NCBI GenBank assembly: GCA_963736705.1
Contig: CAVTPV010000005.1
Location: 1,391,056 to 1,455,055 of the forward strand
Length of the DNA stretch: 64,000 nucleotides
Source: an uncultured Actinomycetota bacterium
GTDB taxonomy: Bacteria > Actinomycetota > Thermoleophilia > RBG-16-64-13
Reading direction: 5' to 3'
A program made the translations under genes and the position numbers. Shown here piece after piece: positions 1 to 64,000 of this stretch; position 1 is the first letter of the stretch; each line of letters begins with the position of its first letter. The notes beneath the pieces are model-generated. The model worked only from the letters and a program-made list of their open reading frames with translations, ran no database searches and had not been told where the DNA came from.

Positions 1-437
1 TGGAGTTCGACGCCGACGGGCGGGCGGTGAGCCTGGAGGAGAAGCCCCAAGCGCCCCGCTCCAACTGGGCCGTCCCCGGACTGTACTTCTATGACGCCCG
101 GGCGTCGGACATCGCCGCCGCACTGGCGCCTTCGCCCCGCGGCGAGCTGGAGATCACCGATCTGAACCGCGCGTATCTGGAATGGGGCGAGTTGACGGTG
201 CAGAAGCTCGGCCGGGGTATCGCCTGGCTCGACACCGGCACTCACGAGTCGCTGCTGCAGGCCTCCAACTTCATCCACACGCTCGAGGAGCGGCAGGGAC
301 TCAAAGTCGCCTGTCTCGAGGAGATAGCCTGGCGCAAGGGCTACATCGGCGCGGCGGAGCTGGAGAGCCTCGCCGCCACCATGGCAAAGAACAGCTACGG
401 GGCTTATCTGTACGATCTGCTCAGGCGCGAGGCCTGA
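1..437 (+). CDS. rfbA: glucose-1-phosphate thymidylyltransferase, C-terminal part (5' end lies outside the window)
   Basis: ORF 27..437 reads ...GLYFYD...[13 protein letters not shown]...[23 protein letters not shown]...[14 protein letters not shown], typical of the RmlA C-terminus. The frame is open to position 1. Confidence 0.85.
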
Positions 438-448
438 CGGGAGGGAAG

Positions 449-904
449 ATGATCGAGGGAGTGAAGATCGAAGACCTGCGGGTGATCCCCGACGACCGTG
501 GCTACCTGATGGAGATGTTCCGCTCCGACAGCCCGGACTTCCAGAAGTTCGGCCAGGTCTATATGACGGTGGTCTATCCGGGCGTGGTGAAGGCCTGGCA
601 CTACCACAAGAAGCAGACGGACAATTTCGTGTGCGTGGCCGGCATGGCCAAGGTGGCGCTCCACGACGCGCGCGAGGGGTCGCCCACCAAGGGCGAGACC
701 ATGACCGTGGTGCTCGGCTGGCAGAGGCAGCGGCGGCTCACCATTCCGGCCGGCGTGTATCACGGCTTCACGGCGGTGGGCACCGAACCGGCCTCCATCA
801 TCAACATCCCCACGGAGCTCTACGACTACGCGGACCCCGACGAGCACCGCCGCCCCTGGGACGACCCGGAGATCGGCTACGACTGGTCGGTCACCAACGG
901 GTGA
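449..904 (+). CDS. rfbC: dTDP-4-dehydrorhamnose 3,5-epimerase-like cupin (short form)
   Basis: ATG at 449 inside ORF 182..904. Sequence MIEGVKIEDLRVIPDDRGYLMEMF...VKAWHYHKKQTDNF...IPAGVYHGF matches the RmlC-type cupin. It sits between rfbA and rfbB. Confidence 0.75.
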   Translation: MIEGVKIEDLRVIPDDRGYLMEMFRSDSPDFQKFGQVYMTVVYPGVVKAWHYHKKQTDNFVCVAGMAKVALHDAREGSPTKGETMTVVLGWQRQRRLTIPAGVYHGFTAVGTEPASIINIPTELYDYADPDEHRRPWDDPEIGYDWSVTNG

Positions 905-927
905 CATCGGTGGGAGCTGAGACGGGC

Positions 928-1904
928 GTGAAAGCGGGCATCGTCCTCGCCACCTACAACGGCGCCCAGTTCCTCCCCGAGCAGCTGCAGAGCTTCCTGA
1001 CCCAGGAGCGGCTGCCGGACGAGTTGCTGGTGAGCGACGACGCGTCTACGGACGACACCCTCGCCATCGTTGAGGGCTTCGCGCGGAAGGCGCCCTTCCC
1101 GGTGAGGGTGAGCATCAATCCGGAACGGCTGGGGTTCATCCAGAACTTCGCGAAGGCGCTGGCGCTGTCCGACGCGGATGTCATATTCATGAGCGACCAG
1201 GACGACGTCTGGTTCCCCGCTAAGTTGGCCACGATGCTGGCCGCGGTGGAAGTGCATCCGGACAAGCTGCTGTTCGTCTGCGACGCTGAACTCGTTGAGG
1301 AGGACCTCTCGCCGACGGGTCTCACCATATTCGGACAGAAGAATCCCGATGCCGGGGCGGAGCGCAGTTCCACATATGGCTGTTGCTTCGCGATGCGCCG
1401 CGAGATCCTGGACTACGTGCTCCCCATCCCCGACGGGTACGACTTCCACGACAAGTGGATGGCCCATCTGGCGAAGGACCTGGGGGTGCTGCGGGCCGTC
1501 GACGTCCCGTTGCAGCAGTACCGGCGGCACGGGTCGCAACGCTTCGTGGATCACCATGGAGAGACCGGAGGACCGGCCCGGCAAGGCCACGCAGGTGCGC
1601 GACCGGGTGGGGGTGGACGTGCGTTTCTACCTGCGCCAGAACGCGGACCAGGCCCGGCTCAGGCTGGAGCAGACTGGAGCGGTTGGCGGCGGCGAGGAAG
1701 CCTGACGGCGGCTCCCTGGCCCTGGACGTGGCCGGCCCGGCCGCGCGCGTGAGGAGTGGGCTGCGGAGGTTCGAGGCGCGCCTGGCTTTGCTCGAGAGGC
1801 CCCGCGTGTTGCGGCTGCCGGGCGTCGTCCGTATGCTGGCCCGTGGAGATTACGCGTACTTCTCCGGCGCGCGCAGCGCCGCCGTCGATCTGCTGCGCAA
1901 GTAG
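928..1904 (+). CDS. family 2 glycosyltransferase (stitched over about 2 frameshifts near 1545 and 1680)
   Basis: VKAGIVLATYNGAQFLPEQLQSF...LLVSDDASTDDT...FMSDQDDVW is a GT-A/GT2 N-terminus with DxD-type motifs. The C-terminal part continues in ORFs 1295..1705 and 1383..1904. GTG 910 is an alternative start. Confidence 0.7.
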
Positions 1905-1940
1905 TCCCCGCGACGACCAAGCCCTGAGGAGGGACAAGAC

Positions 1941-2980
1941 TTGAGGATCCTTGTGTGCGGAGGCGCCGGTTTCATCGGCTCCAACTTCATCCGCCGGCTG
2001 CTCGGCCGGGAGGGCGGGGAGCCGGTGGACATCGTCAACCTGGACAAGCTCACCTACGCCGGCAACCCGGACAACCTGCGCGAGGTGGAGGCGGACCCGC
2101 GCTACCGCTTCGTCTGCGCCGACATCTGCGACCGGGAGGCGGTCACGCGGGCGGCCGAAGGCGTGGACGCCATCGTCAACTTCGCCGCCGAGACCCACGT
2201 GGACCGCTCCATCGTGGACCCGGAGTCGTTCCTTCGCACGGACATCCTCGGCATCCACACGCTCCTGGAAGCCGTCCGCGAGCTGGGCATCGCCCGCATG
2301 GTGCAGGTGTCCACCGACGAGGTGTACGGTTCGGTCGACGAAGGCTCCTGCGCCGAGGACTACCCGCTGGCTCCCACCAGCCCCTACTCGGCCTCGAAAG
2401 CGGGCGGGGACCTGCAGGTGCTGGCCTATCACCACACCTACGGGGTGCCGGCCATGATCACCCGGGGATCGAACACCTACGGGTCGCACCAGTATCCGGA
2501 GAAGCTCATCCCGCTCTTCGTGACCAACGCCCTCGAGGGCCAGCAACTGCCCCTCTACGGGGATGGGCTGAACGTCCGCGACTGGCTCCACGTGGACGAC
2601 CACTGCGCCGGCATCGAGTTCGTCCTTCGAGAACGGCGAGCCCGGCCAGGTCTACAACGTGGGCGGCGGGAACGAGCGCACCAACCTGGAGATCACCGGC
2701 ATCATCCTCGACGAGCTGGGCCTGGGCGAAGAGGCCATCCGCCGGGTGCAGGACCGGCCCGGACACGACCGCCGCTACTCGCTGGACTGCGGGAGGCTGG
2801 CGCCGGATGGGGTGGACGCCCCAGGTGGAATTCGAGGCAGGGTTGCGGGAGACCATCCGCTGGTACCGGGACAACGACTGGTGGTGGCGCAAGATCAAGC
2901 ACCAGACTGAGGACTTCGCCGACTGGAAGAAGCGCTGGTATGAAGAGCGGGGTGCCGGGAACCCGCACGGGGGCCGGTGA
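1941..2980 (+). CDS. rfbB: dTDP-glucose 4,6-dehydratase (2 frameshifts near 2625 and 2800)
   Basis: MRILVCGGAGFIGSNF...STDEVYG...YSASKAGGD...DGLNVRDWLHVDDHC, then GQVYNVGGGNERTNLEI and WYRDNDWWWR in the other frames. TTG start. Confidence 0.9.
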
Positions 2981-3705
2981 CCGCCATGTCCGTCATCAAG
3001 GCGATGCTCAGGCCGCTCGTCCACGTGGTCAAGGTGTGGGGGCTCTCGGCGAAGTTGAGGCGCGGCGCGGCCAGGAGCGCGACCACCCGGGAGCTGGTGG
3101 CGCTGGCTATGCACGCTGAGTTCCTGGGATTCTCAGTGGCGCCCATGCAGATGGAGGACGAGCTCCTGCGTTTCATGGAACTCGTTCGGGAGCGCGCCCC
3201 TAAGCGCGTGCTCGAGATCGGGACGGCCAGGGGAGGGTCTCTCTTCCTTCTTTGCCAGGTGTGCCCCGATGACGCCCTGCTCATCAGCGCCGACCTGCCC
3301 GAGGGGGAGTTCGGCGGCGGCTATCCGCGGTGGAAGGTGCCTCTCTACCGGCGGTTCGCCAAGGGGCGGCAGGGGCTGCGGCTCATCCGGGGCGATTCGC
3401 ACGCGCCCGATACCCTCGAGAAGGTGAAGGCGGCGCTGGGCGGGGAGCCATTGGACCTGCTGTTCATCGACGGCGACCACTCCTATGCCGGGGTGAGCAG
3501 GGATCTCGCCGACTACGGCCCCCTGGTGAGAGATGGCGGGATCGTCGCGATGCACGACGTCGTACCCGGGCCTGAAGAGAACGTGGGGGGCACTCCGGAG
3601 TTCTGGAACGAGATAGCAGGCCGGTTCGGCGGGTACATCATCAAGAGCGCCGAGTCGCAGGGCTGCTACGGCATCGGGGTCATCCCCGAATGGAAGCGGA
3701 GGTAG
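2977..3705 (+). CDS. class I SAM-dependent methyltransferase
   Basis: Intact ORF. VLEIGTARGGS (motif I) ... LLFIDGDHSYAGVSRDL...GGIVAMHDV. GTGA overlap with the rfbB stop suggests the same operon. Confidence 0.65.
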   Translation: MTAMSVIKAMLRPLVHVVKVWGLSAKLRRGAARSATTRELVALAMHAEFLGFSVAPMQMEDELLRFMELVRERAPKRVLEIGTARGGSLFLLCQVCPDDALLISADLPEGEFGGGYPRWKVPLYRRFAKGRQGLRLIRGDSHAPDTLEKVKAALGGEPLDLLFIDGDHSYAGVSRDLADYGPLVRDGGIVAMHDVVPGPEENVGGTPEFWNEIAGRFGGYIIKSAESQGCYGIGVIPEWKRR

Positions 3706-3733
3706 CTACTTTCCTCGGGTATAGCTGCTGTTA

Positions 3734-3763
3734 TTGCAGCCGATTCGGGCGTGGTGCTATAAT
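3734..3763 (+). promoter_or_regulatory. sigma-70-like promoter (TTGCAG - 18 nt - TATAAT) upstream of rimP-nusA-infB
   Basis: TTGCAG at 3734-3739 and TATAAT at 3758-3763, in a locally AT-richer intergenic stretch. Confidence 0.45.
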
Positions 3764-3798
3764 CACAAAGCTAATTAACAAGCCAAGCTGTTTACGCG

Positions 3799-3830
3799 AA
3801 AGTGGGTGCAGACGGGCCCACTTTTGTTTT
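3799..3830 (+). terminator. intrinsic-terminator-like hairpin in the rimP-nusA leader (candidate attenuator)
   Basis: AAAGTGGG (3799-3806) pairs with CCCACTTT (3817-3824) around a 10-nt loop, followed by TGTTTT. It lies between the promoter and the likely rimP start. Confidence 0.45.
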
Positions 3831-4297
3831 CCCGTAAGGATGGCGTGGTGGCACTGACGGAAGAGTGGTTCCAGCGGGTCATCGAGCAGGACGTCGAGGA
3901 CGTCGAGTTGGTCCTGCTGGAAGAGGCGGGTAACAGGAGACAGAAGATCCTGCGCCTCTACATCGACCATCCGGGCGGTGTGACTCACGACTTGTGCGCG
4001 AGGGTCTCGACGGCGGTGGGCCAGGCCCTGGACGAGGTAGACGCGTTCGAGGGGGCGTACACCCTGGAGGTGAGTTCCCCGGGGCTGGAGAGGCCGCTGC
4101 GGAAGCGCAGCCACTTCGAGGCGCAGATCGGCAAGAAGGTCTACGTGAAGACCATGGCGCCGGTCGAGGGTAGCAAGGTATGGCAGGGCGTCCTGCTTGA
4201 AGTTACCGAGGACTCGGTAGTTATAGAAGAAGCGGGGCGCGTGGCCCGGATCCCGCTGGAAGAGATCACGAGCGCCCATTTGATATTCGAGTTCTAG
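3806..4297 (+). CDS. rimP: ribosome maturation factor RimP
   Basis: LYIDHPGGVTHDLCARVS...YTLEVSSPGLERPL... is typical RimP. The annotated GTG 3806 lies inside the leader hairpin. GTG 3845/3848, preceded by AAGGA, is the more likely start. Confidence 0.85.
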   Translation: MQTGPLLFSRKDGVVALTEEWFQRVIEQDVEDVELVLLEEAGNRRQKILRLYIDHPGGVTHDLCARVSTAVGQALDEVDAFEGAYTLEVSSPGLERPLRKRSHFEAQIGKKVYVKTMAPVEGSKVWQGVLLEVTEDSVVIEEAGRVARIPLEEITSAHLIFEF

Positions 4298-4311
4298 ACA
4301 GGGGGAAGGGA

Positions 4312-5484
4312 ATGAACAAGGAGACGATCGAAGCGCTCCGCCAGATCGAGAAAGAGAAGAGCATTCCTTTCGACACCCTCATCGAGGCTCTCGAGGACGC
4401 TCTGCATTCCGCCTACCAGAAGACTCCGCACGCCGTGCCGTTCTCCGAGGTCAAGATCGATCGGGCCGACGGCCAGATCCACGTCTTCGAGCTGATCTTC
4501 CCAGAAGGCCACGAGCCCGTGGTGCAGGACGAAGAGGCGGAGGAGATCGACACCTCCATGGCGGAGCGCGTGGAGATCACTCCCGAGGACTTCGGCCGCA
4601 TCGCGGCGCAGACGGCCAAGCAGGTCATCTACCAGCGTATCCGCGAAGCCGAGCAAGGCATCGTGTTCAAGGAATACTCGCGACGCATCGGCGAGATAGT
4701 CACCGGCATCGTGCAGCAGTCCGACAGCCGTTACACGCTGGTGGACCTCGGCAAGGTGGAAGCCCGCCTGCCCAAGAGCGAGCAGGTGCCCACCGAGCGC
4801 TACGAGCACGGCATGCGCCTGAAGGCCGTCATCAAAGAGGTCTCGCAGAACCCCAAGGAGCCGCCGATCATCCTTTCGCGGCGCAGCGAAGAGCTGGTCC
4901 GCCGGCTGTTCGAACTGGAAGTGCCGGAGATCTCCGACGGCTTGGTGGAGATCGTGGGCGTCGCCCGCGAGCCTGGCTATCGCTCGAAGATCTCGGTGAT
5001 ATCGCACAGCGACGGCGTGGACCCGGTCGGCGCCTGCGTGGGCCCGCGTGGGTCCCGAGTGCGCATGGTGGTGTCGGAACTCCGCGGCGAGAAGATCGAC
5101 ATCATCCCGTTCGATGAGGAGCCCGCCCGGTTCGTGGCCAAGTCCTTGTCGCCGGCCCGCGTCCGGGAGGTCATCCTCGACGACGAGCACTACGAAGCCA
5201 CCGTGGTGGTCCCCGACGATCAGCGCTCGCTGGCCATCGGCAAGGACGGACAGAACGCGCGCTTGGCCAACAGGCTGACTGGCTGGAAGATCGACATCAG
5301 GTCCGAGACCGAGATGAGCGAAGACGACACTGTGTACGAGCCCACTCAGGTCGAGACGAAGGTGGCCGACGGCCGCTGCCACGCACTCACGTCGGGTGGC
5401 AAACGCTGCCCCAACGCGGCTCTGTCGGGAAGTCTATACTGCGGAATACCGCAACATCAGGCTCTTGGCGGCGGCCAGTCCTGA
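4312..5484 (+). CDS. nusA: transcription termination/antitermination factor NusA
   Basis: Intact 390-aa ORF with N-terminal domain, S1 and two KH domains (IVTGIVQQSD..., GACVGPRGSRV..., AIGKDGQNARLA). GGGGAAGGG precedes the ATG. Unusual Cys/His-containing C-terminal tail. Confidence 0.95.
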   Translation: MNKETIEALRQIEKEKSIPFDTLIEALEDALHSAYQKTPHAVPFSEVKIDRADGQIHVFELIFPEGHEPVVQDEEAEEIDTSMAERVEITPEDFGRIAAQTAKQVIYQRIREAEQGIVFKEYSRRIGEIVTGIVQQSDSRYTLVDLGKVEARLPKSEQVPTERYEHGMRLKAVIKEVSQNPKEPPIILSRRSEELVRRLFELEVPEISDGLVEIVGVAREPGYRSKISVISHSDGVDPVGACVGPRGSRVRMVVSELRGEKIDIIPFDEEPARFVAKSLSPARVREVILDDEHYEATVVVPDDQRSLAIGKDGQNARLANRLTGWKIDIRSETEMSEDDTVYEPTQVETKVADGRCHALTSGGKRCPNAALSGSLYCGIPQHQALGGGQS

Positions 5485-5755
5485 GAGGCAGTGCATCGGC
5501 TGCGGCCTGAGAAGTCCACAGGCCGGGCTGGTGCGCCTGTGCGTGGAAGAGCGTGCGGGCGGTGATGGCGGCGTGGTCAAGGTCGTCGTGGCCGGTCGAG
5601 GACTGCGAGGCCGAGGGGCGTATCTATGCAGGAAACAGGCCTGCCTGGATAGGGCCCTTCACCGGAGGGCGTTCCAAAGAGCGTTCCGGGCCACAGTCGT
5701 TGTGGATGAAGAGGATATACGTGACGCATTGCGATCCGCCGTGGCGGCGGAGTGA
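5396..5755 (+). CDS. ylxR: YlxR/DUF448 family RNA-binding protein
   Basis: [18 protein letters not shown]...GRGAYLC...CLDRA...AFQRAFR is the YlxR signature, and the nusA-ylxR-infB position is conserved. TTG 5465 is probably the real start. Confidence 0.7.
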
Positions 5756-5776
5756 AAGAAAGAGGACGGGTGACAA

Positions 5777-8700
5777 GTGGGGAAACGAAGGGTATACGAG
5801 GTCGCTAGAGATAGAGGGATGACCAACCAGGAAGTGCTGGACGTGCTTCACGCAGCCGGACTGGATATCAAGAGCGTCTCCTCTACTGTCGACGACTCGG
5901 ATCTGATGCGGGCGTTCGCCCCCAAGATCAACCCTAACCGCAAGGCCGCAGCGGCCCCTTTGCCGCCGAACGCCACGGTGAGGCCCCCGGAACCCCCGCC
6001 GGCGCCCGCCGCACCTGCGCCTCCTGTCGCGCCCCCCGCTCAGGTGGCCCCAACGGCCCCGGCCGCTGCTCCTGCCCCCAGTGCAAGTACCCCTGCGCCC
6101 AAGGCCGTCAAGGGCTCTGCGGAGGAGAAGAGCGTTGCGCCGGCCAAGGCCGCGGCGCAGGTTATCGCTCCGGCACCCGTAGAGGCCAAGGCGCCTCCCG
6201 CGCCGCCCAAGGCTCCGGCCGCGGAAGCCGCGCCCAAGGCCAAACCAGCGCCGGAAGCGGCGAAGGCCGCAGCGAAGGTCGAAGAACCCGCCACGGCGGC
6301 CGCCGAGAAGGCGCCTGCCGCGAAGCCCGCGCCGGCCGAGACCGTCAAGGCCGCTGAGCCGGTCGATGTGGCTGAAGCCGCCCCTGCGGCCCCGGTCGCT
6401 CCGGCGGCTGCGCAGCCCGAAGTGGTGGCGGCGGTAGAGCCCGCGCTCGCGGCCAAGTCCGACGCTCCGCACACCGAGAACGCGCGTGCTGAGGCGCCCC
6501 AAGCCGACGAAGGCGCCAGGCCGGCCGCTCCCGCGCCGCCGCGAAGCGCGAAACCTCCGGCACGTCCGGGGCCGCGTGGCCCTCGTCCTCGTTTGGAAGA
6601 TATGCCCACGGTGGTCGGCGCCGGCGTCCCGCTCCGCAAGGGCGCGAAGCCGTCCGGAAACGTGGTGACGAAAGAAGAACTTGCGCGCATCCAGGCCGAG
6701 AAGGAAGCTCGGGCCGAGGCGGCCCGCAAAGCGGCCGCTGCCGCCGCCGCGGCTCCCAAGCCCGCGCAGCCCGAAGGGTCCGCCCCTCGCCCGGCTGCGC
6801 CGGCCGCCGGCGCAGGTGGCGCGCCCGGACGGCCCATGCACCGCGCCCCGGCTCCTCCGCGTGAAGGCGCCGACAGAGGGAGAGAGCGTCCCGGGTTCAG
6901 GCCCGCCGCCCCGGCTGCTCCTGGCTGGACCGAGGGAGGCGCGCCCGCTCCGGCGGCGGCTGCCCCTGCGCGTACCGGCGCGGCTCCGTCGCGGGTCCGG
7001 CGTGGTGACGACAAACCGGCCCGCCGCCGGGTGATCATCGATTCGCAGGCCGGCCGCAAGGGCGGCCGCGGTGGAACGCGCGGCGGCCCGCACGGCATGT
7101 CCGACGCCGACCGTCCGGCGCTCAAGAAGAAGATCGCTCCCGGCGTCGAGTCGCCGGTCAAGATCAAGAGCGGCGCCAGCGTCAAGGAGCTCGGCGAAGC
7201 GCTCGAGATCGGCGCGGGCGAACTCATCAAGACTCTTATGAAACTGGGCGAGATGGTCACCATCACCCAGTCGCTGGCCGACGACGTCATCACCATCCTG
7301 GCCGAGGAGTTCGAGCGCCAGGTGGAGATCCAGCACGCTGAGGAGGAGAAGGAGGGGCTCGACCAGTTCGTCGACGATCCCGCCGATCTCACGCCCGCGG
7401 GCGCCCGTGGTCACCATCATGGGCCACGTCGACCACGGCAAGACCTCCCTCCTGGACGCCATCCGGGAGACCGAGGTGGTCAAGTCCGAGGCCGGCGGCA
7501 TCACCCAGCACATCGGCGCCTACCAGGTCACGCACAACGAGAAGCGGGTCACCTTCCTCGACACCCCGGGCCACGAGGCGTTCACCGCCATGCGGGCCCG
7601 CGGCGCGCAGGTCGACCGACATCGCGGTCATCGTGGTGGCGGCCAACGACGGGGTCATGCCCCAGACGCTGGAAGCCATCAGCCACGCGAAGGCGGCCGA
7701 AGTGCCCATCCTGGTGGCCATCAACAAGATGGACCTCCCCGACGCCAACTCCGACCACGTCAAGCAGCAGCTCTCCAATGAGGGCCTCATCCCCGAAGCG
7801 TGGGGCGGCGAGACGGTCATGGTGGAAGTCTCCGCCAAGAAGAAGATGAACCTCGAAGAGCTCATGGACATGATCCTGCTGGTGGCCGAGGTCCAGGACC
7901 TCAAGGCCAACGCCAAGGCCCCTGGCTCCGGCGTGGTCATCGAGGCTCAGCTGGACGTGGGTCGCGGCCCTGTGGCCACCGTCCTGGTCCAGCGCGGCAC
8001 CCTGCGCGTGGGCGACGCCATCGTGCAGCGGCGAGGCGTACGGCAAGGTCAAGGCCATGTTCGACTTCACCGGCGTGGCGCTCACCAAGGCTACGCCGTC
8101 GGTGCCCGCACAGGTGCTCGGCTTCAACACCCTGCCGGTGGCGGGCGACTTCGTGATGGTGGTGGACGACGAGCGCGAGGCCCGGCAGAAGGCCGAGCAG
8201 CGCACCACCCGCCTCCGCGCGGAGCAGCTGGCCAAGAGCCGCGGCGGCAGCAGCCTCGACGAGTTCTACCGCCGCCTCAAGGAAGGCCGGGTCAAGGAAC
8301 TGCCCATCGTCATCAAGGGCGATGTGGGCGGCTCCGTGGAGGCCCTGGAGGAATCACTGCGCAACATCACGCATCCCGAGGTCAAGGTCGAGGTCATCTT
8401 CGCCGGTGTCGGCGGCATCAACGAGTCCGACATCATGCTGGCTTCGGCTTCCAAGGCTGTGGTCATCGGCTTCAACGTCCGTCCGTCGGTGGCGGCCAAG
8501 GCATTGGCCGAGCAGGAAGGCGTCGACGTGCGCACCTACCGGGTCATCTACAAGGCCATCGAGGACGTGGAAGCGGCGTTGGTGGGCATGCTGGAGCCCG
8601 AGAAGGTGGAGGAGGAGCTCGGCACCGCCGAGATCCGCACGGTGTTCCGCGCGTCCCGTATCGGTACCATCGCGGGCTGCTACGTGCTCACCGGCAAGAT

Positions 8701-8906
8701 CGTCCGGTCGGCCAAGATCCGCCTGGTCCGCAACGGCGCCATCATCCACGAGGGCACCATCGGCTCGCTCAAGCGGTTCGCCGACGACCAGCGCGAAGTG
8801 GCTGGCCGGCTATGAATGCGGTCTGCACGTGGATGGGTACGACGATATCCACGAAGGCGACATCGTAGAGGCGTACGAGATCAAGGAAGTGGCCCGTACC
8901 CAGTAG
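5777..8906 (+). CDS. infB: translation initiation factor IF-2 (at least 4 frameshifts near 7400, 7615, 8030, 8800)
   Basis: GTG start, [22 protein letters not shown] long Ala/Pro-rich linker follows, then the G domain [16 protein letters not shown]...DTPGHEAF...NKMD and the C-terminal domains. Spread over ORFs 5777, 7407, 7633, 8057, 8322. Confidence 0.95.
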
Positions 8907-8916
8907 GAGCGAGAAG

Positions 8917-9181
8917 GGCTACGTCGGGATCCTCTCGGCCGAACTGCACTTTCCCGGAGAGCGGCTCCCTCAAGAGCAAGCGGATGCACCTGCGAAGAGT
9001 CCGCGATCAGGTGACCGGGCGGTTCGGGGCGTCGTTCGCGGAGGTGGGCTACCAGGATCTGTGGCAGCGGTCGCGAGTGGTCGTCGCTGTGGCAGCGTCG
9101 GACCTGCAGGTGCTGGATGAGACTCTGGAGAAGGTCAAGACGTATCTGGATTCCCAGGAATGGATCATTGACCTTCAGTGA
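8917..9181 (+). CDS. DUF503 (YlxP-like) protein (1 frameshift, start unclear)
   Basis: GYVGILSAELHFPG in one frame continues as SGSLKSKRMHLRRVRDQV...AEVGYQDLWQR...VAVAASD in ORF 8816..9181. The position between infB and rbfA is conserved. Confidence 0.6.
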
Positions 9182-9201
9182 TATCGAGGTGGTGGACGTT
9201 G

Positions 9202-9647
9202 ATGCGTGACGTGGATTCATATCGCATGCGCCGGGTGAACGAGGCGATCAAGGAGATCATCGGGAACGCCATCACCCAGGATCTGAAGGACCCGCGGATA
9301 GGCTTCGTCACCCTCACGGGCGTGGAGACGGCTCAGGACCTGGCGCACGCCAAGGTGTTCGTGACGGTGTACGGCAAGCAGGTGGAGAAGGAGGCCACGC
9401 TGGAGGCGCTCCGGCACTCCCGCCCGTACCTGCAGCGACTCATCGCCGACGAGCTCGACCTGAGGCGGACGCCCAACCTGGAATTCGTCTACGACGAGAG
9501 CGTGGACCAGGGGATGCGCATCCAGGCTCTGCTCAAGTCCAGCGGCGCGGCCGATCTGCCGCCGCCGAGGATGACGCGACGACGCCGAGGCCGAGCGAGG
9601 TCGCCGCAGGGACGAGTGAACGCGCGCCATGGCCGGACGGAGGGTGA
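9202..9647 (+). CDS. rbfA: ribosome-binding factor A (3' end uncertain)
   Basis: MRRVNEAIKEIIGNAI...DPRIGFVTLTGVE...DLAHAKVFVTV...LRRTPNLEFVYDES. The ORF runs on to 9801 over the nrnA start, so an indel near 9560 is likely. Confidence 0.8.
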
Positions 9648-10617
9648 CGCCTGCCGAGGTGGCGGAACGTCTTCGGGGCGAGAAGCATGTGGTGGTCGTA
9701 TCTCACGAGGGGCCCGATGGCGACGCGCTCGGCTGCCTGACCGCGTTCTCTCTGATGTGCGAACGGCTGGGCGTCCCGTACGTGGCCTATATCCCGGGTG
9801 AGGCTCCCTTCCCGGCCGAATACCAGTTCCTGCCCCGGCTGCATGACGTGTGCAGGGGCATCCCTCCGGAGGTCGGGCCGGAGACCACGGTCTACATGCT
9901 CGACTGCGCGTCGCTGGCCCGGGGGGCGGCCCATCTGTTCGGTGAGGGCGTGACGCTGGTCACCATCGACCACCATCAGGACAACCCGGGGAACGCGGAC
10001 CTGAACCTCATCGATCCGGCCGCCGCTTCGACCACGGCCATCCTGTATGACATCTTCAAGGCGGGGCACTTTCCCATCGACGTGCAGGTGGCCGCCTCCT
10101 TGTACGTGGGCCTGGTCACCGACACCGGCCGGTTCCAGTTCTCCAACACCGACCCGCGGGCGCATCGCATGGCCGCTGAGCTGCAGGAATTGGGCGTTGA
10201 CGTGGCCGCCATCTCCCGGGAGGTGTACGAGAGCGTGCCCACCGGCAAGCTGCGCCTGCTGGGCACGGGCGCTGGAGCATATGGAGATCAAACATGGACG
10301 GCGTTCTCGTGACCTCCTGGCTGCGCGAGCAGGACTTCGCGGACGCCGGCGCCGACAGCAGCCATGCTGAAGGCATCATCGATACGCTGCGCACCGTGCA
10401 GGGAGCCACCGTGGCGGTGCTGGCCCGGGAGCGGATCAAGGATGGGGCGCCGAGACCAAGGTGAGCCTCCGCTCCACCGACGGTAAGGTGGACGTCGCGG
10501 CGGTCGCCGCGCTCAAGGGAGGAGGCGGTCACAAACAGGCCGCCGGTTTCACCGCTGCCGGAGGCGATATTCGAGGTGCTGCAGTGGACGGAGCAGCAGC
10601 TAGAACGAGCGCTGTGA
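9629..10617 (+). CDS. nrnA: DHH/DHHA1 phosphoesterase, NrnA-like oligoribonuclease/pAp phosphatase (about 4 frameshifts)
   Basis: VVVSHEGPDGDALGC...TIDHHQDN...GLVTDTGRFQFSNT, then GGGHKQAAGF (DHHA1) in ORF 10461. The stitched end ...LQWTEQQLERAL gives stop TGA at 10615-10617. Confidence 0.8.
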
Positions 10618-10646
10618 CCGCTCCCGCTCCCGCTGCCCCGGAAAGG

Positions 10647-11583
10647 GTGCCGGTCCCCGACCGGGTCTGTTGGTGGACAAGCCGGCCGGCCCCACCAGCT
10701 TCGACATGGTGCGGACGGCGCGCCGCGGCACGCGCGGCCGGGTGGGCCACTCCGGGACTCTCGACCCCTTCGCCACCGGTCTCCTGCTCGTGATGACCGG
10801 CTCGGCTACACGCGTCTCGTCGCTGCTCATGGGGCTGCCCAAGGAATACGACCTGCTGGTGCAGTTCGGCGCCGTATCGTCGACAGGCGACCCCACCGGG
10901 GAGATCACCCCCTGGAGTGGCGGTGCGGACAGCGGAGCCGCTGGCGACCGGCGCGGCGGACGCGGCCTCTGTAGCCGCGGCTGCCCGCATCACAGCGAAG
11001 GAAGTCGTGGGGGTGCTCGACCGGTTCCGCGGCCGGATCACGCAGCGGGTGCCGCTGACGTCGGCCGTCAAGGTGGACGGGGAGGCGCTCTACAAGAAGG
11101 CCCACCGCGGGGAGACCGCCGAGACCCCGGAGCGGGAAGTGATGGTGTACGACCTGAGTCTGGTGGAGTTCGACGACGAGGCGCAGACCGCGCGGCTGCT
11201 GGCCCTGGTCGGCAGCGGCACCTACGCGCGCTGCCTGGCCATGGATATCGGCGAGGCGCTTGGTTGCGGGGGCTATGCGGCCGCGCTTGCGGCGCACCCG
11301 AATCGGTCCTTTCTCTGTGGACGATGCCGTGAGCCCCGACCGACTGTCGCCCCAGCTATACGCTGAGGCCGGCCGGGGCGTGCTCACACTGGACCAGGCC
11401 CTGGCGTTCATCCCGAGTCGCGAACTGGGGGAGACGCGACACGCGGCGGGCCGCCAATGGCAACGAGCTGCAGGTCTCCCTGCCGGGCGGTTCCGCGTCT
11501 ACGGGGGCGGCCGTCTGCTGGGCGTGTACGAGGGCGCCGGAGACGGATCCCGTCCGCTGGTGATCTTTCCCGGGGCGGCGTGA
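10647..11583 (+). CDS. truB: tRNA pseudouridine-55 synthase (several frameshifts, start approximate)
   Basis: LLVDKPAGPTSFDMV...VGHSGTLDPFATGLLLV (catalytic Asp motif), then VPLTSAVKVDGEALYKKAHRGE and a PUA-like tail ending ...RFRVYGGGRLLGVYE. Confidence 0.85.
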
Positions 11584-11585
11584 CC

Positions 11586-12520
11586 ATGCGCATCTACCGC
11601 GCGCTGACTGACGTTCCCGATCCTGTGGCGGCCGGCCGGGTGGTGGCCATCGGCGTGTTCGACGGCGTGCATCGCGGGCATCAGCAGATCCTGTCCCAGG
11701 CGGTCGAGGCCGCTCGGGCCACGGGGGCCACGCCGGCCGCGGTGACCTTCTATCCCGCATCCGGACGCTGTGCTCCACCGGCGGACTGCCCCACCGATGC
11801 TGACTCCACTCGAACGGAAGGCCGAACTGCTCGAAGGGCTCGGCCTTGAAGAGTTGGTCGTCGTCCCGTTCGACAGGGAGTTCGCCCGACTGAGCCCGGC
11901 GGCTTTCTGCAGCGCCGTGCTGTCGGAGCATCTGGGAGCGCGCGCTGTGTTCGTGGGACGAGAACTTCCACTTCGGGCACGGCGGCGCAGGTACGCCGGC
12001 GGACCTCCGCCTCTACGGGCAGACCCATGGGTTCGACGTCGTCGCGGTGGCATTGGCCCGGGATGCGGGCGAGGTCATCTCCAGCACTCGGATCCGCGAG
12101 GCCCTCAGAGAGGGAGAGGTGGCAGAGGCCGCCCGGCTTCTGGGCCGCCCACACCGCATCGAGGGGACCGTCATCAGCGGCGTCGGCCGGGGTAGGGGCC
12201 TCGAGGCGCCGACGGCCAACCTCGCGCCGACCCCCGACATGGCGCTGCCCCGTCTGGGCATCTACGTCACCCAGTCCACGGTGGATGGTGGGCACACCTA
12301 TCGCTCGGTCACGAGTGTCGGCACCAACCCCACCTTCGAGAGCGACGGAAGGATCCGCATCGAGACTCTGCTGTTCGATTTCGCGGGGAGTCTGTACGGT
12401 GCGAAGCTGGCGGTGGATCTCCTGGCGCGGATACGGGACCAACGGACGTTCCCGGACCCGGATAGCCTCGCCGCCCAGATCAAAGAGGACGCGGAGATCG
12501 CGCGGTCCTACCAGGGATAA
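11586..12520 (+). CDS. ribF: bifunctional riboflavin kinase / FMN adenylyltransferase (2 frameshifts)
   Basis: VVAIGVFDGVHRGHQQIL..., ...ENFHFGHGGAG..., ...EGTVISGVGRGRGLEAPTANL...GIYV...VTSVGTNPTF. The ATG follows the truB stop at 11581-11583. Confidence 0.9.
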
Positions 12521-12582
12521 GCCACGGGCAGACACGGGGCCGATGGCCCGGGTCGTCTGGACATGGCCGCACCGGATGGTTA

Positions 12583-14738
12583 TTGTATTGCTGTCCTTTT
12601 TCGAAACGGCTGACATGGGCGAGCAAGGGAGGGTTAGTGGCATCTGTGTGCGCTTTGACGTCCGGGGGACCGGCCTGGTCGAGGTGGGTCGCTCGGACAT
12701 CCGTCGGATCGACCGCCGCTTTGTTCGTCTTTCTTCTCGTTCTCATCCTCTCGCCATCCGCGGCCTTCGCCGCAGACGCTCCCACTGTCATCGGGTTGAG
12801 CATCGATTCCGGCCCTGCCGTCGGCGGCGCCACGGTGATCGTCACAGGCACCGGTTTCACCGGGCTCTCGGGGACGGCGGCCGTCTCGTTCGGTGGCACC
12901 GACGCCGCGAGCTACACGGTGGATTCTCCGACCCAGATAACCGCGGTCACTCCTGTGCATGCCGTGGGCAAGGTCGACGTGCGCGTCACGGCCGAAGGGC
13001 TGACCAGCGCCGACACCGGGGCGGACGACTACACGTTCTTGACCCGCTACGACCAGACCGACGCGCGCCTGATCTACGGCGGCACCTGGGCGCCGTTCTC
13101 GACGGCCTCTGCCTGGAAGGGCTCCTACTCACGGGCGGCTACGGCCGGTGCTGCTGTCACGATCTGGTTCAACGGTACGCGGCTCGACTGGCTCGCCATG
13201 AAAGGCACCACGACGGGCAGCGCCGATGTATACCTGGATGACGTCTATCAAGCGACCATCGACTTGGCCGGCGCGGTCCCGGCATACCAGCAGAAGGTGT
13301 GGTCCACCGGCGCGGTCGGCAGCGGCACTCATCACGTGCGCATCGTGCGCAACGCTGCAAGCGCTTCGGGCAAGTACGTGACCATCGACGCGGTCGACGT
13401 CCTCGGATCGGTCATCGACTCGCCGCGCGTCGAGCAGAGCGACAGCCGGATCGCATACGGCGGCGGCACCTGGGCCACGTACAATACCGCCGGCGCCTCG
13501 GCGGGCAGCTACGCTCGCACCAGTAGCTCCAGCGGCGCGGCCATCATCGCTTTCAACGGCACCAAGCTCACGTGGGTGGCCGCAAAGGGCACTACGTTGG
13601 GCAAAGCGTTCGTATCTGTGGACGGCGGGGCGGCGGTCAGTGTCGATCTGGCGGCGGCCGCGGTGGCCTACCAGCAGAAGGTCTGGGACACGGGGACACT
13701 CTCCGCGGGCGACCACGAGGTGAAGATCTGGTACGACGCCTCGAACGCCTCGGGCAAGTTCATCAGCGTGGATGCGGTCGATCTGGAGGGTAGCCTCACC
13801 AAGGCGTACTTCACCACGCGCTACGAGCAGGACGACCCGCGGTTCCTGAACACCGGTCTGTGGTACGTGGGGACCTCCGCCTCGGCGTCAGCCGGCAACT
13901 ACAAGTTCGGCGGCACCGGCACCGGCATCACCGTGAACTTCACGGGTGCGCGGCTCGACTGGATCGCCACGTTCGGGCCCGACCATGGGCATCGCGGACG
14001 TGTCGGTCGACGGCAAGGCGCCGGTGCAGATCGATCTCTACAGCGCGAGCACGGTGTACCAGAAGGTCGCCTACACCACGGGGATCCTCACCAGCGGCAA
14101 GCACGTCGTCGAGATCACCTGGGACGAGAGCAACGGCGCTTCAGGCGCGTACTTCAGCGTGGACGCGTTCGATGTGGTGGGCAGCGTGCCCTGGGAGTTG
14201 ACCCTCTCGGCGTCGCAGGCTCTGTGGGTGGAGCAGAAACTCAGCGACCTGTCCTACCGGCCGGGCACCATCGACGGGGTGTTCGACACCAAGACGCGGG
14301 GCGCCATCATCGCCTTCCAGAAGTGGGAGGGGCTCACCCGTAACGGCGAGGTGTCCGCCTCAGTGCTGAACCGGCTGGCCGCGGCTGTCAAGCCGAAGCC
14401 GACCCATTCGGGCTCCACCTGGATCGAGGTCAACAAGACCAAGCAGGTGCTGCTCTTCTGTAAGGACGGGGTGCTGCAGTGGACCATCCCGGTCTCCACC
14501 GGCAGCGCCAGTGTGGGCATCGTCACGCCGTCGGGAACAATAAGGTCACCAGGAAGACGACGGAGACGAGCCCGCGGTACCAGCCCGCTCTACATCTCCA
14601 CCACGCTGTTGGCCATCCACGGCTATCCCAACGTGCCCACCTACCCGGCAAGCCACGGGTGCGTGCGTACCCAGTACTGGGACCAGGACGCCATATGGCC
14701 GCTGGTCGCCGGTGGGCACGCCGGTCTACGTCTACTAG
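12583..14738 (+). CDS. secreted multidomain L,D-transpeptidase: signal peptide, IPT/TIG, three tandem ~125-aa beta-type repeats, PG-binding domain, YkuD domain (about 4 frameshifts)
   Basis: Signal-like ALFVFLLVLILSPSAAFAADA. IPT/TIG at about 12778-13038. Repeats at 13039-14188. PG_binding-like LSYRPGTIDGVFDTKTRGAIIAFQKWEGL. YkuD catalytic motif HGYPNVPTYPASHGCVR. GTG 12637 after GGGAGGG is the likely start. Stitched stop TAG at 14736-14738. Confidence 0.8.
13039..14188 (+). repeat. three tandem protein-level repeats (~125 aa each) inside the L,D-transpeptidase gene
   Basis: Units start RYDQTDARLIYGG / RVEQSDSRIAYGG / RYEQDDPRFLNTG. Each contains SA.GSY, F.GT.L.W.A.KG, YQQKVW/YQKVA and GK..S/T.DAVD..GS. 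Confidence 0.7.
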
Positions 14739-14767
14739 GCGCGCGCTGCCGCCAGCGCGAGGACTGA

Positions 14768-14799
14768 CCTCGGGGCCGGCGGAAACGCCGGCCCCGAGG
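14768..14799 (+). terminator. strong hairpin terminator after the L,D-transpeptidase gene
   Basis: Perfect 14-bp stem CCTCGGGGCCGGCG / CGCCGGCCCCGAGG with a GAAA loop, followed by TGTCTGTGG. Confidence 0.7.
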
Positions 14800-14956
14800 T
14801 GTCTGTGGTACCCTACATCACCGCATCAGGGCGAGGTATGCCCCTGCGGTGGCGGGCCCCGGCAGTTCCGGGAGCTCCGTCCGCATTGAAACCTGCATCT
14901 CGGCCTGGACCGCAGTGTCCCCGCTGGGAGCACGGAGCCCAAGGAGGCCATGCAGC

Positions 14957-15223
14957 ATGCTGAGCAAGGAACGCAAGACCGAGATCATCGATCGTTTCAA
15001 GAAGCACGACGTCGATACGGGCTCGCCCGAGGTGCAGATCGGCATCCTCACCGAGCAGATCAACGTTCTCACCGAACACCTCAAGACCCACTCCAAAGAC
15101 CACCATTCGCGCCGCGGCCTTCTCAAGATGGTCGGCCGTCGCCGCCGTCTGCTCGACTACCTCATGCGTGAGGACGTCGAGCGGTACCGCACGGTGGTCA
15201 AGGATCTGGGTCTCCGCAGGTAG
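14957..15223 (+). CDS. rpsO: 30S ribosomal protein S15
   Basis: [76 protein letters not shown] lies 9 nt upstream of the ATG. Confidence 0.95.
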
Positions 15224-15333
15224 TACGTGTGTTTTGGAGTCCAAAGCTGGGCTCTGAGTCGGAAAGAAGCGGCAGAGAAGAGAGAATCGGTAGGAGACGA
15301 GGGCCACGGAGGCCCTCAGACGGGAGTAGAGAA

Positions 15334-17456
15334 GTGGCAAGTGGAGTAAGCACGACAGAGGTAACGGTAGGCGACAAGACGATCACCTTCGAGACCGGCA
15401 AGTTGGCGAAGCAGGCCAGCGGCGCCGTGGTCGTCCGCACGGGCGACACGATGGTGCTGGTGACGGCGGTCGTCGCCACGAACGAGCGCAATGTGGATTT
15501 CTTCCCGCTGACGGTGGACGTCGAGGCGGGTATGTATGCCGCGGGCAAGATCCCCGGCGGTTTCATCAAGAAGGAAGGCAGGGCGAGCGATCACTCGATC
15601 CTCACCGCCCGCCTCATCGACCGGCCCATCCGGCCCCTGTGGCCCAAGGGCTTCAACAAGGAGACCCACATCGTCGCGACGGTGCTCTCCGTGGACAAGA
15701 AGAACCCCTACGACGTGCTGGCAGTGACCGGCGCATCCGCGGCCCTCTGCCTCTCTGAGGCGCCGTTCGGCGGCCCCGTGGGCGCCGTGCGGGTGGCCAA
15801 GGTCGAAGGCGAATGGGTCGTCAACCCCACCTATGAAGAGATCGAGCAGAGCCCCATCAACCTGGTCGTGGCCGGCACCAAAGACGCCATCGGCATGGTG
15901 GAAGCCGGGTGCGAAGAGGTCGACGAGGCCGATATCATCGCCGGGCTGGAAGTGGCGCACGACGCCATCAAGCAGATCTGCGCCGGCATATCCGCGTGGG
16001 CGGCTGAGGTGGGCGAGCCCAAGATGGAGTTCGCGCCCGAAAGTGCCCGACAAGGCGCTCATGGCCAAGGTCAAAGCCCGCTTCGGCGACCGGCTGGTGG
16101 AAGCGTCCAACGTGCTCGACAAGCACGGCCGCTCCGACGCTCTGGCCGCCCTCAAGCAGGAAGCGGTGTCCTCGCTGGGCGCCCGAAGGCGCGACCGAGG
16201 AGCAGACTCGCCGAGGTGGCCGGCGTCGCCAAGGCGTTCGACGCGGTCGAGAAGGAGTATGTCCGCCACACCATCGCCGTGGACAAGAAGCGGCCCGACG
16301 CGCCGCGGCGTGGACGAGATCCGGGCCATCAGCTGCGAAGTGGGCCTCGCTCCGCGGACGCACGGCTCCGGCCTCTTCACCCGCGGCCAGACCCAGGTCC
16401 TCACTCTGCTCACCCTGGGCGCCGCCCGGGACGAGCAGCGCGTCGACGGACTGGACGTCGAAGAGTCCAAGCGCTTCATGCACCACTACAAGTTCCCGCC
16501 CTTCAGCGTGGGTGAGGCCGGCTTCATGCGCGGCCCCGGCCGCCGCGAGATCGGCCACGGCGCCCTCGCCGAGCGGGCTCTCGTGCCGGGTCGTCCCCGA
16601 TGAAGAGAAGTTCCCCTACACCATCCGCTTGGTCTCGGAGACCCTGGAATCCAACGGTTCCAGCTCCATGGCCAGCGTCTGCGCCTCCACCCTCGCGTTG
16701 ATGGACGCCGGCGTGCCGATCGCCCGTCCGGTGGCCGGTATCGCCATGGGCCTCATCAAAGAGGGCGACGACTACGTGGTGCTCACCGACATCGCCGGCG
16801 TGGAAGACCACCTGGGCGACATGGACTTCAAGGTGGCCGGCACCGATCAGGGCATCACCGCTCTGCAGATGGACATCAAGATCACCGGCGTGACGTTCGA
16901 CATCATGCGCGACGCTCTCGCCCGGGCCAAGAAAGCCCGCCTCTTCCTGCTCGAGCGCATCGCCGACGCCATCAGCGCCCCGCGGGCGGAACTGTCTGAC
17001 TTCGCGCCGCGCATCGCCACCATCCGCATCGACCCCGAGAAGATCGGCGCGGTCATCGGCAAGGGCGGCGAGACCATCCGCGGCATGGAAGCCGAGTTCG
17101 AGTGCACCATCGACGTGGCCGAAGACGGGCTCATCAAGGTCTTCGCCACCGACGGCAAACTCGGCGACGGTTGCATCGAGCGCATCGGGCTGCTCACCCG
17201 TGAGACTCAGGTCGGCGACATCGTCGAAGGCCGCGTGGCTTCCACCACCTCCTTCGGCGCTTTCGTGACGCTCAAGCCGGGCACCGACGGTCTCGTGCAC
17301 ATCTCGCGCCTGGCCGACCATCGCGTGAACGTCGTTGAAGACGTCGTCAACCGGGGCGACCTGGTGCGCGTCGAGGTGCTCGACGTGCAGATGCAGGGTG
17401 GCAAAGAGAAGATCAGCCTCAGGCTGCTCGAGAATCTGTCCGCGAAAGAAGGCTAG
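15334..17456 (+). CDS. pnp: polyribonucleotide nucleotidyltransferase (PNPase) (about 4 frameshifts near 16035, 16190, 16300, 16590)
   Basis: [18 protein letters not shown]..., [53 protein letters not shown] ([14 protein letters not shown]) and S1 ([18 protein letters not shown]) domains. Confidence 0.95.
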
Positions 17457-18757
17457 TGTCCGCCGACGAGTATCGGCTGGAGAATCTTCCCAACGGCCAG
17501 CGGCTGGTAACCGAGAAGCTCGACCACCTCAGATCGGTGTGTCTGGGCTTCTGGATCCCGGCCGGCTCTCGGGATGAGCCCGGCCCGCTCGAAGGCGCCA
17601 CTCATTTTCTAGAACACCTCCTCTTCAAGGGGTCGTCGAAGTACACGGCGGAAGAGATCGCCCAAGTCTTCGACACCCTTGGAGGGGAGCTGAACGCCAG
17701 CACGTCCCGGGAGTACGTGGTCGTCTACGGCCGCTTCCTGGACGACCAGCTGCCCACGGCCATGGACGTCATGGCCGACATGCTGATCACTCCCACGTTC
17801 GCCGATCTCGATCGGGAACGGGAGGTCATCCTGGAAGAGATCGCCATGGTGGAGGACTCTCCCCAGGACCTCATCCACGACGTCCTGGCCGAGGTGGTGC
17901 TTGGACGGGCATCCGCTCGCCCATCCCATCCTCGGGACCGTGGAGAGCATCGCGGACGCCTCTGAGGACGGATATCCGGACGTACCACGGCCAGCGCTTC
18001 CAGTTCAGCGACATGGTGGTGGCCGCGGCCGGCAACGTCTCGCACGACGAGATCCGCGAGCTCCTGCTCGAGCGGCAGCCGGCCTCCAAGGGCGCGGAGC
18101 CCCAGCGGCCGCCGCTGAAGCCGGTCATGACGCCCCAGCCGGCACTTCGTGGAGAAAGAGACCGAGCAGATGCATGTCTGCCTGGGCGGGCGTCGGCTTG
18201 GCCCGCGACGACGCGCGGCGGTATCAGCTGTCGGTGCTCGACAGTCTGTTCGGTGGCTCGCTCAGCTCGCGGCTCTTCCAGGAGATCCGCGAGAAGCGCG
18301 GCCTGGTGTACAGCGTCTACTCGTTCTCCAGCCTGTATCAGGAGACCGGCCTCACCGGCTTGTACTTCGGCTGCCGGCCGGAGCGCCTGGAGGCGGTCAT
18401 GGAGACGGTGGGCCGGGAACTGCAGCGGCTCGTGAGCGAGCCGGTGCCCGAGGACGAACTGCAGCGGGCCAAGGAGCACCTGAAGGGCCGCATGATCCTG
18501 GGCCTGGAGAGCACTTCCAGCCGCATGACCCGCCTGGGCAAGGGCGTGCATCACCAACACCGAGATCCTCTCGCTCGACGAGTTGGCCGCGCGCATCGAG
18601 GCGGTCACGCCCGAGCAGGTGCTGGAACTGGCCGCCGAGCTCTATCAGCCGGCGAAGTTGTCGGTGGTGGGCATCGGGTCCGACCGGTCGCAGTTCGAAG
18701 GCGTGGTGCCGGCGGATTGTCTGGCCGGCTCTGACCTTAGACGGGAGGAGGGACTGA
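17456..18757 (+). CDS. M16 family (pitrilysin-like) zinc peptidase (about 4 frameshifts, 3' end approximate)
   Basis: HxxEH motif in GATHFLEHLLFKGS, ...REREVILEEI..., and a C-terminal inactive-type M16 half. Same position as B. subtilis mlpA after pnp. Confidence 0.85.
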
Positions 18758-18758
18758 C

Positions 18759-19499
18759 ATGGACGACGCCAAGATCAAGGTCGCGGTGTGCGGCGCCCTG
18801 GGACGCATGGGCAGCGCCACCTGCGAGGCGGTGCGGGCCGACGCGGGCCTGGAGCTGGTCGCAGCCGTGGACACCGGCTTCGACGCGGGCGCCGCCTGCT
18901 CTGCTGGGCGTGGGCAAGGACTTCCCCGATCTGGAGACCGCCTGGATGAGGCGGAGGTCGACGTGGTGGTGGACTTCACCGTGCCGGCGTCGGTGCGGGC
19001 CAACATCCTCACCTGCCTTGAGCATCGCGTTGCCGTGGTCGTGGGCACCACCGGGCTGAGCGCCGCCGACCTGGCGGAGATCGACAAGGTCACCGAACGG
19101 CAGGCCACTCCGGTGCTGGTGGCTCCGAACTTCGCCATGGGCGCCGTGCTCATGATGGAGTTCGCCAAGCAGGCGGCCCGGCATTTCAGCGCCTGCGAGA
19201 TCGTCGAACTGCATCACGACAAGAAGCTCGACGCCCCTTCCGGTACCTCGCGGCTCACTCGGCTGCGCGTGGAGGAAGCCTGGTCGGAGACCGGCGTCGA
19301 CAAAGAGGTGCCCATCCACAGCGTCCGCCTGCCCGGGCTGGTCGCGCATCAGGAAGTCCTCTTCGGCGGTCTGGGGGAGACCCTGACCATCCGTCACGAC
19401 TCTTTGTCCCGGGACTCCTTCATGCCGGGGGTCGTCCTCGCTGTCAAACGCGTGCGGTCGCTGCAAGGACTCGTGGTCGGTCTGGAGAACATTCTTTAG
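18759..19499 (+). CDS. dapB: 4-hydroxy-tetrahydrodipicolinate reductase
   Basis: KVAVCGALGRMG..., VVVDFT..., APNFAMGAVLMM..., ELHHDKKLDAPSGT. A single ORF, but residues about 45-60 look like a compensated double frameshift. Confidence 0.9.
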   Translation: MDDAKIKVAVCGALGRMGSATCEAVRADAGLELVAAVDTGFDAGAACSAGRGQGLPRSGDRLDEAEVDVVVDFTVPASVRANILTCLEHRVAVVVGTTGLSAADLAEIDKVTERQATPVLVAPNFAMGAVLMMEFAKQAARHFSACEIVELHHDKKLDAPSGTSRLTRLRVEEAWSETGVDKEVPIHSVRLPGLVAHQEVLFGGLGETLTIRHDSLSRDSFMPGVVLAVKRVRSLQGLVVGLENIL

Positions 19500-19580
19500 T
19501 ACTAGACAAGCGCCACGCGTGGCGCGGGGGCGTACCGCTGCGGCCGTACGATCTTCCGCGCGGAGGCACAGACCGGACTC

Positions 19581-21248
19581 GTGACTAAACATTCTCTGAA
19601 AGTGATCCCGCTCGGCGGGCTGGGGGCCATCGGCAAGAACATGATGGTCCTCGAGTACGGCGACGCCGTGCCTTGTGCTCGACGCCGGCCTCATGTTCCC
19701 CGATGACGACATGCTCGGCATCGACCTGGTGCTGCCGGACTTCTCTTACATCGTGGAGAACAAGAAGCGGGTGCTGGGCGTCATCCTCACGCACGGGCAC
19801 GAGGACCACGTGGGCGCTCTCCCGTACCTGCTCAAGGAGGTCGACGCGCCGGTCTACGGTACCCGTCTGACCCTGGGCCTGGTGAACGCCAAGCTGGGCG
19901 AGCATGGGCTGCAGGGGAAGGTGTCGCTGAACGAGGTCAGCAGCGCGAAGCCTCTGACCCTGGGGCCGTTCACCATCGAGTTCCTCGACGTCAGCCACAG
20001 CATCCCCGACGGGGTGGGCTTCGGCATCCACACGCCGGTGGGGACGATCGTCCACACCGGGGACTTCAAGCTGGACCAGACCCCCATCGACAACCGGCCC
20101 ACCGCCATGCAGCGGTTCGCCGAACTCGGCAGCAAGGGCGTGCTGCTGCTGCATGTCCGACAGCACCAATGCCGACAGCCCCGGCTTCACCAGCCCGGAG
20201 CGCGGCGTGGGACGGGCCTTGGAGGGCATCTTCGCCCTGGCGCCGGGCCGGGTGATCGTGGCCTCGTTCGCGAGCCACATCCATCGCATCCAGCAGGTCA
20301 TGGACACCTGCGACAAGTACGGACGCTCGCTGGCCGTCATCGGCCGCAGCATGGTCAAGAACGTCAACATCGCCCAGAACCTGGGCTATCTCAAGGTACC
20401 CGAGGGGCTGCTCATCAAGCCCCACGACATCGACTTGCTGCCGGCCGACCGGGTGGCCATCCTGTCCACGGGCAGCCAGGGCGAGCCGCTCTCGGCGCTG
20501 GCGCGCATCGCGTCACGCGACCATCCGCTGGTGGAGATCACGAAGGGCGACACCGTGGTGATCTCGGCGCGCGCCGTCCCCGGCAACGAGACCAGCGTGT
20601 ACCGCACCATCGACCGCCTGTTCGCAGCCGGCGCGCGCGTCATCTACGAGTCGTCGGCCGGAGTGCACGTGTCGGGCCACGCGGCGGCGGAAGAGCTCAA
20701 AGTGATGCTCAACCTGGTGCGGCCCAAGTACTTCATGCCCGTGCACGGCGAGCATCGCCACATGCACTTCCACTCCGAACTGGCGCAAGGCCACCGGCGT
20801 CCCGCTCGGACAACGTCTTCCTGCTCGAGAACGGCGACGTGCTCGAACTCGACGCCGAAGGCGCGGGCATCACCGGCAAGGTGCAGGCCGGCATGACCCT
20901 GGTCGACGGGTTCGCCATGGGCGACCTCCACAACCTGGTGCTGCGCGACCGCCAGCATCTGGCCAACGACGGCCTGGTCATCATCGTGGTGGCCCGCAGC
21001 GCGCAGGACGGCCAGATCGTGGGCGACATCGAGATCGTGTTCCGCGGGTTCGCCCACGCGGGCGATATCGAGGAACTCACGGAGAAGGCCAAGCAGCGGG
21101 TGCATCGAGGCCCTGACGGGCGACGGAGATGACTCAGGCCTCCGACATCACGCTGGTCAAGAACCGGGTGCACGACGTGCTCCAGAAGTTCCTGCACAAG
21201 GAAGTCGGGCGCAGGCCTATGGTGCTCCCGGTCATCGTCGAGGTGTAG
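19581..21248 (+). CDS. rnj: ribonuclease J (about 4 frameshifts)
   Basis: LKVIPLGGLGAIGKNMMVLEY, LTHGHEDHVGALPYL (metallo-beta-lactamase HxHxDH), beta-CASP part, HVSGHAAAEELK..., end ...RRPMVLPVIVEV. Confidence 0.9.
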
Positions 21249-21261
21249 GGCAGGGGAGCCG

Positions 21262-24053
21262 ATGGCAGGACGGACCAACAGCCAGCAGACGGCGCGCACC
21301 GCGGTGAAGAGCGGAGGGCGGTCGGCCACGCCCGCTTCGCGGGCGCCGCGGTCGTCCCGTGGGACCTCGGGAGGTACGCGCACGACGGCCCAGACCAGGC
21401 AGGCTCGGAATCACCCGCAGCCGGAGCCGCGGCGGGCCCCGGAGAAGAAGCACGTGCCCGGGCGCCGGCGAGAACTCATCGCGCTGGTGCTGTTGGCCGT
21501 CGCGGTGTTCCTGTTCGTCGTGCTGCTCGCCGGCGGGTCCGGAGGAGTGCTGGGCCGAGGCGTGGCCGCGGGACTCACCTACGCTTTCGGCCATCTGGCT
21601 CTGGTGGTGCCGGTCGCGCTGTTGGGCCTTGCCGTCACCACGGTCCTGGGCGTCACGCTGCGCCGCTCCTACTGTGTTCCTGGGCATCATGGTGTTCCTG
21701 TTCGGCCTGTTCGTGCTGGTGGCCGCCGGGGCGCCGCCGTTCGGCGGCCACGGAGCCGACTACTTCGTGAGTGCTGAGTTCAAGGGCCGCGCCGGCGGGC
21801 TGGGCGAGGCCTTCTACGCTCTGTTCCACAAGCTGGCGGGGACCATCGGCGTGGGTATCGTCGGCTGGGTGGCGGTGGTGGCCGGCTTCAGCCTCGCGAC
21901 CGGGATGACGGCGCGGAGGCTGGGGCACCGCACCAAGCGGGCCGCCGGAGCCGTCCGCGATGGCGCGGAGCGGGGGATGACCCTGGTCAAGAACCGGGAC
22001 GCGCCGAAGATCCGTCGTTCGACTTCTTCCCGGGCGGCGCCTCCACAGGATGGCAAGGCGCCGGCGGGGCGGCAACGGCGTCTCTGAGCGCGCCGCGGCT
22101 CGGGCCCTGTGGATCTGGTGGGTGATGGTGCCGCCACATTGCCGGCGGCTCGGCGCAGCGATAGCAGCCCCTTCGGGGAGGAGTTCGAGGACTGGTCCGA
22201 CGGCCGCCCGAGCGAGCGGAGCCCGCTGGCGGCCTCGGTCACCGGCAGGACAGGGCCGGCGGTGCTCGATGGGGCAGAGGCCTTCTCCGACCTGTTCGGG
22301 CCCGGCGAGCTGGCCGGCGGCGCCGTTGCGGGTGGCAGCTCTCGCGGGAGCCGGCGCCGGGGCTCACGCCGGGAGTGCCGCGCTCGTCCCGAGCGCCAGC
22401 CGCGGGGTCTGCGTCCGCAGCGGTGCTCGAGCGGTCTGACAGACACGCCGGCGCGTCCGGCTGATCGCAACGTCGACGGCACGGGTGAATCGCTCGAGGA
22501 CATAGCAGGAGCCCTTGCCCGGTCTGGCGCGAGCCCCCCGGCAGATCGCGCTTCCGGTGGAGACTCCGAACTACCTGCTGCCCGAACCGCTGCTGCTCAA
22601 GAAGAGCGCGCCCGTCGCCACCGGGGGCGCCAACGAGCGCGACACGGCGGCCGTGGTGCTTGCAGGCCCTCGCGCAGTTCGGCGTGGAGGCCCGGGTGGT
22701 GGGCATGGTGGTCGGCCCGCGGGTGACGCGGTACGAACTACAACTGGCCCCGGGCACCAAGGTGGCCAAGGTCTCTTCGCTCAAGGACGACCTGGCGTAC
22801 GCTCTGGCCACCACCGAGATCCGCATCCTCGCTCCCATCCCGGGCAAGTCGGCGGTGGGGGTGGAAGTCCCCAACCAGCGCCCGGACTTCGTCACCCTGG
22901 GCGACATCTACCGGGAGTTCCCCAAAGGCGCCGGGCCGCTCCACGTGTGGCTGGGCAAGGACATCTCGGGCAAGCCGGTGTACGCCGACCTCGCCAAACT
23001 GCCGCACCTGCTCATCGCCGGCACCACCGGCTCGGGCAAGAGCGGCTGCGTCAACTGCATCGTCTCGTCCATCCTGCTGCGCAGCACTCCGGAACTGGTG
23101 CGGATGATCATGATCGACCCCAAGAAGGTCGAGCTCTCGCACTACGACCGCATCCCGCACCTGCTGGTGCCCGTGGTCACGAACATGAAGGACGCCGCGG
23201 GTGTGCTTCACAACGTCTGCAAGGAGATGGAGGACCGCTACGAGCTCATGGAGCTCGAGCACTGCCGCAGCCTGGGCGACATGAACAAGGTCAGGGCCCG
23301 CCGCGGCGAGCGCCCGGTGCCGTACATCATGGTGGTCATCGACGAGCTGGCCGACCTCATGATGATCTCGCCGCAAGAGGTGGAGGAGTACGTCATCCGT
23401 CTGGCGCAGAAGTCGCGTGCCGTCGGTATCCACCTGGTGGTGGCCACCCAGCGTCCGTCGGCGGATGTCATCACCGGCATGATCAAGGCCAACATCCCGT
23501 CGCGCATCGCCTTCGCGGTGTCGAGCCAGATCGACTCGCGGGTCATCCTCGACGTCAACGGCGCCGAGGCCCTGCTGGGCCGCGGCGACATGCTCTTCAA
23601 GCCCCTCGGGTCAGCAGCCACATGGAGAGGGTGCAGGGGGCGTACGTCACCGAGGACGAGATCGCCCTGCTGGTGAACCACTGGCGGCACCAGGCCGAGC
23701 CGGAGTTCCGGGAGGAGCTTCTGCGCCGTCCGCCGGACGCCAAGGAGCTCAAGAAGGCCGCGGCTGAGGACGAGTTCGATCCGGACTCCGACGACCTCTT
23801 GGCGGAAGCCGCCCAACTGGTCATGGAGACCGGCAGCGCGTCGGTGTCCATGCTGCAGCGCCGTCTCCGAGTGGGCTACACTCGTGCCGGCCGGCTTATC
23901 GACATGCTGGAACGGCGCGGTGTGGTGGGACCCTGGGAGGGCAGCAAGCCGCGGCAGATCCTGGTGGACGCCGACGAAGCCGAACACGTCCTCGCCGCGC
24001 TCAGGTTGGAGGGCGGCGGTGTCGACGCGGGAGACGACTTCGACGGTGACTGA
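21262..24053 (+). CDS. ftsK: DNA translocase FtsK/SpoIIIE (about 6 frameshifts)
   Basis: N-terminal TM segments, then a low-complexity linker. Motor domain GPRVTRYEL..., Walker A IAGTTGSGKSG, VVIDELADLMM, VVATQRPS. Gamma domain ASVSMLQRRLRVGYTRAGRLID. Confidence 0.9.
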
Positions 24054-24130
24054 GGGCTCGTCTCGGGATGAGGCTCCCCGGGTAGAACGTTCCACCTTGC
24101 AGGTACCCTCCATCAGCGCCGCGTGAAGCC

Positions 24131-25174
24131 ATGGAGGGCGGGTACCAGGTCATCGACGTCCGCGCGCCGTCCGAGTTCGCCGACGGGCACATGCCCGGGT
24201 CCCTCAACTTCCCCCTGCTGGACGACGAGGCGCGAGCCGCCGTGGGCATCGCCTACAGGCAGGAAGGCGCCGCCAAGGCCCGTTTGGTGGCCATGGAGTT
24301 GGTCAGCGCCGGGCTTCCCCGCTACCTGGGGGAGCTGGCGGAGCTGGCACGGTCGCTGCCCAGAGGGCGCCGGCTGGCGGTCATGTGCTGGCGGGGCGGA
24401 GAGCGCAGTCGCAATGTCTCCCTGCTGCTGGCCCTCGTCGGGGTCCATGTGGTCACGGTGAAGGGTGGGTATCGAGCCTACCGCAAGGAAGTGGTGAGCG
24501 GTCTGGCCGCGTGGCATGCGCCCATGCCGGTCTTCACGCTCTACGGGCACACGGGCGCCGGCAAGAGCGCCGTGATGCGCGAGCTGAGCAACCTGGCCCC
24601 ACAGCTGGAGGGTCCGCGACCCTGGGTGGTCGACCTGGAAGGACTCGCGCTCCACCGAGGATCGCTGCTCGGCGGGCTGAACCAGCCGGGGGAGCGGACG
24701 CAGAAGGACTTCGACTCTCTGTTGTGGGACGAACTTCGCCATCCTCAGGGTGACTACCTGGTGCTGGAATGCGAAGGCGGGAAGATCGGCAAGCTGTTCG
24801 TGCCCGGGACGGTGGCGGACGCCATCCGCACAGGTTCGCCCGTGCTGGTGACGGCGCCCGTCGCGGCCAGGGCGGAGCGCATCATGGCGGAGTACGCGCC
24901 CGAGGGTTGGGATGAGACAGACAGGGAACGCTTCCTGCGCAGCCTCGGTCTCATCGCTGAGAGGCTGTCTCGCGAGAAGGTGGCCTTCTTGGAAAGGTCT
25001 TTCGCGGATGGTAGATTTACCGACGTCGTCGAGGAACTGCTCACCGGCTACTACGATCCGCTCTATCAACGGTCGTGTGTGGACGGTAGGCGATTCGTCC
25101 TCGAGTTCGAGACCAGTTCCGACCCCGAAAGCGACGCGCGCCGTTTTGCAGTAGACATGGCGCGCCTGATCTGA
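24131..25174 (+). CDS. selU: tRNA 2-selenouridine synthase (rhodanese + P-loop)
   Basis: Intact 347-aa ORF. VIDVRAPSEFADGHMPGSLNFPLL, rhodanese active-site loop CWRGGERS, P-loop GHTGAGKS. Confidence 0.8.
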   Translation: MEGGYQVIDVRAPSEFADGHMPGSLNFPLLDDEARAAVGIAYRQEGAAKARLVAMELVSAGLPRYLGELAELARSLPRGRRLAVMCWRGGERSRNVSLLLALVGVHVVTVKGGYRAYRKEVVSGLAAWHAPMPVFTLYGHTGAGKSAVMRELSNLAPQLEGPRPWVVDLEGLALHRGSLLGGLNQPGERTQKDFDSLLWDELRHPQGDYLVLECEGGKIGKLFVPGTVADAIRTGSPVLVTAPVAARAERIMAEYAPEGWDETDRERFLRSLGLIAERLSREKVAFLERSFADGRFTDVVEELLTGYYDPLYQRSCVDGRRFVLEFETSSDPESDARRFAVDMARLI

Positions 25175-25193
25175 GAGGCGTATCCAGAGTTCA

Positions 25194-26077
25194 GTGCCAG
25201 ACATCGGCAACACCCTTCGTGAGGCCCGCATCCGCCGGGCGCTCTCCCTTGCCGATGTGGAGAACATCACCAAGATACGCTCCAAGTACCTCGAGGCCAT
25301 GGAGGAGAACGACTTCGAGGTGCTTCCCGGCCCAACGGTGGTCAAGGGTTTTCTTCGCACCTACGCCGTCTTCCTCAAGCTCGACCCCGAGGTCCTTCTG
25401 AACGAATACCGCGATCTCGTACGAGGGCAGCCGTGAGGACATCGGCGCCCTGCGCACCGAGTTGTCGCAGCAGAGGCGCACCAAGACCAGCGTCGAGCGC
25501 AAGAAGAAGCGTGTGCGGCGCACCCAGCGCGGGTACATCGCAGCGGCGCTGCTGGCCATCGTGGTCATCGTGGTCATCGCCTGGGTGGGAGCCGGCGGGG
25601 ACAAGGGCGGCGCGGTCATCGGCGCGGAGAACCTGCCGTCCACCACCAGCGAGCCGTCGACCACCACTGTGACGGACGATGTGGATGGGACCAGCACGTC
25701 GACCACCGAAGACTCGACCGATCCTTCCACCGACACGTCCACGGATTCGTCATCCACCTCCACCACCGCCGGTGTCGTCACTACCACCGGTGAGAACGTG
25801 ACCATGGTCCTCAGCGTCACCGAGGGAAGTTGCTGGCTCGTGGTCAGGGAGGACAGCGAGAGCGGAAGAGATCTTTATGCAGGGGCATTGCTGGCCGGTG
25901 GCCAGCAGAGCTTCACCACGGCGAAGAGGTATTGGGTGCGGGCGGGCGAGCCCGAAGTCTCTGTCGATCTCCATCAACGGCACGCCTCACACCGTGAACG
26001 GCGAGGCTGGGGTCTTTGTCATCACGGAGCAGGGCGTCGAACGGGAAGAGTCCGATTCGACCGAAACGACCGAGTAG
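25194..26077 (+). CDS. RodZ-like membrane protein: HTH, TM segment, Ser/Thr/Asp-rich linker, DUF4115-like C-terminus (2 frameshifts)
   Basis: IGNTLREARIRRALSLADVENITKIRSKYLEAMEENDFEVLPG...KGFLRTYA (RodZ-type HTH), TM IAAALLAIVVIVVIAWV, end ...LSISINGTPHTV. Same position as B. subtilis ymfM (rodZ) before pgsA. Confidence 0.65.
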
Positions 26078-26078
26078 C

Positions 26079-27418
26079 ATGGGGCTGCGATCCTCCGGCC
26101 GATCTCGTGTCTACGTCCATACTCTCGGGTGCCCCAAGAACGAAGCCGACAGCAGGACGCTCGCCAGGGCTCTGGGGGCGGCCGGCGCCGTCTTCGTGGA
26201 AGAGCCCGAAAATGCCACTCACATCCTCCTGAACACCTGCGGTTTCATCCGCGAGGCCAAGGAAGAGTCGATAGCGGCCATCCTCGACGCCACCACCTCC
26301 TATCCCGACAAGAAGGTCGTGGTCATGGGGTGCCTGGTGGAGCGGTACCGGGAGGAGCTGGAGCAGGGCATCCCGGAGGTGGCCGGATGGTTCGGCCTGG
26401 TTGGCGGGTCCGATCAGGAGGCGCTGGTAAGCGCGCTCGCTGAGGATGGCGGCTACGACTCGGCCGCCGGCGAAGTCACCGCGTCGCGGGAGTCGTACGC
26501 CTACGTGAAGATATCCGACGGCTGCGACGAACTCTGCACGTTCTGCGCCATCCCCGGGATCAAGGGGGCGTATCACGCGGCCTCGCCGGCCGAGATCCTG
26601 GTGGAGGCCGATGCCTGCCTCACCGCCGGCGCCAAGGAGCTGGTCCTCGTCGGGCAGGACACGGCCCGCTGGGAGAGTGGCGGTTTGGATCTTGCCGGAC
26701 TGGCCGAGACGCTGGCCGCGGACCCCAGGCTTTCCTGGCTGCGCGTGATGTATCTGCAGCCGGAGCATGTGAGCGACGGCTTCCTTCGAGTACATGGGGA
26801 AGGGCGGCAAACTCTGCGCCGTATCTAGATCTGCCGTTGCAGCATTCACATCCAGACGTCCTGCGGCGCATGGGCCGCGCTGGAGATGGCGATTCCTACT
26901 TGGAACTGCTGGAGAAAGCCCGTCGCGTCATCCCCGGCGTGGCGGTGCGCTCGGCCTTCATCGTCGGCTTCCCCGGCGAGACCGAGGACCATTTCCAGCA
27001 TCTGCTCGACTTCGTCCGCGAAGCGGAGTTTGATTACGCCGGAGCGTTCATATACAGTCCAGAGGAAGGGACGCCGGCTGCCAAGCTCAGGCCGGCGGTG
27101 CCCCGGCGGGTCGCGCGCGAGCGGTTCAACCGGCTGAACCGGGTGCTGGCCGAGGTCGCGGAGATGGTCCACGGGCGGCAGGTGGGGACCACGGTGGATG
27201 TCATGATCGACGCACTGGGGTGCGAAGATGATGAGGTGGGTCCTGAGGCTGTGGGACGGACGAGGGGGCAGGCGCCCGAGGTGGACGGTGTGGTGCACGT
27301 CGAGGGGCGTTTGCCGGACGGGGTGAAAGTGGGAGACGTGATCAGGGTGACCATCGACGCAGCCGTGGGATACGACTTCGTCGGCACTTGTGCCGAGGCT
27401 GGGAGCGACGAGGAATGA
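26079..27418 (+). CDS. rimO: ribosomal protein S12 methylthiotransferase RimO (1 frameshift near 26800)
   Basis: VYVHTLGCPKNEADS (UPF0004 Cys), radical-SAM CxxxCxxC in SDGCDELCTFCAIP, and a TRAM-like end. Confidence 0.85.
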
Positions 27419-28026
27419 CCTGGAACCTCCCGAACGCCATCACGTTCTTCCGGGTGGTGCTGGTCCCTGTCCTCATGACGTTCCTTCTCGTGGACGTCAA
27501 ATACGGGGATCTCTTCGCGTTGGCGGTGTTCGTCCTGGCGGCCGCCAGCGATTCCCTCGATGGCTACCTGGCCCGGCGCTTCAGGCAGACCACGGCGCTG
27601 GGCGCGTTCCTCGACCCGCTGGCCGACAAGCTTCTGGTGGCCGCGGCGCTCATCTCGCTGGTTCAGATCGATAAGGTGTCCGCCGCGGTTGCTATGGTAG
27701 TGATAGCGCGCGAGTTCGCAGTCACAGGCCTGCGCATGGTGGCGGCGGTGCAGGGTACGGTCATCGCGGCGAGCAGATGGGGGAAGGCCAAGACGGCCAG
27801 CCAGATGCTTGCGATAGCCGTGCTGATCATCGAGGCTCGGTGGATCACTCCACATTGGGAGCCTGCTGGACCGCTCATCAGTACATACCTGGTGTGGCTC
27901 ATGTTGCTGCTGACGGTGGTGAGCGGCGTGGACTATTTCGTCCATGCCCGGCAGCGGATCCAGGAGCATCAGCGCGAGGTGGAGCCCCTCAAGAACCCTG
28001 GCGAGGCTGGGGGAAGCAAGGAGTAG
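27415..28026 (+). CDS. pgsA: CDP-diacylglycerol--glycerol-3-phosphate 3-phosphatidyltransferase
   Basis: MTWNLPNAITFFRV... and the CDP-alcohol phosphatidyltransferase motif DSLDGYLAR...G..LDPLADK. ATGA overlap with the rimO stop. Confidence 0.9.
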   Translation: MTWNLPNAITFFRVVLVPVLMTFLLVDVKYGDLFALAVFVLAAASDSLDGYLARRFRQTTALGAFLDPLADKLLVAAALISLVQIDKVSAAVAMVVIAREFAVTGLRMVAAVQGTVIAASRWGKAKTASQMLAIAVLIIEARWITPHWEPAGPLISTYLVWLMLLLTVVSGVDYFVHARQRIQEHQREVEPLKNPGEAGGSKE

Positions 28027-28030
28027 CAGC

Positions 28031-28612
28031 GTGGAGCAGCAGGGCGGAGACGGGAAGTGGAGACTTTTCGTGGCCGTCCCTCTGCCAGCCGGTTTGCGCG
28101 AGGTGGTCCTGGCGGCGCAACGGGCCCTTCCTTCGGTCCCTGGTCTCCGGCTGTTGGGGCCCGAGCAGTGGCATGTGACTCTGGCCTTCATCGGGGAGGT
28201 GGGGGAGGCCCAAGCCGATATCGCGCGGAAGGTGATCGAAGGGGTCCCGGACGACATGGGGGGCGGCGCTGTCCTGGAGCGATTCCTCATGCTGCCGTCG
28301 GTCCGACGCGGACCCGGGTGGTGACCCTCGAGCTCGGCTGACGGAGCGGAGTGTTCCAGGCCCTTTTTCGAGACGGTCATGGGGGGCCTGGAGGCCGGAG
28401 GGGTCATGCAGCGGGAGAAGAGGCCGTTCAGGCCGCATCTCACCATCGCCAGGCTCAAGAGTCCAGGCGTAGTACGACCAAGGTATGAGAGCGAGCGCGC
28501 GGCGTTTGCGGTACAGTCGGTCTGCCTCTACAGGAGTGAGTTGAGGCGCGAGGGAGCAGTGTACACAGTAGTCAGCCGGAGGGCGTTCGGCCCCGGCGGC
28601 GTTGAAGGGTAA
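28031..28612 (+). CDS. thpR: RNA 2',3'-cyclic phosphodiesterase / 2'-5' RNA ligase family (2H phosphoesterase) (1-2 frameshifts)
   Basis: Two HxT/S motifs: WHVTLAF (ORF 27944) and PHLTIAR (ORF 28379). [10 protein letters not shown]-terminus. Confidence 0.7.
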
Positions 28613-28624
28613 GAGGAGGATCAG

Positions 28625-29678
28625 GTGGAGAAAGACAAGGCCTTGGAGATGGCCGTTCTACAGATCGAGCGCCAGTATGGCAAGGGTTCCATCATGCGCT
28701 TGGGCGACGATGTCGACAGTCAAGGTGCCCGCCATCTCCACCGGCTCGCTGGGGCTCGACCTGGCTCTGGGAGTGGGCGGCATCCCGCGCGGCCGGGTGG
28801 TCGAGGTGTTCGGCCCCGAGTCGAGCGGTAAGACCACGCTGGCGCTCCACATGATCGCCGAGGCGCAGAAGGCAGGGGGCAAGGCGGCGTTCATCGACGC
28901 CGAGCACGCTATGGACTCCGCGTATTCGCGCAAGATCGGCGTCAACATCGACGAACTGCTCGTCTCGCAGCCCGACAACGGCGAGCAGGCCCTGGAGATC
29001 ACCGAGTTGCTCATCCGCAGTGGCGCCCTGGACATCGTCGTCATCGACTCGGTGGCCGCTCTGACGCCCCGGGCCGAGATCGAAGGGGAGATGGGCGACT
29101 CGCACGTGGGCCTGCAGGCCCGTCTCATGAGCCAGGCTCTCCGCAAGCTGACGGGCACCATCAGCAAGACGCAGACCACTGCCGTCTTCATCAACCAGTT
29201 GCGCGAGAAGGTCGGCGTCATGTTCGGCAACCCGGAAGTCACGCCGGGGGGCCGGGCGCTCAAGTTCTACGCGTCGGTGCGGCTGGACATCCGCCGCATC
29301 GAGACTCTCAAAGAGGGCACCGAGGCAGTCGGCAACCGGGTGCGCGTCCGGGTGGTCAAGAACAAGGTCGCCCCGCCGTTCAAAGAGGCGGAGTTCGACA
29401 TCATGTACGGCGTGGGCATCTCCAGCGAGGGCGACGTGCTCGACTTGGCGGTCACGAACAAGATCGTCCAGAAGAGCGGCGCCTGGTTCTCCTATGGCGA
29501 CCAGCGGCTGGGCCAAGGCCGGGAGAACGTGCGGCAACTGCTGCGCGACAACCCGGAACTCATGGCGAAGCTGCGGGCCGAGGTCATCGCCGCGGTCACT
29601 CCGGTGCTCGCTGCCCAGGCCGAAGGTGCTGCCGCCGCGCCGGCGGCTGAAGCCGAGGCGGGGAGCGCGGCCGAGTAG
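28625..29678 (+). CDS. recA: recombinase RecA (1 frameshift near 28715)
   Basis: [26 protein letters not shown] then [38 protein letters not shown]... Confidence 0.97.
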
Positions 29679-29690
29679 CGGGCCACGAGC

Positions 29691-30421
29691 ATGCCGGGCC
29701 GAAGGGCTACAGGGCCGCCGGCGTTGTCCGACGGCGAGGTCACGGCGCTCGTTGCCAGGCGCGGCCAGGACGAACGCGTCGCCGTTCACATCGACGGGCG
29801 CCGGGTCTTCGACCTCTCCGCCGTGGTGGCGGACCGCGCCGGGCTGCGCGCCGGCGTCCATCTCACCGCGGAGACGCAACAGGAACTCATCGAGCAGGAC
29901 GCGCCGTACCGCGCCCGCGAGCGGGCGCTGCGTCTCCTCGCGCCTGCGGGACCGATCCCGCAGGGAGATCGAGACGCGTCTTCGCCAGGCGGGCTTCGAG
30001 GCTGAGGTGGCGGCTGCGACCGTCGAGTGGCTGGCCGGATTGGGGTATCTCGACGACCGCCGGTTCGCGAGGGTGTACTGCCGCGGAGAAGCAGCGGAGC
30101 GGATGGGGGCCCCGTCGAGTGAAGGCTGAACTCGCCGCCAAGGGTGTGGAGCGGTCTATCGTGGAGGAGACGTTGGCCGCGTCGGCCGAAGCGGAGGCCG
30201 GGGAAGAGGCCGAGGATGGAGTCCGGGAGGGCGGGAGCGCCCTCGAGCAGACCTGCCGCAAGCGCTTCGGCGGGCAGTTCGCGGCTGATCCGGCGGCGGC
30301 CGAGCGGAGGCTGGCCGGATTCCTCGCCCGACGGGGGTACGACTGGGAGACCATTAACCGCATGGTCAGAATGCTGCGCTCGGAGGCGTCCGAAGAGACA
30401 GGATTTCCCAGCATTCCTTGA
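29691..30421 (+). CDS. recX: RecA regulator RecX (2 frameshifts)
   Basis: ...YRARERALRLL..., RSRREIETRLRQAGF..., WLAGLGYLDDRRFA..., FLARRGYDWETI (three-helix repeats). Directly after recA. Confidence 0.8.
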
Positions 30422-30447
30422 CACTTTACCTTCGCCCAACGTAAACT
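30418..30447 (+). promoter_or_regulatory. sigma-70-like promoter (TTGACA - 18 nt - TAAACT) overlapping the recX stop
   Basis: TTGACA at 30418-30423 and TAAACT at 30442-30447. Confidence 0.5.
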
Positions 30448-30454
30448 TCACGCT

Positions 30455-30687
30455 TGTGTGATGATCGGTCGACAGCGATGACGCGCGACCTTGCCTTTTG
30501 GCTATAGATTGCTCTGTAAGTCGGCGAATCCGGCGAAGACGCCGGGGCCGAAGACTTAGATAGCGGGGAACATAACCGTGCGGGGGCTGCTGATGAAGCC
30601 GCAGGACCGCCGGTAGGGGCTGTCCCTCTCTGTAGGGCGAGGTCATTGGTGTAGAGTTTGTCGGCCGGACGCGTGTTCGGCTTTTTT
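30455..30687 (+). ncRNA. candidate structured RNA, about 230 nt: rny 5' leader/attenuator or independent sRNA (family not recognised)
   Basis: Non-coding, lower-GC stretch bounded by the promoter and an intrinsic terminator. Several local hairpins (for example CGGCG-AAGA-CGCCG) and a long-range helix, 30465-30474 with 30659-30668. Confidence 0.35.
30664..30687 (+). terminator. intrinsic terminator upstream of rny
   Basis: GCCGGAC / GTTCGGC 7-bp stem (one G-U pair), GCGT loop, then TTTTTT (30682-30687). Confidence 0.65.
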
Positions 30688-30764
30688 GATGCCCGCGATC
30701 GGTCTTCGCACGCATGACTTAGCAAACCGCGACGCCGCGTGTGGACTGGAATGGTGATGTCAAG

Positions 30765-32307
30765 ATGATGACCGGTATTTGGATCGCTGTTGTCCTAGTC
30801 GTAGCGATCATTGGTGTGGTCGGGGGCTTCTTGGCCCGCAAGTATGTGGGAGAAGCGAAGATCCACTCTGCCGAGAAGGCTGCGGAGAGCATCGTAGCGG
30901 ATGCCAAGCGGGAAGCTGAGTCGACCCAGCGTGAAGCTCGAGTCGAGCTCAAGGATGAGATGCACCAGCTTCGCACTCAGGCTGAGGCTGAGGTCGAAGG
31001 AGCGCCGGCAGGAACTGGTCCAGCTGGAGAACCGGCTCCTGAGCCGCGAAGAGGGCCTCGACGAGATGCAGAAGGATGTCGCGCGCCGCGAGCAGTCGGT
31101 CTCCGACCGTGAGGCCCACTACCGCAAGGTCCTCGAAGAGGCCGAGACGGCGCGGGCGGAACAGCAGAAGCAGTTGGAGCAGATCTCCGGTATGACCAGG
31201 GAGCAGGCCTCCGAGATCATCCTGAAGCGCACCGAAGACGAGGTCCGGCACGACATGGCCAAGATGGTCCGGGCCATCGAGGAGGAAGCCAGACACGAGG
31301 GCGATCGCAGGGCCCGGGACATCCTGTCCACCTGCATCCAGCGCACCGCTGCCAGCCATGTGGCCGACACGACCGTGTCGGTCGTGCAGCTGCCGTCGGA
31401 CGACATGAAGGGCCGCATCATCGGCCGCGAGGGCCGGAACATCCGCACCCTCGAGAACCTCACCGGCATCGACTTCATCATCGACGACACGCCCGAGGCT
31501 GTCGTTCTGTCCGGCTTCGACACGGTCCGCCGCGAGATCGCCCGCCTGACGCTGTCCAAGCTGGTGGCCGACGGGCGCATCCACCCGGCCAAGATCGAGG
31601 AGATGTACACCAAGGCCCGCGACGAGGTCGACAAGGAGATCCTGGACGCGGGTGAGCAGGCTGTGCTCGACGCGAACGTCCACGGGGTCGCCCCGGAACT
31701 CATCCGCCTTCTGGGCCGCCTCAAGTTCCGCACCAGCTACGGGCAGAACGTGCTCATGCACTCTCAGGAAGTCGCGCACGTCGCCGGTATGATGGCCGCT
31801 GAACTCGGCGTCAACGCCAAACTGGCCAAACGCGCCGGTCTGCTGCACGACCTGGGCAAAGCCGTGGACCACGAGGTCGAAGGTTCGCACGCCGCCATCG
31901 GCGCCAACCTCGCGCGTCGCTACGGAGAGTCCGAGGCCGTGGTGCACGTCATCGAGAGCCATCATGCCGAGGTGGAGGCCCACACGGTGGAAGCCGTGCT
32001 CGTGGCCGCCGGCGACGCGGTCAGCGGCGCCCGTCCGGGCGCGCGCCGGGAGACCCTCGAGACCTACATCAAGCGCCTGGAGAACCTCGAGCGCATCGCT
32101 GAAAGCAAGCCGGGCGTCGAGAAGAGCTACGCCATCCAGGCGGGTCGGGAGATCCGCGTGCTGGTGAAGCCCGACGAGATCGACGACCAGGCCGCCGGAC
32201 TGCTCTGCCGCGAGATCGCCAAGGAGATCGAGCAGGAACTCGACTACCCGGGCACCATCCGCGTGACCGTGATCCGCGAGAGCCGCGCCGTCGACTACGC
32301 CAAGTAG
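30765..32307 (+). CDS. rny: ribonuclease Y (1 frameshift near 30995)
   Basis: N-terminal [21 protein letters not shown], coiled coil, KH domain ([12 protein letters not shown]), HD domain (LLHDLGKA...HH). ATG 30765; an upstream GTG 30741 is possible. Confidence 0.95.
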
Positions 32308-32334
32308 TCCCGGGGTGGTCCTGCGGTGAGCAGG

Positions 32335-33673
32335 ATGGCGCAAGCCGTGCGTCCTCAGAGCTACTTCTTGCGCTCGTTCGGGTGCCAGATGAACGAGCAC
32401 GACTCTGAACGCATCGCGGGCCTTCTCGAGGAGATGGGCATGGCGCCGCGCCGGCGATCCGGAGGACGCTGATCTGCTGGTCTACAACACGTGTTCCATC
32501 AGGGAGAAGGCCGACACGCGCCTTGCCGGGCACCTGAGCTACGCCGCCCGGCTGAAGAAGGAACGTCCATCCCGCCTCGTGGTGGTGGCGGGTTGCCTCG
32601 CTCAGAGCCGTCAGGATGAGTTCTTCGCATGACTTCCCCGTGGTGGACGTGCTGGTGGGGCCGCAGAGCCTGCACGAGCTTCCCGGGCTGCTGGAGCAGC
32701 GGATCGCCAAGGGCGGTGTGGTGGGGGCCTATGCCGACACCACCACCCGGTGGAGCGCCGAACTGCCCCGCGTGCGGGTGGATGGACCCTGTGCCTGGGT
32801 CCAGATCGTCGCCGGTTGCAGCAACTTCTGCACCTACTGCATCGTGCCGCACGTGCGGGGACCGGAAGCGTCCCGGCCGGCCGCGGATATCCTGGCCGAA
32901 GTAGCGGAGTTGGCCGCCTCGGGTGTGCGCGAGATCACCCTGCTGGGGCAGAACGTCAACGCGTACGGCAAGGAACCCGGCTTCCCCGGCGCCGAGAGTT
33001 TCGCGGATCTGCTCGCAGGCCGCTTGTGGCGTAGCGGGCATCGAGCGCGTCCGCTTCATGACGTCCCACCCCAAGGACATGTCCGAGGCCCTCATCGACG
33101 TGATAGGTGCGCCCAACCAGGTCTGTGAGCACGTGCATCTGCCGGTGCAGTCGGGCAGCGACCGCATCCTGGCCGCGATGAACCGCCGCTACGACCGCGC
33201 GGCCTACCTCGACCTGGTCGGCCGGCTTCGCCGGGCCGTGCCCGATCTGGCGCTCACCACCGACCTCATCGTGGGCTTCCCCGGCGAGACCGAAGAGGAG
33301 TTCCAGGAGACGCTTTCGCTGGTGGAGGAGTGCGCGCTTCGACTCGGCCTTCACCTTCATCTACTCGCCGCGCCGCGGTACGGCGGCGGCGGCCCTGCCG
33401 GGCAGGCTGCCCGCGGGCATGGGGGAGGAGCGCATGGCCCGTCTGGTGGACGTGGTGCAGCGTCTTGGCCGCGAGCGCAACCAGGCCATGCTCGGGCAGA
33501 CGGTGGAGGTGCTGGTGGAGCGCGTGAGCCGCCATGCGGCCGGAGAGGTCATGGGCCGGACCCGGGGCCACAAGCCGGTGAACTTCCCGTCGGCGGCGGT
33601 GCCGGGCGACCTGGTGCGGGTGGAGTTGCTGGAGGCGACCTCCACGAGCTTCCGCGGGCGCGAAGCGCGGTGA
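32335..33673 (+). CDS. miaB: tRNA-i6A37 methylthiotransferase MiaB (about 4 frameshifts)
   Basis: [28 protein letters not shown], radical-SAM [19 protein letters not shown] end [18 protein letters not shown]. Confidence 0.9.
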
Positions 33674-34664
33674 GTAGCGCGACGAGCAACGAGGCCGGCG
33701 GCCAGGGAGTGCTCATCGGCCTGCTCGGCCCGACGGCCGTCGGAAAGACGGCCGTCGCGGCGGCGCTGGCGAGGCGTCTGGGCGTCCGCGTGATCTCCTG
33801 CGATTCGATGCAGGTATACCGGGGATTTCCCGTCCTCACCAATCAGCCCACGCCTGAGGAGATGCGCGGGGTGGAGCACGCCCTTGTGGGCGTCGTCGAC
33901 CCGATGGAGCTGTTCTCCGCGGCGGAGTACGCGGAGAGGGCCCGGCCTCTTATCGCTGAGGACGTGGCTCGCTCGGGGTCGGCCCTTCTGGCCGGCGGCA
34001 CGGGCCTGTACCTGCGGGCGGCCGTGGCGCCGCTGGCCGTGGCTCCGGGCGACCCCGCGGTGCGGGCCCGCCTGGAGGAGCGCGCAGCCGCCGAGGGCGC
34101 CGGCGCGCTCCACAACGAGCTATCCACGCCTGGACCCCGCAGCCGCGGCAGCCGTCGACCCGCGCAACGCACGGCGGGTGGTGCGGGCGCTGGAGGCGGT
34201 GCTGGTGGGCGGAGGCGGGTGGTCGGGCCGTGACGACCTGTGGGATCCGCCCTACGACCGTCCCACGCTTGTCGTGGGACTCACGCTGGACCGCGGCGTC
34301 CTCTATCCCCGCATCGACGCCCGAGCGGGCCGCATGCTCCGGGAGGGCGCCATCGAGGAGGTCCTCAGCTTCCGGGAAGAGCACGGGCTGGAGGCCACGG
34401 CGCCGGGAGGGCCGGGCATCACGGAGCGCCATCGGCTACGGGGAGATCAGCCGGTATCTGCTGGGAGAGATCTCCCGCGAGGAGGCCGCGGTGCAGATGG
34501 CCGCGGCCACCCGTAGGTACGCCCGGCGGCAACTCACTTGGCTGCGGAAGGTAAGGGACGCTGTTATGATTGACGTCCAAGACCGGGACCCGGAAGACAT
34601 CGCCCGCGAGATCCTGGACCTGGCGAATGCCAAACGTACTGCCGAGGAGCCTCGACAACGATGA
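33670..34664 (+). CDS. miaA: tRNA dimethylallyltransferase (2-3 frameshifts)
   Basis: [20 protein letters not shown] (P-loop), [20 protein letters not shown], ...[16 protein letters not shown] overlap with the miaB stop. Confidence 0.9.
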
Positions 34665-35568
34665 AGCTGGCCAAGTGGCACGGATTGGGCAACGACTACC
34701 TGGTCGTGGAGGAGTCCGCTCTCCCCGCCCCCCTCACCACCGATACCATCACCCTCTTGTGCGACCGTCACCGCGGAGTGGGCTCCGACGGCATCCTGCT
34801 GCGCTCGGCGCCCAGCGGCGCTGTTCCCGGCGCCGTCACCCGCATGCGGATCTTCAACCCCGACGGCAGCGAATCGGAGATGTGCGGCAACGGCATCCGC
34901 ATCTTCGCCCGGTACATGGAAGCCACGGGCGCGGTGGGGCAGGGCTCCGAGTTCACGGTCGAGACCCTTGCCGGGCCCATCACGCCGCGCCTGCTCGGCG
35001 GCGGCATGGTCCGGGTGGACATGGGCCGGGCCCGCTTCGCGAGCCGCAATATCGATCTGGCGGCGGCAGGCGCCGCGCCGGGCGAGGGCGTGGTGGACGC
35101 GGTGCTGGAGGCGGCCGGGGGCGACCTTCCGCTATACGTTCGTGGACGTGGGCAACCCTCACTGCATCATCGTGGTGGACGACCCGGCGGAAGTCGACCT
35201 GGCCACCATAGGCGCCGCCATCGAACGGCATCCGCTGTTCCCCAACCGCGTGAACGTCGAGTTCATCAGGCCTGAGGCCGACGGCTCGGTGCGGATGCGG
35301 GTATGGGAGCGGGGTGTGGGGGAGACCCAGGCCTGCGGGACCGGGGCGACCGCGGTGGGCGCCGCGGCGGTGCGGCTGGGGCTGGCGAGCAGCCCGGTGA
35401 CCGTCCGCCTGCTTGGGCGGCGACCTGGTCATCGAAGTGGGCGCGGAGGACGATGCGAACGACGGCTGGAGGGTCTTCAAGACCGGTCCGGCCGAAGAGA
35501 TATGCTCGTGCGAGTTGAGCGACGAACTGCTGCGCCGGCTGGGCTGGCCGGCGCCTGCCATTCACTGA
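34661..35568 (+). CDS. dapF: diaminopimelate epimerase (2 frameshifts)
   Basis: KWHGLGNDYLVV, NPDGSESEMCGNGIR (first catalytic Cys), VDVGNPHCI, ERGVGETQACGTGATA (second catalytic Cys). Confidence 0.9.
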
Positions 35569-35593
35569 CGGTCAGAGAGCTAAGGAGGCGGAC

Positions 35594-36757
35594 GTGCGAT
35601 TCTCCCAGAGGATGGACAACCTGGCGCCCTATCTCTTCGCGGAGGCGGAGCGCAAGATCGCGGAGAAGCGCGCGGCCGGCATCGATGTCATCAGCCTGGG
35701 CATCGGCGACCCCGATCTGCCCACCCCGCAGTACATCGTGGACGAGATGCGGCGCCAGGTGGCCGATCCGGCCAACGACCGCTACCCGAGCAACTGGGGC
35801 CATCCCGACTTCGCCGCGGCAGCCGCGTCGTTCTACAAGCGCCGCTTCGGCGTGGACATCGACCCCAAGCGGGAGTTCATGGCCCTTCTCGGGGCGAAGG
35901 AAGGTCTGGCGCACATCTGCCTCGCCATCCTCGATCCGGGCGACCTGGCCCTGGTCCCCGACCCGGGCTACCCGGTCTACGCGGGCGGCTCCATCCTGGC
36001 GGGCTCCGAGGTGCGCTATCTGCCACTCAAACCGGACAACGGCTTCCTTCCCGACCTGGACGCTGTGAGCGAGGAGGACGCCCGGCGGGCCAAGGTCCTC
36101 TTCATCGGCTATCCCAACAACCCCACCGGCGCCGTGGTCGAGGACGACTTCTTCGCCCGGGTGGTGGCGTTCGCCAAGAAGTACGACATCGCGGTCATCC
36201 ACGACAACGCCTATTCGGAACTCACGTACGACGGGTACGTGGCTCCGAGCTTCCTGGCCACCCCGGGCGCCAAGGACGTGGGCGTCGAGTTCTTCAGCTT
36301 CTCCAAGCCCTTCAACATGACGGGCTGGCGTACCGGGTTCGCCGTCGGCAACCACAGATCCTCGAGCATCTGTGGCGGCTCAAGACCAACATGGACTCCG
36401 GGATGTTCGACGCTCTGCAGAAGACGTCGGCCTTCATCCTCGACAGCCCCTGGGACTTCGTCCACGAGATGTGCGACGTCTACAAGCGCCGCCGCGACCT
36501 TCTCGGCGGAGGCTCTGACCTCCGTGGGCATGAAGGTGCCGCGTATCAAGGGCACCATCTACATGTGGATCCCGGTGCCGGAGGGCTACACCTCGGGTAG
36601 CTTCTGCGAGCACGTCCTCGAGCAGGCAGCCGTCGTCATCACCCCGGGCAGAGGCTACGGTCCGGCCGGGGAGGGCTTTGTGCGCCTGTCGCTCACCACT
36701 CCCGACGACCGTCTCGCCGAGGCCGTGGAGCGCATCGAGAAGTCGCTGAAGCTCTAG
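35594..36757 (+). CDS. dapL: LL-diaminopimelate aminotransferase-type class I/II aminotransferase (compensated double frameshift about 36355-36520)
   Basis: [14 protein letters not shown]..., [35 protein letters not shown] (PLP Lys). Adjacent to dapF. Confidence 0.8.
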
Positions 36758-36758
36758 C

Positions 36759-37188
36759 GTGGAACTCCAGGTCCGCCTGCTGCACCCGCAGGCCCAGATA
36801 CCCCGCAGAGCGCATCCCGGCGACGCCGGCTCGGACCTCTTCTCCGTGGAGGAGGTGGTCATCCCGGCCGGCGAGCGGCGGGCCGTGGCCACCGGCATCG
36901 CTCTGGCCATCCCGAGGGGATACGGGGGGTTCGTGCAGCCGCGCTCGGGATTGGCCTTCAAGCACGGCATCATGCTCACCAACTCGCCGGGCCTCATCGA
37001 CGCCGGCTACCGGGGCGAGCTCCGGGTGTCGCTCTACAACTCGGGCGCCGAGGACCTTCATCGTGGCCGTGGGGGAGCGGATCGCCCAGCTGGTCATCCA
37101 GCGCGTCGAGGAGCCCGACTTCGTGGTCGTGGACGAACTCGGCGAGACCAGCAGGGGCGAGGGCGGCTTCGGCAGCAGCGGGCGCTAA
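36759..37188 (+). CDS. dut: dUTP diphosphatase (1 frameshift near 37060)
   Basis: [33 protein letters not shown], ...[14 protein letters not shown] start 2 nt after the dapL stop. Confidence 0.9.
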
Positions 37189-37238
37189 GGCTGAGGGCGC
37201 GCTGCCCCTGTCCACCCGCGCCTGCCCGGCTGCTGAGA

Positions 37239-38708
37239 CTAATCCAGAACCGACATCGTGTTCGGCAGTTCCTGCCAGTTCAAGATCTGGTAGCTACCTA
37301 CGGTGGGGAAGTACGGCGGCGGGTCGTGCATGAGCCAGTCATCGTACGAATTGCTGCCGTTCGTGAATCCGCCGAGAGTCGTGCCGCTGTAGTTGACGGT
37401 GCTGCGGTAGGGCGTATGGTACGTGCTGACCGAGCCGTAGATGGTCAGCATGTCGCGGATCGGGCCGTAGTTGTCGTTGCTCTCGTCCGCAGCGTTGCAC
37501 GATTCTTTCCCCTGCTGAGCGATGAGCGCGGCGTCGATCTCCATGTCCTGCGTGGAGACGGTACCGCCCGCTCCCAGGGGCGCGTACCTGGGGATCTCCA
37601 CGTTGTTCTGCGCGATGAGCCCCACCGTGACGGTGCCGTCCTTCGCCGAGTAGGTGAGATTGCCCACTACGTGGATGGAAGTGGCCGAGTTCTTGCCCGA
37701 TGGGTTCAGCTGCCCGGAGCTGGCGATGGTGATCCGCCCGTCGAGGTCGGTGCCTTCCACCCAGACGTTGTCGTTGACGTAGATGACGCCGTTGGTGGGG
37801 TAGTCGAGCACTGTGCTCGGCACCGGGGAGGTGGGGACCACGGACGTGAGGCTTCCGCCGCTGCCGCTGGTGGTCTCGCTCTCAGCCGTCACGCGCCTGA
37901 TTTGGTACTGCTCGTTGGGCAGGAGCTTGATGTACCAGCCCTGCCTGGAATCGTGAGCGGTGCTCGTAGAGTAGGGGATGTTCACGCCGTTACCCACCGC
38001 GAGGCTGTTCAGGTTGACGAAGTCCGAGGTCACAGTCGCGAAACTGATCGCGGGTACGGGGAACTGCCAGAACTGCCGGGAGTAGTGATTGGCCGGCACG
38101 GTGGTCAGGTGGCCCGACCACACGCCGTTATGAGTGCCGCCCAAGATGCCGCTTGTGTACGTCGCCCGGGAACACGACATAGTCTCGGTGAGGTTGGCCG
38201 TGTCCGTGCAGATGCCCGTGTTCGAGAAAGTCTTGCCGTGCCAGACGCGATCGAGCGGTCCGCCGATCCACACCTCGTCGTTGGTGAGCAGCAGGTACTG
38301 GCTGAACGAGGGCCTGCCCAGCGAGGCGGTGACCGTTCTGGGGGTGTCCTCCGGACCTGTGGCCTGTCCCGTGACAGTCACGCTCACGTTAGGGTTGTTG
38401 GCGCTGGGAGGAGTCACCTGTATGGCGTACCTACCGTGGACGGAAGAGTCGAAGACGTTTGTCAGGTCGAACTCCTTGAAGAGGGGATCGGGCCCTGTGT
38501 TGCCGGCGATGGCGAAGCCGTTGCTCCTGGAACTCTCCCCACTCGCCACCATCCACAGATACTGGTTCAGGCCGGCCTCGGCCACAGTCAGCGATTGAGT
38601 GTAGGTGCGATCGCGAGATACATGCTGCTGGTTGGCAAGAGCGGATGTGAGCAGGGCGGCCGAGGAGATGCCCAGGGCCACCAGCACGAGCATCGCGAGG
38701 ATCAGCAC
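37239..38708 (-). CDS. large PilX_N/GspK-type pilin-like protein without Glu5 (set A, third gene). The real start is probably upstream (TTG about 38754) across an indel.
   Basis: The in-frame upstream residues ...WSRNEGG plus YVLILAMLVLVALGISSAALLTSALANQQHVSRDRTYTQSLTVAEAGLNQ resemble the PilX N-terminal domain. A roughly 450-aa Asn/Thr/Gly-rich beta-type domain follows. Confidence 0.7.
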   Translation of the reverse strand: MLILAMLVLVALGISSAALLTSALANQQHVSRDRTYTQSLTVAEAGLNQYLWMVASGESSRSNGFAIAGNTGPDPLFKEFDLTNVFDSSVHGRYAIQVTPPSANNPNVSVTVTGQATGPEDTPRTVTASLGRPSFSQYLLLTNDEVWIGGPLDRVWHGKTFSNTGICTDTANLTETMSCSRATYTSGILGGTHNGVWSGHLTTVPANHYSRQFWQFPVPAISFATVTSDFVNLNSLAVGNGVNIPYSTSTAHDSRQGWYIKLLPNEQYQIRRVTAESETTSGSGGSLTSVVPTSPVPSTVLDYPTNGVIYVNDNVWVEGTDLDGRITIASSGQLNPSGKNSATSIHVVGNLTYSAKDGTVTVGLIAQNNVEIPRYAPLGAGGTVSTQDMEIDAALIAQQGKESCNAADESNDNYGPIRDMLTIYGSVSTYHTPYRSTVNYSGTTLGGFTNGSNSYDDWLMHDPPPYFPTVGSYQILNWQELPNTMSVLD

Positions 38709-38773
38709 ATACCCGCCCTCGTTCCGCGACCAGGCTGGGCAGACGGCCGCCCAAGTGATAACGCGTGCGGGAT

Positions 38774-39478
38774 CTAGGCTCCACTGAGACCTCCGTTGTA
38801 TCGCTGGCGGATCTGCACTCGGGTGTCCAGGGCGACGTTGGCCTTTGGTACTCCCGGAGTCTCATTCACCCTGAGGGCGATGTCGATGGCGATGATGCTT
38901 CTCAACTCCGCCGCCGTCGTGGGGTTCGTGATCTCGACGAGGGTGTCGTTCGCGGGTATGGGATTGGTGATGTATGCCGGGTTCATCTGGTAGTACGTGA
39001 ACAGGGCTGCACTCTGGATGCCCTGCATGATGACGATGCCGTCGTTGGTGTACTCCGTGGCGTAGATGGGAGGCGCCTCGGAAGTGTCCGGGGCGAGCGT
39101 GGCCAATCTCAGAGTCGTGCCGTCGAGGTAGTAGCGGCACTTGTCGGAGAGGCCGTCACCGTTGATGTCGGCGAAGAACACGAGTTCGTCAGCCTCGGCG
39201 AGGGCGATCGCATCGGATTGCGATGAGAGGTTCGAGGCGGAGGACTCCGCCATACGCAGATAGCGGGAGATCTCATTGATAGCGTAGCGCGCGTCGTCCT
39301 GGTTGACGATGCGGTGGCTGGTGTCGGCCCACGATCTGACCAGGCTCTCGTAGACCCCGAGTATCGCCATCCCCAGGAGCCCGGCGGTCAGGCAGACCAT
39401 CAGGAGTTCGATGAGAGTGAACCCTCTGGCGCCGCGGAGCGCTTTCTTGAGATTGCGGACTAGTATGTTGCGTCTCAT
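38774..39478 (-). CDS. PilW/GspJ-like minor pilin (set A, second gene)
   Basis: MRRNILVRNLKKALRGARG|FTLIELLMVCLTAGLLGMAIL is a class III signal with Glu5. DINGDGLSD motif. Ends ...VQIRQRYNG. ATG at 39478; the longer ORF to 39652 is rejected. Confidence 0.8.
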   Translation of the reverse strand: MRRNILVRNLKKALRGARGFTLIELLMVCLTAGLLGMAILGVYESLVRSWADTSHRIVNQDDARYAINEISRYLRMAESSASNLSSQSDAIALAEADELVFFADINGDGLSDKCRYYLDGTTLRLATLAPDTSEAPPIYATEYTNDGIVIMQGIQSAALFTYYQMNPAYITNPIPANDTLVEITNPTTAAELRSIIAIDIALRVNETPGVPKANVALDTRVQIRQRYNGGLSGA

Positions 39479-39485
39479 CACGGCC

Positions 39486-41112
39486 CTACTGTCGGTTGTT
39501 GAACGTGAAGCGGTCACCGGTCCAAGTATCTGAGGTGCCGGCGGAGTTCGTGACGGTGATGTGAACCGTGGCCGTCGAGCCGTAGGCTGGGGAGACCGCC
39601 CGGATGCGGGTGGTGGACTCGACGACGAAGCTCGCGGCGTTCTTGGTGCCAAACATCACGGAGGTCACATCGACGAAGTTGGTACCGGTGATGATGACGG
39701 TGGTGCCGCCTCCCTTCCAGCCACTCGTCGGGCTGCGGGTGCCGACAGTGGGCTCGTAGACGTAGTACGAGTACTGGTCCGCGGCCACAGCGGCGGAGGT
39801 TCCGGAGGGGGTGGTGACGGTGACGTCCACGGTGCCCCAGCCGGCCGGGGATACGGCTGTGATACGGGTTGCGGAGTTCACGACGAAGCTTGATGCATCG
39901 GTGTCACCGAATTTGACCGCTGTAGCGCCGCTGAAGTTTGAACCGTTGATGACGACCGTGGTGCCACCGAAGAGGGTGCCATTGTTGGGGCTTATCGAAG
40001 TCACCGCTGGGCCGGTGGAGACGACCAGGTTGACCGTCTGGGTCTGGCCCGGATCGAGGATCACGGGGATCTTTCCGTCCGGCAGCGGAAGGAAGTCCGC
40101 ATCGACCGTAGGCGTGCTCACGCCGCCGGGAAGCTGCAGGGGAGGGTTGTGGGGGGTGACGAGCTCGATGAAGTAGGGCTGGATGGAGGTCGAGTAGCGG
40201 ATGTCCTCAAGCGTGATGTCACCGTTGGAGTCGGTGGTGCGGGTCTCGTCGTAGTCCCAGGGGCTCACGGACATGTAGCCGGTGATCCGGAGAGGGACGT
40301 TGGCGAGCGGCGCGCCGAACTGGTCGGTGAGGTGGATGTTCATGGTGGCGAGCCGGTCCATGATGAGTTGGACCACAGTGGTCACACCAGTCTCCAGCAC
40401 CAGGCCGTTCTGAAGGGCCGCGGGGTTGTAGTCGCCATAGGTGGCGCTCACGAAGTAACCGGCCTCGTCGTCCTCCGGCAGACCGGGGAGCTGCAGGTGG
40501 CCCGAGTCGTCGGTGCGGATGGAGGAGTCGTTGTAGAGCACGTTGGGGTTAAGAAGGTCGTCCCATACGACGAGGTGGGCCCCCTCGATGGGCTCACCAC
40601 TAAGGTCTGTGACCGTGATGTCGAGCGTGCCCCCTTTGGCGCCGCCCGCGACGTTGGTGCTCATGACGACCGGATCCATGCCGCTGGTGTTGAGGGGCGA
40701 CGCTCACGGTCACTCGGCGATAGTTGCCCGGGAAGGGACCCTCGTAGCTGTCGTCCGTGAAGAAGGTGATCTCGCGTTGGATCTCGAACGTGCGTCCGTC
40801 GCGGGTGACGGTCTCGACAGCCTCCAACTGACCGGCCGGGTTGCCGCCCACAGTGCCGACGTCCTGGTACTGCAGGCCGCGGATCGTTTCGATCTCCTCG
40901 GTCGCTATTTGAGCCATCAGGGAGCGAGTGTCGGAGGCCAGGACCCGCAAGGCCGTCGCGGTGAAGAAGTGCGCTATGAAGACCAGGCCGATAACCAGCA
41001 CCAAGCCGGCGACTAGGACCTCCACGAGGCTGAAGCCGTGTTCGGATGAGTCAGTGCGAGTCTCGTCGCCTGCTTGTGGCCTGACCAGTTGCCAAAGCGT
41101 GAGGGACTTCAA
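39486..41112 (-). CDS. modular PilV-like pilin with C-terminal adhesin-type modules, including 2 IPT/TIG domains (set A, first gene; 1 frameshift near 40690)
   Basis: ...SSEHG|FSLVEVLVAGLVLVIGLVF (PilV-type), pilin core ...YRRVTVSV. Next come two CarboxypepD_reg-like beta modules (GTLDITVTDLSGEPIEGAHLVV; NIHLTDQFGAPLANVPLRI), then IPT/TIG x2 at about 39501-40013. TTG 41112 lies 10 nt after AGGAGG. Confidence 0.75.
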
Positions 41113-41182
41113 GCCCAGAATGCCTCCTGCTATGTGTTTCCAGTTCAGGTATCGGCGCGACTGACGTACTTCTTTAGTCCAA

Positions 41183-42447
41183 TCAGGAGCCCTTGGGAAC
41201 CGTGTACTCCTCCCAGGTGTTCGGCACAATGTTGACGTCGATGACGTACTGGCCGTTGATGTTGTTGATGACATCCTGGTTGTAGAGGATCTCGCCGCAA
41301 CTACCATTACCCTTGTTGGTGATGGTGCCCTTGCAGTAAACAGCGCCGTGCATGGCCGACGTGCCCCTCAGCTCGTTGTCACCTACGGTGACCATGATCC
41401 CGTAGAAGTCGCCGGTCCCTTTGAAGTCCCACGCGTTCACGCTGCCGTCAGGAGTGTCGAAGACCACTACCACAGGCTCTTCTTCGGTACCCACTTGGTT
41501 GCTGCCGGCGATCTCGACGGCGGCGGTGCTCTTGATGTACACCACCTTGCCGTTGGCTTTGCCAGAGGTCAAGAACGCGGTGGCCGCCGCTTCGACGGTG
41601 CTGTAGGTCGAGCCGTTCACGGTCATGGGGAGTAGTTCGGGGGCGAAATAGCAGTGCTCGTCCTCGGCGATCTTCTTGAGCGCCATCTGAGTCTGGGTGC
41701 TCACAACGCTCTCCCAGTCGAGTGGGTGTGGCGGCGAGGACATTCTGAGGCGGTTGCGGATCGACCCCTTTGTGCAGGGCTTCGTGGACGTCGTAGTAGA
41801 TGGGAGGGGTGCCCTTTCTCGATCGACACCTGGAAGCCCTGGCCGTTGCTGTCCACCACGCCGGACCACAGGGCGAGAGTGGCCGGGAAGGAGAGCTGCC
41901 ATTGCTGCTTCTCAGCGAGTATCAGGATGCGGTGGCGGTCGTCGCCCACGTTGGCCGTGGCGTCGACAAACATGGCTCCGTCGTTGTTGGAGTCCCACTT
42001 CGGGGCACTGGGATCGGCCACTGTGGTTGTCTCGCCGGTGGCGCTGTTCACGTTGTCGTAAATGTAGACATGGAGGAAGTCGGCGGCCTGGGAGCGAGCC
42101 GGGTCGTACAGGCCCGGGTTGGCCGTCTGCAGAGCGGTCTTGAGGGCTTCCTCGGTGACGGCCGCGGTGGCGTCGTCAGTGGAGCGCCGGGGCCAGTTGA
42201 GGCGCAGCGTCAGCATGCCCGCGTCGACTCCGGCTTCGGAGACATTGAATGACTTGACGTCGATCCGCTCGGTCTCGGCGGACTGGCTCTGAGAGTGGAT
42301 GAGCCAGTATAGAGCGACGCCCAGAATCATGAAGATCATCACGAAGACCACGGCGACGACCATAGCGATGCCGTCTTCATGACCCAATCTGGTGGGACGG
42401 CGCACGTGCCTCGGCGCCTTCGGGAGGACTTGCTGTGACGTCTTCAT
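41183..42447 (-). CDS. PilX_N/GspK-type pilin-like protein without Glu5 (set B, third gene; 2 frameshifts about 41770-41815)
   Basis: ...LGHEDG|IAMVVAVVFVMIFMILGVALYWLIHSQSQSAETERIDVKSFNVSEAG resembles PilX_N. C-terminal VVVVFDTPDG...GDFYGIMVTVGDNELRGTSAMHGAVYCKG. Confidence 0.7.
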
Positions 42448-42470
42448 ATCCGATGTCTCCTCGGGACGCC

Positions 42471-43145
42471 TTAGTATTGGCGCAAGTTGCGGGGTTGGAC
42501 GGTCGAAATGAGCTCGTGCGCGATCGGGCGGTTGTTCTCGAAGATGTCGATGAATAGGCGTATCTGCACTTCGCGGATCAGGCTCGGGTCGGCGATCGGG
42601 GTGGACATGGGCTGTCCGTCCGTGCCTATGTAGGTGAAGAGGGAGGGTTTCGTGGAGCCGTTGGTGACACAGTTGCTGACCAGGCGAACGTGGTCGCCGC
42701 TGGCGAATGAGGGATCCCCGGAGTCGCTCGTGTCCCGGTAAAGCGTCTGGTTGGCGGTGTCGACCCGGAATCGGCAGAGTTCGAGATCGTGACCGGAGTC
42801 ACGATCGGCATCGGTCCAGAAGATGAGGCTGTTGCTGTCAGCAGAATATATGACGACGTTCAGGGCCTCGGTCGGCGCGGGGTCGGGCGCGCGGGAGGTG
42901 CGGATGAACTCGACCATCTCGCTCATTGCGGTCCGTGCCTGGGCCTGAGCTGCGAAGTCATCCTCGGCGAACGTATAGGTCCGTTGCAGGCCGAACCATA
43001 TGCTGTAGATGCCCCCGAGGACCACCAGCAGTATGATCATCACCACCATGAGTTCCATGAGGGTTAGGCCGGCTTGGCCCCTCGCCAGCCGGCTGCCGGC
43101 ATCGAGGCGGTCTTTGAGGTTTGAGGGTCCCATGCCGCCCGCCAT
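42471..43145 (-). CDS. PilW/GspJ-like minor pilin (set B, second gene)
   Basis: MAGGMGPSNLKDRLDAGSRLARGQAG|LTLMELMVVMIILLVVLGGIY. DADRDSGHD motif. Ends ...VQPRNLRQY. The ATG overlaps the stop of the upstream gene (TGATG). Confidence 0.8.
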   Translation of the reverse strand: MAGGMGPSNLKDRLDAGSRLARGQAGLTLMELMVVMIILLVVLGGIYSIWFGLQRTYTFAEDDFAAQAQARTAMSEMVEFIRTSRAPDPAPTEALNVVIYSADSNSLIFWTDADRDSGHDLELCRFRVDTANQTLYRDTSDSGDPSFASGDHVRLVSNCVTNGSTKPSLFTYIGTDGQPMSTPIADPSLIREVQIRLFIDIFENNRPIAHELISTVQPRNLRQY

Positions 43146-44704
43146 CAGTTGATCGTGAACACGGGGTTGGGCGTAGAGCCGGCCATGAAGGAACCGGTGG
43201 TGCTCGCACCGGTCACCGTCACCTGGTACCAGTCGCCGGAGATGACGTTCTGGTTGGTGGTCTTGTTCTTCTTGGCGGTGAACGAGTACGTAGCGTGCGC
43301 TCCCACGAACTTGACCGTGTAGCTGGTGCCCGTGTTGTTTCGGACCGAGACCGAGACCAGATGGGTGGTGGTCGTGGTGCTGGACGTGGACGTCGTGGTG
43401 CTGGACGTGGTCGTCACCGTTTCCAGAGTCGTGGTGGTGTTGGTCGGCGGGATGTAGGTCTCCGCCTGCGCGGCGGCGCCCGCATTGCCCGGGTCGCAGA
43501 CATCGACGGCCCAGAGCTGGTATTGGTAGTAGTTCTGGGTGCTCGCGTTGCCCCACGGATCGGTGTCCGATCCGACGTCGCCCACATCCTTGTAGGTGGT
43601 GAGGGCCGGGTCGAGGGCATTGGACACAGTCACCCAGGGGAACCAGCCGCTGGTCGAGTAGTCCCACTTGCGCCGTTGGAGTACCCAGTGGTCGCGGTCG
43701 CGCTCGGAGCCGCTCAGCCAGTTAAGGATGATCGTGTGGTTGTCGGTCTGAGGCGTCGCCACGAGTCCTGTAGGAGCGTCGGGATTCGTCCTTTCGACGC
43801 GCAGGCGCAGCCTCCAGGTGTTGCCGGGCTCGTTGTACTCGTTGTAGCAGACGGCCCGGCATTCCCAGTAGCCGTCGGGGACGATGGCCTCGTCGAACGT
43901 GTATTCGAACCAGACGTCTTGACAGTTGGCCACCGGCATCCTTGGTATAGCGGATGTCGCTGGTGCCGATCTTGTAGTCGCTCGCGGCACTGCCCAAGGG
44001 CACGGCCTGGCCCTGCGTCGTCGATCATGGCGGCGCGCATGTAGACGTTGCGCGCTGTGGGGGTGGACGCGGTCAGATCGTAGAAGATCAGCGCCCAGTC
44101 GGCCTGTGCCACATAGTACTTGAGGGTGGTGTTGTGAGTGTTCTGGAGGAGTCGTGAACGGAGATCCAAGCGGATCCGTGGCGGTGGGGGTGACGTCAAG
44201 GCTCGAGCCGCGCGGTCCTAGGAACTGCTGGTGGACCAGAGTGGTGACGGAGGCCGGTGAGACCCGAGGGGGAGCCTCCCAGCCGACGTTGACGGTCACC
44301 TCTTTGAGCGTTCCTTCTTGGTACGTCTGGTTGTTGACCACGTAGGTGACGGTGAAGCCCTGGTCGCGGACCGTCTCACTCGTGCCAAAAAGGCTCTCCA
44401 GCGTCCTGGTGCCCAGTGAGGCGTCTGACGTCTTTCATCTGCTCCGTGTAGATCTCGCGGTAGTCGAGCTGCCGGACCAGTTCCATCTTCTGCCTGGCGA
44501 CGTTGGTCGCGATGGAGCGCATGCGGATGGTGGAAGCTTGTGTGAGGCCGGTCACGAAGAGCGGCACAATGCCGGCCATGGCGATCAGGAGTATGACGGC
44601 GGCGACCATGACCTCGATGAGGGTCATGCCGCGATTTGCCGCGGATCTTGCGAGCCGTGGATGCCTGTGATGGAGTGGGCGGTTGAGAAAGAAGCGAAGC
44701 GCAT
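43145..44704 (-). CDS. modular PilV/GspI-like pilin with FN3 domain, Thr/Ser-rich linker and C-terminal beta domain (set B, first gene; about 4-5 frameshifts)
   Basis: MRFASFSTAHSITGIHGSQDPRQ..RG|MTLIEVMVAAVILLIAMAGIV, pilin core ...GFTVTYVV...LKEVTVNVGWE. FN3-like APTGLVATPQTDNHTIILNWL...YYQYQLWAVD at about 43487-43783. TNTTTTLETVTTTSSTTTSTSSTTTTT at about 43364-43447. GAAGGAG precedes ATG 44704. Confidence 0.7.
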
Positions 44705-44986
44705 CTTGTCTCCTTCGCTTCGTTGCAGAAGGTATCGGCAGGAGGCGGGCGGTTCTTTAGCCGGTCGGTCGGCAAGCAGTCTGTATAGGGGCGCGACGCG
44801 CGGGCGCGCGAGCCTGGCCGTTCGTCCAGGCCAAATTCGGACGAAAGTCGTAAAAGAAATCCTAATGTCCGGTCGCACACTGGCCGATGTATTCAGCGAC
44901 ACGTCAATACCGGCGTGTTGGGCCAGCGAAATGTTCGCGGCCCAGAGTAAAAAAGGGTCGCGAACACAAGAGGAGGAACACAAGGA

Positions 44987-45485
44987 ATGTTCACAAAGAT
45001 CCAAAAGAGGATGAAGGGCGAAAAAGGTTTCACCCTCATCGAACTCCTGGTGGTGATCATCATCATCGCCATCCTGGCCGCGATCGCCATCCCGACCTTC
45101 CTGGGCCAGCGTTCCAAAGCCCAGGACGCGAGCGCCAAATCGCTCGTCCGCAATGCCATGACCGCCATGGAATCCGCCTATGTCGACAGCCGCACATACG
45201 ACCCCACGACCGTTGACGCTGATGTTCTGAACGCCATCGAACCGTCTATCACCTTCGCCGCTGACGACGCCGCAGTCGCCGTTGGTGGCGGACACCCCTG
45301 CCATCACGGCCACCGCTGAGGCCGACGACGAGACCGTTGACTACTTCGGTACTGACGATAGCTACTCGATCGCCACCGTGTCTCTGTCCGGCAACCTGTT
45401 CGGTGTTGCTGCCGTCAAGAGCTCCGACGGCACCACCGAGTTCGTCAAGCAGATCGGCGACGGCGACGTGACCGTCGGCTGGTAG
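44987..45485 (+). CDS. type IV major pilin paralog 1 (1 frameshift near 45290)
   Basis: MFTKIQKRMKGEKG|FTLIELLVVIIIIAILAAIAIPTFLGQRSKAQDASAKSLVRNA... Ends ...GDGDVTVGW. GAGGAGG/AAGGA lies upstream. Confidence 0.85.
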
Positions 45486-45508
45486 CCTCTACTAGCTCCA
45501 GACCTTCC

Positions 45509-45534
45509 GTGGGGCCCCGTCATCGGGGCCCCAC
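45509..45534 (+). terminator. strong hairpin directly after pilin 1
   Basis: Perfect 11-bp stem GTGGGGCCCCG / CGGGGCCCCAC with a TCAT loop. No U-tract follows. Confidence 0.55.
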
Positions 45535-45646
45535 GCATGTCAACCGAACAGAGACGGAGGATGGGTAGGGCAAGATGACGACGGCGGCAACAGTGCAGAC
45601 GAGCATCGGCTCCCGGGTAGGACGGTAGAACGTCCTGGCTGGGATC

Positions 45647-46226
45647 GTGGTCATGGTAGTTCTTGCCGCTGTCGCTCTTCTCGTTGCGGGGTGTTCGGAC
45701 CTGGTGTCCCAGGCTCAAGACGCCGAATCGGCCGGAGACCTCAAGACGGCCGAAGCCCTCTACCAGGAGCAATTGCAGTCTCGATCCCGACGATCTCTCC
45801 GCCATCAAGGGCCTTGCTGGGATCCTGTACATGGAGCGGAGGTGGAACGAGGCGCTTCCCGTCCAGCAGAAGGCGATCACTCTCGATGCCAAAGAGGCCC
45901 AGATCCGCGTTGAACTGGGCTTCAACTATTTGAACCATCAGGATGCACCGGCCAATGCAGTGGCCGCGCTCCTGGAAGCCTGTGCGCTGGAGCCTACCGC
46001 TCAGTACTTCAGTTTTCTAGCGCAAGCGCAGGTGGCTTTGGATGACCGGAGTGGGGCAGAGACGAGTCTGCGCCGTGCCGTGGAGGCCGACAAGATGTAC
46101 GGCCGAGCGTACGCCCTTCTGATCTCACTTCTGGAGGAGGACGGCAAGACAGCTGAAGCAGCCGAAGTGCGCGCGACAGCTGATGCCGAAGGGGTCTCCC
46201 TGGAGTCCCCGGTCACGACCTCGTGA
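45647..46226 (+). CDS. TPR-repeat lipoprotein between the two pilin genes (1 frameshift near 45780; may start at ATG 45575 if the in-frame TAG at 45626 is an error)
   Basis: Lipobox LLVAGC|SD. TPR-like helices: GDLKTAEALYQEQLQLDPDDLSAIKGLAGILYMERRWNEALPVQQKAITLD..., ...AETSLRRAVEADKMYGRAYALLISLLEEDGKTAEA. Confidence 0.65.
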
Positions 46227-46269
46227 CCATCGCGTGGATGAAACCGAGCCGCGGAAGGAGGGTGCGGCT

Positions 46270-46815
46270 ATGAAGACCGTTAGAAACGATGGGGTGGAAG
46301 GCGTCACTCAGAGGATGATCCGCCGGCTGCGCAACGGGATGAGCGCGCAGCGGGGGTTCACCCTTATCGAGCTCCTGGTGGTGATCATCATCATCGCAGT
46401 ACTCGCGTCCATCGCTATCCCGACTTTCATGGGACAGCGGTTGCACGCGCAGGATGCGGCCGCCTATTCGCTGGTCCGGAACGCTCTGACCGCTATTCAG
46501 GGCGCTTTCGTCGATACCGGCGACTACAGAGACATCACCGTGGATCAGCTGACGCAGATCGAGCCGAGCATCACCTTCATTCTCAGTGATGAAAGCCTGG
46601 TCACCACCGATCCCGCCGCGATCACCGCGGAAGTCCCAGCGCAGGCGCGCGATCACGAAGTGGCTTTCTACGCCGAGAGCAAGAACCTTATAGACGTCGC
46701 CTGTGTTAGCGATAGCGGGAACCTGTTCGGCGTCCAATTGAACACCGTGAACATCACCGACAGTGGTTATGTCAAGGTGAAAGTCGTCGAGGAAGAGGCC
46801 AGCCTGGGCTGGTAG
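46270..46815 (+). CDS. type IV major pilin paralog 2
   Basis: Intact. ...RNGMSAQRG|FTLIELLVVIIIIAVLASIAIPTFMGQRLHAQDAAAYSLVRNA... Ends ...EEEASLGW. GGAAGGAGGG lies upstream. ATG 46315 is an alternative start. Confidence 0.85.
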   Translation: MKTVRNDGVEGVTQRMIRRLRNGMSAQRGFTLIELLVVIIIIAVLASIAIPTFMGQRLHAQDAAAYSLVRNALTAIQGAFVDTGDYRDITVDQLTQIEPSITFILSDESLVTTDPAAITAEVPAQARDHEVAFYAESKNLIDVACVSDSGNLFGVQLNTVNITDSGYVKVKVVEEEASLGW

Positions 46816-46943
46816 CCGGCCGGCGCCTCACGACAGCGCGTGTCTACGCTCGGGCATGTCCGCGCCCGGGCTGGACCGCCGCCATACCAGAATACGACCT
46901 AAGTAGCACGCCTGTTTCCCTCTTGGGCGTCTAGGCTTGGCCC

Positions 46944-47471
46944 ATGGAACGGCAAGCCCTCCTTACGCACAAGTGTTCGCGGCATCTCTGCCGCCACCCC
47001 TTCTTGCCCGCCGCTCAGGCCGGGCACACCCTCATCGAAGTAGTCACTGTTCTGTCCCTTCTCGGGCTGTGCTTTGTAGTAGGCGGAGCTTTCCTTGCTC
47101 GAGGCCTTGGCGCGGTGGAGGCTCGAGGCGCCGCCCAGGATTGGCAGGCGGCCGCGGCATGGGCGCAGGCGACGGCGATATGGCAAGGATCCGGCACCGA
47201 CATCGAGTTCGAATCGGGCAACGTGTCGGTGAATGCGGGAGCGGGCTCGAGTGGCGGGGACCTTGGAGCAGCGGCGCCCGCGGTGGATGTGGCTGTCAAC
47301 GTGGTCCGCTGGGAATCTGGCCGAGGAGTCGTGGTCCGTTTCACGGGCGGCACCGGTGCGCCGAACGCCGCGGGGTCGCTCTATTTCAAGGCTCCCGGCT
47401 ATGCCCAGCGGGTCACCGTGCGCTTGGAGAGCGGGTTGACCACTCGGGTGCGTGTTGAGGCCGGGCCATGA
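46944..47471 (+). CDS. GspH/FimT-like minor pilin (set C, first gene)
   Basis: ...AAQAG|HTLIEVVTVLSLLGLCFVVGGAFL is a class III signal with Glu5. 175 aa, intact. Confidence 0.7.
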   Translation: MERQALLTHKCSRHLCRHPFLPAAQAGHTLIEVVTVLSLLGLCFVVGGAFLARGLGAVEARGAAQDWQAAAAWAQATAIWQGSGTDIEFESGNVSVNAGAGSSGGDLGAAAPAVDVAVNVVRWESGRGVVVRFTGGTGAPNAAGSLYFKAPGYAQRVTVRLESGLTTRVRVEAGP

Positions 47472-48196
47472 GCCCGCGGGGCCAACGGGGCACGATACTG
47501 CTCGAAGTCCTCGTCGCAGTCGTACTGGTCGGACTGGTGGTGGGACCGCTCGCCACGGTGCTCGCCGGGCTCGTCGGACAGGCCCGGGCTGTGCGGGTGG
47601 CGGGAAGCGGCCGTTCGGTGGCCGACCGGGACGCGGGGAACGGACTCGAAGGGTGGGGGCCGCGTGTCGCGGCGGCGTCCTGGAGGCCCGGGCCGGTGCT
47701 GCGGCTGGCCACCGACCTGGCGGGGAGCCAGGACGGCGTCGAGGCCGTCGTGGGAATCTGGGTCGATGGGTGGGTCGTGGGGGAGATCCCGCTGGGCGCC
47801 GAAGATGGCGAGGCAGGGGTCCTGGGGCAGGTGACCGTTCCGGCCTCGGTGTGGAGTGGTCTTGCAGGAGGAGAAGCGGTGCTACGTGTGCGCACGGGGT
47901 CGGGGGCTTGGGGGCCTCCGTGGCGCTCGGCCGTGCCCGGGGTGGATGGGGCCGCTCCGCCCGTCGGCACGCTCTCGGGCGCGGAGCCGGCGGAGCCCAC
48001 CGCGGTGGTCCACAGGCCCGGCGCCGGCACCTCCAAGTTGACTGTCTCGTGGGCGGCCGCCCCGTTGTCCGCGCCGCCCTTCCCGCTGCTGTTCCGGGCG
48101 AGCGCTTCCGTGCAGGGCTGGGGCGAGGCGGCTCTCGATGGTGGTTCCCAGTGGTGGTGGATAGAGGAGGGGCGCAGTGTCGACGTCTACTACTGA
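47468..48196 (+). CDS. GspI/PilV-like minor pilin (set C, second gene)
   Basis: MSPRGQRG|TILLEVLVAVVLVGLVVGPL. ATGA overlap with the upstream stop. 242 aa, intact. Confidence 0.65.
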   Translation: MSPRGQRGTILLEVLVAVVLVGLVVGPLATVLAGLVGQARAVRVAGSGRSVADRDAGNGLEGWGPRVAAASWRPGPVLRLATDLAGSQDGVEAVVGIWVDGWVVGEIPLGAEDGEAGVLGQVTVPASVWSGLAGGEAVLRVRTGSGAWGPPWRSAVPGVDGAAPPVGTLSGAEPAEPTAVVHRPGAGTSKLTVSWAAAPLSAPPFPLLFRASASVQGWGEAALDGGSQWWWIEEGRSVDVYY

Positions 48197-48770
48197 GGCC
48201 GGCTTCTCGCTCATCGAGCTTCTGCTCGGCCTGGCTCTGTCCTTGTGTCTGGCGCTGGGTCTGGCCCCCGTGTGGGTGTCGTTCCAGGCGGTGGCGTCCG
48301 AGGAGGGGGATCGCACCGTGTGGCTGGCGCAGGCCCGGGTCGCCACCGCCCGGCTCGAGCGGGATGTGCGGGTGGCGGGGTTCGAGGCATGCCCCTTCCC
48401 CAACTCCAGCATCGTTCTGCAGGCCGGCCCATCCCAAGTGGTGATGCTCACGCGGCCCGGAGGGTCCGGCGCGACGGTCCTGGTGGAGTGGGAACTGGTC
48501 AACGGCACGCTGATGAGGCGTTGGGGCGGTTGTCCGGCCCTCCGTCCGGCGGCGTTTCCCCATTCTCTGTACAGCGACAACAAGACGATGCTCGAGAGGG
48601 TGGATACCGCCGGGTCGTCGTTCTCGTACCGGGTGGCGGGCAGGGAAGTGGCCTTGCCCGAGATCGACGATCTGGCATCCATCGATGAGGTGTCGGTGAG
48701 GCTCGCCGAGAAGGCTGATGCAACGACCGGCGCCTCAACGGTGACGGCCGCGGCGTTGGTGGGGCGATGA
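48177..48770 (+). CDS. GspJ/PilW-like minor pilin (set C, third gene)
   Basis: MSTSTTEAG|FSLIELLLGLALSLCLALGL..., ...ARLERDVRVAG... 197 aa, intact. Confidence 0.7.
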   Translation: MSTSTTEAGFSLIELLLGLALSLCLALGLAPVWVSFQAVASEEGDRTVWLAQARVATARLERDVRVAGFEACPFPNSSIVLQAGPSQVVMLTRPGGSGATVLVEWELVNGTLMRRWGGCPALRPAAFPHSLYSDNKTMLERVDTAGSSFSYRVAGREVALPEIDDLASIDEVSVRLAEKADATTGASTVTAAALVGR

Positions 48771-49755
48771 GGAGACTGATGCCGGCGGCGCGAAAGGGCG
48801 CGGCCGCCGAGCAGGGCGCGATACTACTGTTCGTGTTGTTCGTGGCGGTGGCGCTTGCCGTGCTGGCGCAGGCCTTGTCGGTGGCGGTGGTCTCGGTCCA
48901 GCGCGCCAGAGACGCCGAGAATACCGGGCGCGACCTGCTGGCCGAGAAGGGGCTGGCGCTCCTGGGCGAGCGCGACCGCCTTCTGGCGGAGTGGGCGCCT
49001 CACGAGTGGTCGCCGGTCGACGACGGGATGTCCGAAGTGAGCACGCTGGTGGAGACGATCCCCGATGGCGGCGAATGGGCTCTCGATGCGTCGGCGACGC
49101 ACGCACCGGAGACGTCCCCGCTTGTCCTTTCAGCGTGGGTGGAGCGTGGACGGGATGGTCTCGACCTGCCGATCGCCGGTCTCGTCGCCTCGGGTGCCAC
49201 GTGGACCGAGGGGCGGGAGACCGCCTGCGTGGACGCGGAGACCGCAGCCGCGGCCAGGCCGGCGGCCTGGCTGGTGGAGGAGCCGGATGATCTGCCGATG
49301 GGCGCCGGCCTGGAGGGCGGGTCTCTGGATGGGTCCTGGGGTCTGGGACGACGGTTGGGAAGGCCTGTTTGCGCGCTTTGACCAGGGAGCCGCGCCGGAC
49401 GGCTTTGGCCTCGGCCGCTCGGTCACCGTGGTGTCGGGCGAGCAAGGGCCAGACGGTGGCGTGGCCGCAGGGCCTGGCCGGGGAAGCCGGCGCCCCGACG
49501 CTTCTGGTGGTGATCGGCGGGGCGGATCTGAACGCGGCCGGTCTCGGGGACGTGTACGCGGTCGTGGTGTGCGACGGGGGAGGGGTTTCTCTGGAGGGCA
49601 CGCGTGTGCATGGTGGAGTCTTCGCGTCAGGGGAGGTGGATTTCGGGTCCACCGGAACGGTGTTGTTCGCTTCGGACATCGTCAGGTGGGCGGCTGACCG
49701 CTCCCTGTTGCGGGCGCGTCTGGTGCCGGGCAGTAGGAGGGAGGCGGTCGAGTGA
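48767..49755 (+). CDS. GspK/PilX-like pilin-like protein without Glu5 (set C, fourth gene; 2 frameshifts about 49340-49460)
   Basis: ...AAEQG|AILLFVLFVAVALAVLAQALSVAVVSVQRARDAENTGRD. C-terminal LLVVIGGADL...VYAVVVCDGGGVSLEGTRVHGGVFASG. ATGA overlap with the upstream stop. Confidence 0.65.
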
Positions 49756-49771
49756 AGGTATACTCAGGCCT

Positions 49772-50182
49772 ATGGACAAACGTTCTCGCATCTCCGACAA
49801 GTTCGTCGCGTGGAGGCGGCGCCTTCAGCGCACCCGGCTGGAATGCCGGGAGTGCGAGGTCATCTGCGAGAGGGTCGTCTCGCCTCAGCACTGCTTGGAT
49901 ACCGGCTGCAGTGCCGTCTATGTCTACGAGGACGACGACACGAAGATGTTCGGCTGCGTGCACAAGGTCTTCGCTCCCGAGCTGGACCTGTCAGTCTTCG
50001 AGCAGCGGCGGGGCCGGGCCCGGGGGGCGGACGTCTACGGCACCCTGAAGCTCTATCACTCGCCGCGGCGCCAGTGCAAAGTCACGGTGGAGCAGGGCTA
50101 TCCGGCCGCCGCGTCGACGCCTTGTCTGCAGCAATCCGACCTTCTATCCACCAACCAGCGGGCACTCCGGACGCAAGGATGA
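49772..50182 (+). CDS. small Cys-rich hypothetical protein
   Basis: ATG 49772 inside ORF 49604..50182. MDKRSRISDKFVAWRRRLQRTRLECRECEVICERVVSPQHCLDTGCSAVYVYEDDDTKMFGCVHKVF. Six Cys in the first 62 residues. No family recognised. Confidence 0.45.
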   Translation: MDKRSRISDKFVAWRRRLQRTRLECRECEVICERVVSPQHCLDTGCSAVYVYEDDDTKMFGCVHKVFAPELDLSVFEQRRGRARGADVYGTLKLYHSPRRQCKVTVEQGYPAAASTPCLQQSDLLSTNQRALRTQG

Positions 50183-50233
50183 AGCTCACCACGAACCTTC
50201 CCCCGGATCCTCAGCCTCAAGACTGACTGGAGC

Positions 50234-51178
50234 TTGATGGATCTTCAACTCGTCTTCCTCGGCACCGCCGGCGCCACTCCCACTGTGGACAGGGGCTCCC
50301 CGGCGACGCTGATCATGCGCGGCGGAGAGCGCATCCTCGTGGACTGCGGCGAGGGCACGCAGCGGCAGCTCATGCGCTCGGTCGGGCATGGCGCACATCG
50401 ACACCGATCCTCATCACCCACCTGCACGGCGACCACTATCTGGGCCTGCCCGGCTTGCTCAAGACGCTGAGCCTTGGCGGGCCGCGAGGAGCCGCTGCAG
50501 CTCTTCGGCCCCGTCGGGTCTGTACGAGCTGCTGCGGGAGGTGGAGCGGATCATCGGGCGGCCGCGGTTCCCGTTCCTGGTGGAGGAGGCGAAGCCGGGC
50601 ACCGTCTTCGAGATGCCGGACTACGCGGTGAAGGCCGCCGCGACCGAGCACGGCATGCCCGGGCTGGCCTGGTGCCTGGAGGAGAGGTCGCGGCTGGGGG
50701 TGTTCCATCCGGAGACGGGCGGTGGAGCTGGGCATCAAGCCGGGTCCCGATTTCGGCAGGCTGCAGAGGGGGGAGACCATCACCACCGCGGAGGGCAGGG
50801 TCGTCCAGCCCGGCGACGTCATGGACGAGGCCCGCCCCGGCCGGAAGATCGTCATCACCGGGGACACCCGGCCTACGCGAGGCCGTCGTCGAGCTGGCCC
50901 AGGGGGCGTCGGTCCTGGTGCACGACTCGACCTTCGCGGAGACCGAGAAGGACCGGGCCCTCGAGACCGGGCACTCCACCGCCAAGGAGGCGGCCGAGGT
51001 GGCCCGGGCCGCCGGAGTGGCCACGCTGGTGCTCACGCACCTGAGCTCCCGGCACAGCTGGCGGGAACTGCGCGACGAAGCCCGGCAGGTGTTCCCCGGC
51101 GCCCTGCTGCCGCGCGATCTGGACGTTCTCGTGGTGCCGTATCCGGACAAAGGCACCGCGCGTCTCGAACGGGTATAA
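50234..51178 (+). CDS. rnz: ribonuclease Z (about 5 frameshifts)
   Basis: [54 protein letters not shown] (HxHxDH), ...VHDSTF...[11 protein letters not shown]...LVLTHLSSR. Confidence 0.85.
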
Positions 51179-51186
51179 TGGCGCGT

Positions 51187-51207
51187 CGCCGGCTTCTGCA
51201 GCCGGCG
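51187..51207 (+). terminator. hairpin after rnz (8-bp stem, no U-tract)
   Basis: CGCCGGCT / AGCCGGCG with a TCTGC loop. Confidence 0.35.
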
Positions 51208-51220
51208 AGCTTCTCACCCC

Positions 51221-51293
51221 GCCCACGTAGCTCAGGGGATAGAGCACTGGCCTCCGGAGCCAGGTGTCGCAGGTTCGAATCCTGCCGTGGGCA
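51221..51293 (+). tRNA. tRNA-Arg (anticodon CCG)
   Basis: Hand-folded cloverleaf. Acceptor GCCCACG/CGTGGGC, D arm GCTC-AGGGGATA-GAGC, anticodon arm CTGGC-CTCCGGA-GCCAG, variable loop GTGTC, T arm GCAGG-TTCGAAT-CCTGC, discriminator A. CCA is not encoded. Confidence 0.9.
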
Positions 51294-52017
51294 CCTCAAG
51301 TCCGAGTCGAGACCTCCACGTCGGTCGTGCGGCACAGATCCGCAACTCAGCGACGCCGTCCCAGCCGAACACCTGTGTTACGGCCCGTATGTACGCCTGC
51401 TTGACATCGGCCATGCTGGGCGCCGCGCCGGTCAGCCGCTCGATGCTCGTCTGGTGCAGTTGCGGCTCGCCGCACGACACGATGGCGTCGAACAGCGACA
51501 GGTCGACGCTCACGTTGAGCGACGTGCCGTGGCTGCTGACCCAGCGTTGGCAGCGCAGCCCCACCGAGGAGATCTTGTCTCCGTCCACGTAGAGTCCCGG
51601 ACGGCCCGGCGCGCCTCTCCGCGCGGATGCCGAAGTCCAGCCAGCAGGATGACGTTCGCTTCCTCCAGACCCCGCACGTAGGTGCTGAGATCGCGCGCCG
51701 GGGATGGGGACGACGGGATAGCTGACGAGTTGTCCGGGCGCGTGCAGGGTGGCCTGGCCGCCGCGCTCCGACTCGGCCACCGGGATGCCCGCCGCAGGCC
51801 GCGGAGATCGTGCAGTCCCGGCCCGGCTGCCCATGGTGATCACCGGCTCGTGCTCGAGAAGCAGGAGCACTCCCGGGAGGCTTCCGTCGGCCACGGCCTG
51901 CCTCAGGCGGGCCTGGAGGGCCTGCACGGGCAGGTAGGGCGCGACCCCGAGGTCGAACGCGGGGTACTCCGGCCGGGGACGGCTTGAGAGGCCGCCCGGA
52001 AATGTGAGAGACTCCAT
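51232..52017 (-). CDS. lipB: lipoyl(octanoyl) transferase LipB (2-3 frameshifts, 3' end uncertain)
   Basis: ...LLLLEHEPVITMGSRAG..., ERGGQATLHAPGQLVSYPV, GLYVDGDKISSVGLR, HGTSLNV. The ORF tail (about 51232-51340) runs antisense through the tRNA and is probably an artefact of a lost stop. Confidence 0.75.
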   Translation of the reverse strand: MESLTFPGGLSSRPRPEYPAFDLGVAPYLPVQALQARLRQAVADGSLPGVLLLLEHEPVITMGSRAGTARSPRPAAGIPVAESERGGQATLHAPGQLVSYPVVPIPGARSQHLRAGSGGSERHPAGWTSASARRGAPGRPGLYVDGDKISSVGLRCQRWVSSHGTSLNVSVDLSLFDAIVSCGEPQLHQTSIERLTGAAPSMADVKQAYIRAVTQVFGWDGVAELRICAARPTWRSRLGLEVPTAGFEPATPGSGGQCSIP

Positions 52018-52084
52018 CCATAGCAGGCAAGATACCGCACGAACGGCCGGATCGACCGGCCGCAGCCTCAGACCTGGAGGAGCA

Positions 52085-52338
52085 GTGGCGAAGAAGAAGT
52101 TCGATCCCCTGTGGGAGATCGTCGACGAGAAGATAGCGCTGCAGGACGTGGAGCCCGACGTGGAATCTGCCCTGCCCGCACTGCGACGTGCCGCTCCACC
52201 TTGGCGCCATCCGCTCCCAAAGGCCGGCGGGTCACCTGCGGGCTGTGCGGCGGCGTTTCTGAAGTGGTCGAGACCGGCGCGGGCCTTGCCCTCGAAACGC
52301 CGGGAGGCGCCGCCCGCGAGACTCCTAGTAGCGGATGA
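52085..52338 (+). CDS. small zinc-ribbon protein (1 frameshift about 52170)
   Basis: GGAGGA-N3-GTG. VAKKKFDPLWEIVDEKIALQDVEPDVE.. then CPHCD...RVTCGLCGGVSEVVETG (CxxC...CxxC) in ORF 52111..52338. Confidence 0.4.
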
Positions 52339-53432
52339 GCGGCCTTCCCAGGTCGTCCCTGACCGCGCCCAGCCCTGTCGCCAGAGTCGACGGCGCCGAT
52401 ACGGTGGTCGGATCCCCGTCGGAGATGTACCGCAGATCCGGGTCCGCTTTGAGGCCGGCGATGGCGTCGCGCAGGGTGTTCCCGGTGACCGTGATGCGCG
52501 GGATGTGCATGACGTTGAACAGCGTGGAGAAGGGCGAGGCGCACAGGGTCGTCGCCGAGGGTCACCGCGGACGTGTACGTGTAGGCCTTGCCGTCGTAGG
52601 AGCCGCTCGCCAGCAGGGCCTCGTTCTGCGGATACTCACCCGCCGGCACCGAGAGGCTGGTCACCTGATAGCTCGTCCCCGATGAGGTCCTGCAGGGTCT
52701 GCTGCGAGACGAGCAACTCCTTCTGCCACATCCAGGGCCGCGGCCTTCTTGAGGTTCAGGTTGCTCACGGTGTGGCTGCCGACCTCATAGCCCCAGTCCA
52801 CCAGGTTGCGCAGTTTCTCCTGCTGGTTGTCGGGCTGGCCGAAGAGCTCGTTGTCCTTGGAGGTGACGTCCAGAAGGCAGTAGAACGTGGCCTTGGGCGC
52901 CCAGTTGCCGGCGTCGACGGCCGCCTGCAGGATGCCGACGGCGGATTGCGGGTCGAGCGTGCCGTCGTCCAGGATGTTGTACTGTCCGATGCTGGAGTCG
53001 TCGAACGTGAGGACCACCGGGGACATGCCGGCGGGGATGTCGATGTTGCCGGACGCGAGATCGCGCAGGTTGACCGGCTGAAAGCCCTCGGACTTGAGGA
53101 ACTCGATGTCCTTGGCGAGATCCTCAGGGCTGCGGATGTCGGTGCCCCGCTCGGCGCTGATGTCCTCGTAGCGGAGCACCGGGATCTGACCGAGTTCATT
53201 CGCCCCGATGGCGGCGGCCTTGTCGGCGGTCATGGGGCCGGAGAACGAGGAGGACGTGCTGCCCGAAGGCGCGTTGGCACCCGAGCTGCTGCTCGCCGCT
53301 CGCTGGGATGACCGCCTTGGGAGTCCCGGTCTCGGAAGGGGAACCGCCGAACGCGAGCCCCGAGACCAGTCCCAGAAAGGCTCCCACAGCGAAGGCGATC
53401 CCTAAAAAGCGAAGCACTTTGTCACGCCGCAT
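52325..53432 (-). CDS. membrane-anchored polysaccharide deacetylase family protein (about 3 frameshifts)
   Basis: N-terminal TM MRRDKVLRFLGIAFAVGAFLGLVSGLAF. NodB-type motifs VVLTFDDSS and GYEVGSHT. Stitched from ORFs 53196..53432, 52661..53233, 52068..52664 and 52325..52510. Confidence 0.7.
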
Positions 53433-53477
53433 GGTCGGACAAGTCTAGCAGAGCCCTCTGGTAGAATACCCGCCACG

Positions 53478-54747
53478 ATGGACCAGGCGACAGAAAACGG
53501 GCGGCCTTCGGGCCGCAGCACGGCTCGGCGCCGCAGAGGGGCGAAGGGCAAGTTCGCTCTGATCGCCGTCGGCAGCGCGGTCTGTCTTTGCCGCCGGGTT
53601 CATCCTTCTGTGGTCGCTGGGGAGCGTCATGGTGGGGGGAGCGGGTTTCCCATGGGCCTCCAAGGCCCAAGCCTCCATGTCGCCGGCGGCGCTCCAGGCC
53701 CAGGTCGATCACCCGCTCGAACCTCTCGTCGACATGCGGGCCTTCCGCGATCTCTCGTACGTCCCGGTGAAGGGCATCTACGTCACCAGCTACGCCGCCG
53801 GCAAGCGCGTCCTACGTCGAACGGATGGTGGCCATAGCTGATGAGACCGAGATAAACGCGTTCGTCATCGACATCAAGGATGACCATGGCAAAGCTGGCG
53901 TACGATGCCGACGTGTCCGCTGGCTCGAGAGCCTCGGTCTCATCGACGCGCATATCCGCGACATCGATGGCCTGATCGACACCCTGCGGAAGCACGACAT
54001 CACTCCCATCGCTCGTCTGGTGGCCTTCCAGGACAACGCGCTCGCCGAGGCCAGCCCCGACCTGGCCGTCCAAAGCAAGAAGGGCGGCATCTGGAAGCGA
54101 CATCACGGGGCATCGCCTACACGAACCCCTACAATCATGAGGTGTGGGAGTACCAGGTCGAAGTGGCTGAGGACGCGGCCCGGCACGGCTTCAGGGAGAT
54201 CCAGTTCGACTACGTCCGCTTTCCGAGCGATGGTGATCTGTCGGATGCGGTCTACCCGGGTGCCGCCGGAGTCGACCAAGTCCGACGCCATCGCCGGGTT
54301 CCTCGGGTTTGCGCGCGAGCGGCTCGAGAAGCTCGGGGTCTGGGTGTCGGCGGATGTCTTCGGCTTGATCACCACCGTCAAGGACGATCAGGGGATCGGC
54401 CAGCAGTTCGAGAAGATCAGCCGTAACGTCGACATCATCTGTCCCATGGTCTATCCGTCTCACTACGAAGACGGCTCCTACGGGATCGACTCCCCGAACA
54501 CATCGCCCTACGAGCTGGTGACCGCGCGCTCTGAAGGATGCCAAACCGAGGTTGGTCGGCACGGGTGCGATGGCCCGTCCCTGGCTGCAGGACTTCTCCA
54601 TGCGCGGGGTCACCTACGGGGTGGACGAGGTCAAAGCCCAGATCAAAGCAGCGGAAGAGCACGGATTCACTGAGTGGATGATCTGGGATCCGTCGCTCAC
54701 ACGTAGCCTCGCACCGGGAGGCCTTCCGGCAGGGGCGGCGACCGTGA
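53478..54747 (+). CDS. DUF4015-like putative glycoside hydrolase (TIM barrel) with N-terminal TM segment (about 4 frameshifts, 3' end approximate)
   Basis: ...NAFVIDIKDDHGK..., YTNPYNHEVWEYQVEVAEDAARHGFREIQFDYVRFPSDG, ...VWVSADVFG..., CPMVYPSHY, ...PWLQDFS... Call rests on remembered family motifs only. Confidence 0.55.
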
Positions 54748-54753
54748 GCGCCG

Positions 54754-56523
54754 CTAGTCGACCACCACGGGGACGAGCGTCTGCGCGTCCACGTCCAAGC
54801 AGGCCGTCGAGCGTGAGCCGCAGCCGGGGGATCACGCTCAGGGTGATGAAGCTGAGCACCATGAAAGGCTCCTCGAAGTCGACGCCCAGCGAGCCGGCCG
54901 CCCGTTCCAGCGAGCGGAGCTGAGCCGCCACCTCACCCACGGGAAGATCGGCCATGAGCCCGGCGAGGGGGAGAGGCAGCACCTGCGCCATGTCCCCTTT
55001 GACCACGGCCAGCCCGCCTCCCGCCGCGGCGACTGCGCGCGCCGCGGCAAGCATGTCCGCCGGGTCGACGCCGACCACCAGCAGGTGATGGGCATCGTGC
55101 GCGATGGTGGTGGCGATGGCCCCGCTGCGCAGCCCCAGGCCGCTGACCAGGCCGCAGCCGATCTTGGTGGCCAGGGAAGTCCCGGATACGGCGTACGCGG
55201 GAGCCGCTCCGGTGGCGGGGCGGCGCTGCATGAGGGCCACCAGGCAGACGTCCTTGTCGGGGTCGGCCTGCAGGCGGCCGTCGACGGCCTCGCACCTCCA
55301 CGAAGCGCTCGTCGCTGACGATGGCCCGCGGCGTGATGTGGATGGCCCGGGCCCGGTGGGGGCCGTCGGAGGCGGCGGGGGCGAGGTCGCGCGCGTCGGA
55401 GACCTCCAGCCGGAAGGGCGGAGAAGCCAGCGGCGGGGTGGGCGGCAGAGGCACGGTGAGCTCGCCGTCGCGGGCCACGAGCCGGCCCGTCTGGATGACG
55501 TCGCGGGGATGCGGCGACCGCCGGGTCCTCCACGATGAGGAGGTCGGCGCGATAACCGGGAGTGACGCTGCCCCGGTCGAAAAGGCGGTAGAGGGTGGCC
55601 GGGTTGATCGTGGCGGCGCGCAGGGCGGCCGCCACCGGCACGCCGGCGCGGCACAGCGCCGCCACCACTCCGTCCAGGTGATGGTGCTCGGCCAGGGCGG
55701 CGGCGTTGCGGTCGTCGGTGCAGAGGGCGGTGCGCTCGGTGCCGTGCTCCACGAGGTAGGGCAGGGCCCGGGTGAGGTCGCGGGCGGCGGAGCCCTCGCG
55801 GATGAGGGTCCACATGCCCAGCCGGCGGCGCTCCAGCAGGAGTTCCGGGTCGGAGGTCTCGTGGTCGGTGCTGGGGCCGGCGACCATGTAGGCGGCCAGC
55901 TGCCTGCCGGTGACGTCCGGAGCGTGGCCGTCGACCACCCGGTGGCCGGACAGGTCGAACAGGCGGCCGGAGGCCTCTCCCGGAGATGAGGCCCATGTAG
56001 TCCATGGCCTCGCCCAGCCCGGTGACGCCGTCCTGCTCGAGGAGATCGGCCACCTCGTACGGCGTCGAGGCGCCCGGCGGCGTACTCGAAGCGGGACGCC
56101 GGCACCGTCGTGGGGATCATGATGCGCAGGTCGAGCGGCAGACCGGGCCGGGCGGCCAGGTAGAAGTCGATGCCGGCCCGGCCCATCACGTTGGTGATCT
56201 CGTGCGGCTCCGACAGGGTGGTGGTGACGCCGTGCACCACGAGGGCCTCGGCGAAGCGGGGAGGCGAGAGCAGTGACGTCTCCGGATGCACGTGCGCGTC
56301 GATGAACCCGGGGATGACGAACATGCCCCGCGCGTCGATGACGGCGTCCGGCCTCGCCGGGGTAGTGGCCGACTCCCGCGATGAGCGACCCGCACACGGC
56401 CACGTCGGCCTCGAACATCTCCCCGGTGAAGGGCGAGAACACCCGGCCTCCCCTGATGAGGAGGGTGGGCTGCTCGAGACCCAGCGCCACCCGGCGGCAT
56501 TGTTCACGTTCGCGCATATCCAT
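54754..56523 (-). CDS. ade: adenine deaminase (about 6 frameshifts)
   Basis: LLIRGGRVFSP..., GMFVIPGFIDAHVHPETS, ...EPHEITNV..., ...ALCTDD..., C-terminal ...GLMADLPVGEVAAQL...FITLSVIPRLRLT. Spread over ORFs 54614, 54838 and 54933. Confidence 0.85.
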
Positions 56524-56583
56524 TAGAATAACGTTGCATTCCGGCCTGGCGGTCCGGGAATCCGTCCGTTTTGATCAAAGACC

Positions 56584-57013
56584 ATGGTTTTGGGGGTCTC
56601 TGTGAGCGTTCCGCAGCTCTCCGTGTTCGTGGAGAACAAGCCTGGGCATCTTGCCGACACGCTCGCCACCCTGGCGGCCGCGGGGGTCAACATCCACTCG
56701 TTCACCATCGCGGACACGAACGACTACGGCATCCTCCGCCTGGTGGTGGACAAGGTGGACGAGGCCGAAGCAGGCCCTGGGCAGCGCCGGCTACATGGTG
56801 GTGGAGCACCCGGTGGTGCGCACCGTCCTCCGCGACGAGCCCGGAGCGCTGGCCACCGTCGTGCGCCTGGTGTACGAGTCGGGCCTCGACATCGAGTACA
56901 TCTATCAGGGCAACAAGGACACGCTCTGCATCAAGACCGAGGATCTCGAGCGGATGGAAGAACTCCTCGTCAAGAGCGGCTTCCGCGTCCTCGGCCCCGG
57001 CGACGTGATCTGA
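56584..57013 (+). CDS. ACT domain-containing protein (tandem ACT) (1 frameshift near 56770)
   Basis: QLSVFVENKPGHLADTLATLAAAGVNIHSFTIADTNDYGILRLVV and VLRDEPGALATVVRLVYESGLDIEYIY. Confidence 0.7.
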
Positions 57014-57035
57014 TCTCGCCCGAGCGGCGCCCGCT

Positions 57036-57914
57036 GTGACATTCGACCAATTCCTGCAGTACATCTTCAGCGGTATCACCAGCGGCAGCGTCTACGCGCT
57101 GACCGCCATCGGGTTCACCCTCGTGTTCAGCGCCACCCAGATCATCAACTTCGCCCAGGGGCAGATGGTCATGCTCGGCGGGATGATGGGCATCACCCTG
57201 CACGACGCGGGACTGCCTCTGTGGGCGTGCTTCATCGGGGCGGTGGTGGTCGTGGCGGCGGTGAGCGTGGGCATGGAGGAGGTGGCCATCCGGCCTCTCC
57301 TGCGCAAGGGCGTGCTGACGCAGATCATCGCCACGGTCGGCGCCTCCTTCGTGTTCGAGACGGCGGCCATGCTCATCTGGGGGCGTGACGCCAAGCCTCT
57401 GCCCGCCTTCTCGGGGGAGACGCCCATCGCCATCGGCCGGGCGACGATCGTGCCCCAGACTCTGTGGGTGGTGGGCCTCACCGTGGTCGTGGTCGTCGCG
57501 CTGACGGTCTTCTACCGCAAGAGCCTGTTCGGCACGGCCATCCGGGCCTGCGCCGTCAACCCGGACGCGGCCCGGCTGCAGGGCATCTCGTACCGGCGGG
57601 TGGTGGTGTTCACGTTCGCGCTCACCGGCGCCGTGGCGGCGGCTGCCGGCGTCATGATCACGCCCATCAGCTTCATGAGCTATTCGTCGGGCACGCTGCT
57701 CGGCCTCAAGGGCTTCGCGGCGGCCACGCTGGGTGGGCTGGGCAACCCGCTGGGGGCGGTGGTGGGCGGGTTCGCCCTCGGCATCGTGGAGGCTCTGGGG
57801 GTGGGGGTGGTCTCCGCCGGCTACAAGGACGCCATCGCCTTCGTCATCCTGCTGCTGGTGCTGTTCCTCCGGCCCTCGGGACTGCTGGGCGCCAAGGTGG
57901 TGAACCGGCAGTGA
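57036..57914 (+). CDS. livH: branched-chain amino acid ABC transporter permease
   Basis: Intact 292-aa ORF. GSVYALTAIGFTLVFSATQIINFAQG... is typical LivH. Confidence 0.9.
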   Translation: MTFDQFLQYIFSGITSGSVYALTAIGFTLVFSATQIINFAQGQMVMLGGMMGITLHDAGLPLWACFIGAVVVVAAVSVGMEEVAIRPLLRKGVLTQIIATVGASFVFETAAMLIWGRDAKPLPAFSGETPIAIGRATIVPQTLWVVGLTVVVVVALTVFYRKSLFGTAIRACAVNPDAARLQGISYRRVVVFTFALTGAVAAAAGVMITPISFMSYSSGTLLGLKGFAAATLGGLGNPLGAVVGGFALGIVEALGVGVVSAGYKDAIAFVILLLVLFLRPSGLLGAKVVNRQ

Positions 57915-58941
57915 GCGGCAACCCGACAGCGAGCTTCCTGCGCCGCCACGCCGGCTACCTGGTCTTCGCGGTCATCGTGATGACCATCCCGGCCTATCTC
58001 TCCAACACCTACTACCTGTCGGTGCTGTCCTTCGCGGCGCACCGCGCTTCATGATGGCCCTGGGCATCAGCCTGCTGCTGGGGCAGGCCGGGCAGATCTC
58101 GCTCGGGCAGTCGGCCTTCGTGGGCATCGGCGCCTACGGCTCGGCCATCCTCACCACCAGGGTGGGGTTCGACCCCTGGGTCGGCGCTGGTGGTCGCGGC
58201 CATCCTGGCGGCGGTCATCGCCGGGTTGGTCGGCATCCCGACGCTCAAGCTCAAGGGCTACTACCTGGCCATGGCCACGCTGGGCATCAACGAGATCATC
58301 TACATCCTGCTGGTGCAACTCAAGCCGCTCACCAACGGCACCGACGGCATCACCGGCATCCCGGCGCCTGCACATCGGCGGGCTGGATCTCAGCGGCCCC
58401 CGGGCCTATCACCTGGTGGTGTGGGGCGTCGGCTCTGCTCATGTTCCGCTTGGCGCTCAACCTGACGAGCTCGCGGGTGGGGCGCTCGCTGCGCGCCCTG
58501 CACCGCTCCGAACCGGCGGCCGAGTCGCTGGGCATCGACTCCTCGTACCGCAAGGTGCAGGTGTTCATGATCGCCGCGGTGTTCGCCAGCATCGCCGGGA
58601 GCTTCGACGCCTACCACGTCCAGTACATCAGCCCCGACAGCTACACCATCACGTTCTCCATCATCCTGGTGACGGGTGTGATCATCGGCGGCCTGCGCTC
58701 GCTGTGGGGCGCCGTGTGGGGCACCCTCGTCATCGTGATGCTGCCCGAGCTCCTCAAGCGGGTCAACGACGACTTCACCAACCTGGTGTTCGGCGTGCTG
58801 CTCATCGCCATCATGATCCTGTCGGGGCGGGGCAAGCTCGACATCTGGAGCCGGGTACGAGGGTCGTTGACGCGCCGTGGCCGGCAGCCGGCGGCGGGTG
58901 CGGGGCCTGGGGCGGGACTCGGCTCGGGGCCGGAGGACTAG
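57911..58941 (+). CDS. livM: branched-chain amino acid ABC transporter permease (about 4 frameshifts)
   Basis: ...ALGISLLLGQAGQISLGQSAFVGIGAYG..., LKGYYLAMATLGINEI..., TNGTDGITGIP. GTGA overlap with livH. Confidence 0.85.
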
Positions 58942-58944
58942 GGC

Positions 58945-59709
58945 ATGCCGTTGCTGAGCGTACAGAACGTGTCCAAGCGCTTCGGCGGGCTCGATGCTCT
59001 GCGGGATGTGACTTTCTCGGTCTACCGCGACCAGATCAAGGCGCTCATCGGACCAAACGGCGCCGGCAAGACCACGCTCTTCAACATCGTCTCGGGGTCG
59101 TACCGGCCCACGGAGGGCAAGGTGCTGTTCGGCGGGGTGGACGTGGCCGGCAAGGCGCCGCACCGCATCTGCCGGATGGGCGTGGGGCGGACGTTCCAGC
59201 ACAGTCTGGTGTTCGACGACATGAGCGTGGTGGAGAACGTGGCGGTGGGGCGCTACTCGCGGACCAAGGCCGGACTGCTCTCGGCCGCCCTCACCCTACC
59301 GCGCCACCGGCGGGAGGAGGCCGAGACCTTCAAGGCGGCCCACGAGGCCCTGCGGCGCGTGGGACTGGATCATCTGGCGCAGGAGCCGGCGGAGAACCTG
59401 CCCATGGGTGAGCGGCATCTGCTCGAGATCGCCAGGGCGCTGGCGTCGGGGCCGCAACTGCTGCTCCTGGACGAGCCGGCGGCCGGCCTCAACGACGACG
59501 AGACCCTGCGGTTGGCGGATACTGTGAAGAAAATTCGGGACGAAGGCGTGACCGTGCTCCTGGTGGAGCACGACATGAACTTCGTCATGGAGATATCGGA
59601 TGAAGTGGTGGTGCTCGACTACGGCAGGAAGATCGCCGAGGGGCCGCCTCTCATGATCCAGAACAACGAAGAAGTGATCAAAGCGTATCTCGGGGAGGAA
59701 TTGGAATGA
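58945..59709 (+). CDS. livG: branched-chain amino acid ABC transporter ATP-binding protein
   Basis: Intact. Walker A GPNGAGKTT, signature-like LPMGERHLLEIARAL, Walker B LLLLDEPAAG. Confidence 0.9.
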   Translation: MPLLSVQNVSKRFGGLDALRDVTFSVYRDQIKALIGPNGAGKTTLFNIVSGSYRPTEGKVLFGGVDVAGKAPHRICRMGVGRTFQHSLVFDDMSVVENVAVGRYSRTKAGLLSAALTLPRHRREEAETFKAAHEALRRVGLDHLAQEPAENLPMGERHLLEIARALASGPQLLLLDEPAAGLNDDETLRLADTVKKIRDEGVTVLLVEHDMNFVMEISDEVVVLDYGRKIAEGPPLMIQNNEEVIKAYLGEELE

Positions 59710-60984
59710 GCAGGTCAAGCAAGAAGAACAACGGAGCGCGCATCGATACCGGGTATCAGTCTCGTGCTGCTCGTGGCGGCGCTTGTTGGTGGTCGCTGCT
59801 GACGGCGGCCGCCTGCGGCGGAGAGACCACCACGACCACGGCGGCCGGCGGGACCGTCACCACGCGGCGGTACCGCTCCCACCGGCGATCCCATCGTCAT
59901 CGGCGCCATCGTCTCGGCCACCGGCCCGGGCGCGGCTCTTGGCGAGCAGGAGCGGAACGTCCTGGAGATGGAGCAGGAGCTCATCAACGCCAGCGGCGGG
60001 ATCCTGGGCAGGCCGGTCAAGATCGTCGTGGAAGACGACAAGAGCGACCCGAAGGAAGCCGTCACGGCGGCCAACAAGCTGCTTTCGCAGGACAAAGCCA
60101 TCGCGCTGATCGCGGCCACCACGTCGTCCTCGACGCTGGCCGTCAAGGAGATCGCCGCGCAGAAGGGCGTTCCGCAGATGGCCATGGCCGCGGCCAACGA
60201 CATCACCGACAAGGAACCCATGCGAGTGGATCTGGCGGACGCCGCAGAAAGACGCCATGGCCGTGCAGCGGGCCCTCGACTACATCTCCAAGAACCTCAA
60301 GGTCAAGAAGATCGCCGTTCTCCACGACGAGAACGCTTTCGGTTCTTCCGGCGACGCCGAGATCGCCAAGGCGGCGCCGGCCTTGGGGCTGGAAGTCGTG
60401 GCCTCTGAGTCGTACAAGACCGCCGACACCGACATGACCGCGCAGCTCACCAAGATCAAGGGCACCAACCCGGAAGTCCTCGTGGTCTGGGGCACCAACC
60501 CCGGTCCCGCGCTGGCCGCGAAGAACATGAAGCAACTCGGCATGACCATCCCGTACGTGGGCAGCCACGGCATCGCCAACAAGACCTTCATCGAACTGGC
60601 CGCCGACGCAGCTGAGGGCGTGGTCTTCCCGGCCGGCCGTCTGCTCGTTCCGAGCTCTATCACCGACGCCAAGCAGAAGGAAGTCACCGAAGCCTTCATC
60701 GCCGCCTACACGGCGAAGTACAACGCCGCGCCCAACCCGTTCGCCGGGTACGCCTTCGAGGCCATCACCCTGCTGGCCGACGCCATCACCCGGGCGGGCA
60801 GCACCGACGCCGTCGCCATCCAGACCGCGCTCGACGCGACCAGCCGGCTTCGCCGCGCCGGACGGCATCTACAACTACACGCAAGACCAACCATGACGGT
60901 CTGACCGCGTCGGACATGATCATGGTCAAGATCCAGGGCGGTACCTGGGTCATCGCCGAGCATACGGAGAGAGCGCTTGCTTGA
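59706..60984 (+). CDS. branched-chain amino acid ABC transporter substrate-binding lipoprotein (about 5 frameshifts)
   Basis: Lipobox LLTAAAC|GG. ...PIVIGAIVSATGPGAALGEQ..., VVEDDKSDPKEAVTAANKLL..., ...LVVWGTNPGPALAAKNMKQLG... Confidence 0.8.
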
Positions 60985-61709
60985 ACTGCGCGACATCCGG
61001 GCGGGTTACGGGAAGATCGAGGTGCTCCACGGCCTCGATCTGACCGTGGCCGCCGGCGAGATCATCACGGTGATCGGCGCCAACGGGGCCGGCAAGAGCA
61101 CGCTGCTCAAAGCCGTCTCCGGGCTGGTGAGGCTTTCGGGAGGGAGCGTCTCTCTCGAGGGGGAGCGGCTCGACACGCTGAGCGTGGAGCAGATCGTCTC
61201 CCGGCGCATCATCCAGGTCCCGGAGGGCCGGCAGCTGTTCGGTCCGCTCACGGTGGCCGAGAACCTGGCCCTCGGCTCGTATTCGCGCAGGCGCGCAGGG
61301 CACTCCGGTGGCGGAGCGTCTGAAGAAGGTGTTCGCTCTCTTCCCCCGCCTGGAAGAGCGACAGGGGCAGCAGGCCGGCACCCTCTCCGGCGGCGAGCAG
61401 CAGATGCTGGCCATCGGGCGGGCGCTCATGGCCGAGCCGCGCGTGCTGCTGCTCGACGAGCCGTCGATGGGCCTGGCGCCCATCATCGTGCGCGACATCT
61501 TCGCCACCTTGCGCACCCTGAACGAGGAAGGCCTCACCATGGTGCTGGTGGAACAGGACGCCCGGATAGCCCTGAGTCTGGCTCATCGCGGGCTGGTGAT
61601 GGAACGGGGCAGCATCGTGCTGGCCGATTCGGCCCAGGCGTTGCTGGCGAACCCCGAGGTACAGGCCATCTATTTCGGCCAGCGGGCCGGAGGCCGGGAG
61701 AAACGATGA
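60977..61709 (+). CDS. livF: branched-chain amino acid ABC transporter ATP-binding protein (1 frameshift near 61295)
   Basis: Walker A GANGAGKST, LSGGEQQMLAIGRAL, LLLLDEPSMGLAP. TTG start. Confidence 0.9.
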
Positions 61710-63011
61710 ACGAGATCTGGAACCCTGAGTACGAGACCATGAGCGGGGACGAGCTGCGCGAACTTCAGTTCAAGCGGCTGCAGATGACCCTGCGCTGGAC
61801 CTACGACAACGTGCCGTTCCACCACGACCGCTGGTCGGCCATGAAGCTCAAGCCGGGCGACATCCGCTCGCTGGACGACGTGCGCAAGCTGCCCTTCATG
61901 GTGAAGGGCGACTTCAAGGCCGCCTATCCCTACGGGCTGTTCGCGCTGCCGCTCGAGAAGATCATCCGCATCCACTCCACATCGGGGGCCATATCCAACC
62001 CGACGGTGGTCGGCTACAGCCGGGGCGATCTCAACACCTGGTCGGAACTCTGCGCCCGCGTGGCCGTGGCCGGCGGCGTGCACTCTCACGACGTGGCCCA
62101 GATCAGCTTCGAGTACGGACTCACCACAGGAGCCTTCGGCATGCACGCGGGGCTGGAGCGGGTGGGGGTCACCGTGGTCCCGACGTCCACGGGCAACACC
62201 CAGCGGCAGCTCAAGGTGATGCGGGACTTCAAGACCACCGTCCTGGTGGGCACCCCGTCGTACGTGATGCATCTCACCGAGGTGGCGCCCGGTCTCGGCT
62301 ACGACCTGAAGGAGCTCGACCTACGGGTGGCTCTGCTCGGCTCGGAGCCGTGGACCAATCAGACCCGGGAAGAGATCGAGGAGCGCACCGGCATGTCGGC
62401 CAGCGATATCTACGGTCTGTCCGAGGTCATCGGCCCGGGCGTCTCGTACGAGTGCTGGAACAAGGACGGCCTGCACGTCAACGAGGACCACTTCCTCGTG
62501 GAGGTGGTGGACCCGGCGACCGGCGAACCGGTGCCCGACGGCACGGAGGGCGAACTGGTCTTCACGTCGCTCACCAAGGAGGCTCTGCCGGTGATCCGTT
62601 ACCGGACGGGCGATCTGGCCAGTCTCAACCCCAAGCCCTGCGCATGCGGGCGCGTGTTCGCGCGGCACAGCAAGGTGTACGGGCGGACCGACGACATGCT
62701 CATCATCCGGGGCGTCAACGTGTATCCCGCGTCCATCGAGGCCGTGCTTGCCGATATCGAGGGTGTCGATCCCCGCTATCGCATCATCGTGTCCCGCGAG
62801 GGCGCGATGGACCAGACTCGAGATCCAGATCGAGGTGGAGCCGTCCTTCATGGCCGACACCGTGCGCAAGCTGCAGAGCTTCCAGCGCGAGGTGGAAGCG
62901 CGGATGCGCCAGGAACTGGGTATCCGCCCGCGGGTGCGTCTGGTGGAGCCTCGCACGGTGCCGGCGGAGCAGTTGCGGCGAGTGGTCGACCAGCGGGACA
63001 AGTCGGTCTAA
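61706..63011 (+). CDS. paaK: phenylacetate--CoA ligase family protein (1 frameshift near 62815)
   Basis: ...LRELQFKRLQMTLRWTYDNVPFH..., IHSTSGAISNPTVV (AMP-binding motif), DIYGLSEV, YRTGDL, GRTDDMLIIRGVNVYP. ATGA overlap with livF. Confidence 0.85.
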
Positions 63012-63021
63012 GGGAGCGGCG

Positions 63022-63040
63022 ACCCCCTCAGCGAGGGGGT
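63022..63040 (+). terminator. hairpin after paaK (7-bp stem, no U-tract)
   Basis: ACCCCCT / AGGGGGT with a CAGCG loop. Confidence 0.35.
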
Positions 63041-63092
63041 GCTGACGGCCCCGTGTCCGCTTCATCTGGTAGAGTGTGCGGACGGTTATTAG

Positions 63093-63114
63093 AGGGGCGC
63101 CCTGGGGCGCCCCT
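63093..63114 (+). promoter_or_regulatory. perfect 9-bp GC hairpin in the metK 5' region
   Basis: AGGGGCGCC / GGCGCCCCT with a CTGG loop, 27 nt upstream of the metK GTG. Confidence 0.3.
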
Positions 63115-63140
63115 GAGCAATAGTTCGGAGGTCAAGAGCG

Positions 63141-64000
63141 GTGCAGAACAATGAGTTCCTCTTCACGTCGGAGTCGGTGAGCGAAGGCCATCCCGACAAG
63201 ATCGCAGACCAGATCTCGGATGCGGTCCTCGACGCGGTGCTGCGCGACGATCCCACGGGCCATGTGGCCTGCGAGACCCTCATCACCACCGGCCTCGTGG
63301 TCGTGTCGGGTGAGATAACCACCACCACGTACGTCGACGTGCCGTCGCTCGTCCGCAAGACCATCGAGCGCATCGGCTACACCCGGGCCAAGTACGGCTT
63401 CGACGCCCACACGTGCGGCGTCATCACGGCCATCCACGAGCAGTCCCCCGACATCGCCCAGGGCGTCAACGCGGCTCTCGAGTCCCGCCTCGATCCCAAC
63501 GATCAGGACGCTCTCGATCTGCAGGGCGCCGGCGACCAGGGCATGATGTTCGGCTACGCGTGCAACGACTGCAGCGAGCTCATGCCGCTGCCCATCTCGC
63601 TGGCCCACAAGCTGGTGCATCGCCTGAGCGAAGTCCGCAAGGGCGCGTGTCGTCAACTACCTGCGGCCCGACAGCAAGAGCCAGGTGACGGTCAAGTACG
63701 TCGACGGCAAGCCGGACTTCATCACCGCGGTGGTCCTCTCCACGCAGCATGCCGACGGCATCGATATCGACACGCTCATGAGGCCCGACCTCATCGACCA
63801 CGTCATCAAGCCGGTCTTGCCGGCGGGCCTGTACGACCCGGAGTTCAAGAAGACCAAGCTGTTCGTCAACCCCACGGGCAAGTTCGTCATCGGCGGTCCC
63901 ATGGGCGACACCGGTCTCACCGGCCGCAAGATCATCGTGGACACCTACGGGGGCTGGGGCCGGCACGGCGGCGGCGCCTTCTCGGGCAAGGACCCGTCCA
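63141..64000 (+). CDS. metK: S-adenosylmethionine synthase, N-terminal about 285 codons (3' end outside window; 1 frameshift near 63645)
   Basis: [27 protein letters not shown], ...[12 protein letters not shown]..., ...[26 protein letters not shown] lies 9 nt upstream of the GTG. Confidence 0.95.

What the first reader, a model, noticed from the sequence alone, without database searches (positions are those of the whole stretch)
37239..49755. Pilin-only super-locus: two major pilins plus three ordered minor-pilin sets, with no assembly machinery in cis
Seen in sequence: of the 14 ORFs between dut and rnz, 12 begin with a type IV pilin-like N-terminus. Nine carry the class III signal G|(F/M/L/H/T)xxxE followed by about 20 hydrophobic residues. 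On the minus strand these are RG|FTLIELL (start 39478), HG|FSLVEVL (41112), AG|LTLMELM (43145) and RG|MTLIEVM (44704). On the plus strand they are KG|FTLIELL (44987), RG|FTLIELL (46270), AG|HTLIEVV (46944), RG|TILLEVL (47468) and AG|FSLIELL (48177). Three more have the same helix but no Glu5 (GG|YVLILAML, DG|IAMVVAVV, QG|AILLFVLF), which is the hallmark of PilX_N/GspK-type subunits. The order gives three sets, each V/I-like -> W/J-like -> X/K-like. Sets B (44704-41183) and A (41112-37239) lie in tandem on the minus strand. Set C (46944-49755) is on the plus strand, preceded by an H/FimT-like gene and linked by ATGA/overlapping stop-starts. Established knowledge: FimU-PilVWX and GspHIJK complexes prime filament assembly and cap the tip, and Myxococcus xanthus uses three alternative minor-pilin/PilY1 clusters. 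Inference: a filament machine encoded elsewhere could be primed by three interchangeable tip complexes. Here the complexes lack PilY1, and in two of them adhesin modules sit on the V-like subunit. To my knowledge a contiguous triple-set, PilY1-less arrangement like this has not been characterised.
Basis: partly seen in the sequence, partly recalled or inferred. Interest (0 to 1): 0.78.

Follow-up and report, generated by a model that had tools for sequence, protein, structure and literature searches.

The report
Pilin island with three minor-pilin sets
This stretch of an uncultured soil actinobacterium (Thermoleophilia/Gaiellales-like) encodes only the building blocks of type IV pili: two main pilins and three separate sets of tip or starter subunits, each ending in a bulky beta-solenoid cap, which extends to a little-studied phylum a design already described in Thermus, cyanobacteria, Myxococcus and Saccharibacteria.

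Summary
Nine class III prepilin signals (G|xxxxE) occur in the 64 kb window, all inside 39.4-48.2 kb, against about 0.12 expected by chance. Three more ORFs have the Glu5-less PilX-type helix. No PilB or PilC is present in the window.

Comparative genomics shows a conserved pilin island between dapF-aminotransferase-dut and rnz in many Thermoleophilia/Gaiellales MAGs. The island always holds pilin1, a TPR lipoprotein, pilin2 and set C (H-I-J-K-like). It also holds set A, set B, or both. One JGI contig has exactly the window's gene order, with intact ORFs.

- **Set homology:** the W/J-like subunits of all three sets are homologous over their full length.
- **Cap subunits:** A-X and B-X are predicted with high confidence to be pilin plus beta-solenoid proteins. 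A-X's only significant PDB match is the Thermus tip pilin ComZ.
- **Link to a pilus machine:** in CPR bacteria, a homologous V-W-X trio lies directly downstream of pilB-pilC.
- **Frameshifts:** they are as frequent in recA, miaB and dapF as in the pilin genes, so they are assembly errors.

The concept is already published: several PilY1-less minor-pilin sets, with beta-solenoid PilX or ComZ as the cap. This is a new variant in Actinomycetota. Whether the sets are alternatives, and whether the genome has the machinery, could not be tested.

The parts
37239..38784 (-). A-X: Glu5-less PilX_N-type cap pilin with a large beta-solenoid domain (about 515 aa). One frameshift near 38720. The GTG start overlaps the A-W stop.
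   Evidence: More than 150 homologs at 47-85% identity. AF2 model pLDDT 88.9. The only significant PDB fold hit is ComZ 6QVI, E 2.6e-9. Its N-terminus is homologous to that of B-X. Start mapped.
38774..39478 (-). A-W: PilW/GspJ-position minor pilin (234 aa, intact), leader ...RGARG|FTLIELL.
   Evidence: N_methyl. 81% identical to the L004 ortholog. hhalign to B-W gives E 1.4e-57 and to C-J E 4.9e-13, both full length. The profile matches the alpha1 helix of solved pilins.
39486..41112 (-). A-V: modular PilV/GspI-position pilin (about 540 aa) with Ig-like modules, including 2 TIG domains. One frameshift near 40697.
   Evidence: N_methyl and TIG x2, E 2.3e-20. The ortholog has a weak PilV TIGR02523 hit, E 1.9e-5. 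Frameshift mapped. C-terminal modules vary among orthologs.
41183..42447 (-). B-X: PilX_N-type cap pilin with an ice-binding-protein/ComZ-like beta-solenoid (about 420 aa). Two frameshifts at 41745-41805.
   Evidence: PilX_N E 7e-4. 117 homologs, some with precomputed PF14341 or PF10833. AF2 model of the 78%-identical P0124, pLDDT 92.1. Fold hits 3UYV 9.6e-4, 4NU2 and 6QVI 3e-3.
42471..43145 (-). B-W: PilW/GspJ-position minor pilin (224 aa, intact). Its ATG overlaps the B-V stop (TGATG).
   Evidence: N_methyl 26.8 bits, above the gathering score. Full-length homology to A-W and C-J. 59% identical to the L017 ortholog.
43145..44704 (-). B-V: GspI/PilV-position pilin with an approximately 400-aa C-terminal extension (Thr-rich linker, no recognised domain). 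At least 3 frameshifts. Start unresolved.
   Evidence: N_methyl 29.3 bits. The ortholog L017 B-V has a GspI TIGR01707 hit, E 9.9e-5, over positions 1-96 of 101. hhalign to the A-V N-domain gives 97.5%. Frameshifts. No in-frame start.
44987..45485 (+). pilin1: major-pilin candidate (about 160 aa), leader MFTKIQKRMKGEKG|FTLIELL, strong SD. One frameshift near 45260-45280.
   Evidence: N_methyl 37.4 bits. 87% identical to the L004 ortholog. SD seen. Present in 1-3 copies in every island.
45647..46226 (+). TPR lipoprotein (lipobox LVAGC). One frameshift. Conserved between the two major pilin genes.
   Evidence: TPR hits. N-terminus read. Position conserved in every island.
46270..46815 (+). pilin2: second major-pilin paralog (181 aa, intact).
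   Evidence: N_methyl 36.2 bits. hhalign pilin1 against pilin2, E 1e-84. 62% identical to the L004 ortholog.
46944..47471 (+). C-H: GspH/FimT/ComGD-like minor pilin.
   Evidence: Pfam GspH E 0.0023, below the gathering score. The ortholog hits TIGR01708 at 2.4e-5 and ComGD at 1.2e-3.
47468..48196 (+). C-I: minor pilin in the GspI/PilV position (242 aa). ATGA overlap with C-H.
   Evidence: N_methyl, sub-threshold. Conserved in every locus that carries set C. Only the alpha1 helix matches A-V and B-V.
48177..48770 (+). C-J: minor pilin homologous to A-W and B-W (PilW/GspJ position).
   Evidence: hhalign 97.9% and 97.5% over 189-201 columns. N_methyl, sub-threshold.
48767..49755 (+). C-K: Glu5-less cap subunit (about 330 aa). 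One frameshift between 49225 and 49453. Its C-terminal approximately 90 aa are homologous to the end of the B-X solenoid.
   Evidence: tblastn to the L004 C-K. hhalign B-X against C-K gives 95.4%, E 1.7e-8. No Pfam hit.
49772..50226 (+). Small Cys-rich ORF (about 150 aa, one frameshift), always between C-K and rnz. Probably a flank gene and not a pilus part.
   Evidence: Adjacent to rnz in all loci checked that show this end of the island. No Pfam hit.

Best explanation
The region is a chromosomal pilin island of a Thermoleophilia/Gaiellales-like actinobacterium. It supplies all the structural subunits of a type IVa-like pilus, and the motor, platform and peptidase are encoded elsewhere.

**Contents**
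- Two paralogous major pilins flank a TPR lipoprotein.
- Three operons encode minor-pilin complexes.
- Set C is a four-member GspH-I-J-K-like set.
- Sets A and B are three-member V-W-X sets. Their V subunit carries a long C-terminal extension (Ig-like TIG modules in A-V).
- The last gene of each set encodes a Glu5-less PilX_N-type subunit. In A-X and B-X this subunit has a large triangular beta-solenoid of the ComZ / ice-binding-protein type.

**Proposed mechanism**
1. A prepilin peptidase processes the subunits.
2. Each X-W-V (with or without H) complex assembles through its alpha1 helices on the platform. It primes polymerisation of a major pilin and ends up at the filament tip.
3. At the tip, the solenoid caps or plugs the filament in place of PilY1. 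Together with the V modules, it provides the binding surface.
4. The three sets are most likely alternative tip complexes that give functionally different pili. For example, one could take up DNA, as with ComZ, and others could adhere.

**Shown:** the sequence signals, the homologies between sets, the predicted folds, lineage-wide conservation, cassette-like presence or absence of sets A and B, and physical linkage of a homologous V-W-X trio to pilB-pilC in CPR bacteria.

**Inferred:** processing, complex formation, tip location, the substitution for PilY1, and alternative rather than joint use.
For: - **Signal motif:** 9 sites against 0.12 expected, all inside the region.
- **Profile hits:** N_methyl, PilX_N, GspH and TIG. 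Weak GspI, PilV, GspH and ComGD hits on intact orthologs.
- **Pilin helix:** the W-like profile matches the alpha1 helix of solved type IV pilins, E down to 4e-6.
- **Between-set homology:** A-W~B-W E 1.4e-57. A-W~C-J E 4.9e-13. B-W~C-J E 4.9e-12. A-V~B-V 97.5%. A-X~B-X N-terminus 90-92%. B-X~C-K C-terminus 95.4%.
- **Cap folds:** A-X model pLDDT 88.9, matched to ComZ 6QVI at E 2.6e-9. B-X model pLDDT 92.1, matched to ice-binding-protein solenoids and ComZ.
- **Conservation:** more than 150 A-X homologs and 117 B-X homologs.
- **Synteny:** the island is fixed between dut and rnz. It carries A only, B only or A+B (window; JGI contig; L017).
- **CPR linkage:** CPR loci read pilB(T2SSE)-pilC(T2SSF)-V(N_methyl+CarboxypepD_reg+Ig)-W-X.
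- **Operon structure:** overlapping stops and starts.
- **Published mechanism for the closest systems:** PMC6561018, 10.64898/2026.02.12.705559, PMC7541494.
Against: - No PilB, PilC, PilD or PilM was seen in the window, nor within 10 kb of about 35 related loci. The rest of the source genome could not be searched, so the machine is assumed.
- Sets A and B lack an H-like subunit.
- The W/J and C-I assignments rest on position and on paralogy between sets. They do not rest on matches to GspJ, PilW or GspI profiles.
- The global TM-scores to ComZ are low (0.24-0.29), and there is no sequence-level match.
- No multimer model, expression data or filament data exist.
- Nothing here distinguishes alternative use from joint use of the sets.
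Confidence: 0.6

Rival explanations
1. Composite tip. Set C (H-I-J-K) is the one universal priming complex for all pili. Sets A and B are accessory tip or adhesin modules that are added to it, or depend on it, and are not independent primers.
For: - Only set C has an H-like adaptor.
- Set C travels with the major pilins in every island seen, whereas A and B come and go or sit elsewhere in the genome.
- Core plus accessory minor pilins are known in S. sanguinis (PMC8179133).
Against: - In CPR loci the V-W-X trio alone follows pilB-pilC, with no H-I-J-K set nearby.
- Each trio has its own J-like subunit and its own K-like cap. These would compete for the same positions as C-J and C-K.
Confidence: 0.25
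2. Competence reading. At least set A is a DNA-uptake tip receptor like Thermus PilA2/ComZ, so part of the island serves natural transformation and not adhesion or motility.
For: - The only significant PDB match of A-X is ComZ, a DNA-binding tip pilin essential for transformation (PMC6561018).
- Cyanobacterial 'Com' sets have beta-solenoid PilX (10.64898/2026.02.12.705559).
Against: - The similarity is at fold level only, with 10-11% identity and no sequence hit.
- The same solenoid fold serves polysaccharide or EPS adhesion in cyanobacterial PilX-EPS.
- A-V carries Ig/TIG modules typical of adhesins.
- ComEA, ComEC and DprA were not examined.
Confidence: 0.2
3. Decaying locus. The many frameshifts mean that sets A and B, and especially set B, are pseudogenes and no longer function.
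For: B-V has at least 3 frame changes, B-X has 2, and A-V, A-X, pilin1 and C-K have 1 each.
Against: - Essential genes in the same window are hit at least as often: 16 frame changes in about 9.8 kb of dut, dapF, miaA, miaB, rny, recX, recA and rnz, against about 10 in 12.5 kb here.
- A JGI contig with the same gene order has intact ORFs.
- Orthologs are conserved at 47-85% identity.
Confidence: 0.03
4. Secretion pseudopilus. The island encodes the pseudopilins of a type II secretion-like or Com-like short pseudopilus, and not an extended surface pilus.
For: - Weak best hits are to T2SS pseudopilin models (GspH, GspI) and to ComGD/ComGE.
- JGI names some homologs PulG.
Against: - There are two 146-160-aa mature major pilins with globular domains, and large tip modules (TIG, solenoid) that suit exposure outside the cell.
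- The host is an actinobacterium with no sign of a secretin.
- Thermus and CPR minor pilins also resemble pseudopilins yet belong to true pili (PMC6561018, PMC11623550).
Confidence: 0.05

Closest known systems
Thermus thermophilus pilA1-pilA2-pilA3-comZ-pilA4 locus (ComZ tip pilin, PDB 6QVI; PMC6561018)
   Same: - It is a locus of pilin-like genes (pilA1-4 plus comZ).
- Its minor pilins resemble T2SS pseudopilins.
- Its last, largest subunit lacks canonical pilin features and inserts a triangular beta-solenoid into a GspK-like pilin fold.
- A-X's only significant PDB match is ComZ, and B-X matches ComZ and the same ice-binding-protein folds.
   Different: - Thermus has one set and the window has three.
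- There is no detectable sequence similarity, and global TM-scores are only 0.24-0.29.
- Thermus is a diderm with a secretin.
- The V subunits here carry Ig-like modules.
- DNA binding was not tested here.
Cyanobacterial Com and EPS core minor-pilin sets with beta-solenoid PilX (bioRxiv 10.64898/2026.02.12.705559)
   Same: - One genome holds several FimT-PilW-PilV-PilX-type sets that prime distinct filaments on a shared machine.
- There is no PilY1, and the PilX beta-solenoid is proposed as the tip plug.
- The solenoid resembles ice-binding proteins.
   Different: - Cyanobacteria have two sets, each with four members. Here there are three sets, and two of them lack the FimT/H member.
- The phylum and envelope differ.
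- Here the sets are contiguous with both major pilins.
- Homology to the cyanobacterial families was not tested.
Myxococcus xanthus three minor-pilin/PilY1 clusters (PMC7541494, PMC8833165)
   Same: Three alternative sets of minor pilins prime the same T4aP machine and sit at the tip.
   Different: - Each Myxococcus set has four minor pilins plus a PilY1 beta-propeller protein.
- Here there is no PilY1, and the X subunit carries the bulky domain.
Saccharibacteria (TM7x) T4P-1/T4P-2 PilV-PilW-PilX sets (PMC11623550)
   Same: - The gene order is V-W-X, with a large PilX that lacks a canonical PilD signal.
- There are two pilus types in one cell.
- Saccharibacteria and Paceibacterota MAG loci hold a V-W-X trio whose X is 25% identical to A-X (tblastn E 2e-27). 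In the Paceibacterota locus the V has the same pilin plus CarboxypepD_reg/Ig build.
   Different: - In CPR the trio follows pilB-pilC in cis. Here no machinery is linked.
- TM7x PilX1 and PilX2 are described with jelly-roll and beta-propeller domains.
- Whether the MAG loci found here correspond to TM7x locus one was not tested.
Streptococcus sanguinis modular minor pilins PilB/PilC (PMC8179133)
   Same: A pilin domain is fused to bulky adhesin modules in a monoderm bacterium, and there are two major pilins.
   Different: - The modules differ: vWA and lectin there, TIG/Ig-like here.
- The S. sanguinis pil locus contains the machinery.
T2SS GspH-GspI-GspJ-GspK pseudopilus tip
   Same: - Set C has the order H-I-J-K.
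- The last subunit lacks Glu5.
- There are weak GspH and GspI profile hits.
   Different: - All hits are below the curated cut-offs.
- There is no GspJ or GspK profile match.
- The cap has a beta-solenoid where GspK has an alpha-helical insertion.

Membership tests
Type IV pilin (class III signal / N_methyl, PF07963) | Gly at -1, Glu at +5 and an approximately 20-residue hydrophobic alpha1-N helix after a short basic leader | tested here: met
   Nine ORFs carry it. Pfam N_methyl is above the gathering score for pilin1, pilin2, B-V and B-W and sub-threshold for the other five. The W-like profile matches the alpha1 helix of solved pilins. G-1 and E+5 are conserved in orthologs.
PilX_N / GspK-type cap subunit (PF14341) | Pilin-like N-terminal helix without Glu5, with a match to the PilX_N profile | tested here: inconclusive
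   Glu5 is absent in A-X, B-X and C-K. PilX_N scores 14.5 bits for A-X and 19.9 bits for B-X, against a cut-off of 25.5, and C-K has no hit. Several B-X family members carry precomputed PF14341.
ComZ-like beta-solenoid tip pilin | Pilin fold with a large triangular beta-solenoid inserted before the last strand | tested here: met
   The A-X model matches 6QVI at E 2.6e-9, prob 1.0. B-X matches 6QVI at 3e-3 and ice-binding-protein solenoids at about 1e-3. In the DSSP string of A-X, a final strand at 483-490 follows the beta-rich domain. The insertion point was not checked on coordinates, and TM-scores are only 0.24-0.29.
ComZ-like beta-solenoid tip pilin | Sequence homology to ComZ, and DNA binding with PilA2 | tested here: not met
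   A profile of 65 A-X sequences finds no PDB chain at E<=10. DNA binding cannot be tested with these tools.
GspH/FimT/FimU minor pilin | Match to the PF12019 or TIGR01708 profile at the curated cut-off | tested here: inconclusive
   C-H scores 18.9 bits on PF12019 against a cut-off of 21. Its ortholog scores 24.4 on TIGR01708 against 80, and 19.3 on ComGD against 70. Sets A and B have no such gene.
GspI/PilV minor pilin | Match to the TIGR01707 or TIGR02523 profile at the curated cut-off | tested here: inconclusive
   The B-V ortholog scores 22.8 on gspI against 44.35, covering positions 1-96 of 101. The A-V ortholog scores 25.2 on PilV against 52.2. C-I has no hit beyond N_methyl.
GspJ/PilW minor pilin | Match to a GspJ or PilW profile, or to that fold | tested here: not met
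   No Pfam or NCBIfam hit beyond N_methyl. The PDB profile search matches only the alpha1 helix. No structure model was made. The assignment rests on gene position and on full-length homology among A-W, B-W and C-J.
PilY1/PilC tip adhesin | Large beta-propeller protein encoded with the minor pilins | tested here: not met
   No such Pfam hit in any ORF of the region, nor in the called genes of related islands.
Complete type IV pilus system | PilB-type ATPase and PilC platform encoded near the pilins | tested here: not met
   No T2SSE Walker A or His box, and no tblastn match to PilB or PilC, in the window or in the Thermoleophilia-type loci. They are present only in the CPR loci.
Complete type IV pilus system | PilB, PilC, PilD and PilM/N/O somewhere in the same genome | not testable with these tools
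Alternative priming complexes (Myxococcus / cyanobacteria type) | Each set alone supports pilus assembly on a shared machine | not testable with these tools
   This needs genetics or multimer modelling. The only support is comparative: sets A and B occur independently of each other.

The most novel reading that the evidence does not exclude
A monoderm actinobacterial lineage (Thermoleophilia/Gaiellales) runs one type IVa-like pilus machine with three alternative, PilY1-independent tip complexes. Each is capped by a different beta-solenoid PilX/ComZ-type subunit. Two of them are H-less V-W-X trios that share ancestry with the CPR/Patescibacteria pilus and are swapped in and out, cassette-like, at a fixed chromosomal site between dut and rnz. 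The three tips would give three functionally distinct filaments (for example DNA uptake, or adhesion through Ig-like modules) built from two major pilins.
Probability: 0.3. Interest if true: 0.6.

Novelty: new variant of a known kind. Interest (0 to 1): 0.45.

Why it matters
Type IVa-like pili of Actinomycetota are essentially uncharacterised. I found no paper on them in Thermoleophilia or Gaiellales.

This locus shows that an abundant soil lineage conserves a full pilin repertoire with three tip sets. It also shows that beta-solenoid PilX/ComZ-type caps, recently proposed as PilY1 substitutes in cyanobacteria and Thermus, extend to Actinomycetota and link by homology to the CPR pilus. That supports a general PilY1-independent way of priming and capping type IV pili.

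The locus also gives two large protein families that no Pfam or NCBIfam model matched in these scans (A-X with more than 150 members, B-X with 117). Both have confident structure models and could be tested for DNA or polysaccharide binding.

It is not a new principle. The value is breadth and a clean comparative system: genomes with A only, B only, or both.

Tried and rejected
1. **Pseudogene reading: rejected.** Frame changes are as dense in recA, miaB, dapF and rnz as in the pilin genes, and an intact twin locus exists.
2. **Retrieving the source contig: failed.** An exact look-up of P0001 found nothing. Cluster listing gave no accession.
3. **Looking for machinery near relatives: nothing found.** I used regex and tblastn on about 720 kb of related loci, plus gene tables around eight other A-X or B-X loci. 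PilB and PilC appear only in the CPR loci.
4. **Third homolog search with a CPR PilB, reading the source genome by its contig-length fingerprint: considered, not run.** The hits would be swamped by CPR sequences.
5. **Sequence-profile searches of PDB.** A-X found nothing. The W-like profile found only the alpha1 helix.
6. **Promoter and terminator consensus scan: no better than shuffles.** This is expected for a high-GC actinobacterium.
7. **hhalign A-X against C-K: no significant match.** A-X and C-K are linked only through B-X.
8. **Literature search for Thermoleophilia or Gaiellales pili: nothing relevant.**
9. **The small Cys-rich ORF as a pilus gene: set aside.** It always travels with rnz.

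Full report
**1. What is in the sequence**

The window is 66% G+C. Around the region it carries a typical actinobacterial housekeeping run: nusA, infB, rbfA, truB, ribF, rpsO, pnp, dapB, RNase J, ftsK, recA, recX, rny, miaB, miaA, dapF, an aminotransferase and dut. I read this from the translations and confirmed dut through recA by tblastn.

Fourteen genes lie between dut (36759-37190) and rnz (50237-51175).
- On the minus strand: A-X, A-W, A-V, B-X, B-W and B-V.
- On the plus strand: pilin1, a TPR lipoprotein, pilin2, C-H, C-I, C-J, C-K and a small Cys-rich ORF.

A regular expression for the class III prepilin signal finds nine sites in the six-frame translation of the whole window. Shuffled sequence gives 0.11-0.125 sites on average and never more than 2.

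Pfam results:
- N_methyl is recognised in all nine. It is above the gathering score in pilin1, pilin2, B-V and B-W, and below it in the rest.
- PilX_N is weak in A-X and B-X.
- GspH is weak in C-H.
- Two TIG domains are found in A-V.

Three further proteins (A-X, B-X, C-K) have the same hydrophobic helix after Gly but no Glu5. Stop and start codons overlap (ATGA, TGATG, GTG inside the stop region) within each set. The corrections are listed under the observation check.

**2. The frameshifts are assembly errors**

I used intact orthologs as guides.
- The pilin region has about ten frame changes in 12.5 kb.
- Ten housekeeping genes next to it have sixteen in about 9.8 kb. These include recA, miaB (4), dapF, recX, rny and rnz.

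The exact A-X protein is on record from a 1.78-Mb contig. The closest genomes are long-read MAGs. A JGI contig has the same gene order with uninterrupted ORFs. I treat the genes as functional.

**3. The locus is a conserved island with cassette-like sets**

A-X has more than 150 homologs at 47-85% identity and B-X has 117. Where sources give names, they say Thermoleophilia, Gaiellales, Actinomycetota or Actinobacteria MAGs.

In at least 13 loci the island lies between dapF-aminotransferase-dut and the small ORF-rnz. The invariant core is pilin1 (1-3 copies), the TPR lipoprotein, pilin2 and C-H-I-J-K. The variable part is as follows.
- The closest relative (83% A-X identity, uncultured Gaiellales MAG) has set A only.
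- L037 and the closed Thermoleophilia genome FR_37 have set B at this site. In FR_37, set A sits 2 Mb away as a stand-alone trio.
- The window, a 39.8-kb JGI contig and L017 have both.

Stand-alone trios occur in unrelated contexts. The 'triple' arrangement is real and recurrent. It is one state of a modular system.

**4. The three sets are built from equivalent parts**

Profile-profile comparison gave these results.
- A-W and B-W are homologous over their full length (E 1.4e-57).
- Both are homologous to C-J over about 190-200 columns (E about 5e-13 and 5e-12).
- A-V and B-V share the N-terminal pilin domain (97.5%).
- A-X and B-X share the N-terminal helix and the SxxVAEAG segment (90-92%).
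- B-X and C-K share the C-terminal approximately 90 residues (95.4%, E 1.7e-8).
- pilin1 and pilin2 are paralogs (E 1e-84).

On intact orthologs, NCBIfam gives weak hits that are consistent with position.
- B-V hits GspI, covering nearly the whole model.
- A-V hits PilV.
- C-H hits GspH and ComGD.

None reaches a curated cut-off. No GspJ or PilW profile matches the W-like proteins. The V/I, W/J and X/K labels are therefore analogies supported by order, size and paralogy. They are not demonstrated memberships.

**5. The cap subunits are beta-solenoid pilins**

A-X, modelled with 65 sequences, has pLDDT 88.9 and pTM 0.81. It shows a long N-terminal helix, a four-stranded sheet, a large beta-rich domain and a final strand. 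Its only significant PDB match is ComZ of Thermus thermophilus (6QVI; E 2.6e-9, prob 1.0, TM 0.24-0.29). There is no sequence-level match.

B-X was modelled on a 78%-identical full-length homolog with 103 sequences. It has pLDDT 92.1. It matches ice-binding-protein beta-solenoids (3UYV, 4NU2 and others, E about 1e-3) and ComZ (3e-3).

The ComZ paper describes just this combination. ComZ has a GspK-like pilin fold with a triangular solenoid that resembles the ice-binding protein 4NU2. That paper argues on steric grounds that ComZ sits at the tip, and shows that it binds DNA and PilA2 (PMC6561018).

A 2026 preprint finds the same build in all cyanobacterial PilX proteins. It proposes that the solenoid replaces PilY1 as the tip plug. 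It also shows two minor-pilin sets priming two kinds of filament (10.64898/2026.02.12.705559).

**6. Link to a pilus machine**

No PilB or PilC is present in the window or within 10 kb of any Thermoleophilia-type locus examined.

The genome scan also found distant A-X relatives (25% identity, E 2e-27) in Saccharibacteria and Paceibacterota MAGs. In the Paceibacterota locus, Pfam-scanned, the order is pilB (T2SSE+MshEN), pilC (T2SSF), a V-like pilin with CarboxypepD_reg and Ig modules, a W-like pilin, and the X homolog. The two Saccharibacteria loci carry close pilB and pilC homologs just upstream of their pilin genes. This ties the trio to a type IV pilus machine by gene linkage in another phylum.

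V-W-X sets with a large PilX that lacks a PilD signal are described experimentally in Saccharibacteria TM7x (PMC11623550).

Pilin loci separate from the machinery are ordinary. Examples are the Thermus pilA1-4/comZ locus and some Gram-positive bacteria (PMC3244431). 'No machinery in cis' is therefore true but not surprising. Whether the source genome has the machinery could not be tested.

**7. Most likely mechanism**

See the best explanation. Subunits processed by a prepilin peptidase form X-W-V (with or without H) complexes through their alpha1 helices. These complexes prime polymerisation of pilin1 or pilin2 on a platform encoded elsewhere and remain at the tip. There the solenoid caps the filament and, with the Ig-like modules of V, binds the target.

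I consider alternative use of the three sets the best reading, for three reasons.
- Sets A and B are gained and lost independently.
- Each set has its own J-like and K-like member.
- There are precedents in Myxococcus (PMC7541494) and cyanobacteria.

A composite tip built on set C is a serious rival, because only set C has an H-like subunit and it always accompanies the major pilins.

**8. Novelty and score**

The kind of system is known. The new points are these.
- The phylum.
- Three sets, two of them H-less trios with a modular V subunit.
- The fixed island with cassette-like content.
- The homology to the CPR trio.
- Two large protein families that no Pfam or NCBIfam model matched, each now with a confident model.

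I rate it a new variant of a known kind, with interest 0.45.

Noticed in passing
window 45647-46226: A TPR lipoprotein (lipobox LVAGC) sits between the two major pilin genes in every island seen. TPR lipoproteins act as secretin pilotins in diderms, so its role in an actinobacterium is unclear.
   Followed up: partly
window 49772-50226: A small Cys-rich ORF of about 150 aa (CxxC...C...C motifs, no Pfam hit) is always found between C-K and rnz, 13-90 nt from rnz on the same strand. It is probably a flank gene of rnz rather than a pilus component.
   Followed up: partly
window 28000-37200 and 50237-51175: Housekeeping genes carry about 1.6 frame changes per kb relative to orthologs (recA 1, miaB 4, dapF 2, recX 2, rnz 3). 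The assembly is rich in indel errors throughout.
   Followed up: yes
window 12466-14340: A secreted protein has an IPT/TIG domain 45% identical to the TIG modules of A-V, followed by three repeats of about 115 aa. It may share a module pool with the pilin adhesin.
   Followed up: no
L036 2924-4675 (Thermoleophilia FR_37, GCA_027493445.1): A 583-aa Wzy_C+TPR protein lies inside the pilin island, between set C and the major pilin. From my own knowledge, Wzy_C is the family of the pilin O-oligosaccharyltransferases PglL and TfpO, which would suggest pilin glycosylation in a relative. It is absent from the window.
   Followed up: no
L033-L035 (Saccharibacteria and Paceibacterota MAGs), about 4.5-11.4 kb: pilB-pilC-V-W-X operon-like clusters were found. 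The X is 25% identical to A-X, and in L034 the V has the same pilin plus CarboxypepD_reg/Ig architecture. This points to a shared origin of the actinobacterial and CPR minor-pilin trio.
   Followed up: partly
L011, L013, L016, L020, L023, L027 versus window, L006, L030, L032: Set A is inverted relative to dut between two groups of genomes. In one group it is colinear with dut and the pilins. In the other it is divergent from the pilins.
   Followed up: partly
L039 4594-7302 and 16180-17040; L040 7573-9279: One stand-alone set A trio (L039) is flanked by GAF-GGDEF-HD and PAS-GGDEF genes, which hints at c-di-GMP control. In a distant set B-type locus (L040) the V-like pilin carries a PASTA domain instead of Ig modules.
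   Followed up: no
window 44970-44987: pilin1 is preceded by a strong Shine-Dalgarno sequence (AAGAGGAGGAAC), consistent with a highly expressed major pilin.
   Followed up: no

Follow-up and report, generated by a model that had tools for sequence, protein, structure and literature searches.

The window, a 64,000-nucleotide stretch of DNA from an uncultured host known only from metagenomes, carries on its minus strand a gene for a modular minor pilin that looks PilV/GspI-like (39486..41112). We delimited this gene from its ORFs, the stitched frames and single-ORF orthologues. Two minus-strand ORFs cover it, one for the pilin part (40600-41307) and one of 397 aa (39486-40679); both were found where a first-pass annotation of this DNA had placed them, as was the PilV-type N-terminus that it had described. 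Joined across both frames, the product is 542 aa long, and the mature protein has 516 aa (54.5 kDa, pI 4.3) with no cysteine.

The true start is a TTG codon (41112-41110) with a Shine-Dalgarno sequence (AGGAGG, 41128-41123) 10 nt upstream. It opens a 26-residue class III leader peptide, read from the sequence at 41035..41112 on the minus strand, whose last residue is Gly(-1). The leader ends in ...SEHG↓FSLVEVLVAG (the arrow marks the predicted cleavage site), with Phe+1 and Glu+5, and the cleavage region as a whole (...SEHG↓FSLVEVLVAGLVLVIGLVFIAHFF) shows the complete class III motif of Gly-1, Phe+1, Glu+5 and a hydrophobic helix. G26, F27 and E31 were invariant in a family alignment of 12 homologues, and the TTG start and leader of one relative, P0002, are identical to those of the window copy. 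The window ORF scored 18.3 bits against PF07963 (N_methyl), under the curated cut-off of 21.2; the relative P0028 passed it with 28.9 bits, and TIGR02532 was found in family members at 23.9 against a cut-off of 16.3.

The modular pilin heads an I-J-K minor-pilin cassette without an H-type gene. The next gene (38774..39478, minus strand) starts 8 nt past its stop codon and encodes a PilW/GspJ-like minor pilin (ARG↓FTLIELLMV, Glu5 present). Almost every related locus has a pilin of ~205-216 aa after the modular one, and J-like synteny was seen in ~20 of these loci. Downstream lies a large PilX/GspK-like subunit gene (37239..38784, minus strand; GG↓YVLIL, no Glu5), 514 aa in the form found on a closely related contig, L009; in the window one extra G at ~38727 shifts its 5' end out of frame. 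Upstream we found a paralogous I-J-K cassette (41183..44704, minus strand), which is absent from L009; the stretch that differs in presence spans 41039-44691 of the window. It encodes a second modular PilV-like pilin, with an FN3-like domain, a Thr-rich linker and several frame breaks, followed by a PilW-like and a Glu5-less PilX-like protein. The PilX-like subunits have the motifs G↓YVLIL and G↓IAMVV, and Glu5 is absent from both.

Genes for major pilins were found at 44987 and 46183. Elsewhere in the genome, two adjacent T2SSE (PF00437) matches, one of 481 bits and its PilT-sized neighbour of 165 bits, were found at C5:1506245-1508303, and a prepilin peptidase (Peptidase_A24, PF01478) matched with 64.9 bits at C5:280522. 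By these profile matches, the predicted cognate machinery, a prepilin peptidase and PilB/PilT-type ATPases, is present in the genome.

Evidence for a single gene across a frame break

The two ORFs meet at a frame break (40697..40698, no strand), which we placed using DNA alignments and protein continuity in orthologues. The upstream side of 40698^40697 is in the frame of 41112 and the downstream side in that of the ATG at 40679. The window reads GTCG--CCCCTC where L009 reads GTCGTTCCCCTC, a gap of 2 nt, and this is the indel that the first-pass annotation had suspected near 40690. L009 is 98.4% identical to the window over 3.85 kb, with two indels only; both disrupt window frames, and the L009 genes are intact (3/3).

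Comparison with orthologues bore out the proposed fusion. P0001 is one uninterrupted ORF of 556 aa (95% identity) and P0002 one of 542 aa (86% identity). Both run through the junction, where their protein sequence is continuous ('...RRVTVSV(V/A/T)P(L/V)NTSGM(D/A)PVVMSTN...'), and ~17 more TIG-bearing homologues likewise have a single ORF across it. In the relatives no genuine stop separates the two parts, and the TIG domains are present. Judged by sequence, the pilin part and the beta-sandwich/TIG part are one gene, and neither a true stop nor a boundary between two genes is likely at the junction.

For two genes to be present, a short PilV-like pilin (41112-40600) would have to be followed by an independent 397-aa beta-sandwich/TIG protein starting from the ATG at 40679. 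Both ORFs are open and the ATG exists, but the two parts are fused in all relatives, and conservation runs straight over the boundary, including 8 codons 5' of the ATG. The 397-aa ORF begins MDPVVMSTNVAGG and has no signal peptide and no hydrophobic stretch, though TIG arrays are extracellular, and the tail of the first ORF past the break (PQHQRHGSGRHEHQRRGRRQRG...) matches no homologue. We consider this arrangement extremely improbable.

The nature of the gap was judged against the assembly itself, which consists of 6 contigs with an estimated completeness of 71%. Its copy of rpoB, an essential gene, lies in 8 pieces with at least six frame changes; because of this, and with a consensus riddled with frame errors, the 2-nt gap is most likely an assembly indel. 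A real deletion would leave a pseudogene in this strain; its product would be a pilin of ~170 aa, the last 30 residues of which are out of frame, and would lack the Ig-like rod. Such a deletion would fit the gap at GTCG^CCCC, since 2 nt is unlike a simple +/-1 homopolymer error; the second I-J-K cassette at the locus could also render this one dispensable, and relatives that consist of the core only (335-405 aa) suggest that tail-less forms can be functional. We nevertheless find a pseudogene doubtful. The breaks in rpoB indicate that frame breaks in this assembly are mostly artefacts, all indel differences from L009 break a window frame and none an L009 frame, and the sequence 3' of the break is 98% identical to L009, free of disruptions and has a GC3 of 0.85.

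Surface adhesins are often phase-variable, and the break lies exactly at the linker between pilin and modules, beside a C4 run. It is hardly credible, however, that the frame is shifted here by programme or that phase variation switches the display module on and off: the relatives need no shift, and housekeeping genes of the same assembly show similar breaks. A C4 run is also too short for slipped-strand phase variation. With the break most likely an artefact, genome annotation would mis-call the modular pilin as two genes.

When JGI metagenome contigs were scanned by exact pattern for the junction with 0-3 extra bases, there was no match. Several other pairs of ORFs that overlap on one strand of the window were considered as candidate frameshifts and set aside, as Pfam assigned most of them to neighbouring genes (for example rimP/nusA and rbfA/DHH). 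The only proven split among them is the Peripla_BP_6 pair, a gene divided at profile position 100/105 (Pfam).

Predicted structure: a pilin head and a row of four beta-sandwiches

The pilin module (mature F27-V138; 40699..41034, minus strand) was defined by an AF2 model, TIGR02523 and Foldseek. Modelled from 140 residues of the window copy itself (pLDDT 89.6), the module has an alpha1 helix at 29-78 and a three-stranded sheet at 99-104, 107-118 and 131-139, which is the lollipop fold of a long alpha1 helix on an antiparallel sheet. TIGR02523 (PilV) matched P0002 with 28.8 bits and P0001 with 26.5, at model positions 2-57 (the N-terminal 55 residues) and below the cut-off of 52.2. The top PDB matches of the pilin head in Foldseek were 9a1f_R (a XcpGHIJK model), 3cfi_J and 2ret_G, all non-significant (E 0.5-3.8). 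Their target-normalised TM scores were 0.53-0.57. The rmsd was 2.5-3.6 A for 3cfi_J and 2ret_G, 81-residue chains of EpsI:EpsJ entries that we take to be EpsI, and 13.9 A for the chain from the Xcp model. A sequence profile of the pilin module run against the PDB found the generic N-terminal helix of geopilins only. Overall, the module looks PilV/GspI-like. The I subunits known to us have ~120-130 aa and carry no C-terminal modules.

We modelled the full protein with AlphaFold (pLDDT 91.5, pTM 0.68). A helix and small sheet were followed by four beta-sandwiches, as expected from the first-pass annotation, which had called for a structure prediction. Beta-sandwich 1 (residues ~149-251; 40362..40670, minus strand) is transthyretin/CarboxypepD_reg-like, as judged from AF2 strands and from PF13620 in aligned homologues, and it opens with the most conserved motif of the family, NVAGGAxGGTLDITVTD. 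Beta-sandwich 2 (residues ~256-364; 40023..40349, minus strand), recognised from AF2 and the profile matches of P0013, is CarboxypepD_reg/MG4-like.

The two CarboxypepD_reg-like modules of the first-pass annotation thus exist as beta-sandwiches in the model, and PF13620 is found in aligned homologues, but the window copy does not reach this profile. In the window ORF PF13620 (gathering score 32.3 bits) was unreported at E <= 0.01, and the only related signal was a sub-threshold SpaA/prealbumin-like match (E 0.006). Three homologues pass the 32.3-bit cut-off in the same columns (P0013 with 40.0, P0028 with 38.6 and P0032 with 61.7 bits); P0013 has two PF13620 stretches and a SpaA match at 250-299. 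Because the profile is reached only in aligned homologues, the PF13620 assignment in the window copy is indirect, by homology and fold.

The TIG domains are detected directly. Two stretches of the window ORF matched PF01833 (72.8 bits against a cut-off of 20.9, E 2.3e-20), in agreement with the two TIG domains and the profile search proposed earlier. The first stretch, on residues 224-305 of the 397-aa ORF, defines TIG 1 (residues ~370-451; 39762..40007, minus strand), and the second, together with AF2, defines TIG 2 (residues ~456-539; 39498..39749, minus strand). The two are 49% identical in a pairwise alignment and are modelled as 7-8-stranded sandwiches, for which Foldseek found the IPT domains of Met and plexin (E 1e-10). 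NF058597 (CoaZ_rpt_PGGG) is matched in homologues and was counted as evidence for TIG 1. NCBIfam holds no dedicated family model for the modular pilin. A further TIG domain had been placed at 12778-13038 of the window, and it was found at 12781-13035 (residues 106-190 of the frame from 12466); PG_binding_1 and YkuD follow it in another frame (13937-14764).

A family with a variable distal end

We collected ~80 homologues, mostly from MAGs labelled Gaiellales, Thermoleophilia or Actinomycetota. They share the core, and on a tree of it some members have no distal domain, while others carry a third beta-sandwich or between 2 and 4 TIGs. This distribution suggests that the distal part is exchangeable within the family.

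Proposed function at the pilus tip

We propose that cleavage of the prepilin occurs after Gly26 and that its hydrophobic alpha1 helix serves as a membrane anchor. The modular pilin would nucleate the pilus jointly with its J- and K-type partners, and it would therefore be located at the tip. An acidic Ig-like rod of ~400 residues would then project from the tip and either bind a polysaccharide or cell-surface ligand or act as a spacer. Taken as a whole, the explanation of a single modular minor pilin gene, interrupted by an assembly indel and presenting a rod of four beta-sandwiches at the pilus tip, is in our view likely to be correct. Tip location and adhesion are suggested by the architecture and by published models that place modular pilins and the HIJK complex at the tip (PMC8179133, PMC9934059).

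The rod may instead be a passive spacer or a decoration of the shaft, lifting a partner such as the large PilX-like subunit off the filament or through the envelope. TIG and transthyretin-like domains are often mere spacers. The best Foldseek matches of the full model include stalks (the N-terminal Ig-like domains of SGBP-B and the Met/plexin IPT arrays) besides SpaA-type pilins, and as they are dominated by generic Ig/IPT strings they are uninformative about a ligand. No ligand-binding site, lectin-type domain or metal site was identified in the modular pilin, profile searches recognised no lectin or enzymatic domain at its end, and the existence of core-only relatives also fits a spacer. On the other hand, the variable part of the family is the distal module (0, 1 beta-sandwich or 2-4 TIGs), a pattern typical of a ligand-facing end, and bulky modular pilins have been modelled as fitting at the tip only (PMC9934059). 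We regard the spacer as a possible reading, of rather low probability.

An extension of the tip model is that in this actinobacterial lineage the I-type nucleator has itself become the tip effector, with exchangeable distal modules, and that tandem I-J-K cassettes specify alternative tips. The distal position would be empty or hold a third beta-sandwich, between 2 and 4 TIGs or, in the paralogous cassette, the FN3-like domain on its Thr-rich linker. We put this forward tentatively, as a reading of rather low probability. If it is true, tandem I-J-K cassettes, found in one strain and missing from another that is 98% identical, would allow cells to change the target to which their pili adhere.

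Relation to known modular pilins

The modular pilin is an uncharacterised example of an already known design. Pilin-PF13620 and pilin-IPT types have been catalogued before: the architecture IPR012902-PF13620 comprises 66 proteins, the third commonest modular pilin type, and IPR012902-IPR002909/IPT comprises 5 (Raynaud et al. 2021, Dataset S1). In those architectures a prepilin motif is likewise followed by a CarboxypepD_reg domain ('carbohydrate-binding-like fold') or an IPT domain. The combination of two PF13620-like and two IPT domains is absent from the list of Raynaud et al. 2021; such proteins are easily missed by a survey of that type, because both the prepilin motif and PF13620 are sub-threshold in the window copy.

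The first-pass annotation had likened the protein to PilB and PilC of Streptococcus sanguinis, and the single-ORF orthologues and the pilin head with four beta-sandwiches support this. PilB (vWA) and PilC (lectin) are also class III prepilins with a small pilin module, a short linker and a bulky module (PMC8179133, PMC9934059). Further resemblances to our protein are the partner minor pilins encoded alongside, the occurrence in a monoderm lineage and the predicted display at the tip. There is, however, no detectable sequence relationship, and two transthyretin-like and two IPT/TIG domains take the place of vWA or lectin. The carrier here looks I-type, whereas the I-like subunit of S. sanguinis, PilA, is non-modular (PMC9934059).

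With GspI/EpsI/XcpV and PilV, the 'I' of the conserved HIJK tip complex (GspHIJK, FimU-PilVWX), the protein shares a small head, modelled with a three-stranded sheet, and a PilV-type N-terminal helix, and the downstream J-like and Glu5-less K-like genes follow the I-J-K order of those systems. It differs from known I subunits in its C-terminal modules, in a TIGR02523 score below the cut-off (28.8 < 52.2) and in a cassette lacking an H-type gene. CofB of enterotoxigenic E. coli, which is likewise a minor pilin with beta-repeat and beta-sandwich domains after its pilin domain, is located at the tip (PMC8179133), but it is a sequence-unrelated type IVb trimer, serves as adapter for the secreted CofJ, and its domains fall outside recognisable Pfam families. 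PilY1/PilC of diderm type IVa pili has a similar proposed role, as a tip effector with variable modules on a minor-pilin complex; it is a non-pilin, defined by a C-terminal beta-propeller (IPR008707). PilY1 has been reported absent in monoderms (PMC9934059). The first-pass annotation had suggested that the subunit would replace PilY1-type adhesins. We found zero PF05567 (PilY1) matches in the genome, but also zero in 14 control genomes, which left the search without a positive control and its zero as no proof of absence.

The way in which simple type IV filaments gain new functions is explained by modular pilins. To our knowledge few have been studied (S. sanguinis PilB and PilC, and CofB of enterotoxigenic E. 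coli), all from pathogens or commensals. The family described here is common in abundant uncultured Actinomycetota of soil and sediment (Gaiellales, Thermoleophilia). Its modules are placed on what is apparently the conserved initiator subunit of the I type, and both the number and the kind of domains at the distal end vary. Should the rod bind a defined ligand, it would reveal the attachment target of these uncultured bacteria and provide a compact scaffold, free of cysteine, for display at the tip.

Reading frames of the modular pilin gene

The prepilin N-terminus lies in an ORF at 40600-41307 (-), in which translation plausibly starts at a TTG (41112-41110) preceded 10 nt upstream by AGGAGG; the upstream gene ends at 41183. 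With this start, the leader is 26 residues long and ends in Gly(-1), and the mature protein begins FSLVEVLVAGLVLVIGLVFIAHFF, carrying Glu5. Past '...GNYRRVTVSVA' this frame turns into an Arg/His/Gln-rich tail that runs to the stop at 40600 and has no counterpart in any of the homologues. A second frame (-), open from 40703 with an ATG at 40679, continues to 39486. Its 397-residue product has no signal peptide, but it contains two IPT/TIG domains (Pfam PF01833, 72.8 bits, cut-off 20.9, E 2.3e-20) that are 49% identical to each other. The first-pass annotation had described a prepilin N-terminus followed by a TIG-bearing second frame, and this description was accurate, since the N-terminus with its leader, the two ORFs and both TIG domains were all found. 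When the frames are joined, the mature protein has 516 aa, 54.5 kDa, a pI of 4.3 and no cysteine.

The two frames were joined in silico and used as a query, which retrieved 84 homologues. Among the closest, P0001 (556 aa, 95% identity) and P0002 (542 aa, 86% identity, with a TTG start and leader as in the window) are uninterrupted ORFs. Both continue across the junction without a break ('...NYRRVTVSV(V/T)P(L/V)NTSGM(D/A)PVVMSTN(V/I)AGGAKGGTLDITV...'), which supports the proposal that the pilin and IPT parts form a single gene. L009, the contig carrying P0001, matches window 41039-37193 with 98.4% DNA identity over 3.85 kb and differs by two indels only: the window is 2 nt short at 40698^40697 (GTCG--CCCCTC vs GTCGTTCCCCTC) and has one extra G at about 38727. 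Both disrupt frames in the window, the first that of the modular pilin and the second the 5' end of the downstream PilX-like gene, which loses its first ~25 codons. The three L009 counterparts (556, 234 and 514 aa) are all intact.

Assembly error or deletion

The source genome assembly comprises 6 contigs and 3.23 Mb, with an estimated completeness of only 71%. Its rpoB (G000:C1:141241-144713) falls into eight consecutive pieces with at least six frame changes, and a Peripla_BP_6 solute-binding gene (59803-60901) is divided between two frames at profile position 100/105. Close to the modular pilin, the upstream PilX-like gene at 41183-42447 (-) consists of two overlapping frames (41701-42447 and 41183-41902), and the modular pilin of the upstream cassette has several frame breaks. 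Together, such breaks are typical of a long-read consensus without polishing. We regard the 2-nt gap as very probably an assembly indel; a real deletion is unlikely and any other cause very improbable. Because the consensus is so rich in indels, as rpoB and the Peripla_BP_6 gene illustrate, any 'frameshift' or 'pseudogene' call in this genome should be distrusted. At 27923-28612 (+), the frame of a LigT-like phosphoesterase ORF, which stops at 28324, is open again from 28325 to 28612; a single gene may be interrupted here, either by a stop in frame or by an erroneous base.

Domains and predicted structure

An AlphaFold2 model of P0002 (80 homologues) had a mean pLDDT of 91.5 and a pTM of 0.68. 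After a disordered leader, it shows an alpha1 helix of 50 residues (29-78) and a small three-stranded sheet (99-140), followed by four beta-sandwiches (about 149-251, 256-364, 370-451 and 456-539). The first 140 residues of the window copy gave the same predicted fold as the P0002 head (pLDDT 89.6). Foldseek searches with the whole model returned Met/plexin IPT arrays, Bacteroides SGBP-B stalk domains and sortase-type pilins, all generic strings of Ig-like domains. For the pilin head, the top matches were an XcpGHIJK pseudopilus model chain and two 81-residue chains of EpsI:EpsJ entries, which we take to be EpsI. Target-normalised TM scores were 0.53-0.57 with non-significant E values (0.5-4), and the rmsd was 2.5-3.6 Å for the two presumed EpsI chains and 13.9 Å for the Xcp chain. 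In NCBIfam, the PilV profile TIGR02523 stayed below its cut-off (28.8 bits, cut-off 52.2), and the TIG repeats matched NF058597 (choice-of-anchor Z repeat). The PF13620 threshold was missed by the window copy and passed by aligned homologues.

Gene neighbourhood

A PilW/GspJ-like pilin (G|FTLIE) begins 8 nt after the modular pilin and is followed by a large PilX/GspK-like subunit that lacks Glu5 (G|YVLIL), an arrangement that matches an I-J-K minor-pilin triad. A second such triad lies directly upstream; its PilX/GspK-like protein (41183-42447) also lacks Glu5. It is headed by another modular PilV-like pilin (43145-44704 (-), RG|MTLIEVMV), whose core ends ...LKEVTVNVGWEAPP and is followed by an FN3-like segment, then by a Thr-rich linker (a run of ~27 Thr/Ser residues) and finally by an end rich in beta structure. 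The homologue of this second pilin on contig L010 is broken too. L009 is 98.4% identical to the window downstream of this cassette and 94% upstream, but the cassette itself is missing (window 41039-44691 vs L009 1-800), and the single modular pilin of L009 uses the promoter, RBS and ATG of the window's first cassette. The upstream cassette is a strain-level presence/absence polymorphism. On the opposite strand are two genes for major pilins, along with a third pseudopilin set; the genome encodes a prepilin peptidase, and adjacent PilB/PilT-type ATPase genes are found ~51 kb past the window.

Family distribution and TIG domains elsewhere

At ~20 related loci, the next gene after the modular pilin encodes a J-like pilin with a mature length of ~205-216 residues. 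Such loci are found mostly in MAGs that carry the label Gaiellales, Thermoleophilia or Actinomycetota, and in one case Anaerolineae. Core matches at E <= 1e-10 occurred in 53 of 400 sampled genomes of the phylum, most of them spanning only the pilin head, with the surrounding open frames about 450-600 aa long. A tree built on the shared core (pilin head and two beta-sandwiches) contained 17 core-only rows, 39 rows with a third ~110-residue beta-sandwich, which formed one clade, and 17 rows with 2, 3 or 4 TIGs. TIG-bearing and core-only rows are interleaved in one clade, for which three or more changes are needed; the distal end is therefore the part that is evolutionarily labile.

Elsewhere in the genome, many large proteins, whose open frames reach ~1,450 aa, carry tandem TIG repeats with 35-53% identity to the pilin TIGs, with 35 matches in total (G000:C5:62-150 kb, C5:630 kb, C5:1517-1519 kb, C1:613-628 kb and C4:404-409 kb). 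They are possible donors of the distal module. At 12466-14764 (+), TIG and CE2_N (carbohydrate esterase 2 N-terminal) share one frame, and PG_binding_1 and a YkuD L,D-transpeptidase domain another, probably the parts of a single secreted multidomain protein that an indel has divided.

Proposed role

The catalogue of Raynaud et al. 2021 groups 1,219 modular pilins into 264 architectures, among which IPR012902-PF13620 was the third commonest (66 proteins) and IPR012902-IPR002909 (IPT) had 5 proteins; the combined architecture seen here is absent from that catalogue. The closest studied systems are PilB and PilC of S. sanguinis. The I-like subunit of that species, PilA, is non-modular (PMC9934059), which makes the modular carrier described here, apparently of I type, noteworthy. 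The frame break is most probably an artefact, and the protein adds a new, uncharacterised member to the modular type IV minor pilins, a known class.

In established models, the I, J and K subunits form an assembly-priming complex that remains at the pilus tip, where alone bulky modular pilins fit (PMC9934059, PMC8179133). On this basis, we propose that the prepilin would be cut after Gly26, pair within the membrane with the J- and K-type subunits and be carried to the tip. Because the modular pilin contains no lectin-like or enzymatic end domain, a role of the four-domain rod purely as a spacer is a real alternative. The pilin may also replace PilY1; the PF05567 search found no match in this genome, but it had no positive control. 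Displayed at the tip, the acidic four-domain rod would project from the pilus and bind a ligand.
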